A stretch of 64,000 nucleotides of DNA, from positions 133,176,001-133,240,000 of the forward strand of contig OZ024743.1 in assembly GCA_964016885.1 (NCBI GenBank), written 5' to 3'. Position numbers and translations under genes: made by a program. The notes under the pieces are model-generated. The model did no database searches and was not told the DNA's origin. It saw nothing but the letters and a program-made list of their open reading frames with translations. The DNA is from Eledone cirrhosa. Its lineage: Eukaryota. Below, in pieces: positions 1 to 64,000 of the stretch; position 1 is the first letter of the stretch; each line of letters opens with the position of its first letter.

Positions 1-3000
1 AACATAAAACAACAAGTACCAAGCACCAAACACCAAACACCAAACACCAAACACCAAGCACAAAGCACCAAACACCAAACACCAAGCACCAAGCACCAGA
101 CACCAAGCACCAAGCACCAAGCACCAAGCACCAAAAACCAAGCACCAAGCTCCAAGGACCAAACACCAAGCACCAAACACCAAACACAAAGCACCAAGCA
201 CCAAACACCAAACACCAAGCACCAAGCACCAAACACCATACACCAAGCACCAATCACCAAACACCAAGCACCAAGCGCCAAGCACCAAACACCAAACACC
301 TAGCACCAAGCACCAAGCACCGAACACCAAGCACCAAATACCAAGCACCAAGCACCAAGCACCAAGCACCAAACACCAATCACCAAGCCCCAAGCACCAA
401 ACACCAAGCACCAAGACCCAAACACCAAACACCAAGCACCATGCACCCAGAACCAAGCACCAAGCACCAAACACCAAACACCAAGCACCAAGCACCAAAC
501 ACCAAACACCAAGCACCAAGCACCAAACACTATACACCAAGCACCAAGCACCAAACACCAAAAACCAATCACCAAGCACCAAAGAGCAAACACCAAGCCC
601 CAAGCACCAAACACCAAACACCAAACACCAAAAAGCAAACACTAAACACAAAACACCAAACAGCAAACACCAAACACCAAATAGCAAACAGCAAACACCA
701 AACACCAAACAGCAAACACCAAACAGCAAACGCCAAACAGCAAACACAAACACCAAACACCAAACACCAAGCACCAAGCACCAAGCACAAAACACCAAGC
801 ACCAAGCGCCAAACACCAAACACCAAACACCAAACAGCAAACACCAATCACCAAACACCAGACACAAAAACACCAAACAGCAAACACCAAACACCAAACA
901 GCAAACACCAAACACCAAACACCAAACAGCAAACACCAAACAGCAAACACCAAACAGCAAACACCAAACAGCAAACACCAAACAGCAAACAGCAAACACC
1001 AAACTCCAAACACAAAGCACCAAGCACCAAACACCAAGCACCAAGCAACAAGCACCAATCACCAAGCACCAAGCACTAAACACCAAACACCTAGCACCAA
1101 GCAACAAGCACCAAACACCAAGCACCAAGCACCAAGCACCAAACACCAAGCACCAAAGACCAAGCCCCAAATACCAAGCACCAAGCACCAAACACTAATC
1201 ACCAGGGACCAAGCACCAAACACCAAGAACCAAGCACCAAGCACTAAACACCAAACACCAAGCACCAAACACCAAACACCAAGCACCAAGTACCAAACTC
1301 CAAACACCAAACACCAAGCACCAAGCACCAAATCCCAAGCACCAAACACCAAGCACCAATCACCAAACACCAAACACCAAGCGCCAAGCACCAAACACCA
1401 AGCACCAAGCACGAAACACCAAGCACCAAGCACCGAGCACCAAACACCAAGTACCAAGCACCAATCACCAAACACCAACCACCAAGCACCAAACACCAAA
1501 CAGCAAGCACCAAGCACCAAGCACCAAACATAAAACAACAAGTACCAAGCACCAAACACCAAACACCAAACACCAAACACCAAGCACAAAGCACCAAACA
1601 CCAAACACCAAGCACCAAGCACCAGACACCAAGCACCAAGCACCAAGCACCAAGCCCCAAATACCAAGCACCAAGCTCCAAGGACCAAACACCAAGCACC
1701 AAACACCAAACACAAAGCACCAAGCACCAAACACCAAACACCAAGCACCAAGCACCAAACACCAAACACCAAGCACCAATCACCAAACACCAAGCACCAA
1801 GCGCCAAACACCAAACACCAAACACCTACCACCAAGCACCAAGCACCGAACACCAAGCACCAAACACCAAGCACCAAGCACCAAACACCAAGCACCAAGA
1901 CCCAAACACCAAACACCAAGCACCATGCACCCAGAACCAAGCACCAAGCACCAAACACCAAACACCAAGCACCAAGCACCAAACACCAAACACCAAGCAC
2001 CAAGCACCAAGCACCAAGCACCAAATACCATACACCAAGCACCAAGCACCAAACACCAAAAACCAATCACCAAGCACCAAAGGGCAAACACCAAGCCCCA
2101 AGCACCAAACACCAAACACCAAACACCAAAAAGCAAACACTAAACACAAAACACCAAACAGCAAACACCAAACACCAAATAGCAAACACCAAACACCAAC
2201 CAGGAAACACCAAACAGCAAACACCAAACAGCAAACGCCAAACAGCAAACACAAACACCAAACAACAAACACCAAGCACCAAGCACCCAGCACAAAACAC
2301 CAAGCACCAAGCGCCAAGCACCAAACACCAAACACCAAACACCAAACAGCAAACACCAATCACCAAACACCAGACACCAAACACCAAACAGCAAACACCA
2401 AACACCAAACAGCAAACACCAAACACCAAACACCAAACAGCAAACACGAAACAGCAAACACCAAACAGCAAACACCAAACAGCAAACACCAAACAGCAAA
2501 CAGCAAACACCAAACTCCAAACACCAAGCACCAAGCACCAAACACCAAGCACCAAGCAACAAGCACCAATCACCAAGCACCAAGCACTAAACACCAAACA
2601 CCTAGCACCAAGCACCAAGCACCAAACACCAAGCACCAAGCACCAAGCACCAAACACCAAGCACCAAAGACCAAGCCCCAAATACCAAGCACCAAGCACC
2701 AATCACTAATCACCAGGGACCAAGCACCAAACACCAAGAACCAAGCACCAAACACTAAACACCAAACACCAAGCACCAAGCACCAAACACCAAACACCAA
2801 GCACCAAGTACCAAACTCCAAACACCAAACACCAAGCACCAAGCACCAAATCCCTAGCACCAAACACCAAGCACCAATCACCAAACACCAAACACCAAGC
2901 GCCAAGCACCAAACACCAAGCACCAAGCACGAAACACCAAGCACCAAGCACTGAGCACCAAACACCAAGTACCAAGCACCAATCACCAAACACCAAGCAC

Positions 3001-4600
3001 CAAGCACCAAACACCAAACAGCAAGCACCAAGCACCAAGCACCAAACATAAAACAACAAGTACCAAGCACCAAACACCAAACACCAAACACCAAACACCA
3101 AGCACAAAGCACCAAACACCAAACACCAAGCACCAAGCACCAGACACCAAGCACCAAGCACCAAGCACCAAGCACCAAAAACCAAGCAACAAGCTCCAAG
3201 GACCAAACACCAAGCACAAAACACCAAACACAAAGCACCAAGCACCAAACACCAAACACCAAGCACCAAGCACCAAACACCAAACACCAAGCACCAATCA
3301 CCAAACACCAAGCACCAAGCGCCAAACACCAAACACCAAACACCTAGCACCAAGCACCAAGCACCGAACACCAAGCACCAAACACCAAGCACCAAGCACC
3401 AAGCACCAAGCACCAAGCACCAAACACCAATCACCAAGCCCCAAGCACCAAACACCAAGCACCAAGACCCAAACACCAGAAACCAAGCACCATGCACCCA
3501 GAACCAAGCACCAAGCACCAAACACCAAACACCAAGCACCAAGCACCAAACACCAAACACCAAGCACCAAGCACCAAGCACCAAGCACCAAACACCATAC
3601 ACCAAGCACCAAGCACCAAACACCAAAAACCAATCACCAAGCACCAAAGAGCAAACACCAAGCCCCAAGCACCAAACACCAAACACCAAACACCAAACAA
3701 CAAACACTAAACAACAAACACCAAACAGCAAACACCAAACACCAAATAGCAAACACCAAACACCAACCAGGAAACACCAAACAGCAAACACCAAACAGCA
3801 ATCGCCAAACAGCAAACACAAACACCAAACACCAAACAGCAAGCACCAAGCACCAAGCACAAAACACCAAGCACCAGGCGCCAGGTACCAAACACCAAAC
3901 ACCAAACACCAAACAGCAAACACCAATCACCAAACACCAGACACCAAACACCAAACAGCAAACACCAAACACCAAACAGCAAACACCAAACACCAAACAC
4001 CAAACAGCAAACACCAAACAGCAAACACCAAACACCAAGCACCAAACACCAAGCACCAAGCAACAAACACCAATCACCAAGCACCAAGCACTAAAAACCA
4101 AACACCCAGCACCAAGCACCAAGCACCAAAGACCAAGCACCAAGCACCAAGCACCAAACACCAAGCACCAAAGACCAAGCCCCAAATACCAAGCACCAAG
4201 CACCAAACACCAATCACCAGGCACCAAGCACCAAACACCAAGAACCAAGCACCAAGCACTAAACACCAAATACCAAGCACCAAGCACAAAACTCCAAACA
4301 CCAAGCACCAAGTACCAAATTCCAAACACCAAACACCAAGCACCAAGCACCAAATCCCAAGCACCAAACACCAAGCACCAATCACCAAACACCAAACACC
4401 AAGCACCAAGCACCAAACACCAAAAACCAAGCACCAAGCACCAAGCACCAAACACCAAACGCCAAACACCGAACACCAAGTACCAAGCGCCAAACACCAA
4501 GCACCAAGCGCCAAAGACCAAACACCAGGCACCAAGCACGAAACACCAAGCACCAAGCACCAAACACCAAGAACCAAGCACCAAACACCAGACAGCAAGC
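1..4600 (+). repeat. Diverged higher-order repeat of ~1.5 kb, about 3 copies
   Basis: Marker CATAAAACAACAAGTACC occurs at 3, 1529 and 3047. Marker CATGCACCCAGAACC occurs at 440, 1924 and 3491. Spacings are 1484-1567 bp. Confidence 0.85.
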
Positions 4601-7600
4601 ACCAAGCACCAAACACCATGCACCCAGAACCAAGCACCAAGCACCAAACACCAAACACCAAGCACCAAGCACCAAACACCAAACACCAAGCACCAAGCAC
4701 CAAGCACCAAGCACCAAACACCATACACCAAGCACCAAGCACCAAGCACCAAAAACCAATCACCAAGCACCAAAGAGCAAACACCAAGCCCCAAGCACCA
4801 AACACCAAACACCAAACACCAAACAACAAACACTAAACACCAAACAACAAACAGCAAACACCAAACACCAAATAGCAAACACCAAACACCAACCAGGAAA
4901 CACCAAGCACCAAACACCAAGAACCAAGCACCAAGCACTAAACACCAAACACCAAGCACCAAGCACCAAGCACAAAACACCAAGCACCAAGCGCCAAGCA
5001 CCAAACACCAAACACCAAACACCAAACAGCAAACACCAATCACCAAATACCAGACACCAAACACCAAACAGCAAACACCAAACACCAAACAGCAAACACC
5101 AAACACCAAACACCAAACAGCAAACACGAAACAGCAAACACCAAACAGCAGACACCAAACAGCAAACACCAAACAGCAAACACCAAACACCAAACACCAA
5201 ACACCAAGCACCAACCACCAAACACCAAGCACCAAGCAACAAACACCAATCACCAAGCACCGAGCACTAAAAACCAAACATCTAGCACCAAGCACCAAGC
5301 ACCAAACACCAAGCACCAAGCACCAAGCACCAAACACCAAGCACCAAAGACCAAGCCCCAAATACCAAGCACCAAGCACCAAACACCAATCACCAGGAAC
5401 CAAGCACCAAACACCAAGAACCAAGCACCAAGCACTAAACACCAAATACCAAGCACCAAGCACCAAACACCAAACACCAAGCACCAAGTACCAAACTCCA
5501 AACACCAAACACCAAGCACCAAGCACCAAATCCCAAGCACCAAACACCAAGCACCAATCACCAAACACCAAACACCAAGCACCAAGCACCAAACACCAAA
5601 AACCAAGCACCAAGCACCAAGCACCAAACACCTAACGCCAAACACCGAAAACCAAGTACCAAGCACCAAACACCAAGCACCAAGCGTCAAAGACCAAACA
5701 CCTAGCACCAAGCACGAAACACCAAGCACCAAGCACCGAGCACCAAACACCAAGTACCAGGCACCAATCACCAAACACCAAGAACCAAGCACCAAACACC
5801 AGACAGCAAGCACCAAGCACCAAACACCAAACTCCAAGCACCAAGCACCAAACACCAAGCACCAAGCGCCAAAGACCAAACACCAGGCACCAAGCACGAA
5901 ACACCAAGCACCAAGCACCAAACACCAAGAACCAAGCACCAAACACCAGACAGCAAGCACCAAGCACCAAACACCAAACACCAAGCACCAAGCACCAAAC
6001 ACCAAGCACCAAGCGCCAAACACCAAACACCAAGCACCAAGCACCAAACACCAAGCACCAACCACCAAGCACCAAACACCAAGCACCAAGCACCAAACAC
6101 CAAGCACCAATCACCAAACAGCAAGCACCAAGCACCAAACACCAAACACCAAGCACCAAGCACCAAACACCAAACACCAAGCACCAAACACCAAGCACCA
6201 AGCACCAAACACCAAAAACCAATCACCAAGCACCAAAGAGCAAACACCAAGCCCCAAGCACCAAACACCAAACACCAAACACCAAATAGCAAACACTAAA
6301 CACCAAACACCAAACAGCAAACACAAAACACCAAATAGCAAATACCAAACAGCAAACACCAAACACCAAACAGCAAACACCAAACACCAACCAGGAAACA
6401 CCAAAGACCAAGCACCAAACACCAAGCACCAAGCCCCAAGCACCAAACACCAAGCACCAAGCACCAAACACCAAGCACCAAGCACCAAGCACCATGCACC
6501 AAACACCAAGCACCAAGCACCAAACAGCAAACACCAAACAGCAAACACCAAACACCAAACACCAACCAGCAAACACCAAACACCAAACACCAAACAGCAA
6601 ACACCAAACAGCAAACACCAAACAGCAAACACCAAACACCAAACACGAAACACCAAACGCCAAAAAGCAAACGCCAAACCCCAAACGCCAAACAGCAAAT
6701 GCCAAACCCCAAACGCCAAACAGCAAACGCCAAGCGCCAAACACCAAAGACCAAGCGCCAAGCAACAAACGCCAAACACCAAGCACCAAGCACCAAACAC
6801 CAAACACCAAGCACCAAGTACCAAACACCAAACACCAAGCACCAAACACCAAACAGCAAACGCCAAAAAGCAAACGCTAAACCCCAAACGCCAAACAGCA
6901 AACGCCAAGGACCAAACACCAAACACCAAGCGCCAAGCACCAAATACCAAACACCAAGCACCAAGCACCAAACACCAAACACCAAGGACCAATCACCAAA
7001 CACCAAGCACCAAGCGCCAAACACCAAACACCATACACCTAGCACCAAGCACCAAGCACCAAACACCAAGCACCAAGCCCCAAGCACCAAATAGCAAGCA
7101 CCCAGCACCATACACCAAACACCAAGCACCAAGCACCCAGAACAAAGCACCAACCACCAAACACCAAACACCAAGCTCCAAGCACCAAACACCAAACACC
7201 AAGCACCAAGCACCAAGCACCAAGCACCAAACACCAAACACCAAGCACCAAGCACCAAACACCAAGCACCAAGCGCCAAACACCAAACACCAAACACCTA
7301 GCACCAAGCACCAAGCTCCGAACACCAAGCACCAAACACCAAGCACCAAGCACCAAGCACCAAGCACCAAGCACCAAACACCAATCACCAAGCCCCAAGC
7401 ACCAAACACCAAGCACCAAGCACCAAACACCAAACACCAAGCACCAAGCACCCAGAACCAAGCACCAAGCACCAAACACCAAACACCAAGCACCAAGCAC
7501 CAAACACCAAACACCAAGCACCAAGCACCAAGCACCAAGCACCAAACACCATACACCAAGCACCAAGCACCAAACACCAAAAACCAATCACCAAGCACCA

Positions 7601-10600
7601 AAGAGCAAACACCAAGCCCCAAGCACCAAACACCAAACACCAAACAGCAAACACTAAACACCAAACACCAAACAGCAAACACCAAACAGCAAATAGCAAA
7701 CACCAAACACCAACCAGGAAACACCAAACAGCAAACACCAAACAGCAAACGCCAAACAGCAAACACAAACACCAAACACCAAGCACCAAGCACCAAGCAC
7801 AAAACACCAAGCACCAAGCGCCAAGCACCAAACACCAAACACCAAACACCAAACACCAAACACCAATCACCAGACACCAGACACCAAACACCAAACAGCA
7901 AACACCAAACACCAAACAGCAAACACCAAACACCAAACACCATGCACCCAGAACCAAGCACCAAGCACCAAACAACAAACACCAAGCACCAAGCACCAAA
8001 CACCAAACACCAAGCACCAAGCACCAAGCACCAAGCACCAAACACCATACACCAAGCACCAAGCACCAAACACCAAAAACCAATCACCAAGCACCAAAGA
8101 GCAAACACCAAGCCCCAAGCACCAAACACCAAACACCAAACACCAAACAACAAACACTAAACACCAAACACCAAACAGCAAACACCAAACACCAAATAGC
8201 AAACACCAAACACCAACCAGGAAACACCAAACAGCAAACACCAAACAGCAAATGCCAAACAGCAAACACAAACACCAAACACCAAACACCAAGCACCAAG
8301 CACCAAGCACAAAACACCAAGCACCAAGCGCCAAGCACCAAACACCAAACACCAAACACCAAACAGCAAACACCAATCACCAAATACCAGACACCAAACA
8401 CCAAACAGCAAACACCAAACACCAAACAGCAAACACCAAACACCAAACACCAAACAGCAAACACGAAACAGCAAACACCAAACAGCAGACACCAAACAGC
8501 AAACACCAAACAGCAAACACCAAACACCAAACACCAAACACCAAGCACCAACCACCAAACACCAAGCACCAAGCAACAAACACCAATCACCAAGCACCGA
8601 GCACTAAAAACCAAACATCTAGCACCAAGCACCAAGCACCAAACACCAAGCACCAAGCACCAAGCACCAAACACCAAGCACCAAAGACCAAGCCCCAATT
8701 ACCAAGCACCAAGCACCAAACACCAATCACCAGGCACCAAGCACCAAACACCAAGAACCAAGCACCAAGCACTAAACACCAAATACCAAGCACCAAGCAC
8801 CAAACACCAAACACCAAGCACCAAGTACCAAACTCCAAACACCAAAAACCAAGCACCAAGCACCAAATCCCAAGCACCAAACACCAAGCACCAATCACCA
8901 AACACCAAACACCAAGCACCAAGCACCAAACACCAAAAACCAAGCACCAAGCACCAAGCACCAAACACCAAGCGTCAAAGACCAAACACCTAGCACCAAG
9001 CACGAAACACCAAGCACCAAGCACCGAGCACCAAACACCAAGTACCAGGCACCAATCACCAAACACCAAGAACCAAGCACCAAACACCAGACAGCAAGCA
9101 CCAAGCACCAAACACCAAACTCCAAGCACCAAGCACCAAACACCAAGCACCAAGCGCCAAACACCAAACACCAAGCACCAAGCACCAAACACCAAGCACC
9201 AACCACCAAGCACCAAACACCAAGCACCAAGCACCAAACACCAAGCACCAATCACCAAACAGCAAACACCAAGCACCAAACACCAAACACCAAGCACCAA
9301 ACACCAAACACCAAGCACCAAGCACCAAACACCAAGCACCAAGCACCAAACACCAAAAACCAATCACCAAGCACCAAAGAGCAAACACCAAGCCCCAAGC
9401 CCCAAACACAAAACACCAAATACCAAATAGCAAACACTTAACACCAAACACCAAACAGCAAACACAAAACAACAAATAGCAAATACCAAACAGCGAACAC
9501 CAAACACCAAACAGCAAACACCAAACACCAACCAGGAAACACCAAATACCAAGCACCAAACACCAAGCACCAAGCCCCAAGCACCAAACACCAAGCACCA
9601 AGCACCAAACACCAAGCACCAAGCACCAAGCACCATGCACCAAACACCAAGCACCAAGCACCAAACAGCAAACACCAAACAGCAAACACCAAACACCAAA
9701 CACCAACCAGCAAACACCAAACACCAAACACCAAACAGCAAACACCAAACAGCAAACACCAAACAGCAAACACCAAACACCAAACACCAAACACCAAACA
9801 CCAAACGCCAAAAAGTAAACGCCAAACCCCAAACGCCAAACAGCAAATGCCAAACCCCAAGCGCCAAACACCAAAGACCAAGCGCCAAGCAACAAACACC
9901 AAACACCAAGCACCAAGCACCAAACACCAAACACCAAGCACCAAGTACCAAACACCAAACACCAAGCACCAAACACCAAACAACAAACGCCAAAAAGCAA
10001 ACGCCAAACCCCAAACGTCAAACAGCAAACGCCAAGGACCAAACACCAAACACCAAGCGCCAAGCACCAAATACCAAACACCAAGCACCAAGCACCAAAC
10101 ACCAAACACCAAGGACCAATCACCTAACACCAAGCACCAAGCGCCAAACACCAAAAACCAAACACCTAGCACCAAGCACCAAGCACCAAACACCAAGCAC
10201 CAAGCCCCAAGCACCAAACAGCAAGCACCCAGCACCATACACCAAACACCAAGCACCAAGCACCCAGAACAAAGCACCAAGCACCAAACACCAAACACCA
10301 AGCTCCAAGCACCAAACACCAAACACCAAGCACCAAGCACCAAGCACCAAGCACCAAACACCAAACACCAAGCACCAAGCACCAAACACGAAGCACCAAG
10401 CGCCAAACACCAAACACCAAACACCTAGCACCAAGCACCAAGCACCGAACACCAAGCACCAAACACCAAGCACCAAGCACCAAGCACCAAGCACCAAGCA
10501 CCAAACACCAATCACCAAGCCCCAAGCACCAAACACCAAGCACCAAGCACCAAACACCAAACACCAAGCACCAAGCACCCAGAACCAAGCACCAAGCACC

Positions 10601-10700
10601 AAACACCAAACACCAAGCACCAAGCACCAAACACCAAACACCAAGCACCAAGCACCAAGCACCAAGCACTAAACACCATACACCAAGCACCAAGCACCAA
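4600..10700 (+). repeat. Diverged ~3.1-3.3 kb duplication (about 4.6-7.6 kb versus about 7.9-10.7 kb)
   Basis: Identical ORF translations at 5040..5249 and 8377..8586 (offset 3337). Near-identical ORF starts at 4618/7942 and 6494/9635 (offset 3141). The offset changes along the copy, which implies whole-unit indels. Confidence 0.75.
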
Positions 10701-13700
10701 TCACTAAACACTAAACACCAAGCACCAAGCACCAAACACAAACACCAAGCACCAAGTACCAAACTCCAAACACCAAACACCAAGCACCAAGCACCAAATC
10801 CCAAGCACCAAACACCATTCACCATAAAACAAACACCAAACACCAAGCATGAAGCACCAAGCACCAAATACCAATCACCAAGCACCAAAGAGCAAACACC
10901 AAGCCCCAAGCACCAAACACCAAACACCAAACACCAAACAGCAAACACTAAACACCAAACACCAAAGAGCAAACACCAAACACCAAATAGCAAACACCAA
11001 ACACCAACAAGGAAACACCAAACAGCAAACACCAAACAGCAAACGCCAAACAGCAAACACAAACACCAAACACCAAACACCAAACACCAAACACCAAGCA
11101 CCAAGCACAAAACACCAAGCACCAAGCGCCAAGCACCAAACACCAAACACCAAACACCAAACACCAAACACCAATCACCAAACACCAGACACCAAACACC
11201 AAACAGCAAACACCAAACACCAAACAGCAAACACCAAACACCAAACACCAAACAGCAAACACCAAACAGCAAACACCAAAGAGCAAACAGCAAACACCAA
11301 ACACCAAACACCAAGCACCAAGCAGCAAACACCAACACCAAGCAACAAGCACCAATCACCAAGCACCAAGCACTAAACACCAAACACCTAGCACCAAGCA
11401 CCAAGCACCAAACACCAAGCACCAAGCACCAAGCACCAAACACCAAGCACCAAAGACCAAGCCCCAAATACCAAGCACCAAGCACCAAACACCAATCACC
11501 AGGCACCAAGCACCAAACACCAAGAACCAAGCACCAAGCACTAAACACCAAACACCAAGCACCAAGCACCAAACACCAAGAACCAAGCACCAAGCGCAAA
11601 CACCGAACACCAAGCACCAAGCACCAAACACCAAGCACCAACCACCAAGCACCAAACACCAAGCACCAAGCACCAATCACCAAACACCAAGCACCAAGCA
11701 CCAAACACCAAACATCAAGCACCAAGCACCAAACACCAAACTACAAGCACCAAGCACCAAACACCAAATACCAAGCACCAACCACCAACCACCAAGCACC
11801 AAACACCAAGAACCAAGCACCAAGCACCAAACACCAAGCACCAAATACCAAGCACCAGACGCGAAGCACCAAGCACCAAGCACCAAAAACCAAGCACCAA
11901 GCTCCAAGCACCAAACACCAACCACCAAACAACAAACACCAAGCACCAAGCACCAAACACCAAGCACCAAGCGCCAAAAACCAAACAATAAGCACCAAGC
12001 ACCAAATACCAAGCACCAAGCACCAAGCACCAAGCACCAAACACCAAACACCAAACACCAAACAGCAAACAGCAAACAGCAAACACCAAACACCAAACAG
12101 CAAACGCCAAACATCAAACGCCAAACACCAAACGCCAAACAGCAAACGCCAAACACCAAACGCCAAACAGCAAGCGCCAAGCACGAAACGCCAAACACCA
12201 AGCACCAAGCACCAAACACCAAACACCTAGCACCAAGCACCAAACACCAAACACCAAGCACCAAGCACTAAACGCCAAACACCAAGCGCCAAGCACCAAG
12301 CACCAAACACCAAGCACCAAGCACCGAGCACCAGACACCAAACACCGAGCACCAAGCACCAAGCACCAAACACCAAGCCCCAAGCACCAAACACCAACCA
12401 GCAAACACCAAACACCAAACACTAAAAAGCAAACACCAAACAGCAAACACCAAACAGAAACACCAAACACCAAACACCAAACAGCAAACGCCAAGCACCA
12501 AACGCCAAAAAGCAAATGCCAAAACCCAAACGCCAAACAGCAAACGCCATACCCCAAACGCCAAACACCAAACACCGAACACCAAGCACCAAGCACCAAA
12601 CACCAAACACCAAGCACCAATCACCAAGCACCAAACACCAATCACCAAGCCCCAAGCACCAAACACCAAGCGTCAAGCACCAAACACCAAACACCAAGCA
12701 CCAAGCACCCAGAACCAAGCACCAAGCACGAAACACCAAACACCAAGCAACAAGCACCAAACACCAAATACCAAGCACCAAGCACCAAGCACCAAGCACC
12801 AAACAGCATACAGCAAGCACCGAGCACCAAACACCAAAAACCAATCACCAAGCACCAAAGAGCAAACACCTAACCCCAAGCACCAAACACCAAACACCAA
12901 ACACCAAGCACTAAACAGCAAACACCAACCAGCAAACACCAAACAGCAAACACCAAACAACAAACGCCAAACAGCAAACACAAACACCAAACACCAGGCA
13001 CCAAGCACCAAGAACCAAGCAGCAAACACCAAACACCAAGCACCAAGCACCAAACACCAAACACCAAGCACCAAGCACCAAACACCAAATACCAAGCACC
13101 AAGCACTAAACACCAAACACCAAACACCAAGCACCAAGCACCAAACACCAAAAACCAATCACCAAGCACCAAAGAGCAAACACCAAGCCCCAAGCCCCAA
13201 ACACAAAACACCAAATACCAAATAGCAAACACTTAACACCAAACACCAAACAGCAAACACAAAACAACAAATAGCAAATACCAAACAGCGAACACCAAAC
13301 ACCAAACAGCAAACACCAAACACCAACCAGGAAACACCAAATACCAAGCACCAAACACCAAGCACCAAGCCCCAAGCACCAAACACCAAGCACCAAGCAC
13401 CAAACACCAAGCACCAAGCACCAAGCACCATGCACCAAACACCAAGCACCAAGCACCAAACAGCAAACACCAAACAGCAAACACCAAACACCAAACACCA
13501 ACCAGCAAACACCAAACACCAAACACCAAACAGCAAACACCAAACAGCAAACACCAAACAGCAAACACCAAACACCAAACACCAAACACCAAACACCAAA
13601 CGCCAAAAAGTAAACGCCAAACCCCAAACGCCAAACAGCAAATGCCAAACCCCAAGCGCCAAACACCAAAGACCAAGCGCCAAGCAACAAACACCAAACA

Positions 13701-16700
13701 CCAAGCACCAAGCACCAAACACCAAACACCAAGCACCAAGTACCAAACACCAAACACCAAGCACCAAACACCAAACAACAAACGCCAAAAAGCAAACGCC
13801 AAACCCCAAACGTCAAACAGCAAACGCCAAGGACCAAACACCAAACACCAAGCGCCAAGCACCAAATACCAAACACCAAGCACCAAGCACCAAACACCAA
13901 ACACCAAGGACCAATCACCTAACACCAAGCACCAAGCGCCAAACACCAAAAACCAAACACCTAGCACCAAGCACCAAGCACCAAACACCAAGCACCAAGC
14001 CCCAAGCACCAAACAGCAAGCACCCAGCACCATACACCAAACACCAAGCACCAAGCACCCAGAACAAAGCACCAAGCACCAAACACCAAACACCAAGCTC
14101 CAAGCACCAAACACCAAACACCAAGCACCAAGCACCAAGCACCAAGCACCAAACACCAAACACCAAGCACCAAGCACCAAACACGAAGCACCAAGCGCCA
14201 AACACCAAACACCAAACACCTAGCACCAAGCACCAAGCACCGAACACCAAGCACCAAACACCAAGCACCAAGCACCAAGCACCAAGCACCAAGCACCAAA
14301 CACCAATCACCAAGCCCCAAGCACCAAACACCAAGCACCAAGCACCAAACACCAAACACCAAGCACCAAGCACCCAGAACCAAGCACCAAGCACCAAACA
14401 CCAAACACCAAGCACCAAGCACCAAACACCAAACACCAAGCACCAAGCACCAAGCACCAAGCACTAAACACCATACACCAAGCACCAAGCACCAATCACT
14501 AAACACTAAACACCAAGCACCAAGCACCAAACACAAACACCAAGCACCAAGTACCAAACTCCAAACACCAAACACCAAGCACCAAGCACCAAATCCCAAG
14601 CACCAAACACCATTCACCATAAAACAAACACCAAACACCAAGCATGAAGCACCAAGCACCAAATACCAATCACCAAGCACCAAAGAGCAAACACCAAGCC
14701 CCAAGCACCAAACACCAAACACCAAACACCAAACAGCAAACACTAAACACCAAACACCAAAGAGCAAACACCAAACACCAAATAGCAAACACCAAACACC
14801 AACAAGGAAACACCAAACAGCAAACACCAAACAGCAAACGCCAAACAGCAAACACAAACACCAAACACCAAACACCAAACACCAAACACCAAGCACCAAG
14901 CACAAAACACCAAGCACCAAGCGCCAAGCACCAAACACCAAACACCAAACACCAAACACCAAACACCAATCACCAAACACCAGACACCAAACACCAAACA
15001 GCAAACACCAAACACCAAACAGCAAACACCAAACACCAAACACCAAACAGCAAACACCAAACAGCAAACACCAAAGAGCAAACAGCAAACACCAAACACC
15101 AAACACCAAGCACCAAGCAGCAAACACCAACACCAAGCAACAAGCACCAATCACCAAGCACCAAGCACTAAACACCAAACACCTAGCACCAAGCACCAAG
15201 CACCAAACACCAAGCACCAAGCACCAAGCACCAAACACCAAGCACCAAAGACCAAGCCCCAAATACCAAGCACCAAGCACCAAACACCAATCACCAGGCA
15301 CCAAGCACCAAACACCAAGAACCAAGCACCAAGCACTAAACACCAAACACCAAGCACCAAGCACCAAACACCAAGAACCAAGCACCAAGCGCAAACACCG
15401 AACACCAAGCACCAAGCACCAAACACCAAGCACCAACCACCAAGCACCAAACACCAAGCACCAAGCACCAATCACCAAACACCAAGCACCAAGCACCAAA
15501 CACCAAACATCAAGCACCAAGCACCAAACACCAAACTACAAGCACCAAGCACCAAACACCAAATACCAAGCACCAACCACCAACCACCAAGCACCAAACA
15601 CCAAGAACCAAGCACCAAGCACCAAACACCAAGCACCAAATACCAAGCACCAGACGCGAAGCACCAAGCACCAAGCACCAAAAACCAAGCACCAAGCTCC
15701 AAGCACCAAACACCAACCACCAAACAACAAACACCAAGCACCAAGCACCAAACACCAAGCACCAAGCGCCAAAAACCAAACAATAAGCACCAAGCACCAA
15801 ATACCAAGCACCAAGCACCAAGCACCAAGCACCAAACACCAAACACCAAACACCAAACAGCAAACAGCAAACAGCAAACACCAAACACCAAACAGCAAAC
15901 GCCAAACATCAAACGCCAAACACCAAACGCCAAACAGCAAACGCCAAACACCAAACGCCAAACAGCAAGCGCCAAGCACGAAACGCCAAACACCAAGCAC
16001 CAAGCACCAAACACCAAACACCTAGCACCAAGCACCAAACACCAAACACCAAGCACCAAGCACTAAACGCCAAACACCAAGCGCCAAGCACCAAGCACCA
16101 AACACCAAGCACCAAGCACCGAGCACCAGACACCAAACACCGAGCACCAAGCACCAAGCACCAAACACCAAGCCCCAAGCACCAAACACCAACCAGCAAA
16201 CACCAAACACCAAACACTAAAAAGCAAACACCAAACAGCAAACACCAAACAGAAACACCAAACACCAAACACCAAACAGCAAACGCCAAGCACCAAACGC
16301 CAAAAAGCAAATGCCAAAACCCAAACGCCAAACAGCAAACGCCATACCCCAAACGCCAAACACCAAACACCGAACACCAAGCACCAAGCACCAAACACCA
16401 AACACCAAGCACCAATCACCAAGCACCAAACACCAATCACCAAGCCCCAAGCACCAAACACCAAGCGTCAAGCACCAAACACCAAACACCAAGCACCAAG
16501 CACCCAGAACCAAGCACCAAGCACGAAACACCAAACACCAAGCAACAAGCACCAAACACCAAATACCAAGCACCAAGCACCAAGCACCAAGCACCAAACA
16601 GCATACAGCAAGCACCGAGCACCAAACACCAAAAACCAATCACCAAGCACCAAAGAGCAAACACCTAACCCCAAGCACCAAACACCAAACACCAAACACC

Positions 16701-16936
16701 AAGCACTAAACAGCAAACACCAACCAGCAAACACCAAACAGCAAACACCAAACAACAAACGCCAAACAGCAAACACAAACACCAAACACCAGGCACCAAG
16801 CACCAAGAACCAAGCAGCAAACACCAAACACCAAGCACCAAGCACCAAACACCAAACACCAAGCACCAAGCACCAAACACCAAATACCAAGCACCAAGCA
16901 CTAAACACCAAACACCAAACACCAAGCACCAAGCAC
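9323..16936 (+). repeat. Apparently identical tandem duplication, period 3795 bp (2 copies; the second starts at ~13118)
   Basis: ORFs from 9364..10014 through 12642..12869 recur with the same translation at +3795 (for example 13159..13809, 13961..15520, 16311..16709). Boundaries were read by direct comparison. Confidence 0.95.
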
Positions 16937-19900
16937 TAAACACCAAACACCAAGCACCAAGCACCAAACACCAAACACCAAGCACCAAGTACCAAACTCC
17001 GAACACCAAACACCAGGCAACATGCACCAAGAACCAAGCAGCAAACACCAAACACCAAGCACCAAGCACCAAGCACCAAACACCAAACACCAAACACCAA
17101 GCACCAAGCACCAAACACCAAGCACCAAGCGCCAAAGACCAAACACCAAGCACCAAGCATGAAACACCAAGCACCAAGCACCGAGCACCAAACACCAAGT
17201 ACCAAGCACCAATCACCAAACACCAAGAACCAAGCAGCAAACACCAAACACCAAGCACCAAGCACCAAACACCAAACACCAAGCACCAAGCACCAAACAC
17301 CAAATACCAAGCACCCAGCACTAAACACCAAACACCAAGCACAAAGCACCAAGCATCATGCACCAAGCACCAAACACCAAGCACCAAGCACCAAGCACCA
17401 AGCACCAAACACAAAACACCAAGTACCAAGCACCTACCACAAAACACCAAACACCAAACACCAAGCACCAGACACCAAGCACCAAGCACTAAGCACCAAG
17501 CACCAAAAACCAAGCACCAAGCTCCAAGCACCAAACACCAAGCACCAAACACCAAACACCAAGCACCAAGCACCAATCACCAAGCACCAAGCACCAAATA
17601 CCAAGCACCAAGCAACAAGCACCAAACACCAAACACCAAACACCAAACACCAAACACCAAGCCCCAAGCACCAAACACAAAACACCAAGCACCAAGCACC
17701 AAACACCAAACACCAAGCACCAACCACCAAACACCAAATACCAAGCACCAAGCACCAGGCACCAAGCACCAAACACCAAGCACCAAGCACCAAGCACCAA
17801 ACACCAAGCACCAAACACCAAGCACCAGACACCAAGCACCAAGCACCAAACACCAAACAGCAAACACCAAACACCAAACAGCAAACACCAAACAGCAAAC
17901 ACCAAACACCAAACACCAACCAGCAAACACCAAGCACCAAGCACTAAACAGCAAACACCAAGCACCAAGCACCAAGCACCAAACACCAAGCACCAAGCAC
18001 CAAGCACCAAACACCAAGCACCAAGCACCAACCACCAAGCAGCAAGCACCAAGCACTAAGCACCAAACACCAAGCACCAAGCACCAAACACCAAACACCA
18101 AGCACCAATCACCAAACACCAAACACCAAGCACCAAGCACCAAACACCAAGCACCAAGCACCAAAGAGAAAAAAACCAAGCACCAAGCATCAAACACCAA
18201 ACACCAAACACCACACAGCAAACAGCAAACAGCAAACACCAAACAGCAAACACCAAATAGCAAACACCAAACAGCAAACACCAAACACCAAACAGCAAAC
18301 ACTAAACACCAAACACCAAGCACCAAGCACCAAGCACCAAACAACAAGCACCAAGCACCAAGCACCAAGCAACAAAAACCAAACACCAATCGCCAAACAC
18401 CAAACACCAAGCATCAAGCACCAAACACCAAACACCAAGCACCAAGCACCAAGCACCAAGCACCAAACACCAAGCACCAAGCACCAATCACCAAACACCA
18501 AACACCAGGCACCAAACACCAAACAGCAAACACCAATCACCAAACACCAAACACCAAACAGCAAACACCAATCACCAAACAACAAACACCAAACACCAAA
18601 CAGTAAACACCAAACACCAAACAGCAAACACCAAACACCAAACACCAAACAGCAAACACCAAACACCAAACACCAAACACCAAACACCAAACAAACAGCA
18701 AACAGCAAACACCAAACAGCAAACAGCAAACACCAAACACCAAACAACAAACGCCAAACAGCAAATGCCAGCCACCAGATGCCTAACAGCAAACGCCAAA
18801 CACCAAACGCCAAACATCAAACACCAAACACCAAACAGCAAACACCAAACACCAAACACCAAATAGCAAACACCAAAGAGCAAACACCAAACAACAAACA
18901 CCAAACAGCAAACACCAAACAGCAAACAGCAAACACCAAACACCAAACACCAAGCACCAAGCACCAAACACCAAGCACCAATCAACAAGCACCAATCACC
19001 AAGCACCAAGCACTAAACACCAAACACCAAGCACCAAGCACCAAGCACCAAACACCAAGCACAAAGCACCAAGCACCAAACGCCAAGCAACAACCACCAA
19101 ACACCAAGCACCAAGCACCAAGCACCAAACACCAAGCACCAAAGACCAAGCACCAAATACCAAGCACCAAGCACCAAACACCAATCACCAAGCACCAAGC
19201 ACCAAACACCAAGAACCAAGCACCAATCACTAAACACTAAACACCAAGCACCAAGCACCAAACACAAACACCAAGCACCAAGTACCAAACTCCAAACACC
19301 AAACACCAAGCACCAAGCACCAAATCCCAAGCACCAAACACCATGCACCATAAAACAAACACCAAACACCAAGCATGAAGCACCAAGCACCAAATACCAA
19401 ACACCAAACACCAAGCACCACATCAAACACCAAGCACCAAGCACCAATCGCCAAGCACCAAGCACCAAGCAACAATCACAAAGCACCAAACACCAAGCAC
19501 CAAGCACCAAGCACCAAACACCAAGCACCAAGCACCCAGCACCAAACACCAATCACCAAGCACCAAAGAGCAAACACCAAGCCCCAAGCACCAAACACCC
19601 AACACCAAACACCAAACATCAAACACCAATCACGAATCACCAAACAGCAAACAGCAAACACGAAACACCAAACACCAAGCACCAAGCACCAAACACCAAA
19701 CACCAAGCACTAAGCACCAAACACCAAATACCAAGCACCAAGCACTAAACACGAAACACCAAGCACCAAGCACCAAGCACCAAGCACCAAACACCAAGCA
19801 CCAAGCACCAAGCACCAAACACCAAGCACTAAGCACCAAACACCAAACACCAAGCACCAAACACCAAGCACCAAACACCAGACACCAAGCACCAAGCACC

Positions 19901-22900
19901 AGACACCAAGCACCAAGCACCAAACACCAAGCACCAAACACCAAGCACCAAGCACCAAACACCAAACATCAAGCACCAAGCACCAAACACCAAACACCAA
20001 GCACCAAGCACCAAGCACCAAGCACCAAGCACCAAACACAAAGCACCAAGCACCAAACAGCAAACACCAAGCACCAAACACCAAACACCAAGTACCAAGC
20101 ACCAAACACCAAACACCAAGCACCAAACACCAAGCACCAAGCCCCAAGCACCAAACACCAAGCACCAAGCACCAAACACCAAGCACCAAATACGAAACAG
20201 CATACACCAAACACCAAGCACCAAGCACCAAACAGCAAACACCAAACAGCAAACACCAAACACCAAACACCAACCGGCAAACACCAAACACCAAACACCA
20301 AACAGCAAACACCAAGCACCAAGCACCAAGCACCAAACACCAAGCACCAAACACCAAGCACCAGACACCAAGCACCAAGCACCAAACACCAAGCACCAAA
20401 CAACAAACACCAAGCACCAAGCACCAAACACCAAGCACCAAGCGCCAAACACCACACACCAAGCACCAAATACCAAGCACTAAACACCAAACACCAAGCA
20501 CCAAACACCAAGCACCAAACACCAAGCACCAGACACCAAGCACCAAGCACCAAGCACCAAGTACCAAACACCAACCACCAATCACCAAGCACCAAACACC
20601 AAGCACCAATCACCAAACACCAAGCACCAAGTGCCAAACACCAAACACCAAACACCTAGCACCAAGTACCAAGCACCAAACACCAAGCACCAAACACCAG
20701 GCACCAAGCACCAAGCACCAAACACCAAGCACCAAACACCAAGCACCAGACACCAAGCACCAAGCTCCAAGCACCAAGCACCAAAAACCAAGCACCAAGC
20801 TCCAAGCACCAAACACCAAGCACCAAACACCAAACACCAAGCACCAAGCACCAAACACCAAGCACCAAGCGCCAAACACCAAACACCAAGCACCAAGCAC
20901 CAAATACCAAGCACCAAGCATCAAGCACCAAACACCAAACACCAAACACCAAACACCAAACACCAAGCACCAAGCACCAAACACCAAAGACCAAGCACCA
21001 AGCACCAAACACCAAACACCAAGCACCAAGCACCAAACACCAAATACCAAGCACCAAACACCAAGCACCAAGCACCAAGCACCAAACACCAAGCACCAAA
21101 CACCAAGCACTAGACACCAAGCACCAAGCACCAAACACCAAGCACCAAACAACAAACACCAAGCACCAAGCACCAAACACCAAGCACCAAGCGCCAAACA
21201 CCACACACCAAGCACCAAATACCAAGCACCAAGCACCAAGCACCATACACCAAACACCAAGCACTAAGCACCAAACACCAAACAACAAGCACCAGGCACC
21301 AAGCTCCAAACACCAAACACCAAGCACCAAGCACCAAACACCAAACACCAAGCACGCAGCATCAAACACCAAACACCAAGCACCAAGCACCAAACACCAA
21401 GCACCAAACACCAAACAGCAAAAACCAAACACCAAACACCAAACAGCAAACAGCAAACACCAAACAGCAAACACCAAACAGCAAACACCAAACACCAAAC
21501 ACCAACCAGCAAATACCAAACACCAAACACCAAACGCCAAACATTAAACGCCAAACACCAAACGCCAAACAGCAAACACCAAACACCAAATGCCAACCAG
21601 CAAGCACCAAGCACCAAACACCAAGCACCAAGCACCAAACACCAAACACCAAGCACCAAGCACCAAACACCAAACACCAAGCACCAAGCACCAAGCACCA
21701 AACACCAAACACCAAACACCAAACAGCAAACACCAAACAGCAAACACCAAACAGCAAACACCAAATAGCAAACACCAAACAGCAAACAGCAAACACAAAA
21801 CACCAAACACCAAGCACCAAGCACCAAACACCAAGCACCAAGCAACAAGCACCAATCACCAAGCACCAAGCACTAAACACCAAACACCTAGGACCAAGCA
21901 CCAAGCACCAAACACCAAGCACCATGCACCAAGCAACAAACACCAAGCACCAAAGACCAAGCACCAAATACCAAGCACCAAGCACCAAACACCAATCACC
22001 AAGTACCAAGCACCAAGTCCCAAGCACCAAACACCAAGCACCAATCACCAAACACCAAACACCAAGCACCAAGCACCAAACACCATAAATCAAGCACCAA
22101 GCACCAAGCACCAAACACCAAACGCCAAACACAAAATACCAAGCACCAAGCACCAAACACCAAGCACCAAGCGCCAAAGACCAAACACCAAAAACCAAGC
22201 ACAAGACACCAAGCACCAAGCACCGAGCACCAAACACCAAGTACCAAGCACCAATCACCAAACACCAAGCACCAAGCACCAAACACCAAACACCAAGCAC
22301 CAAGCACCAAGCACCAAGCACCAAGCATCAAGCACCAAGCACCAAACACCAAGCACCAAGCACCAAGCACCAAACACAAAACAACAAGTACCAAGCACCA
22401 AACACTTAACACCAAACACCAAGCACCAAGCACCAAACACCAAACACCAAGCGCCCAAGCACCAGACACCAAGCACCAAGCACCAAGCACCAGACACTAA
22501 GCACCAAGCACCAAACACCAAGCACCAAACACCAAGCACCAAGCACCAAACACCAAACACCAAGCACCAAGCACTAAACACCAAACACCAAGCACTAAGC
22601 ACCAAGCACCAAGCACCAAGCACCAAGCACCAAGCACCAAACACAAAGCACCAAGCACCAAACAGCAAACACCAAGCACCAAACACCCAACCCCAAGCAC
22701 CAAGCACCAAGCACAAAACACCAAGCACCAAACACCAAGCACCAAGCCCCAAGCACCAAACACCAAGCACCAAGCACCAAACACCAAGCACCAAGCACCA
22801 AGCACCATACACCAAACACCAAGCACCAAGCACCAAACAGCAAACACCAAACAGCAAACACCAAACACAAAACACCAACCAGCAAACACCAAACACCAAG

Positions 22901-23716
22901 CACCAAACAGCAAACACCAAACAGCAAACACCAAACACAAAACACCAACCAGCAAACACCAAACACCAAGCACCAAACAGCAAACACCAAACAGCAAACA
23001 CCAAACACAAAACACCAAACAGCAAACACCAAACAGCAAACACCAAACAGCAAACGCCAAAAAGCAAACGCCAAACCCCAAACGCCAAACAGCAAATGCC
23101 AAAACCCAAACGCCAAACAGCAAACGCCAAGCGCCAAACACCAAACACCAAGCGCCAAGCACCAAACACCAAACACCAAGCACCAAACACCAAGTACCAA
23201 ACACCAAACACCAAGCACCAAACACCAAACAGCAAACACCAAAAAGCAAACACCAAGCCCCATACGCCAAACAGCAAATGCCAAACCCCAAACGCCAAAC
23301 AGCAAACGCCAATCACCAAACACCAAACACCAAGCGACAAGTACCAAACACCAAACACCAAGCACCAAGCACCAAACACCAAACACCAAGCACCAATCAC
23401 CAGACACCAAACACCAAGCACCAATCACCAAACACCAAGCACCAAGCGCCAAACACTAAACACCAAACACCTAGCACCAAGCACCAAGCACCAAACACCA
23501 AGCACCAAACACCAAGCACCAAGCACCAAGCACCAAACACCAAGCACCAAACACCAAGCACCAGACACCAAGCACCAAGCACCAAGCACCAAGCACCAAA
23601 AACCAAGCACCAAGCTCCAAGCACCAAACGCCAAGCACCAAACACCAAGCAGCACCAAGCACCAAACACCAAGCACCAAGCGCCAAACACCAAACACCAA
23701 GCACCAAGCACCAAAT

Positions 23717-23756
23717 ACCAAGCACCAAGCACCAAGCTTGGTGCTTGGTGCTTGGT
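23717..23756. repeat. Orientation-switch (inversion) junction; perfect 40-bp palindrome centred on AAGCTT (23734-23739)
   Basis: Sequence ACCAAGCACCAAGCACCAAG|CTTGGTGCTTGGTGCTTGGT has 20-bp arms and no spacer. The first mismatch is T23716 versus G23757. Confidence 0.97.
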
Positions 23757-24089
23757 GCTTGGTGTTTGGTGCTTGGTGCTTGGTGCTTGGTGTTTGGTGC
23801 TTGGTGCTTGGTGCTTGCTCTTTGGTGGTTGCTGTTTGGTGCTTGGTGTTTGGTGCTTGGTGCTTGGTGCTGGGTGGTTGGTGTTTGGTGCTTGGTGCTT
23901 GGTGTTTGGTGCTTGGTGCTTGGTGCTTGTTGTTTGGTGCTTGGTGCTTGGTCTTTGGTGCTTGGTGTTTGGTGTTTGGTGATTGGTGCTTGGTGCTTGG
24001 TGCTTGGTGTTTGGTGCTTGGTGCTTGGTGATTAGTGTTTGGTGCTTGGTGCTTGGGGTTTGGTGTTTTGTGCTTAGTGCTTGGTGTTT

Positions 24090-24545
24090 GGTGTTTGGTG
24101 TTTGCTGTTTGGTGTCTGCTTTTTGGTATTTGGTGTTTGCTGTATGGTGTTTGCTGTTTCGTATTTGGTGTTTGCTGTTTGGTGTTTGGTGTTTGGTGTT
24201 TGGTGCTTGGTGTTTGGTGCCTGGTGCTTGGTGTTTGGCGTTTGGTGTTTGGTGTTTGGTGCTTGGTGCCTGGTGCTTGTTGTTTGGTGTTTGGTACTTG
24301 GTGCTTGGTGTTTGGTGTTTGGTGTTTGCTGTTTGGTGTCTGCTTTTTGGTATTTGGTGTTTGCTGTATGGTGTTTGCTGTTTCGTATTTGGTGTTTGCT
24401 GTTTGGTGTTTGGTGTTTGGTGTTTGGTGCTTGGTGTTTGGTGCCTGGTGCTTGGTGCTTGGTGTTTGGTGTTTGGTGTTTGGTGCTTGGTGCCTGGTGC
24501 TTGTTGTTTGGTGTTTGGTACTTGGTGCTTGGTGTTTGGTGTTTG
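24090..24545 (-). repeat. Local 224-bp (32-unit) tandem duplication just right of the inversion
   Basis: GGTGTCTGCTTTTTGGTATTTGGTGTTTGCTGTATGG occurs at 24111 and 24335, and GGTAC recurs at the same 224-bp offset. Confidence 0.8.
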
Positions 24546-25079
24546 GTGCTTGGTGTCTGGTGTTTGGTGCTTGGTGTTTGGTGTTTGGTGCTTGGTGCTT
24601 GGTGTTGGTGTTTGGTGTTTGGTGCTTGGTGCTTGGTGTTTTGTGTTTGGTGCTTAGTGCTTGGTGTTTGGTGTTTGGTGCTTGGTGTTTGGTGTTTGGT
24701 GTTTGATGCTTGGTTTTTGCTGCTTGGTGCTTGGTGCTTGGTGCTTGGTGTTCTGTGTTTGGTGCTTGATGCTTGGTGCCTGGTGCTTGGTGCTTGGTGC
24801 TTGTTGTTTGGTGCTTGGTGCTTGGTGATTAGTGTTTGGTGCTTGGTGCTTGGTGTTTGGTGTTTGGTGTTTCGTGCTTGGTGTCTAGTGTTTGGGTTTT
24901 GGTGTTTGGTGCTTGGTGCTTGGTGTTTAGTGTTTGGTGCTTGGTGCTTGGTGTTTGGTGATTGGTGCTTGGTGTTTGGTGCTTGGTGCTTTGTGCTTGG
25001 TGTTTGGTGCTGGGTGCTTGGTGTTTGGTGCTTGGTGCTTGGTGTTTGGTGTTTGGTGCTTGGTACTTGGTGTTTGGTG

Positions 25080-28000
25080 TGTGATGCTTGGTGTTTGATG
25101 CTTGTTGCTTGGTGCTTGGTGTTTTGTGTTTGGTGTTTGGTGCTTGGTGTATGTACTTGGTGCTTGGTGCTTGGTGTTTGGTGCTTGGTTCTTGGTGTTT
25201 GGTGCTTGGTGCTTGGTGCTTGGTGTTTGGTGCTTGGTGCTTGGTGTTTGGTGCTTGGTGTTTGTTGTTTGGTGCTTGGTGTTTGGTGCTTGGTGCTTGG
25301 TGCTTGGTGTTAAGTGTTTGGTGCTTGGTGCTTGGTGTTTGGTGCTTCGTGCTTGGTGCTTGGTGTTTGGTGCATGGTGCTTGGTGTTTGGGGCTTGGTG
25401 CCTGGTGCTTTGTGTTTGGTGCTAGGTGCTTGGTGCTTGGTCTTTGGTGTTTGGTGCTTGGTGCTTGGTGTTTGGTGCTAGGTGTTTGGTGCTTGGTGTT
25501 CGGTGCTTGGTGCTTGGTGCTTGGTGCTTGGTGTTAGGTGTTTGGTGCTTGGTGCTTGGTGTTTGATGTTTGGTCCTTGGTGCTTGGTGTTTGGTGTTTG
25601 GTGCTTGGTGCTTGGTGTTTCGTGTTTGGTGCTTGCTGCTTGCTGCTTGGTGTTTGGTGCTTGGTGATTGGTGCTTGGTGTTTGGTGCTTGGTGCTTGGT
25701 GTTTGGTGTTTCGTGCTATGTGCTTGGTGCTTGGTGCTTGGTGTTTGGTGCTTGGTGCTTGGTGTTTGGTGTTTGGTGCTTGATGCTTGGGGCCTGGTGT
25801 TTGGTGCTTGGTGCTTGGTGCTTGGTGTTTGGTGCTTGGTGCTTGGTGCTTGGTGTTTGGTGTTTGGTGTTTGGTGCTTGGTGTTTTGTGCTTGGTGCTT
25901 GTTGCTGGGTGGTTGGTGTTTGGTGCTTGGTGCTTGGTGTTTGGTGCTTGGTGCTTGATGCTTATTGTTTGGTGATTGGTGCTTGGTGCTTGTTGCTTGG
26001 TGCTTGGTGTTTGGTGTTTGGTGTTTGGTGTTTGGTGCTTGGTGCTTGGTGCTTGGTGTTTGGTGCTTGGTGTTTGGTGCTTGGTGCTTGGTGCTTGGTT
26101 ATTTGTGTTTGGTGCTTGGTGCTTGGGGTTTGGTGTTTGGTGCTTGGTGTTTGGTGTTTGGTGTTTGTTGTATGGTGTTTGCTGTTTCGTGTTTGGTGTT
26201 TGCTGTTTGGTGTTTAATGCTTGGTGCTTGGTGCTTGGTGTTTGGTGCTTGGTGTTTGGTGTTTGGCGTTTGCTGTTTGCTGTTTGGTATTTGGTGCTTG
26301 CTGTTTGGTGCTTGGTGCTTGGTGCTGGTTGGTTGGTGTTTGGTGCTTGGTGTTTGGTGTTTGGTGCTTGGTGCTTGGTGCTTGTTGTTTGGTGCTTGGT
26401 GTTTGGTGTTTGGTGCTTGGTGCTTGGTGCTTGGTGTTTGGTGCTTGGTGCTTGGTGCTTGGTGTTTGGTGGTTGGTGCTTGGTGATTAGTGTTTGGTGC
26501 TTGATGCTTGGGGTTTGGTGTTTTGTGCTTAGTGCTTGGTGTTTGGTGTTTGCTGTTTGGTGTCTGCTTTTTGGTATTTGGTGTTTGCTGTTTCGTATTA
26601 GGTTTTTGCTGTTTGGTGTTTGGTGTTTGGTGTTTGTTGCTTGGTGTTTGGTGCTTGGTGCTTGGTGTTTGGCATTTGGTGCTTGGTGCTTGGTGTTTGG
26701 TGCTTGGTGCTTGGTGTTTGGTGTTTGGTGCTTGGTGTTTGGTGTTTGGTGCTTGGTACTTGGTGTTTGGTGTGTGAAGCTTGGTGATTGATGCTTGTTG
26801 CTTGGTGCTTGGTGTTTGCTGTTTGGTGTTTGGTGCTTGGTGTATGTACTTGGTGCTTGGTGCTTGGTTTTTGGTGCTTGGTTCTTGGTGTTTGGTGCTT
26901 GGTGCTTGGTGCTTGGTGTTTGGTGCTTGGTGCTTGGTGTTTGGTGCTTGGTGTTTGGTGTTTGGTGCTTGGTGTTTGGTGCTTGGTGCCTGTTGCTTGG
27001 TGTTAAGTGTTTGGTGCTTGGTGCTTGGTGTTTGGTGCTTCGTGCTTGGTGCTTGGTGTTTGGTGCATGGTGCTTGGTGTTTGGGGCTTGGTGCCTGGTG
27101 CTTTGTGTTTGGTGCTAGGTGCTTGGTGCTTGGTCTTTGGTGTTTGGTGCTTGGTGCTTGGTGTTTGGTGCTAGGTGTTTGGTGCTTGGTGTTCGGTGCT
27201 TGGTGCTTGGTGCTTGGTGCTTGGTGTTAGGTGTTTGGTGCTTGGTGCTTGGTGTTTGATGTTTGGTCCTTGGTGCTTGGTGTTTCGTGTTTGGTGCTTG
27301 CTGCTTGCTGCTTGGTGTTTGGTGCTTGGTGATTGGTGCTTGGTGCTTGGTGCTTGGTGCTTGGTGTTTGGTGCTTGGTGCTTGGTGTTTGGTGTTTGGT
27401 GCTTGGTGCTTGGGGCTTGGTGTTTGGTGCTTGGTGTTTGGTGCTTGGTGTTTGGTGCTTGGTGCTTGGTGCTTGGTGTTTGGTGTTTGGTGTTTGGTGC
27501 TTGGTGTTTTGTGCTTGGTGCTTGTTGCTGGGTGGTTGGTGTTTGGTGCTTGTTGCTTGGTGTTTGGTGCTTGGTGCTTGGTGCTTATTGTTTGGTGATT
27601 GGTGCTTGGTGCTTGGTGCTTGGTGTTTGGTGCTTGGTGCTTGGTGCTTGGTGTTTGGTGCTTGGTGCTTGGTGCTTGGTTATTAGTGTTTGGTGCTTGG
27701 TGCTTGGGGTTTGGTGTTTGGTGCTTGGTGTTTGGTGTTTGGTGTTTGCTGTATGGTGTTTGCTGTTTCGTGTTTGGTGTTTGCTGTTTGGTGTTTAATG
27801 CTTGGTGCTTGGTGCTCGGTGTTTGGTGCTTGGTGCTTGGTGTTTGGTGCTTGGTGCTTGGTGCTTGTTGTTTGGTGCTTGGTGCTTGGTCTTTGGTGCT
27901 TGGTGTTTGGTGTTTGGTGCTTGGTGCTTGGTGCTTGGTGTTTGGTGCTTGGTGCTTGGTGCTTGGTGTTTGGTGGTTGGTGCTTGGTGATTAGTGTTTG

Positions 28001-28150
28001 GTGCTTGATGCTTGGGGTTTGGTGTTTTGTGCTTAGTGCTTGGTGTTTGGTGTTTGCTGTTTGGTGTCTGCTTTTTGGTATTTGGTGTTTGCTGTAAGGT
28101 GTTTGCTGTTTCGTATTTGGTGTTTGCTGTTTGGTGTTTAGTGTTTGGTG
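25080..28150 (-). repeat. Older ~1.5-1.7 kb sub-duplication largely nested inside the 4431-bp unit
   Basis: ORFs 25088..25537 and 26781..27230 (offset 1693), 26221/27802 (1581) and 26508/28012 (1504) are similar but not identical. Confidence 0.75.
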
Positions 28151-31100
28151 TTTGGTGTTTGGTGCTTGGTGCTTGGTGCTTGGTGTTTAGTGTTTGGTGT
28201 TTGGTGCTTGGTGTTTGGTGCTTGGTGCTTGGTGCTGGGTGGTTGGTGTTTGGTGCTTGGTGCTTGGTGCTTGGTGTTTGGTGCTTGGTGCTTGGTGCTT
28301 GTTGTTTGGTGCTTGGTGCTTGGTGCTTGGTCTTTGGTGCTTGGAGTTTGGTGGTTGGTGCTTGGTGCTTGGTGTTTGGTGTTTGGTGTTTGCTGTTTGG
28401 TGTTTGCTGTTTGGTGTCTGCTTTTTGGTGTTTGGTGTTTGCTGTATGGTGTTTGCTGTTTCGTATTTGGTTTATGCTGTTTGGTGTTTGGTGTTTGTTG
28501 TTTGATGCTGCGTGCTTGGTGTTTGGTGTTTGGTGCTTTGTGCTTGGTGCTTGGTGTTTGGCATTTGGTGCTTGGTGCTTGGTGTTTGGTGCTTGGTGCT
28601 TGGTGCTTGGTGTTTGGTGTTTGGTGCTTGGTGCCTGGTGCTTGTTGTTTGGTGTTTGGTGCTTAGTGCTTGGTGTTTGGTGTTTGGTGCTTGGTGCTTG
28701 GTGGCTGGTGGTTGGTGCTTGGTGTTTGGTGTTTGGTGTTTGGTGCTTGGTGCTTGGTGCCTGGTGTTTGGTGCCTGGTGCTTGGTGCTTGTTGTTTGGT
28801 ATTTGGTGCTTGGTGTTTGGTGTTTGGTACTTGGTGCTTGGTGCTTGGTGCTTGGTGTTTGGTCCTTGGTGCTTGGTGCTTGGTCTTTGCTGCTTGGGGT
28901 TTGGTGTTTGGTGCTTGGTGCTTGGTGTTTGGTGCCTGGTGCTTGGTGCTTGTTGTTTGGTGTTTAATGCTTGGTGCTTGGTGCTTGGTGTTTGGTACTT
29001 GGTGCTTGGTGCTTGGTGTTTGGCATTTGCTGTTTGCTGTTTGGTGTTTGGTACTTGGTGCTTGGTGATTAGTGTTTGGTGCATGGTCCTTGGTGTTTGT
29101 TGTTTGGTGTTTGGTGCTTGTTGTTTGGTGCTTGGTGCTTGCTGTTTGGTGGTTGGTGCTTGGTGTTTGGTGTTTGGTGTTTGGTGCTTGGTGCTTGGTG
29201 TTTGGTCCTTGGTGCTTGGTGCTTGGTCTTTGCTGCTTGGGGTTTGGTGTTTGGTGCTTGGTGCTTGGTGCTTGGTGTTTGGTGCTTGGTGCTTGGTGCT
29301 TGGTGTTTGGTGTTTGGTGCTTGCTGCTTGGTGCTTGGTGCTTGGTGTTTGGTGATTGGTGCTTGGTGCTTGGTGTTTGGCGTTTGCTGTTTGCTGTTTG
29401 GTGTTTGGTGTTTGCTGTTTGCTGTTTGCTGTTTGGTGTTTGGTGCTTGGTGCTTGGTGGCTGGTGTTTGGTGCTTGGTGTTTGGATTTTGGTGCTTGGT
29501 GCTTGGTGCCTGGTGTTTCGTGCTTGGTGCTTGGTGCTTGGTGTTTGGTGTTTGGTGCTTGGTGTTTGGTGTTTGGTACTTGGTGCTTGGTGCTTGGTGC
29601 TTGGTGTTTGGTGCTTGGTGCTTGGTGATTGTTGTTTGATGCTGCGTGTCTTGGTGTTTGGTGTTTGGTGCTTGGTGCTTGGTGTTTGGTGTTTGGAGCT
29701 TGGTGCCTGGTGCTTGTTGTTTGGTGCCTGGTGCTTGTTTTTTGGTGTTTGGTGTTTGGTGCTTGGTGTTTGGTGCTTGGTGCTTGGTGCTTGGTGTTTG
29801 GTGCATGGTGCTTGGTGTTTGGGGCTTGGTGCCTGGTGCTTTGTGTTTGGTGCTAGGTGCTTGGTGCTTGGTCTTTGGTGTTTGGTGCTTGGTGCTTGGT
29901 GTTTGGTGCTAGGTGTTTGGTGCTTGGTGTTCGGTGCTTGGTGCTTGGTGCTTGGTGCTTGGTGTTAGGTGTTTGGTGCTTGGTGCTTGGTGTTTGATGT
30001 TTGGTCCTTGGTGCTTGGTGTTTGGTGTTTGGTGCTTGGTGCTTGGTGTTTCGTGTTTGGTGCTTGCTGCTTGCTGCTTGGTGTTTGGTGCTTGGTGATT
30101 GGTGCTTGGTGTTTGGTGCTTGGTGCTTGGTGTTTGGTGTTTCGTGCTATGTGCTTGGTGCTTGGTGCTTGGTGTTTGGTGCTTGGTGCTTGGTGTTTGG
30201 TGTTTGGTGCTTGATGCTTGGGGCCTGGTGTTTGGTGCTTGGTGCTTGGTGCTTGGTGTTTGGTGCTTGGTGCTTGGTGCTTGGTGTTTGGTGTTTGGTG
30301 TTTGGTGCTTGGTGTTTTGTGCTTGGTGCTTGTTGCTGGGTGGTTGGTGTTTGGTGCTTGGTGCTTGGTGTTTGGTGCTTGGTGCTTGATGCTTATTGTT
30401 TGGTGATTGGTGCTTGGTGCTTGTTGCTTGGTGCTTGGTGTTTGGTGTTTGGTGTTTGGTGTTTGGTGCTTGGTGCTTGGTGCTTGGTGTTTGGTGCTTG
30501 GTGTTTGGTGCTTGGTGCTTGGTGCTTGGTTATTTGTGTTTGGTGCTTGGTGCTTGGGGTTTGGTGTTTGGTGCTTGGTGTTTGGTGTTTGGTGTTTGTT
30601 GTATGGTGTTTGCTGTTTCGTGTTTGGTGTTTGCTGTTTGGTGTTTAATGCTTGGTGCTTGGTGCTTGGTGTTTGGTGCTTGGTGTTTGGTGTTTGGCGT
30701 TTGCTGTTTGCTGTTTGGTATTTGGTGCTTGCTGTTTGGTGCTTGGTGCTTGGTGCTGGTTGGTTGGTGTTTGGTGCTTGGTGCTTGGTGTTTGGTGCTT
30801 GGTGCTTGGTGCTTGTTGTTTGGTGCTTGGTGTTTGGTGTTTGGTGCTTGGTGCTTGGTGCTTGGTGTTTGGTGCTTGGTGCTTGGTGCTTGGTGTTTGG
30901 TGGTTGGTGCTTGGTGATTAGTGTTTGGTGCTTGATGCTTGGGGTTTGGTGTTTTGTGCTTAGTGCTTGGTGTTTGGTGTTTGCTGTTTGGTGTCTGCTT
31001 TTTGGTATTTGGTGTTTGCTGTTTCGTATTAGGTTTTTGCTGTTTGGTGTTTGGTGTTTGGTGTTTGTTGCTTGGTGTTTGGTGCTTGGTGCTTGGTGTT

Positions 31101-34100
31101 TGGCATTTGGTGCTTGGTGCTTGGTGTTTGGTGCTTGGTGCTTGGTGTTTGGTGTTTGGTGCTTGGTGTTTGGTGTTTGGTGCTTGGTACTTGGTGTTTG
31201 GTGTGTGAAGCTTGGTGATTGATGCTTGTTGCTTGGTGCTTGGTGTTTGCTGTTTGGTGTTTGGTGCTTGGTGTATGTACTTGGTGCTTGGTGCTTGGTT
31301 TTTGGTGCTTGGTTCTTGGTGTTTGGTGCTTGGTGCTTGGTGCTTGGTGTTTGGTGCTTGGTGCTTGGTGTTTGGTGCTTGGTGTTTGGTGTTTGGTGCT
31401 TGGTGTTTGGTGCTTGGTGCCTGTTGCTTGGTGTTAAGTGTTTGGTGCTTGGTGCTTGGTGTTTGGTGCTTCGTGCTTGGTGCTTGGTGTTTGGTGCATG
31501 GTGCTTGGTGTTTGGGGCTTGGTGCCTGGTGCTTTGTGTTTGGTGCTAGGTGCTTGGTGCTTGGTCTTTGGTGTTTGGTGCTTGGTGCTTGGTGTTTGGT
31601 GCTAGGTGTTTGGTGCTTGGTGTTCGGTGCTTGGTGCTTGGTGCTTGGTGCTTGGTGTTAGGTGTTTGGTGCTTGGTGCTTGGTGTTTGATGTTTGGTCC
31701 TTGGTGCTTGGTGTTTCGTGTTTGGTGCTTGCTGCTTGCTGCTTGGTGTTTGGTGCTTGGTGATTGGTGCTTGGTGCTTGGTGCTTGGTGCTTGGTGTTT
31801 GGTGCTTGGTGCTTGGTGTTTGGTGTTTGGTGCTTGGTGCTTGGGGCTTGGTGTTTGGTGCTTGGTGTTTGGTGCTTGGTGTTTGGTGCTTGGTGCTTGG
31901 TGCTTGGTGTTTGGTGTTTGGTGTTTGGTGCTTGGTGTTTTGTGCTTGGTGCTTGTTGCTGGGTGGTTGGTGTTTGGTGCTTGTTGCTTGGTGTTTGGTG
32001 CTTGGTGCTTGGTGCTTATTGTTTGGTGATTGGTGCTTGGTGCTTGGTGCTTGGTGTTTGGTGCTTGGTGCTTGGTGCTTGGTGTTTGGTGCTTGGTGCT
32101 TGGTGCTTGGTTATTAGTGTTTGGTGCTTGGTGCTTGGGGTTTGGTGTTTGGTGCTTGGTGTTTGGTGTTTGGTGTTTGCTGTATGGTGTTTGCTGTTTC
32201 GTGTTTGGTGTTTGCTGTTTGGTGTTTAATGCTTGGTGCTTGGTGCTCGGTGTTTGGTGCTTGGTGCTTGGTGTTTGGTGCTTGGTGCTTGGTGCTTGTT
32301 GTTTGGTGCTTGGTGCTTGGTCTTTGGTGCTTGGTGTTTGGTGTTTGGTGCTTGGTGCTTGGTGCTTGGTGTTTGGTGCTTGGTGCTTGGTGCTTGGTGT
32401 TTGGTGGTTGGTGCTTGGTGATTAGTGTTTGGTGCTTGATGCTTGGGGTTTGGTGTTTTGTGCTTAGTGCTTGGTGTTTGGTGTTTGCTGTTTGGTGTCT
32501 GCTTTTTGGTATTTGGTGTTTGCTGTAAGGTGTTTGCTGTTTCGTATTTGGTGTTTGCTGTTTGGTGTTTAGTGTTTGGTGTTTGGTGTTTGGTGCTTGG
32601 TGCTTGGTGCTTGGTGTTTAGTGTTTGGTGTTTGGTGCTTGGTGTTTGGTGCTTGGTGCTTGGTGCTGGGTGGTTGGTGTTTGGTGCTTGGTGCTTGGTG
32701 CTTGGTGTTTGGTGCTTGGTGCTTGGTGCTTGTTGTTTGGTGCTTGGTGCTTGGTGCTTGGTCTTTGGTGCTTGGAGTTTGGTGGTTGGTGCTTGGTGCT
32801 TGGTGTTTGGTGTTTGGTGTTTGCTGTTTGGTGTTTGCTGTTTGGTGTCTGCTTTTTGGTGTTTGGTGTTTGCTGTATGGTGTTTGCTGTTTCGTATTTG
32901 GTTTATGCTGTTTGGTGTTTGGTGTTTGTTGTTTGATGCTGCGTGCTTGGTGTTTGGTGTTTGGTGCTTTGTGCTTGGTGCTTGGTGTTTGGCATTTGGT
33001 GCTTGGTGCTTGGTGTTTGGTGCTTGGTGCTTGGTGCTTGGTGTTTGGTGTTTGGTGCTTGGTGCCTGGTGCTTGTTGTTTGGTGTTTGGTGCTTAGTGC
33101 TTGGTGTTTGGTGTTTGGTGCTTGGTGCTTGGTGGCTGGTGGTTGGTGCTTGGTGTTTGGTGTTTGGTGTTTGGTGCTTGGTGCTTGGTGCCTGGTGTTT
33201 GGTGCCTGGTGCTTGGTGCTTGTTGTTTGGTATTTGGTGCTTGGTGTTTGGTGTTTGGTACTTGGTGCTTGGTGCTTGGTGCTTGGTGTTTGGTCCTTGG
33301 TGCTTGGTGCTTGGTCTTTGCTGCTTGGGGTTTGGTGTTTGGTGCTTGGTGCTTGGTGTTTGGTGCCTGGTGCTTGGTGCTTGTTGTTTGGTGTTTAATG
33401 CTTGGTGCTTGGTGCTTGGTGTTTGGTACTTGGTGCTTGGTGCTTGGTGTTTGGCATTTGCTGTTTGCTGTTTGGTGTTTGGTACTTGGTGCTTGGTGAT
33501 TAGTGTTTGGTGCATGGTCCTTGGTGTTTGTTGTTTGGTGTTTGGTGCTTGTTGTTTGGTGCTTGGTGCTTGCTGTTTGGTGGTTGGTGCTTGGTGTTTG
33601 GTGTTTGGTGTTTGGTGCTTGGTGCTTGGTGTTTGGTCCTTGGTGCTTGGTGCTTGGTCTTTGCTGCTTGGGGTTTGGTGTTTGGTGCTTGGTGCTTGGT
33701 GCTTGGTGTTTGGTGCTTGGTGCTTGGTGCTTGGTGTTTGGTGTTTGGTGCTTGCTGCTTGGTGCTTGGTGCTTGGTGTTTGGTGATTGGTGCTTGGTGC
33801 TTGGTGTTTGGCGTTTGCTGTTTGCTGTTTGGTGTTTGGTGTTTGCTGTTTGCTGTTTGCTGTTTGGTGTTTGGTGCTTGGTGCTTGGTGGCTGGTGTTT
33901 GGTGCTTGGTGTTTGGATTTTGGTGCTTGGTGCTTGGTGCCTGGTGTTTCGTGCTTGGTGCTTGGTGCTTGGTGTTTGGTGTTTGGTGCTTGGTGTTTGG
34001 TGTTTGGTACTTGGTGCTTGGTGCTTGGTGCTTGGTGTTTGGTGCTTGGTGCTTGGTGATTGTTGTTTGATGCTGCGTGTCTTGGTGTTTGGTGTTTGGT

Positions 34101-34235
34101 GCTTGGTGCTTGGTGTTTGGTGTTTGGAGCTTGGTGCCTGGTGCTTGTTGTTTGGTGCCTGGTGCTTGTTTTTTGGTGTTTGGTGTTTGGTGCTTGGTGT
34201 TTGGTGCTTGGTGCTTGGTGCTTGGTGTTTGGTGC
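25349..34235 (-). repeat. Near-identical tandem duplication, period 4431 bp (exactly 633 x 7; the second copy starts at ~29780)
   Basis: ORFs from 25482 to 29646 recur at +4431 (29913 ... 34077). One visible substitution, T26353 versus C30784. Confidence 0.95.
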
Positions 34236-37200
34236 TTAGTGCTTGGTGTTTGGTGCTTGGTGCTTGGTGTTTGGTGCTTGGTGCTTGATGGTTGGTGCTT
34301 GGTGTTAGGTGTTTGGTGCTTGGTGCTTGGTGTTTGATGTTTGGTCCCTGGTGCTTGGTGTTTGGTGTTTGGTGCTTGGTGCTTGGTGTTTGGTGTTTGG
34401 TGCTTGCTGCTTGGTGCTTGGTGTTTTGTGTTTGGAGTTTGGTGTTGGTGTTTGGTGCTTCGGTCTTGGTGCTTGGTGTTTGGTGCTTGGTGCTTGGTGT
34501 TTGGTGCTTGGTGCCTGGTGCTTGGTGTTTGGTGCTTGGTGCTTGGTGTTTGGTGATTGGTGCTTGGTGTTTGGTGCTTGGTGCTTGGTGCTTGGTGCTT
34601 GGTGTTAGGTGTTTGGTGCTTGGTGCTTGGTGTTTGATGTTTGGTGCTTGGTGCTTGGTGTTTGGTGTTTGGTGCTTGGTGCTTGGTGTTTGGTGTTTGG
34701 TGCTTGCTGCTTGCTGCTTGGTGTTTGGTGCTTGGTGATTGGTGCTTGGTGTTTTGTGCTTGGTGCTTGGTGTTTGGTGTTTGGTGCTAGGGGCTTGGTG
34801 CTTGGTGCTTGGTGTTTGGTGCTTGGTGCTTGCTGTTTGGTGTTTGGTGCTTGGTGCGTTGGACTTAGTGTTTGGTGTTTGGTGCTTGGTGTTTGGTGCT
34901 CGGTGTTTGGGGCTTGGTGTTCGGTGCTTGGTGCTTGGTGCTTGGGGCTTGGTGTTAGGTGTTTGGTGCTTGGTGCTTGGTGTTTGATGTTGGGTCCTTG
35001 GTGCTTGGTGTTTGGTCTTTGGTGCTTGGTGTTTGGTGTTTGGTGCTTGGTGCTTGATGTTTGGTGTTTGGTGCTTGGTGCTTGGGGCTTGGTGTTTGGT
35101 GCTTGGTGCTTGGTGTTTGGTGTTTGGTGCTTGGTGCTTGGGGCTTGGTGTCTGGTGCTTGGTGCTTGGAGCTTGGTGTTTAGTGTTTGGTGTTTGGTGC
35201 TTGGTGTTTGGTGCTGGGTGGTTGGTGTTTGGTGCTTGGTGCTTGGTGTTTGGTGCTTGGTGCTTGGTGCTTGTTGTTTGGTGCTTGGTGCTTGGTGCTT
35301 GGTCTTTGGTGCTTGGAGTTTGGTGGTTGGTGCTTGGTGCTTGGTGTTTGGTGTTTGGTGTTTGGTGTTTGCTGTTTGGTGTTTGGTGCTTGGTGCTTGG
35401 TGGCTGGTGTTTGGTGCTTGGTGTTTGGATTTTGGTGCTTGGTGCTTGGTGCCTGGTGTTTCGTGCTTGGTGCTTGGTGCTTGGTGTTTGGTGTTTGGTG
35501 CTTGGTGTTTGGTGTTTGGTACTTGGTGCTTGGTGCTTGGTGCTTGGTGTTTGGTGCTTGGTGCTTGGTGATTGGTGTTTGATGCTGCGTGTCTTGGTGT
35601 TTGGTGTTTGGTGCTTGGTGCTTGGTGTTTGGTGTTTGGAGCTTGGTGCCTGGTGTTTGCTGTTTGGTGTCTGCTTTTTGGTGTTTGGTGTTTGCTGTAT
35701 GGTGTTTGCTGTTTCGTATTTGGTTTTTGCTGTTTGGTGTTTGGTGTTTGCTGTTTGGTGTTTGGTGTTTGGTGCTTGGTGCTTGGTCTTTGGTGCTTGG
35801 GGTTTGGTGTTTGGTGCTTGGTGCTTGGTGTTTGGTGCCTGGTGCTTGGTGCTTGGTTCTTGGCGTTTGCTGTTTGCTGTTTGCTGTTTGGTGCTTGCTG
35901 TTTGGTGTTTGGTGTTTGGTGTTTGGTGTTTGGTGCTTGCTGTTTGGTGTTTGGTGCTTGGTGCTTGGTGATTAGTGTTTGGTGCATGGTCCTTGGTGTT
36001 TGTTGTTTGGTGCTCGGTGCTTGGTGTTTGGTGCTTGGTGCTTGCTGTTTGGTGCTTGGTGCTTGGTGTTTGGTGTTTGGTGTTTGGTGCTTGGTGCTTG
36101 GTGTTTGGTGCTTGGTGCTTGGTGCTGGGTGTTTGGTGCTTGGTGCTTGGTGTTTGGTGCTTTGTGCTTGGTGCTTGGTGCTTGGTGTTTGGTCCTTGGT
36201 GCTTGGTGCTTGGTCTTTGGTGCTTGGGGTTTGGTGTTTAGTGCTTGGTGCTTGGTGTTTGGTGCTTGGTGCTTGGTGCTTGGTGCTTGGTGCTTGGTGT
36301 TTGGTGTTTGGTGCTTACTGCTTGGTGCTTGGTGTTTGGTGCTTGGTGCTTGCTGTTTGGTGTTTGGTGTTTGGTGCTTGGTGCTTGGTGTTTGGTGTTT
36401 GGTGTTTGGTGATTGGTGTTTGGTGCTTGGTGCTTGGTGTTTGGTGCTTGGTGCTTGGTGCTTGTTGTTTGGTGTTTGGTGCTTGGTGCCTGGTGCTTGT
36501 TGTTTGGTGTTTGGTGCTTAGTGCTTGGTGTTTGGTGTTTGGTGCTTGGTGCTTGGTGGCTGGTGTTTGGTGCTTGGTGTTTGGTGTTTGGTGCTTGGTG
36601 CTTGGTGCCTGGTGTTTGGTGCCTGGTGCTTGGTGCTTGGTGTTTGGTGTTTGGCGCTTGGTGTTTGGTGTTTGGTGTTTGGTACTTGGTGCTTGGTGCT
36701 TGGTGCTTGGTGTTTGGTGCTTGGTGCTTGGTGCTGGGTGATTAGTGTTTGGTGCTTGGTGCTTGGGGTTTGCTGTTTGGTGCTTGGTGCTTGGTGTTTG
36801 ATGCTTGGTGTTTTGTGTTTGGTGTTTGGTGCTTGGTGTATGTACTTGGTGCTTGGTGCTTGGTGTTTGGTGCTTGGTGCTTGGTGTTTTGTGTTTGGTG
36901 TTTGGTGCTTGGTGTATGTACTTGGTGCTTGGTGATTGGTGTTTGGTGCATGGTGCTTGGTGTTTGGTGCTTGGTGCTTGGTGCTTGGTGTTTGGTGTTT
37001 GGTGCTTGGTGCTTGGTGTTTGGTGCTTGGTGTTTGGTGCTTGGTGTTCGGTGCTTGGTGCTTGGTGCTTGGTACTTGGTGTTAGGTTTTTGGTGCTTGG
37101 TGCTTGGTGTTTGATGTTTGGTCCTTGGTGCTTGGTGTTTGGTGTTTGGTGCTTGGTGCTTGGTGTTTCGTGTTTGGTGCTTGCTGCTTGCTGCTTGGTG

Positions 37201-40200
37201 TTTGGTGCTTGGTGATTGGTGCTTGGTGTTTGGTGCTTGGTGCTTGGTGCTTGGTGTTTGGTGTTTGGTGCTTGGTGCTTGGTGCTTGGTGCTTGGTGTT
37301 TGGTGCTTGGTGCTTGGTGTTTGGTGTTTGGTGCTTGGTGCTTGGGGCTTGGTGTTTGGTGCTTGGTGCTTGCTGTTTGGTGCTTGGTGCTTGGTGCTTG
37401 GTGCTTGGTGCTTGGTGTTTGGTGCTTGGTGCTGGGTGGTTGATGTTTGGTGCTTGGTGCTTGGTGTTTGGTGCTTGGTGCTTTGTGCTTATTGTTTGGT
37501 GCTTGGTGCTTGGTGCTTGGTCTTTGGTGCTTGGTGTTTGGTGTTTGTGCTTGGTGCTTGGTGCTTGGTGTTTGGTGCTAGGTGCTTGACGCTTGGTGTT
37601 TGGTGCTTGGTGCTTGGTGCTTGGTGCTTGGTGATTAGTGTTTGGTGCTTGGGGTTTGGTGTTCGGTGTTTGCTATTTGGTGTTTGCTGTTTGGTGTCTG
37701 CTGTTTGGTATTTGGTGTTTGCTGTATGGTGTTTGTTGTTTTGTGTTTCGTGTTTGCTGTTTGGTATTTGGTGCTTGGTGCTTGGTGCTTGGTGCTTGGT
37801 GCTTGGTGGCTGGTGTTTGGTGCTTGGTGTTTGGATTTTGGTGCTTGGTGCTTGGTGCCTGGTGTTTCGTGCTTGGTGCTTGGTGCTTGGTGTTTGGTGT
37901 TTGGCGCTTGGTGTTTGGTGTTTGGTACTTGGTGCTTGGTGCTTGGTGCTTGGTGTTTGGTGTTTGGTGCTTGGTGCTTGGGGCTTGGTGTTTGGTGCTT
38001 GGTGCTTGGTGCTTGGTGTTTAGTGTCTGGTGTTTGGTGCTTGGTGTTTGGTGCTTGGTGCTTGGTGCTGGGTGGTTGGTGTTTGGTGCTTGGTGCTTGG
38101 TGTTTGGTGCTTGGTGCTTGGTGCTTGTTGTTTGGTGCTTGGTGCTTGGTGCTTGGTCTTTGGTGCTTGGAGTTTGGTTGTTGGTGCTTGGTGCTTGGTG
38201 TTTGGGGTTTGGTGTTTGCTGTTTGGTGTTTGCTGTTTGGTGTCTGCTTTTTGGTGTTTGGTGTTTGCTGTATGGTGTTTGCTGTTTCGTATTTGGCTTT
38301 TGCTGTTTGGTGTTTGGTGTTTGCTGTTTGGTGTACGGTGTTTGGTGTTTGGTGCTTTGTGTTTGGTGCTTGGTGTTTGGTGTTTGGTGCTTGGTGCCTG
38401 GTGCTTGTTGTTTGGTGTTTGGTGCTTGGTGCTTGGTGTTTGGTGTTTGGTGCTTGGTGCTTGGTGGCTGGTGGTTGGTGCTTGGTGTTTGGTGTTTGGT
38501 GCTTGGTGCTTGGTGCCTGGTGTTTGGTGCCTGGTGCTTGGTGCTTGGTGTTTGGTATTTGGTGCTTGGTGTTTGGTGTTTGGTCCTTGGTGCTTGGTGC
38601 TTGGTCTTTGCTGCTTGGGGTTTGGTGTTTGGTGCTTGGTGCTTGGTGTTTGGTGCCTGGTGCTTGGTGCTTGGTGTTTGGTGTTTAATGCTTGGTGCTT
38701 GGTGCTTGGTGTTTGGTGCTTGGTGCTTGGTGTTTGGCGTTTGCTGTTTGCTGTTTGCTGTTTGGTGCTTGCTGTTTGGTGTTTGGTGTTTGGTGTTTGG
38801 TGTTTGGTGCTTGCTATTTGCTGTTTGGTGCTTGGTGCTTGGTGATTAATGTTTGGTGCATGGTCCTTGGTGTTTGTTGTTTGGTGCTTGGTGCTTGGTG
38901 TTTGGTGCTTGGTGCTTGCTGTTTGGTGGTTGGTGCTTGGTGTTTGGTGTTTGGTGTTTGGTGCTTGGTGCTTGGTGTTTGGTGTTTGGTGCTTGCTGCT
39001 TGGTGCTTGGTGCTTGGTGTTTGGTGCTTGGTGCTTGGTGCTTGGTGTTTGGCGTTTGCTGTTTGCTGTTTGGTGTTTGGTGTTTGCTGTTTGGTGTTTG
39101 GTGTTTGGTGTTTGGTGCTTGGTGCTTGGTGGCTGGTGTTTGGTGCTTGGTGTTTGGATTTTGGTTCTTGGTGCTTGGTGCCTGGTGTTTCGTGCTTGGT
39201 GCTTGGTGCTTGGTGTTTGGTGTTTTGTGCTTGGTGTTTGGTGTTTGGTACTTGGTGCTTGGTGCTTGGTGCTTGGTGTTTGGTGCTTGGTGCTTGGTGA
39301 TTGGTGTTTGATGCTGCGTGCTTGGTGTTTGGTGTTTGGTGCTTGGTGCTTGGTGTTTGGTGTTTGGAGCTTGGTGCCTGGTGCTTGTTGTTTGGTGCCT
39401 GGTGCTTGTTGTTTGGTGCTTGGTGCTTGGTGGTTGGTGCTTGGTGTTAGGTGTTTGGTGCTTGGTGCTTGGTGTTTGATGTTTGGTCCCTGGTGCTTGG
39501 TGTTTGGTGTTTGGTGCTTGGTGCTTGGTGTTTGGTGATTGGTGCTTGCTGCTTGGTGCTTGGTGTTTTGTGTTTGGAGTTTGCTGCTTGGTGTTTGGTG
39601 CTTCGGTCTTGGTGCTTGGTGTTTGGTGCTTGGTGCTTGGTGTTTGGTGCTTGGTGCCTGGTGCTTGGTGTTTGGTGCTTGGTGCTTGGTGTTTGGTGAT
39701 TGGTGCTTGGTGTTTGGTGCTTGGTGCTTGGTGCTTGGTGGTTGGTGTTAGGTGTTTGGTGCTTGGTGCTTGGTGTTTGATGTTTGGTGCTTGGTGCTTG
39801 GTGTTTGGTGTTTGGTGCTTGGTGCTTGGTGTTAGGTGTTTGGTGCTTGCTGCTTGCTGCTTGGTGTTTGGTGCTTGGTGATTGGTGCTTGGCGTTTTGT
39901 GCTTGGTGCTTGGTGTTTGGTGTTTGGTGCTAGGGGCTTGGTGCTTGGTGCTTGGTGTTTGGTGCTTGGTGCTTGCTGTTTGGTGTTTGGTGCTTGGTGC
40001 GTGGGACTTAGTGTTTGGTGTTTGGTGCTTGGTGTTTGGTGATTGGTGTTTGGGGCTTGGTGTTCGGTGCTTGGTGCTTGGTGCTTGGGGCTTGGTGTTT
40101 GGTGTTTGGTGCTTGGTGCTTGGTCTTTGATGTTGGGTCCTTGGTGCTTGGTGTTTGGTCTTTGGTGCTTGGTGTTTGGTGTTTGGTGCTTGGTGCTTGA

Positions 40201-42250
40201 TGTTTGGTGTTTGGTGCTTGGTGCTTGGGGCTTGGTGTTTGGTGCCTGGGGCTTGGTGTTAGGTGTTTGGTGCTTGGTGCTTGGGGCTTGGTGTCTGGTG
40301 CTTGGTGCTTGGTGCTTGGTGTTTAGTGTTTGGTGTTTGGTGCTTGGTGTTTGGTGCTTGGTGCTTGTTGCTTGGTGGTTGGTGTTTGGTGCTTGGTGCT
40401 TGGTGTTTGGTGCTTGGTGCTTGGTGCTTGTTGTTTGGTGCTTGGTGCTTGGTGCTTGGTCTTTGGTGCTTGGAGTTTGGTGGTTGGTGCTTGGTGCTTG
40501 GTGTTTGGTGCCTGGTGCTTGGTGCTTCGTGTTTGGCGTTTGCTGTTTGCTGTTTGCTGTTTGGTGCTTGCTGTTTGGTGTTTGGTGTTTGGTGTTTGGT
40601 GTTTGGTGTTTGCTGTTTGCTGTATGGTGTTTGCTGTTTCGTATTTGGTTTTTGCTGTTTGGTGTTTGGTGTTTGCTGTTTGGTGTTTAGTGTTTGGTGC
40701 ATGGTCCTTGGTGTTTGTTCTTTGGTGCTTGGTGCTTGGTGTTTGGTGCTTGGTGCTTGCTGTTTGGTGCTTGGTGCTTGGTGTTTGGTGTTTGGTGTTT
40801 GGTGCCTGGTGCTTGGTGTTTGGTGCTTGGTGCTTGGTGCTGGGTGTTTGTTGCTTGGTGCTTGGTGTTTGGTGCTTGGTGCTTGGTGCTTGGTGCTTGG
40901 TGCTTGGTGATTGGTCTTTGGTGCTTGGGGTTTGGTGTTTGGTTATTGGTGCTTGGTGTTTGGTGGTTGGTGCTTGGTGCTTGGTGTTTGGTGTTTGGTG
41001 CTTGCTGCTTGGTGCTTGGTGTTTGATGCTTGGTGCTTGGTGTTTGGTGTTTGGTGCTTGGTGCGTGGGACTTGGTGTTTGGTGCTTGGTGTTTGGTGCT
41101 TGGTGTTTGGTGCTTGGTGCTTGGTGCTTGGTGTTTGGTGTTTGATGCTTGCTGCCTGGTGCTTGGTGTTTTGTGTTTGGAGTTTGGTGCTTGGTGTTTG
41201 GTGCTTCGGTCTTGGTGCTTGGTGTTTGGTGCTTGGTGCTTGGTGTTTGGTGCTTGGTGCCTGGTGCTTGGTGTTTGGTGCTTGGTGCTTGGTGTTTGGT
41301 GATTGGTGCTTGGTGTTTGGTGCTTGGTGCTTGGTGCTTGGTGCTTGGTGTTAGGTGTTTGGTGCTTGATGCTTGGTGTTTGTTGTTTGGTCCTTGGTGC
41401 TTGGTGTTTGGTGCTTGGTGCTTGGTGATTGGTGTTTGGTGTTTGGTGCTTGCTGCTTGCTGCTTGGTGTTTGGTGCTTGGTGATTGGTGCTTGGTGTTT
41501 TGTGCTTGGTGCTTGGTGTTTGGTGTTTGGTGCTAGGGGCTTGGTGCTTGGTGCTTGGTGTTTGGTGCTTGGTGCTTGCTGTTTGTTGTTTGGTGCTTGG
41601 TGCGTGGGACTTAGTGTTTGATGTTTGGTGCTTGGTGTTTGGTGCTTGGTGTTTGGGGCTTGGTGTTCGGTGCTTGGTGCTTGGTGCTTGGGGCTTGGTG
41701 TTTGGTGTTTGGTGCTAGGTGCTTGGTGTTTGATGTTGGGTCCTTGGTGCTTGGTGTTTGGTGTTTGGTGCTTGGTTTTTGGTGTTTGGTGCTTGGTGCT
41801 TGATGTTTGGTGTTTGGTGCTTGGTGCTTGGGGCTTGGTGTTTGGTGCTTGGTGCTTGGTGTTTGGTGTTTGGTGCTTGGTGCTTGGGGCTTGGTGTTTA
41901 GTGCTTGGTGCTTGGTGCTTGGTGTTTAGTGTTTGGTGTTTGGTGCTTGGTGTTTGGTGCTTGGTGCTTGGTGCTGGGTGGTTGGTGTTTGGTGCTTGGT
42001 GCTTGGTGTTTGGTGCTTGGTGCTTGGTGCTTGTTGTTTGGTGCTTGGTGCTTGGTGCTTGGTCTTTGGTGCTTGGAGTTTGGTGGTTGGTGCTTGGTGC
42101 TTGGTGTTTGGTGTTTGGTGTTTGCTGTTTGGTGTTTGCTGTTTGGTGTCTGCTTTTTGGTGTTTGGTGTTTGCTGTATGGTGTTTACTGTTTCGTATTT
42201 GGTTTTTGCTGTTTGGTGTTTGGTGTTTGCTGTTTGGTGTTTGGTGTTTG
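33490..42250 (-). repeat. Diverged dispersed and tandem modules (offsets ~5.1-5.3 kb and ~1.6 kb)
   Basis: Similar ORFs at 33503/38849, 34309/39451 and 34739/39882/41485. Shared markers include GGTCCCTGG, CTTCGGTCTT, CTAGGGGCTT and GCGTGGGACTT. Confidence 0.7.
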
Positions 42251-45200
42251 GTGTTTGGTGCTTTGTGCTTGGTGCTTGGTGTTTGGCATTTGGTGCTTGG
42301 TGCTTGGTGTTTGGTGTTTGGTGCCTGGTGCTTGTTGTATGCTGTTTGGTGCTTGGTGCTTGGTGTTTGGTGTTTGCTGCTTGGTGTCTGGTGTTTGGTG
42401 CTTGGTGTTTGGTGTTTGGTGCTTGGTGCTTGGTGCTTGGTATTTGGTGTTTGATGCTTGGTGCTTGGTGATTGTTGTTTGGTGCTGGGTGCTTGGAGTT
42501 TGGTGCTTGGTGCTTGGTGCTTAGTGCTTGGTGTTTGGTGTTTGGTGCTTGGTGTTGGGTGTTTGGTGTTTGATGCTTGGTGTGTGCTGCTTGGTGCTTG
42601 GTGCTTGGTGTTTTGTGTTTGGTGCTTGGTGCTTGGTGCCTGGTGCTTGGTGCTTGGTGCTTGTTGTTTGGTGCTTGGTGCTTGGTGATTAGTGTTTGGT
42701 GCTTGGTGCTTGGGGTTTGCTGTTTGGTGCTTGGTGCTTGGTGTTTGGTGCTTGGTGCTTGGTGTTTGGTGTTTGGTGCTTGGTGCTTGGTGTTTGGGTT
42801 TTGGTGCTTGGTGCTTGGTGTTTGGTGTTTGGTGCTTGGTGTTTGGTGCTTGGTGTTTGGTGCTGAGTGCTTGGTGTTTGGTGTTTGACGCTTGGTGTTT
42901 GATGCTTGTTGCTTGGTGCTTGGTGTTTTGTGTTTGGTGTTTGGTGCTTGGTGTATGTACTTGGTGCTTGGTTCTTGGTGTTTGGTGCTTGGTTCTTGGT
43001 GTTTGGTGATTGGTGCTTGGTGCTTGGTGTTTGGTGCTTGGTGCTTGGTGTTTGATGCTTGGTGCTTGGTGCTTGGTGTTAAGTGTTTGGGGCTTGGTGC
43101 TTGGTGCATGGTGCTTGGTGTTTGGTGCTTGGTGCCTGGTGCTTGGTGTTTGGTGCTTGGTGCTTGGTGCTTGGTGTTTGGTGCTTGGTATTTGGTGCTT
43201 GGTGCTTGGTGTTTGGTGCTTGGTGTTTGGTGCTTGGTGTTCGGTGCTTGGTGCTTGGTGTTTGGTGCTTGGTGTTAGGTGATTGGTGCTTGGTGCTTGG
43301 TGTTTGATGTTTGATCCTTGGTGCTTGATGTTTGGTGCTTGGTGCTTGGTGTTTGGTGTTTGGTGCTTGCTGCTTGCTGCTTGGTGTTTGGTGCTTGGTG
43401 ATTGGTGCCTGGTGTTGGGTACTTGGTGCTTGTTGTTTGGTGTTTGGTGCTAGGTGCTTGGTGCTTGGTGCTTGGGGTTTGGTGCTTGGTGCTTGGTGTT
43501 TGGTGTTTGGTGCTTGGTGCTTGGGGCTTGGTGTTTGGTGCTTTGTGCTTGGTGCTTGTTGTTTGGTGCTTGGTGCTTGGTGCTTCGTGTTTGGTGTTTG
43601 GTGTTTGGTGCTTGGTGTTTGGTGCTTGGTGCTTGGTGCTGGGTGGTTGGTGTTTGGTGCTTGGTGCTTGGTGTTTGGTGCTTGGTGCTTGGTGCTTGTT
43701 GTTTGGTGCTTGGTGCTTGGTGCTTGGTCTTTGGTGCTTGGAGTTTGGTGGTTGGTGCTTGGTGCTTGGTGTTTGGTGTTTGGTGTTTGCTGTTTGGTGT
43801 TTGCTGTTTGGTGTCTGCTTTTTGGTGTTTGGTGTTTGCTGTATGGTGTTTGCTGTTTCGTATTTGGTTTTTGCTGTTTGGTGTTTGGTGTTTGCTGTTT
43901 GGTGTTTGGTGTTTGGTGTTTGGTGCTTTGTGCTTGGTGCTTGGTGTTTGGCATTTGGTGCTTGGTGCTTGGTGTTTGGTGCTTGGTGCTTGGTGTTTGG
44001 TGTTTGGTGCTTGGTGCCTGGTGCTTGTTGTATGCTGTTTGGTGCCTGGTGCTTGGTGTTTGGTGTTTGGTGTTTGGTGCTTGGTGTCTGGTGTTTGGTG
44101 TTTGGTGTTTGGTGCTTGCTGCTTGGTGTTTGGGTTTTGGTGCTTGGTGCTTGGTGTTTTGTGCTTGGTGCGTGGTGCTTGGTGTTTGGTGTTTGGTGCT
44201 TGGTGCTTGGTGTTTGGTGTTTGATGCTTGGTGTTTGATGCTTGTTGCTTGGTGCTTGGTGTTTTGTGTTTGGTGTTTGGTGCTTGGTGTATGTACTTGT
44301 TGCTTGGTTCTTGGTGTTTGGTGCTTGGTTCTTGGTGTTTGGTGATTGGTGCTTGGGGCTTGGTGTTTGGTGCTTGGTGCTTGGTGTTTAGTACTTGGTG
44401 CTTGGTGTTTGGTTTTTGATGCTTGGTGTTTGATGCTTGGTTCTTGGTGCTTGGTGTTAAGTGTTTGGGGCTTGGTGCTTGTTGCATGGTGCTTGGTGTT
44501 TGGTGCTTGGTGCCTGGTGCTTGGTGTTTGGTGCTTGGTGCTTGGTGCTTGGTGTTTGGTGCTTGGTATTTGGTGCTTGGTGCTTGGTGTTTGGTGCTTG
44601 GTGTTTGGTGCTTGGTGTTCGGTGCTTGGTGCTTGGTGTTTGGTGCTTGGTGTTAGGTGATTGGTGCTTGGTGCTTGGTGTTTTATGTTTGATCCTTGGT
44701 GCTTGGTGTTTGGTGCTTGGTGCTTGGTGTTTGGTGTTTGGTGCTTGGTGCCTGGTGCTTGTTGTATGCTGTTTGGTGCTTGGTGCTTGGTGTTTGGTGT
44801 TTGCTGCTTGTTGTCTGGTGTTTGGTGCTTGGTGTTTGGTGTTTGGTGCTTGGTGCTTGGTGCTTGGTATTTGGTGTTTGGTGCTTGGTGCTTGGTGTTT
44901 GTTGTTTGGTGCTGGGTGCTTGGAGTTTGGTTCTTGGTGCTTGGTGCTTAGTGCTTGGTGTTTGGTGTTTGGTGCTTGGTGTTGGGTGTTTGGTGTTTGA
45001 TGCTTGGTGTGTGCTGCTTGGTGCTTGGTGCTTGGTGTTTTTTGTTTGGTGCTTGGTGCTTGGTGCCTGGTGCTTGGTGCTTGGTGCTTGTTGTTTGGTG
45101 CTTGGTGCTTGGTGATTAGTGTTTGGTGCTTGGTGCTTGGGGTTTGCTGTTTGGTGCTTGGTGCTTGGTGTTTGGTGTTTGGTGTTTGGTGCTTGGTGTC

Positions 45201-48049
45201 TGGTGTTTGGTGTTTGGTGTTTGGTGCTTGGTGCTTGGTGTTTGGGTTTTGGTGCTTGGTGCTTGGTGTTTGGTGTTTGGTGCTTGGTGTTTGGTGCTTG
45301 GTGTTTGGTGCTGAGTGCTTGGTGTTTTGTGCTTGGTGCGTGGTGCTTGGTGTTTGGTGTTTGGCGCTTGGTGCTTGGTGTTTGGTGTTTGATGCTTGGT
45401 GTTTGATGCTTGTTGCTTGGTGCTTGGTGTTTTGTGTTTGGTGTTTCGTGCTTGGTGTATGTACTTGTTGCTTGGTTCTTGGTGTTTGGTGCTTGGTTCT
45501 TGGTGTTTGGTGATTGGTGCTTGGTGCTTGGTGTTTGGTGCTTGGTGCTTGGTGTTTGGTACTTGGTGCTTGGTGTTTGGTTTTTGATGCTTGGTGTTTG
45601 ATGCTTGGTGCTTGGTGCTTGGTGTTTAAGTGTTTGGGGCTTGGTGCTTGGTGCATGGTGCTTGGTGTTTGGTGCTTGGTGCCTGGTGCTTGGTGTTTGG
45701 TGCTTGGTGCTTGGTGCTTGGTGTTTGGTGCTTGGTATTTGGTGCTTGGTGCTTGGTGTTTGGTGCTTGGTGTTTGGTGCTTGGTGTTCGGTGCTTGGTG
45801 CTTGGTGTTTGGTGCTTGGTGTTAGGTGATTGGTGCTTGGTGCTTGGTGTTTGATGTTTGATCCTTGGTGCTTGGTGTTTGGTGCTTGGTGCTTGGTGTT
45901 TGGTGTTTGGTGCTTGTTGCTTGCTGCTTGGTGTTTGGTGCTTGGTGATTGGTGCTTGGTCTTGGGTACTTGGTGCTTGTTGTTTGGTGTTTGGTGCTAG
46001 GTGCTTGGTGCTTGGTGCTTGGGGTTTGGTGCTTGGTGCTTGGTGTTTGGTGTTTGGTGCTTGGTGCTTGGGGCTTCGTGTTTGGTGCTTTGTGCTTGGT
46101 GCTTGGTGTTTGGTGCTTGGTGCTTGGTGCTTCGTGTTTGGTGTTTGGTGTTTGGTGCTTGGTGTTTGGTGCTTGGTGCTTGGTGCTGGGTGGTTGGTGT
46201 TTGGTGCTTGGTGCTTGGTGTTTGGTGCTTGGTGGTTGGTGCTTGGGGTTTGGTGCTTGGTGCTTGGTGCTTGGTGCTTGGTCTTTGGTGCTTGGTGTTT
46301 GGTGTTTGGTGCTTGGTGCTTGGTGTTTGATGCTTGGTGCTTGGTGATTGGTGTTTGGTGCTTGGTGCTTGGTGCTTGGTGATTAGTGTTTGGTGCTTGG
46401 TGCTTGGTGCCTGGTGCTTGGTGCTTGGTGCTTGTTGTTTGATGCTTGGTGCTTGGTGATTAGTGTTTGGTGCTTGGTGCTTGGGGTTTGGTGTTTGGTG
46501 CTTGGGGTTTGGTGTTTGGTGCTTGGTGCTTGGTGTTTGGTGCTTGGTGCTTGGTGTTTGGTGGTTGGTGCTTTGTGTTTGATGCTTGGTGTTTGGTGCT
46601 TGGTGCTTGATGCTTGGTGCTTGGTGTTAGGTGTTTGGTGCTTGGTCCTTGGTGTTTAATATTTGGTCCTTGGTGCTTGGTGTTTGGTGTTTGGTGCTTG
46701 GTGCTAGGTGTTTTGTGTGTGGTGCTTGCTGCTTGGTGCTTGGTGTTTTGTGTTAGGAGTTTGGTGCTTGATGTTTGGTGCTTCTGTCTTGGTGCTTGGT
46801 GTTTGGTGTTTGGTGTTTGGTGTATGGTGCTTGGTGCTTTGTGTTTGGTGCTTCGTGCTTGGTGCTTGGTGTTTGGTGCATGGTGCTTGGTGTTTGGGGC
46901 TTGGTGCCTGGTGCTTTGTGTTTGGTGCTAGGTGCTTGGTGCTTGGTGTTAGGCGTTTGGTGCTTGGTGCTTGGTGTTTGATGTTTGGTCCTTGGTGCTT
47001 GGTGTTTGGTATTTGGTGCTTGGTGCTTGGTGTTTGGTGTTTGGTGCTTGCTGCTTGCTGCTTGGTCTTTGGTGCTTGGTGATTGGTGCTTGGTGTTTTG
47101 TGCTTGGTGCTTGGTGTTTGGTGTTTGGTGCTAGGGGCTTGGTGCTTGGTGGTTGGTGTTTGGTGCTTGGTGCTTGGTGTTTGGTGTTTGGTGCTTGGTG
47201 CGTGGGACTTGGTGTTTGGTGCTTGGTGTTTGGTGCTTGGTGTTTGGTGCTTGGTGCTTGGTGCTTGGTGTTTGGTGTTTGGTGCTTGGTATTTGGTGAT
47301 TGGTGCTTGGTGCTTGGTGTTTGGTGCTTGGTGCTTGGTGTTTGGTACTTGGTGCTTGGTGTTTGGTCTTTGGTGCTTGGTGTTTGGTGCTTGGTGCTTG
47401 GTGCTTGGTGCTTGGTCTTAAGTGTTTGGGGCTCGGTGCTTGGTGCATGGTGCTTGGTGTTTGGTGCTTGGTGCCTGGTGCTTGGTGTTTGTTGCTTGGT
47501 GCTTGGTGCTTTGTGTTTGGTGCTTGGTATTTGGTGCTTGGTGCTTGGTGTTTGGTGCTTGGTGTTTGGTGCTTGGTGTTCGGTGCTTGGTGCTTGGTGT
47601 TTGGCATTTGGTGCTTGGTGCTTGGTGTTTGGTGCTTGGTGCTTGGTGTTTGGTGTTTGGTGCTTGGTGCCTGGTGCTTGTTGTATGCTGTTTGGTGCTT
47701 GGTGCTTGGTGTTTGGTGTTTGCTGCTTGGTGTCTGGTGTTTGGTGCTTGGTGTTTGGTGTTTGGTGCTTGGTGCTTGGTGCTTGGTATTTGGTGTTTGG
47801 TGCTTGGTGCTTGGTGATTGTTGTTTGGTGCTGGGTGCTTGGAGTTTGGTGCTTGGTGCTTGGTGCTTAGTGCTTGGTGTTTGGTGTTTGGTGCTTGGTG
47901 TTGGGTGTTTGGTGTTTGATGCTTGGTGTGTGCTGCTTGGTGCTTGGTGCTTGGTGTTTTGTGTTTGGTGCTTGGTGCTTGGTGCCTGGTGCTTGGTGCT
48001 TGGTGCTTGTTGTTTGGTGCTTGGTGCTTGGTGATTAGTGTTTGGTGCT

Positions 48050-48830
48050 TGGTGCTTGGGGTTTGCTGTTTGGTGCTTGGTGCTTGGTGTTTGGTGCTTG
48101 GTGCTTGGTGTTTGGTGTTTGGTGCTTGGTGCTTGGTGTTTGGGTTTTGGTGCTTGGTGCTTGGTGTTTGGTGTTTGGTGCTTGGTGTTTGGTGCTTGGT
48201 GTTTGGTGCTGAGTGCTTGGTGTTTGGTGTTTGACGCTTGGTGTTTGATGCTTGTTGCTTGTTGCTTGGTGTTTTGTGTTTGGTGTTTGGTGCTTGGTGT
48301 ATGTACTTGGTGCTTGGTTCTTGGTGTTTGGTGCTTGGTTCTTGGTGTTTGGTGATTGGTGCTTGGTGCTTGGTGTTTGGTGCTTGGTGCTTGGTGTTTG
48401 GTACTTGGTGCTTGGTGTTTGGTTTTTGATGCTTGGTGTTTGATGCTTGGTGCTTGGTGCTTGGTGTTAAGTGTTTGGGGCTTGGCGCTTGGTGCTTGGG
48501 GTTTGCTGTTTGGTGCTTGGTGCTTGGTGTTTGGTGCTTGGTGCTTGGTGTTTGGTGTTTGGTGCTTGGTGCTTGGTGTTTGGGTTTTGGTGCTTGGTGC
48601 TTGGTGTTTGGTGTTTGGTGCTTGGTGTTTGGTGCTTGGTGTTTGGTGCTGAGTGCTTGGTGTTTGGTGTTTGACGCTTGGTGTTTGATGCTTGTTGCTT
48701 GGTGCTTGGTGTTTTGTGTTTGGTGTTTGGTGCTTGGTGTATGTACTTGGTGCTTGGTTCTTGGTGTTTGGTGCTTGGTTCTTGGTGTTTGGTGATTGGT
48801 GCTTGGTGCTTGGTGTTTGGTGCTTGGTGC
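48050..48830 (-). repeat. 440-bp offset local duplication (63 x 7 - 1)
   Basis: ORF starts at 48238/48678 and 48356/48796. CTGAGTG, TTGACGC and GTATGTAC markers recur at +440. Confidence 0.8.
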
Positions 48831-51800
48831 TTGGTGTTTGATGCTTGGTGCTTGGTGCTTGGTGTTAAGTGTTTGGGGCTTGGTGCTTGGTGCATGGTGC
48901 TTGGTGTTTGGTGCTTGGTGCCTGGTGCTTGGTGTTTGGTGCTTGGTGCTTGGTGCTTGGTGTTTGGTGCTTGGTATTTGGTGCTTGGTGCTTGGTGTTT
49001 GGTGCTTGGTGTTTGGTGCTTGGTGTTCGGTGCTTGGTGCTTGGTGTTTGGTGCTTGGTGTTAGGTGATTGGTGCTTGGTGCTTGGTGTTTGATGTTTGA
49101 TCCTTGGTGCTTGATGTTTGGTGCTTGGTGCTTGGTGTTTGGTGTTTGGTGCTTGCTGCTTGCTGCTTGGTGTTTGGTGCTTGGTGATTGGTGCTTGGTG
49201 TTGGGTAATTGGTGCTTGTTGTTTGGTGTTTGGTGCTAGGTGCTTGGTGCTTGGTGCTTGGGGTTTGGTGCTTGGTGCTTGGTGTTTGGTGTTTGGTGCT
49301 TGGTGCTTGGGGCTTGGTGTTTGGTGCTTTGTGCTTGGTGCTTGTTGTTTGGTGCTTGGTGCTTGGTGCTTCGTGTTTGGTGTTTGGTGTTTGGTGCTTG
49401 GTGTTTGGTGCTTGGTGCTTGGTGCTGGGTGGTTGGTGTTTGGTGCTTGGTGCTTGGTGTTTGGTGCTTGGTGCTTGGTGCTTGTTGTTTGGTGCTTGGT
49501 GCTTGGTGCTTGGTCTTTGGTGCTTGGAGTTTGGTGGTTGGTGCTTGGTGCTTGGTGTTTGGTGTTTGGTGTTTGCTGTTTGGTGTTTGCTGTTTGGTGT
49601 CTGCTTTTTGGTGATTGGTGTTTGCTGTATGGTGTTTGCTGTTTCGTATTTGGTTTTTGCTGTTTGGTGTTTGGTGTTTGCTGTTTGGTGTTTGGTGTTT
49701 GGTGTTTGGTGCTTTTTGCTTGATGCTTGGTGTTTGGTGTTTGGTGCTTGGTGCTTGGTGTTTGGTGCTTGGTGCTTGGTGTTTGGTGTTTGGTGCTTGG
49801 TGCCTGGTGCTTGTTGTATGCTGTTTGGTGCCTGGTGCTTGGTGTTTGGTGTTTGGTGTTTGGTGCTTGGTGTCTGGTGTTTGGTGTTTGGTGTTTGGTG
49901 CTTGGTGCTTGGTGTTTGGGTTTTGGTGCTTGGTGCTTGGTGTTTGGTGTTTGGTGCTTGGTGTTTGGTGCTTGGTGTTTGGTGCTGAGTGCTTGGTGTT
50001 TTGTGCTTGGTGCGTGGTGCTTGGTGTTTGGTGTTTGGTGCTTGGTGCTTGGTGTTTGGTGTTTGATGCTTGGTGTTTGATGCTTGTTGCTTGGTGCTTG
50101 GTGTTTTGTGTTTGGTGTTTGGTGCTTGGTGTATGTACTTGGCGCTTGGTTCTTGGTGTTTGGTGCTTGGTTCTTGGTGTTTGGTGATTGGTGCTTGGGG
50201 CTTGGTGTTTGGTGCTTGGTGCTTGGTGTTTGGTACTTGGTGCTTGGTGTTTGGTTTTTGATGCTTGGTGTTTGATGCTTGGTGCTTGGTGCTTGGTGTT
50301 AAGTGTTTGGGGCTTGGTGCTTGTTGCATGGTGCTTGGTGTTTGGTGCTTGGTGCCTGGTGCTTGGTGTTTGGTGCTTGGTGCTTGGTGCTTGGTGTTTG
50401 GTGCTTGGTATTTGGTGCTTGGTGCTTGGTGTTTGGTGCTTGGTGTTTGGTGCTTGGTGTTGGGTGCTTGGTGCTTGGTGTTTGGTGCTTGGTGTTAGGT
50501 GATTGGTGCTTGGTGCTTGGAGTTTTATGTTTGATCCTTGGTGCTTGGTGTTTGGTGCTTGGTGCTTGGTGTTTGGTGTTTGGTGCTTGGTGCCTGGTGC
50601 TTGTTGTATGCTGTTTGGTGCTTGGTGCTTGGTGTTTGGTGTTTGCTGCTTGTTGTCTGGTGTTTGGTGCTTGGTGTTTGGTGTTTGGTGCTTGGTGCTT
50701 GGTGCTTGGTGCTTGGTATTTGGTGTTTGGTGCTTGGTGCTTGGTGTTTGTTGTTTGGTGCTGGGTGCTTGGAGTTTGGTTCTTGGTGCTTGGTGCTTAG
50801 TGCTTGGTGTTTGGTGTTTGGTGCTTGGTGTTGGGTGTTTGGTGTTTGATGCTTGGTGTGTGCTGCTTGGTGCTTGGTGCTTGGTGTTTTTTGTTTGGTG
50901 CTTGGTGCTTGGTGCCTGGTGCTTGGTGCTTGGTGCTTGTTGTTTGGTGCTTGGTGCTTGGTGATTAGTGTTTGGTGCTTGGTGCTTGGGGTTTGCTGTT
51001 TGGTGCTTGGTGCTTGGTGTTTGGTGTTTGGTGTTTGGTGCTTGGTGTCTGGTGTTTGGTGTTTGGTGTTTGGTGCTTGGTGCTTGGTGTTTGGGTTTTG
51101 GTGCTTGGTGCTTGGTGTTTGGTGTTTGGTGCTTGATGTTTGGTGCTTGGTGTTTGGTGCTGAGTGCTTGGTGTTTTGTGCTTGGTGCGTGGTGCTTGGT
51201 GTTTGGTGTTTGGCGCTTGGTGCTTGGTGTTTGGTGTTTGATGCTTGGTGTTTGATGCTTGTTGCTTGGTGCTTGGTGTTTTGTGTTTGGTGTTTCGTGC
51301 TTGGTGTATGTACTTGTTGCTTGGTTCTTGGTGTTTGGTGCTTGGTTCTTGGTGTTTGGTGTTTGCTGCTTGGTGTCTGGTGTTTGGTGCTTGGTGTTTG
51401 GTGTTTGGTGCTTGGTGCTTGGTGCTTGGTATTTGGTGTTTGGTGCTTGGTGCTTGGTGATTGTTGTTTGGTGCTGGGTGCTTGGAGTTTGGTGCTTGGT
51501 GCTTGGTGCTTAGTGCTTGGTGTTTGGTGTTTGGTGCTTGGTGTTGGGTGTTTGGTGTTTGATGCTTGGTGTGTGCTGCTTGGTGCTTGGTGCTTGGTGT
51601 TTTGTGTTTGGTGCTTGGTGCTTGGTGCCTGGTGCTTGGTGCTTGGTGCTTGTTGTTTGGTGCTTGGTGCTTGGTGATTAGTGTTTGGTGCTTGGTGCTT
51701 GGGGTTTGCTGTTTGGTGCTTGGTGCTTGGTGTTTGGTGCTTGGTGCTTGGTGTTTGGTGTTTGGTGCTTGGTGCTTGGTGTTTGGGTTTTGGTGCTTGG

Positions 51801-51900
51801 TGCTTGGTGTTTGGTGTTTGACGCTTGGTGTTTGATGCTTGTTGCTTGGTGCTTGGTGTTTTGTGTTTGGTGTTTGGTGCTTGGTGTATGTACTTGGTGC

Positions 51901-54900
51901 TTGGTTCTTGGTGTTTGGTGCTTGGTTCTTGGTGTTTGGTGCTTGGTGCTTGGTGTTTGGTACTTGGTGCTTGGTGTTTGGTTTTTGATGCTTGGTGTTT
52001 GATGCTTGGTGCTTGGTGCTTGGTGTTAAGTGTTTGGGGCTTGGTGCTTGGTGCATGGTGCTTGGTGTTTGGTGCTTGGTGCCTGGTGCTTGGTGTTTGG
52101 TGCTTGGTGCTTGGTGCTTGGTGTTTGGTGCTTGGTATTTGGTGCTTGGTGCTTGGTGTTTGGTGCTTGGTGTTTGGTGCTTGGTGTTCGGTGCTTGGTG
52201 CTTGGTGTTTGGTGCTTGGTGTTAGGTGATTGGTGCTTGGTGCTTGGTGTTTGATGTTTGATCCTTGGTGCTTGGTGTTTGGTGCTTGGTGCTTGGTGTT
52301 TGGTGTTTGGTGCTTGCTGCTTGCTGCTTGGTGTTTGGTGCTTTGTGATTGGTGCTTGGTGTTGGGTACTTGGTGCTTGTTGTTTGGTGTTTGGTGCTAG
52401 GTGCTTGGTGCTTGGTGCTTGGGGTTTGGTGCTTGGTGCTTGGTGTTTGGTGTTTGGTGCTTGGTGCTTGGGGCTTGGTGTTTGGTGCTTTGTGCTTGGT
52501 GCTTGTTGTTTGTTGCTTGGTGCTTGGTGCTTCGTGTTTGGTGTTTGGTGTTTGGTGCTTGGTGTTTGGTGCTTGGTGGTTGGTGCTGGGTGGTTGGTGT
52601 TTGGTGCTTGGTGCTTGGTGTTTGGTGCTTGGTGCTTGGTGCTTGTTGTTTGGTGCTTGGTGCTTGGTGCTTGGTCTTTGGTGCTTGGAGTTTGGTGGTT
52701 GGTGCTTGGTGCTTGGTGTTTGGTGTTTGGTGTTTGCTGTTTGGTGTTTGCTGTTTGGTGTCTGCTTTTTGGTGTTTGGTGTTTGCTGTATGGTGTTTGC
52801 TGTTTCGTATTTGGTTTTTGCTGTTTGGTGTTTGGTGTTTGCTGTTTGGTGTTTGGTGTTTGGTGTTTGGTGCTTTGTGCTTGGTGCTTGGTGTTTGGTG
52901 TTTGGTGCTTGGTGCTTGGTGTTTGGTGCTTGGTGCTTGGTGTTTGGTGTTTGGTGCTTGGTGCCTGGTGCTTGTTGTATGCTGTTTGGTGCCTGGTGCT
53001 TGGTGTTTGGTGTTTGGTGTTTGGTGCTTGGTGTCTGGTGTTTGGTGTTTGGTGTTTGGTGCTTGGTGCTTGGTGTTTGGGTTTTGGTGCTTGGTGCTTG
53101 GTGTTTGGTGTTTGGTGCTTGGTGTTTGGTGCTTGGTGTTTGGTGCTGAGTGCTTGGTGTTTTGTGCTTGGTGCGTGGTGCTTGGTGTTTGGTGTTTGGT
53201 GCTTGGTGCTTGGTGTTTGGTGTTTGATGCTTGGTGTTTGATGCTTGTTGCTTGGTGCTTGGTGTTTTGTGTTTGGTGTTTGGTGCTTGGTGTATTTACT
53301 TGGTGCTTGGTTCTTGGTGTTTGGTGCTTGGTTCTTGGTGTTTGGTGATTGGTGCTTGGGGCTTGGTGTTTGGTGCTTGGTGCTTGGTGTTTGGTACTTG
53401 GTGCTTGGTGTTTGGTTTTTGATGCTTGGTGTTTGATGCTTGGTGCTTGGTGCTTGGTGTTAAGTGTTTGGGGCTTGGTGCTTGTTGCATGGTGCTTGGT
53501 GTTTGGTGCTTGGTGCCTGGTGCTTGGTCTTTGGTGCTTGGTATTTGGTGCTTGGTGCTTGGTGTTTGGTGCTTGGTGTTTGGTGCTTGGTGTTCGGTGC
53601 TTGGTGCTTGGTGTTTGGTGCTTGGTGTTAGGTGATTGGTGCTTGGTGCTTGGTGTTTTATGTTTGATCCTTGGTGCTTGGTGTTTGGTGCTTGGTGCTT
53701 GGTGTTTGGCGTTTGGTGCTTGGTGCCTGGTGCTTGTTGTATGCTGTTTGGTGCTTGGTGCTTGGTGTTTGGTGTTTGCTGCTTGTTGTCTGGTGTTTGG
53801 TGCTTGGTGTTTGGTGTTTGGTGCTTGGTGCTTGGTGCTTGGTATTTGGTGTTTGGTGCTTGGTGCTTGGTGTTTGTTGTTTGGTGCTGGGTGCTTGGAG
53901 TTTGGTTCTTGGTGCTTGGTGCTTAGTGCTTGGTGTTTGGTGTTTGGTGCTTGGTGTTGGGTGTTTGGTGTTTGATGCTTGGTGTGTGCTGCTTGGTGCT
54001 TGGTGCTTGGTGTTTTTTGTTTGGTGCTTGGTGCTTGGTGCCTGGTGCTTGGTGCTTGGTGCTTGTTGTTTGGTGCTTGGTGCTTGGTGATTAGTGTTTG
54101 GTGCTTGGTGCTTGGGGTTTGCTGTTTGGTGCTTGGTGCTTGGTGTTTGGTGTTTGGTGTTTGGTGCTTGGTGTCTGGTGTTTGGTGTTTGGTGTTTGGT
54201 GCTTGGTGCTTGGTGTTTGGGTTTTGGTGCTTGGTGCTTGGTGTTTGGTGTTTGGTGCTTGGTGTTTGGTGCTTGGTGTTTGGTGCTGAGTGCTTGGTGT
54301 TTTGTGCTTGGTGCGTGGTGCTTGGTGTTTGGTGTTTGGCGCTTGGTGCTTGGTGTTTGGTGTTTGATGCTTGGTGTTTGATGCTTGTTGCTTGGTGCTT
54401 GGTGTTTTGTGTTTGGTGTTTCGTGCTTGGTGTATGTACTTGTTGCTTGGTTCTTGGTGTTTGGTGCTTGGTTCTTGGTGTTTGGTGATTGGTGCTTGGT
54501 GCTTGGTGTTTGGTGCTTGGTGCTTGGTGTTTGGTACTTGGTGCTTGGTGTTTGGTTTTTGATGCTTGGTGTTTGATGCTTGGTGCTTGGTGCTTGGTGT
54601 TTAAGTGTTTGGGGCTTGGTGCTTGGTGCATGGTGCTTGGTGTTTGGTGCTTGGTGCCTGGTGCTTGGTGTTTGGTGCTTGGTGCTTGGTGCTTGGTGTT
54701 TGGTGCTTGGTATTTGGTGCTTGGTGCTTGGTGTTTGGTGCTTGGTGTTTGGTGCTTGGTGTTCGGTGCTTGGTGCTTGGTGTTTGGTGCTTGGTGTTAG
54801 GTGATTGGTGCTTGGTGCTTGGTGTTTGATGTTTGATCCTTGGTGCTTGGTGTTTGGTGCTTGGTGCTTGGTGTTTGGTGTTTGGTGCTTGTTGCTTGCT

Positions 54901-57900
54901 GCTTGGTGTTTGGTGCTTGGTGATTGGTGCTTGGTGTTGGGTACTTGGTGCTTGTTGTTTGGTGTTTGGTGCTAGGTGCTTGATGCTTGGTGCTTGGGGT
55001 TTGGTGCTTGGTGCTTGGTGTTAGGTGATTGGTGCTTGGTGCTTGGTGTTTTATGTTTGATCCTTGGTGCTTGGTGTTTGGTGCTTGGTGCTTGGTGTTT
55101 GGTGTTTGGTGCTTGGTGCCTGGTGCTTGTTGTATGCTGTTTGGTGCTTGGTGCTTGGTGTTTGGTGTTTGCTGCTTGTTGTCTGGTGTTTGGTGCTTGG
55201 TGTTTGGTGTTTGGTGCTTGGTGCTTGGTGCTTGGTATTTGGTGTTTGGTGCTTGGTGCTTGGTGTTTGTTGTTTGGTGCTGGGTGCTTGGAGTTTGGTT
55301 CTTGGTGCTTGGTGCTTAGTGCTTGGTGTTTGGTGTTTGGTGCTTGGTGTTGGGTGTTTGGTGTTTGATGCTTGGTGTGTGCTGCTTGGTGCTTGGTGCT
55401 TGGTGTTTTTTGTTTGGTGCTTGGTGCTTGGTGCCTGGTGCTTGGTGCTTGGTGCTTGTTGTTTGGTGCTTGGTGCTTGGTGATTAGTGTTTGGTGCTTG
55501 GTGCTTGGGGTTTGCTGTTTGGTGCTTGGTGCTTGGTGTTTGGTGTTTGGTGTTTGGTGCTTGGTGTCTGGTGTTTGGTGTTTGGTGTTTGGTGCTTGGT
55601 GCTTGGTGTTTGGGTTTTGGTGCTTGGTGCTTGGTGTTTGGTGTTTGGTGCTTGGTGTTTGGTGCTTGGTGTTTGGTGCTGAGTGCTTGGTGTTTTGTGC
55701 TTGGTGCGTGGTGCTTGGTGTTTGGTGTTTGGCGCTTGGTGCTTGGTGTTTGGTGTTTGATGCTTGGTGTTTGATGCTTGTTGCTTGGTGCTTGGTGTTT
55801 TGTGTTTGGTGTTTCGTGCTTGGTGTATGTACTTGTTGCTTGGTTCTTGGTGTTTGGTGCTTGGTTCCTGGTGTTTGGTGATTGGTGCTTGGTGCTTGGT
55901 GTTTGGTGCTTGGTGCTTGGTGTTTGGTACTTGGTGCTTGGTGTTTGGTTTTTGATGCTTGGTGTTTGATGCTTGGTGCTTGGTGCTTGGTGTTTAAGTG
56001 TTTGGGGCTTGGTGCTTGGTGCATGGTGCTTGGTGTTTGGTGCTTGGTGCCTGGTGCTTGGTGTTTGGTGCTTGGTGCTTGGTGCTTGGTGTTTGGTGCT
56101 TGGTATTTGGTGCTTGGTGCTTGGTGTTTGGTGCTTGGTGTTTGGTGCTTGGTGTTCGGTGCTTGGTGCTTGGTGTTTGGTGCTTGGTGTTAGGTGATTG
56201 GTGCTTGGTGCTTGGTGTTTGATGTTTGATCCTTGGTGCTTGGTGTTTGGTGCTTGGTGCTTGGTGTTTGGTGTTTGGTGCTTGTTGCTTGCTGCTTGGT
56301 GTTTGGTGCTTGGTGATTGGTGCTTGGTGTTGGGTACTTGGTGCTTGTTGTTTGGTGTTTGGTGCTAGGTGCTTGATGCTTGGTGCTTGGGGTTTGGTGC
56401 TTGGTGCTTGGTGTTTGGTGTTTGGTGCTTGGTGCTCGGGGCTTGGTGTTTGGTGCTTTGTGCTTGGTGCTTGGTGTTTGGTGCTTGGTGCTTGGTGCTT
56501 CGTGTTTGGTGTTTGGTGTTTGGTGCTTGGTGTTTGGTGCTTGGTGCTTGGTGCTGGGTGGTTGGTGTTTGGTGCTTGGTGCTTGGTGTTTGGTGCTTGG
56601 TGGTTGGTGCTTGGGGTTTGGTGCTTGGTGCTTGGTGCTTGGTGCTTGGTCTTTGGTGCTTGGTGTTTGGTGTTTGGTGCTTGGTGCTTGGTGTTTGATG
56701 CTTGGTGCTTGGTGATTGGTGTTTGGTGCTTGGTGCTTGGTGCTTGGTGATTAGTGTTTGGTGCTTGGTGCTTGGTGCCTGGTGCTTGGTGCTTGGTGCT
56801 TGTTGTTTGATGCTTGGTGCTTGGTGATTAGTGTTTGGTGCTTGGTGCTTGGGGTTTGGTGTTTGGTGCTTGGGGTTTGGTGTTTGGTGCTTGGTGCTTG
56901 GTGTTTGGTGCTTGGTGCTTGGTGTTTGGTGCTTGGTGCTTTGTGTTTGATGCTTGGTGTTTGGTGCTTGGTGCTTGATGCTTGGTGCTTGGTGTTAGGT
57001 GTTTGGTGCTTGGTGCTTGGTGTTTGATGTTTGGTCCTTGGTGCTTGGTGTTTGGTGTTTGGTGCTTGGTGCTAGGTGTTTTGTGTGTGGTGCTTGCTGC
57101 TTGGTGCTTGGTGTTTTGTGTTAGGAGTTTGGTGCTTGATGTTTGGTGCTTCGGTCTTGGTGCTTGGTGTTTGGTGTTTGGTGTTTGGTGTATGGTGCTT
57201 GGTGCTTGGTGTTTGGTGCTTCGTGCTTGGTGCTTGGTGTTTGGTGCATGGTGCTTGGTGTTTGGGGCTTGGTGCCTGGTGCTTTGTGTTTGCTGCTAGG
57301 TGCTTGGTGCTTGGTGTTAGGCGTTTGGTGCTTGGTGCTTGGTGTTTGATGTTTGGTCCTTGGTGCTTGGTGTTTGGTATTTGGTGCTTGGTGCTTGGTG
57401 TTTGGTGTTTGGTGCTTGCTGCTTGCTGCTTGGTGTTTGGTGCTTGGTGATTGGTCCTTGGTGTTTTGTGCTTGGTGCTTGGTGTTTGGTGTTTGGTGCT
57501 AGGGGCTTGGTGCTTGGTGCTTGGTGTTTGGTGCTTGGTGCTTGGTGTTTGGTGTTTGGTGCTTGGTGCGTGGGACTTGGTGTTTGGTGCTTGGTGTTTG
57601 GTGCTTGGTGCCTGGTGCTTGGTGTTTGATGTTTGATCCTTGGTGCTTGGTGTTTGGTGCTTGGTGCTTGGTGTTTGGTGTTTGGTGCTTGCTGCTTGCT
57701 GCTTGGTGTTTGGTGCTTGGTGATTGGTGCTTGGTGTTGGGTACTTGGTGCTTGTTGTTTGGTGTTTGGTGCTAGGTGATTGGTGCTTGGGGTTTGGTGC
57801 TTGGTGCTTGGTGTTTGGTGTTTGGTGCTTGGTGCTTGGGGCTTGGTGTTTGGTGCTTTGTGCTTGGTGCTTGTTGTTTGGTGCTTGGTGCTTGGTGCTT

Positions 57901-59645
57901 CGTGTTTGGTGTTTGGTGTTTGGTGCTTGGTGTTTGGTGCTTGGTGCTTGGTGCTGGGTGGTTGGTGTTTGGTGCTTGGTGCTTGGTGTTTGGTGCTTGG
58001 TGCTTGGTGCTTGTTGTTTGGTTCTTGGTGTTTGGTGCTTGGTTCTTGGTGTTTGGTGCTTGGTGCTTGGTGTTTGGTACTTGGTGCTTGGTGTTTGGTT
58101 TTTGATGCTTGGTGTTTGATGCTTGGTGCTTGGTGCTTGGTGTTAAGTGTTTGGGGCTTGGTGCTTGGTGCATGGTGCTTGGTGTTTGGTGCTTGGTGCC
58201 TGGTGCTTGGTGTTTGGTGCTTGGTGCTTGGTGCTAGGTGTTTGGTGCTTGGTATTTGGTGCTTGGTGCTTGGTGTTTGGTGCTTGGTGTTTGGTGCTTG
58301 GTGTTCGGTGCTTGGTGCTTGGTGTTTGGTGCTTGGTGTTAGGTGATTGGTGCTTGGTGCTTGGTGTTTGATGTTTGATCCTTGGTGCTTGGTGTTTGGT
58401 GCTTGGTGCTTGGTGTTTGGTGTTTGGTGCTTGCTGCTTGCTGCTTGGTGTTTGGTGCTTGGTGATTGGTGCTTGGTGTTGGGTACTTGGTGCTTGTTGT
58501 TTGGTGTTTGGTGCTAGGTGCTTGGTGCTTGGTGCTTGGGGTTTGGTGCTTGGTGCTTGGTGTTTGGTGTTTGGTGCTTGGTGCTTGGGGCTTGGTGTTT
58601 GGTGCTTTGTGCTTGGTGCTTGTTGTTTGTTGCTTGGTGCTTGGTGCTTCGTGTTTGGTGTTTGGTGTTTGGTGCTTGGTGTTTGGTGCTTGGTGGTTGG
58701 TGCTGGGTGGTTGGTGTTTGGTGCTTGGTGCTTGGTGTTTGGTGCTTGGTGCTTGGTGCTTGTTGTTTGGTGCTTGGTGCTTGGTGCTTGGTCTTTGGTG
58801 CTTGGAGTTTGGTGGTTGGTGCTTGGTGCTTGGTGTTTGGTGTTTGGTGTTTGCTGTTTGGTGTTTGCTGTTTGGTGTCTGCTTTTTGGTGTTTGGTGTT
58901 TGCTGTATGGTGTTTGCTGTTTCGTATTTGGTTTTTGCTGTTTGGTGTTTGGTGTTTGCTGTTTGGTGTTTGGTGTTTGGTGTTTGGTGCTTTGTGCTTG
59001 GTGCTTGGTGTTTGGTGTTTGGTGCTTGGTGCTTGGTGTTTGGTGCTTGGTGCTTGGTGTTTGGTGTTTGGTGCTTGGTGCCTGGTGCTTGTTGTATGCT
59101 GTTTGGTGCCTGGTGCTTGGTGTTTGGTGTTTGGTGTTTGGTGCTTGGTGTCTGGTGTTTGGTGTTTGGTGTTTGGTGCTTGGTGCTTGGTGTTTGGGTT
59201 TTGGTGCTTGGTGCTTGGTGTTTGGTGTTTGGTGCTTGGTGTTTGGTGCTTGGTGTTTGGTGCTGAGTGCTTGGTGTTTTGTGCTTGGTGCGTGGTGCTT
59301 GGTGTTTGGTGTTTGGTGCTTGGTGCTTGGTGTTTGGTGTTTGATGCTTGGTGTTTGATGCTTGTTGCTTGGTGCTTGGTGTTTTGTGTTTGGTGTTTGG
59401 TGCTTGGTGTATGTACTTGGTGCTTGGTTCTTGGTGTTTGGTGCTTGGTTCTTGGTGTTTGGTGATTGGTGCTTGGGGCTTGGTGTTTGGTGCTTGGTGC
59501 TTGGTGTTTGGTACTTGGTGCTTGGTGTTTGGTTTTTGATGCTTGGTGTTTGATGCTTGGTGCTTGGTGCTTGGTGTTAAGTGTTTGGGGCTTGGTGCTT
59601 GTTGCATGGTGCTTGGTGTTTGGTGCTTGGTGCCTGGTGCTTGGT
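51901..59645 (-). repeat. 1.6-kb near-identical direct repeat, 51901-53528 and 58018-59645 (offset 6117)
   Basis: ORFs at 52258, 52349, 52401 and 53231 recur at 58375, 58466, 58518 and 59348. Confidence 0.88.
53615..56415 (-). repeat. Near-identical tandem duplication, period 1393 bp (199 x 7)
   Basis: ORFs from 53636 to 54833 recur at +1393 (55029 ... 56226), with only a couple of visible substitutions. Confidence 0.9.
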
Positions 59646-62600
59646 GTTTGGTGCTTGGTGCTTGGTGCTTGGTGTTTGGTGCTTGGTATTTGGTGCTTGG
59701 TGCTTGGTGTTTGGTGCTTGGTGTTTGGTGCTTGGTGTTCGGTGCTTGGTGCTTGGTGTTTGGTGCTTGGTGTTAGGTGATTGGTGCTTGGTGCTTGGTG
59801 TTTTATGTTTGATCCTTGGTGCTTGGTGTTTGGTGCCTGGTGCTTGTTGTATGCTGTTTGGTGCTTGGTGCTTGGTGTTTGGTGTTTGCTGCTTGTTGTC
59901 TGGTGTTTGGTGCTTGGTGTTTGGTGTTTGGTGCTTGGTGCTTGGTGCTTGGTATTTGGTGTTTGGTGCTTGGTGCTTGGTGTTTGTTGTTTGGTGCTGG
60001 GTGCTTGGAGTTTGGTTCTTGGTGCTTGGTGCTTAGTGCTTGGTGTTTGGTGTTTGGTGCTTGGTGTTGGGTGTTTGGTGTTTGATGCTTGGTGTGTGCT
60101 GCTTGGTGCTTGGTGCTTGGTGTTTTTTGTTTGGTGCTTGGTGCTTGGTGCCTGGTGCTTGGTGCTTGGTGCTTGTTGTTTGGTGCTTGGTGCTTGGTGA
60201 TTAGTGTTTGGTGCTTGGTGCTTGGGGTTTGCTGTTTGGTGCTTGGTGCTTGGTGTTTGGTGTTTGGTGTTTGGTGCTTGGTGTCTGGTGTTTGGTGTTT
60301 GGTGTTTGGTGCTTGGTGCTTGGTGTTTGGGTTTTGGTGCTTGGTGCTTGGTGTTTGGTGTTTGGTGCTTGGTGTTTGGTGCTTGGTGTTTGGTGCTGAG
60401 TGCTTGGTGTTTTGTGCTTGGTGCGTGGTGCTTGGTGTTTGGTGTTTGGCGCTTGGTGCTTGGTGTTTGGTGTTTGATGCTTGGTGTTTGATGCTTGTTG
60501 CTTGGTGCTTGGTGTTTTGTGTTTGGTGTTTCGTGCTTGGTGTATGTACTTGTTGCTTGGTTCTTGGTGTTTGGTGCTTGGTTCTTGGTGTTTGGTGATT
60601 GGTGCTTGTTGCTTGGTGTTTGGTGCTTGGTGCTTGGTGTTTGGTACTTGGTGCTTGGTGTTTGGTTTTTGATGCTTGGTGTTTGATGCTTGGTGCTTGG
60701 TGCTTGGTGTTTAAGTGTTTGGGGCTTGGTGCTTGGTGCATGGTGCTTGGTGTTTGGTGCTTGGTGCCTGGTGCTTGGTGTTTGGTGCTTGGTGCTTGGT
60801 GCTTGGTGTTTGGTGCTTGGTATTTGGTGCTTGGTGCTTGGTGTTTGGTGCTTGGTGTTTGGTGCTTGGTGTTCGGTGCTTGGTGCTTGGTGTTTGGTGC
60901 TTGGTGTTAGGTGATTGGTGCTTGGTGCTTGGTGTTTGATGTTTGATCCTTGGTGCTTGGTGTTTGGTGCTTGGTGCTTGGTGTTTGGTGTTTGGTGCTT
61001 GTTGCTTGCTGCTTGGTGTTTGGTGCTTGGTGATTGGTGCTTGGTGTTGGGTACTTGGTGCTTGTTGTTTGGTGTTTGGTGCTAGGTGCTTGATGCTTGG
61101 TGCTTGGGGTTTGGTGCTTGGTGCTTGGTGTTTGGTGTTTGGTGCTTGGTGCTTGGGGCTTGGCGTTTGGTGCTTTGTGCTTGGTGCTTGGTGTTTGGTG
61201 CTTGGTGCTTGGTGCTTCGTGTTTGGTGTTTGGTGTTTGGTGCTTGGTGTTTGGTGCTTGGTGCTTGGTGCTGGGTGGTTGGTGTTTGGTGCTTGGTGCT
61301 TGGTGTTTGGTGCTTGGTGGTTGGTGCTTGGGGTTTGGTGCTTGGTGCTTGGTGCTTGGTGCTTGGTCTTTGGTGCTTGGTGTTTGGTGTTTGGTGCTTG
61401 GTGCTTGGTGTTTGATGCTTGGTGCTTGGTGATTGGTGTTTGGTGCTTGGTGCTTGGTGCTTGGTGATTAGTGTTTGGTGCTTGGTGCTTGGTGCCTGGT
61501 GCTTGGTGCTTGGTGCTTGTTGTTTGATGCTTGGTGCTTGGTGATTAGTGTTTGGTGCTTGGTGCTTGGGGTTTGGTGTTTGGTGCTTGGGGTTTGGTGT
61601 TTGGTCCTTGGTGCTTGGTGTTTGGTGCTTGGTGCTTGGTGTTTGGTGCTTGGTGCTTTGTGTTTGATGCTTGGTGTTTGGTGCTTGGTGCTTGATGCTT
61701 GGTGCTTGGTGTTAGGTGTTTGGTGCTTGGTGCTTGGTGTTTGATGTTTGGTCCTTGGTGCTTGGTGTTTGGTGTTTGGTGCTTGGTGCTAGGTGTTTTG
61801 TGTGTGGTGCTTGCTGCTTGGTGCTTGGTGTTTTGTGTTAGGAGTTTGGTGCTTGATGTTTGGTGCTTCGGTCTTGGTGCTTGGTGTTTGGTGTTTGGTG
61901 TTTGGTGTATGGTGCTTGGTGCTTGGTGTTTGGTGCTTCGTGCTTGGTGCTTGGTGTTTGGTGCATGGTGCTTGGTGTTTGGGGCTTGGTGCCTGGTGCT
62001 TTGTGTTTGCTGCTAGGTGCTTGGTGCTTGGTGTTAGGCGTTTGGTGCTTGGTGCTTGGTGTTTGATGTTTGGTCCTTGGTGCTTGGTGTTTGGTATTTG
62101 GTGCTTGGTGCTTGGTGTTTGGTGTTTGGTGCTTGCTGCTTGCTGCTTGGTGTTTGGTGCTTGGTGATTGGTGCTTGGTGTTTTGTGCTTGGTGCTTGGT
62201 GTTTGGTGTTTGGTGCTAGGGGCTTGGTGCTTGGTGCTTGGTGTTTGGTGCTTGGTGCTTGGTGTTTGGTGTTTGGTGCTTGGTGCGTGGGACTTGGTGT
62301 TTGGTGCTTGGTGTTTGGTGCTTGGTGCTTGGTGCTTGGTGTTTGATGTTTGATCCTTGGTGCTTGGTGTTTGGTGCTTGGTGCTTGGTGTTTGGTGTTT
62401 GGTGCTTGCTGCTTGCTGCTTGGTGTTTGGTGCTTGGTGATTGGTGCTTGGTGTTGGGTACTTGGTGCTTGTTGTTTGGTGTTTGGTGCTAGGTGATTGG
62501 TGCTTGGGGTTTGGTGCTTGGTGCTTGGTGTTTGGTGTTTGGTGCTTGGTGCCTGGGGCTTGGTGTTTGGTGCTTTGTGCTTGGTGCTTGTTGTTTGGTG

Positions 62601-62739
62601 CTTGGTGCTTGGTGCTTCGTGTTTGGTGTTTGGTGTTTGGTGCTTGGTGTTTGGTGCTTGGTGCTTGGTGCTGGGTGGTTGGTGTTTGGTGCTTGGTGCT
62701 TGGTGTTTGGTGCTTGGTGCTTGGTGCTTGTTGTTTGGT
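55113..62739 (-). repeat. 2.9-kb near-identical direct repeat, 55113-58022 and 59830-62739 (offset 4717)
   Basis: ORFs at 55372, 56226, 56758, 57339 and 57724 recur at 60089, 60943, 61475, 62056 and 62441. Confidence 0.88.
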
Positions 62740-64000
62740 GCTTGGTGCTTGGTGCTTGGTCTTTGGTGCTTGGAGTTTGGTGGTTGGTGCTTGGTGCTTG
62801 GTGTTTGGTGTTTGGTGTTTGCTGTTTGGTGTTTGCTGTTTGGTGTCTGCTTTTTGGTGTTTGGTGTTTGCTGTATGGTGTTTGCTGTTTCGTATTTGGT
62901 TTTTGCTGTTTGGTGTTTGGTGTTTGCTGTTTGCTGTTTGGTGTTTGGTGTTTGGTGCTTTGTGCTTGGTGCTTGGTGTTTGGTGTTTGGTGCTTGGTGC
63001 TTGGTGTTTGGTGCTTGGTGCTTGGTATTTGGTGTTCGGTGCTTGGTGCCTGGTGCTTGTTGTATGCTGTTTGGTGCCTGGTGCTTGGTGTTTGGTGTTT
63101 GGTGTTTGGTGCTTGGTGTCTGGTGTTTGGTGTTTGGTGTTTGGTGCTTGGTGCTTGGTGTTTGGGTTTTGCTGCTTGGTGCTTGGTGTTTGGTGTTTGG
63201 TGCTTGGTGTTTGGTGCTTGGTGTTTGGTGCTGAGTGCTTGGTGTTTTGTGCTTGGTGCGTGGTGCTTGGTGTTTGGTGTTTGGTGCTTGGTGCTTGGTG
63301 TTTGGTGTTTGATGCTTGGTGTTTGATGCTTGTTGCATGGTGCTTGGTGTTTGGTGCTTGGTGCCTGGTGCTTGGTGTTTGGTGCTTGGTGCTTGGTGCT
63401 TGGTGTTTGGTGCTTGGTATTTGGTGCTTGGTGCTTGGTGTTTGGTGCTTGGTGTTTGGTGCTTGGTGTTCGGTGCTTGGTGCTTGGTGTTTGGTGCTTG
63501 GTGTTAGGTGATTGGTGCTTGGTGCTTGGTGTTTTATGTTTGATCCTTGGTGCTTGGTGTTTGGTGCTTGGTGCTTGGTGTTTGGTGTTTGGTGCTTGGT
63601 GCCTGGTGCTTGTTGTATGCTGTTTGGTGCTTGGTGCTTGGTGTTTGGTGTTTGCTGCTTGTTGTCTGGTGTTTGGTGCTTGGTGTTTGGTGTTTGGTGC
63701 TTGGTGCTTGGTGCTTGGTATTTGGTGTTTGGTGCTTGGTGCTTGGTGTTTGTTGTTTGGTGCTGGGTGCTTGGAGTTTGGTTCTTGGTGCTTGGTGCTT
63801 AGTGCTTGGTGTTTGGTGTTTGGTGCTTGGTGTTGGGTGTTTGGTGTTTGATGCTTGGTGTGTGCTGCTTGGTGCTTGGTGCTTGGTGTTTTTTGTTTGG
63901 TGCTTGGTGCTTGGTGCCTGGTGCTTGGTGCTTGGTGCTTGTTGTTTGGTGCTTGGTGCTTGGTGATTAGTGTTTGGTGCTTGGTGCTTGGGGTTTGCTG

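What the first reader, a model, noticed from the sequence alone, without database searches (positions are those of the whole stretch)
23717..23756. Seamless strand-polarity switch that makes the array a giant quasi-palindrome
Seen: the array inverts with no spacer at CACCAAGC/GCTTGGTG. The two orientations share only the dinucleotide GC, which creates a perfect 40-bp palindrome. Because both arms carry the same heptamer, at least 23 kb on each side can pair imperfectly in any 7-bp register. The variant patterns either side are not mirror images (left has TACCAAG, CGCCAAA and a CAG insertion; right has CTTGCTC and GTTGCTG), so this is not a simple fold-back of one molecule. Inference: a real intra-array inversion joined through 2-bp microhomology or template switching, and a candidate cruciform, fragile site or domain boundary.
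Basis: partly seen in the sequence, partly recalled or inferred. Interest (0 to 1): 0.75.

Follow-up and report, generated by a model that had tools for sequence, protein, structure and literature searches.

The report
Copied inversion scar in giant satellite
The strand flip in this 7-letter repeat DNA is in the assembled sequence as described, but it is one of eleven related copies of a single join inside a 14.5-million-base repeat block, so it is likely an old inversion scar carried along by large duplications rather than a functional site.

Summary
Observation confirmed; interpretation half right. The window lies in a 14.5-14.65 Mb heptamer satellite (CACCAAG/CACCAAA) on contig C4. The join (perfect 40-bp palindrome, 2-bp GC overlap) has 11 related copies with the same two unlike arms: 9 intact, 1 with a central substitution, 1 with a ~730-bp central deletion. 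Ten pair with a second, ten-copy join, bounding a 105-256 kb inverted cassette of its own repeat subfamily. I count at least 31 flips; the 29 seamless ones trace to 7 founder joins, and only this one has AAGCTT. So: likely one microhomology-guided inversion, then passive megabase-scale duplication. The palindrome largely follows from GC being the only overlap between the unit and its reverse complement. It is no better conserved than its flanks (1/400 vs 3/4,420 substitutions), and 1 of 11 copies lost it, as 1 of 11 cassettes lacks the non-palindromic partner join. A read chimera is very unlikely; spanning reads were not tested; one 200-N gap lies 4.2 Mb away. Closest known: strand switches in human HSat3/beta-satellite and Tribolium macro-dyads. 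This scan reached the same reading earlier at sibling joins of this array.

The parts
1..23735 (+). A/C-rich heptamer arm ('X' subfamily, commonest higher-order period 3,795 bp); last 23.7 kb of a 163-kb inverted cassette that starts at join J2 (G000:C4:133,036,630, outside the window)
23717..23756 (.). Perfect 40-bp palindrome at join J1; predicted single-strand DNA hairpin -22.7 kcal/mol
23736..23737 (.). GC overlap shared by both orientations (2-bp microhomology)
23738..64000 (-). Same heptamer on the opposite strand ('Y/P' subfamily, commonest higher-order periods 4,431 and 4,717 bp); T-rich in every sample up to C4:134.32 Mb
23650..23722 (+). Left-arm marker variants (CAG insertion, CGCCAAA, TACCAAG) that tie the copies of the join to one ancestor
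23814..23834 (-). Right-arm marker variants; the exact 30-mer occurs only beside 9 copies of the join (a tenth with one change)

Best explanation
This is one of eleven related copies of a single strand-inversion join in a 14.5-Mb heptamer satellite, likely formed once by end joining or template switching at a 2-bp GC overlap and likely multiplied passively when megabase blocks of the array were duplicated. Shown: copy number, shared arms, the partner join J2, co-copied interior markers, the subfamily boundary. Inferred: (1) a block was placed in reverse between two joins (J2 and J1), which are not a clean reciprocal pair; (2) reversed polarity kept it out of direct-repeat exchange with its neighbours, so it evolved its own subfamily; (3) cassette plus flanks were duplicated about ten times, twice ending up reversed; (4) each copy has since drifted, changing length (105-256 kb). 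The palindrome is a by-product of the unit's sequence.
For: 9 exact copies of the 28-nt join, all on C4, reversed control 0; all have the same two unlike arms, 49-712 bp exact between copies, two in reverse; a tenth has one central substitution; an eleventh has a ~730-bp deletion over the centre with orthologous arms. Copies mostly differ by 0-4 substitutions per 600 bp, plus private indels and exchange points. J2 has 10 copies, each 105-256 kb from a J1 copy in matching orientation. All 31 matches of a ten-unit pure run lie inside 6 cassettes, starting 64-69 kb from J2 in 5 of 6; all 65 non-junction matches of a right-arm marker lie 43-137 kb from a J1 copy, beside 8 of 11. 17 of 17 samples inside cassettes are X-type (5 from the cassette used for training); 37 of 39 outside are Y/P-type (3 training), 1 X, 1 unclear. 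Microhomology of 2 bp or more is clear in 3 of 7 founder joins against 2.75% for random joins, P about 7e-4. No excess conservation: 1 substitution in 400 palindrome bases vs 3 in 4,420 flank bases, one copy's left flank left out after an indel. In humans, strand switches scale with array length and are read as by-products of expansion (10.64898/2026.07.22.740206, passages).
Against: The arms beside J1 are somewhat more complementary than random (P 0.04 for the 20-bp arm; 0.016 best register), which could reflect hairpin-templated correction; this is one event, picked for its palindrome. Ten of 11 copies keep the join, which selection would also give; the substitution test has little power (0.27 expected). 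J1 and J2 do not restore a native sequence when read as reciprocal breaks, so the first event is not fully reconstructed. Microhomology at J2, J5 and J7 is ambiguous (1-2 bp) and absent at J3. The subfamily result cannot tell insulation by polarity from growth out of a small seed.
Confidence: 0.8

Rival explanations
1. The join is a hairpin-prone site that actively seeds the duplications and reversals of the array (fold-back in single-stranded DNA, or cruciform cleavage), so the cassette promotes its own spread.
For: Hairpin -22.7 kcal/mol for 40 nt and about -80 for 140 nt. One of 11 copies has an asymmetric deletion over the centre. A new join (J4) lies 35 kb from one copy, with an 89-bp exact mirror across a 287-bp spacer. 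In yeast single-stranded DNA, inverted repeats fold back unless heterology exceeds 25% (PMC10164571, abstract).
Against: The join sits inside the duplicated blocks, with both flanks copied intact, not at their ends. One cassette of 11 also lacks the non-palindromic J2. A cruciform costs 12.6 kcal/mol at 20-bp arms and 0.6-0.8 kcal/mol per further arm base against the duplex; by recalled supercoiling constants that needs unconstrained supercoiling of roughly -0.03 or stronger. The human genome has about 180,000 palindromes over 40 bp allowing 4 mismatches (PMC7999016, passage). The J4 mirror falls to 84-96% beyond about 100 bp.
Confidence: 0.08
2. The join is a selected structural element (macro-dyad centre, protein-binding loop, chromatin boundary or source of double-stranded RNA) in pericentromeric heterochromatin.
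For: It marks a sharp subfamily boundary. Conserved inversion sites are proposed to be structural in Tribolium (PMC13081366, abstract and passages). An AT-rich 25-28 bp satellite, possibly the family that an earlier unchecked note ties to centromeres, interrupts this array twice.
Against: Not more conserved than flanks; altered or lost in 2 of 11 copies; 6 of 7 founder joins lack the palindrome; about 2 flips per Mb against thousands of inversion sites in T. madens; all flips found are on C4. No RNA run was among the 20 holders listed (a DNA-directed search, so weak). The Tribolium authors state that function is unproven.
Confidence: 0.07
3. Assembly artefact: a fold-back chimeric read or scaffolding join, or copy number inflated by both haplotypes being placed in tandem.
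For: A 200-N gap lies inside the array at C4:137.411 Mb. Join positions repeat with a ~2.65-2.9 Mb offset around it, so two of the copies could be alleles. Spanning reads were not examined.
Against: No N in the window or in 133.00-133.05 Mb. Arms come from different subfamilies, unlike a fold-back read. Eleven copies carry private substitutions, indels and one deletion. The suspected allele pairs are no closer than other pairs.
Confidence: 0.04
4. Recurrent site-specific inversion at AAGCTT (recombinase- or nuclease-driven hot spot).
For: Nine joins read AAGCTT; GC stands at the centre of four founder joins.
Against: All AAGCTT joins share both flanks, so they are one event; GC is the only overlap the unit offers.
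Confidence: 0.01

Closest known systems
Strand switches in human HSat3B5 (chr9) and beta-satellite arrays (10.1101/2021.07.12.452052, passages; 10.64898/2026.07.22.740206, passages)
   Same: Multi-megabase short-unit satellite with many internal inversion breakpoints; read as by-products of expansion; one human haplotype shows an array inversion later duplicated.
   Different: Unrelated unit; at least 31 flips here against over 200 in the human arrays; here most flips trace to two founder joins bounding one cassette. The passages read do not trace the human switches to founders; supplements were not seen and may.
Tribolium macro-dyad symmetries with conserved inversion sites (PMC13081366, abstract and passages; PMC12581902, abstract)
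   Same: Opposed sub-arrays meeting at a few conserved join types (98-99% alike there, over 99% here), a predicted hairpin, and a second satellite interspersed.
   Different: Tribolium has thousands of sites on all chromosomes, dyads up to 75 kb and degenerate subunits at the joins; here about 2 flips per Mb on one contig, blocks of 35 kb to over 1 Mb, a spacer-free join, and arms of different subfamilies.
Palindrome and quasi-palindrome fragile sites (PMC7999016, passages; PMC10164571, abstract)
   Same: Spacer-free centre, stable predicted hairpin, one copy with an asymmetric central deletion.
   Different: Perfect part only 40 bp, arms about 80-88% complementary beyond; no evidence of breakage; 10 of 11 copies keep the join.

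Membership tests
Intra-array satellite inversion breakpoint (strand switch) | Same satellite on opposite strands either side of the point | tested here: met
Intra-array satellite inversion breakpoint (strand switch) | Not a gap or fold-back read in the assembly | tested here: met
   No N in the window, unlike arms, 11 diverged copies
Intra-array satellite inversion breakpoint (strand switch) | Confirmed by spanning raw reads | not testable with these tools
   The read-laying tool does not take long repeats; one search shows only that three runs hold 66-69% of 61 sampled words, not whether the join is among them
Simple reciprocal two-break inversion | Both joins restore native sequence when the segment is turned back | tested here: not met
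   Native continuations of the arms do not match the partner join's ends
Tribolium-type macro-dyad | Conserved, repeated inversion sites | tested here: met
   J1 x11, J2 x10, J6 x3, J3 x2
Tribolium-type macro-dyad | Dense, roughly symmetric dyads on all chromosomes | tested here: not met
   All flips found are on C4; flanking blocks unequal (163 kb vs about 1.1 Mb here)
Tribolium-type macro-dyad | (Peri)centromeric location | not testable with these tools
   No CENP-A, Hi-C or FISH data; array at 128.9-143.4 Mb of a 379-Mb contig
Cruciform-forming fragile palindrome | Spacer-free inverted repeat with stable hairpin | tested here: met
Cruciform-forming fragile palindrome | Excess rearrangement at the centre | tested here: inconclusive
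   1 of 11 copies deleted across the centre; 1 of 11 cassettes also lacks J2
Cruciform-forming fragile palindrome | Extrusion or breakage in vivo | not testable with these tools
   Only computed energies
Site-specific recombination site | Independent events reuse the same core | tested here: not met
   All AAGCTT joins descend from one event; other founders differ

The most novel reading that the evidence does not exclude
The J2-J1 inverted cassette is a self-propagating structural module: its spacer-free hairpin triggers the fold-backs and megabase duplications that built the array, while reversed polarity walls the cassette off from homogenisation. It would be a macro-dyad-like architecture outside Tribolium with an active role in satellite growth, in what earlier unchecked notes call an octopod genome.
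Probability: 0.08. Interest if true: 0.55.

Novelty: new member of a known kind. Interest (0 to 1): 0.2.

Why it matters
Modestly. Eleven copies of one join with unique flanks act as landmarks in an otherwise unmappable array. They show how it grew, give a natural replicate series for how a short palindrome decays, and suggest that an inversion can fence off a repeat subfamily. They also caution that 'conserved inversion sites' in satellites can arise by copying alone, which bears on the Tribolium proposal. I found no paper on this heptamer satellite, but the kind of feature is well described.

Tried and rejected
Fold-back of one molecule: rejected, arms unlike. Recurrent AAGCTT hot spot: rejected. 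Clean reciprocal inversion J1/J2: not met. Last 20 bp of the right arm copied from the left arm: first suggested by 14 paralogues, but 21 closer paralogues are compatible with a native origin; unresolved. General hairpin-like symmetry at joins: 1 of 7 tested. Telomere fusion: the unit is not the TTAGGG-like repeat seen on C2. Literature: the motif search returned primer and microsatellite papers (listing only); the cephalopod search gave no study of this satellite (listing only); one search returned 0; seen as listings apart from the papers cited. No supplements were read. The 'near' look-up of earlier findings was empty. The genome tool holds no relatives, so no cross-species test. A 39-mer count (22,114 matches) implies 20-31 Mb of this satellite by two density estimates, more than C4 plus the small C2 block; I did not locate the rest, if it exists.

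Full report
Observation. The window is one satellite from end to end: CACCAAG/CACCAAA on the + strand to 23735, and the reverse complement from 23736. The join has no spacer, the two orientations share GC at 23736-23737, and 23717-23756 is the only perfect palindrome with arms of 5 bp or more. The marker variants are as described. The arms match at 833 of 947 aligned bases over the last kilobase and share no 100-mer although each is internally repetitive, so this is not a fold-back read.

How much is chance. GC is the longest word common to CACCAAG and its reverse complement, so a join on that overlap always starts a palindrome centred on AAGCTT. In 100,000 random joins of this kind between the two arms, the perfect arm had median 7 bp and reached 20 bp in 4.1%. 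Shifted by one unit, the arms differ at 3 of 70 bases (1.6% of 1,500 best-register random pairs); the 6 other joins tested were unremarkable. The palindrome is thus mostly a property of the unit, with a small excess that I cannot explain further.

Genome context. The window is G000:C4:133,176,001-133,240,000 of a 3.0-Gb genome; C4 is 379 Mb. Samples put the array between 128.80-128.90 and 143.40-143.45 Mb. Earlier unchecked notes call the genome octopod; I did not test this. A 28-nt pattern across the join matches 9 places, all on C4. All 9 have the same left and the same right arm, 49-712 bp exact between copies, two in reverse orientation. A looser pattern gave 13 A-to-T places. One (138.931 Mb) is the same join with one central substitution; one (131.693 Mb) is the same join lacking about 80 bp of the left and 649 bp of the right arm, with orthologous sequence beyond. 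That makes 11 descendants of one event, J1.

The partner join. Bracketing and reading 50 kb found the opposite flip for this copy at 133,036,630. This join, J2, has 10 copies with shared flanks, each 105-256 kb from a J1 copy in matching orientation; the J1 copy at 142.89 Mb has none. Interior markers travel with the cassette: all 31 matches of a ten-unit pure run lie in 6 cassettes, starting 64-69 kb from J2 in 5, and all 65 non-junction matches of a right-arm marker lie 43-137 kb from a J1 copy, beside 8 of the 11. By 35-mer content, 17 of 17 samples inside cassettes are X-type (5 from the training cassette) and 37 of 39 outside are Y/P-type (3 training; 1 X, 1 unclear). The join is therefore a real boundary between repeat subfamilies. 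That polarity blocks homogenisation is my inference; growth from a small seed fits equally well.

All flips. A-to-T: J1 x11, J6 x3 (129.212, 130.017, 134.981 Mb), and two through islands of an AT-rich 25-28 bp satellite (137.41 Mb, beside a 200-N gap; 140.03-140.15 Mb, bracketed only). T-to-A: J2 x10, J3 x2, J4, J5, J7. The total is 31, a minimum because it rests on patterns and on about a hundred sampled places. The 29 seamless flips come from 7 founders. Judged against native paralogues, microhomology is GC at J1 and J6, at least GT at J4, 1-2 bp and ambiguous at J2, J5 and J7, and none at J3; random joins reach 2 bp in 2.75%, so 3 of 7 gives P about 7e-4. J1 and J2 are not a clean reciprocal pair: native continuations of the arms do not match the partner ends. 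J4 has an 89-bp exact mirror across a 287-bp spacer, but identity falls to 84-96% beyond, so fold-back there is only partly supported.

Function tests. Over 10 copies the palindrome has 1 substitution in 400 bases, the adjoining flanks 3 in 4,420 (one copy's left flank left out after an indel); 0.27 would be expected, so there is no sign of constraint, with little power. One of 11 copies lost the centre, and one of 11 cassettes lacks J2. The 40-mer folds at -22.7 kcal/mol as single-stranded DNA. A cruciform costs 12.6 kcal/mol against the duplex at 20-bp arms and 0.6-0.8 per further arm base; with recalled supercoiling constants that is affordable only under strong unconstrained negative supercoiling. 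A hairpin in single-stranded DNA remains plausible (PMC10164571, abstract). Both flanks are copied intact with the join, so it lies inside the duplicated blocks, not at their ends.

Artefact check. There is no N in the window or at 133.00-133.05 Mb, and copies carry private changes, mostly 0-4 substitutions per 600 bp. The gap at 137.411 Mb and a repeat of join positions at a 2.65-2.9 Mb offset leave open that two copies are alleles, although those pairs are no closer than others. Spanning reads were not examined. Three runs hold 66-69% of 61 sampled words, which does not test the join.

Known kin. Human HSat3B5 and beta-satellite arrays hold over 200 inversion breakpoints (10.1101/2021.07.12.452052, passages); their number scales with array length and they are read as by-products of expansion (10.64898/2026.07.22.740206, passages). 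Tribolium macro-dyads have thousands of conserved inversion sites with unproven function (PMC13081366, abstract and passages; PMC12581902, abstract). This array works like the former and shares conserved joins with the latter, but fails the Tribolium features of density and presence on all chromosomes. No paper on this satellite turned up (listings only). Supplements were not read and may hold founder analyses of the human switches.

Earlier notes. My reading was written down before I saw them. Three notes on sibling joins of this array give the same reading; my own counts of 11 copies and 31 flips match theirs, which is not independent evidence. One supplied the Tribolium papers.

Verdict. 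Real in the assembly, ordinary in kind: a copied inversion scar. Interest 0.2; new member of a known kind.

Noticed in passing
G000:C4:137,411,370-137,412,175 (L171): 200-N assembly gap followed by about 600 bp of an AT-rich 25-28 bp satellite that runs into the heptamer through a shared CTTGG.
   Followed up: partly
G000:C4 about 140.03-140.15 Mb (L061, L081, L158): Island of the same AT-rich satellite plus non-satellite DNA inside the heptamer array, at a polarity change.
   Followed up: partly
G000:C2:250.80-251.20 Mb (L095-L100): The AT-rich satellite encloses a heptamer block under 90 kb (Y/P-type) and is followed by an interstitial telomere-like TAACCC array.
   Followed up: partly
G000:C4 135.9-141.0 Mb: Join positions repeat at a 2.65-2.9 Mb offset: a tandem duplication, or two haplotypes scaffolded in a row.
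   Followed up: partly
G000:C4:134,466,800 (L010): Join J4 has an 89-bp exact mirror across a 287-bp spacer and lies between a forward and a reversed copy of J1.
   Followed up: partly
G000:C4:131,693,280 (L111): Copy of J1 with about 730 bp deleted asymmetrically over the palindrome centre.
   Followed up: yes
G000:C4 142.89-143.2 Mb (L113, L084): The reversed cassette has no J2 and seems to pass into Y/P-type repeats without a flip.
   Followed up: no
window 23738-23813: The eleven right-arm units next to the join carry none of the variants seen in most of 21 native paralogues: an ancestral state, or correction by pairing with the left arm.
   Followed up: partly
whole genome: 22,114 matches of a 39-mer imply 20-31 Mb of this satellite, more than the C4 array and the C2 block; other arrays may exist, or density varies.
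   Followed up: no
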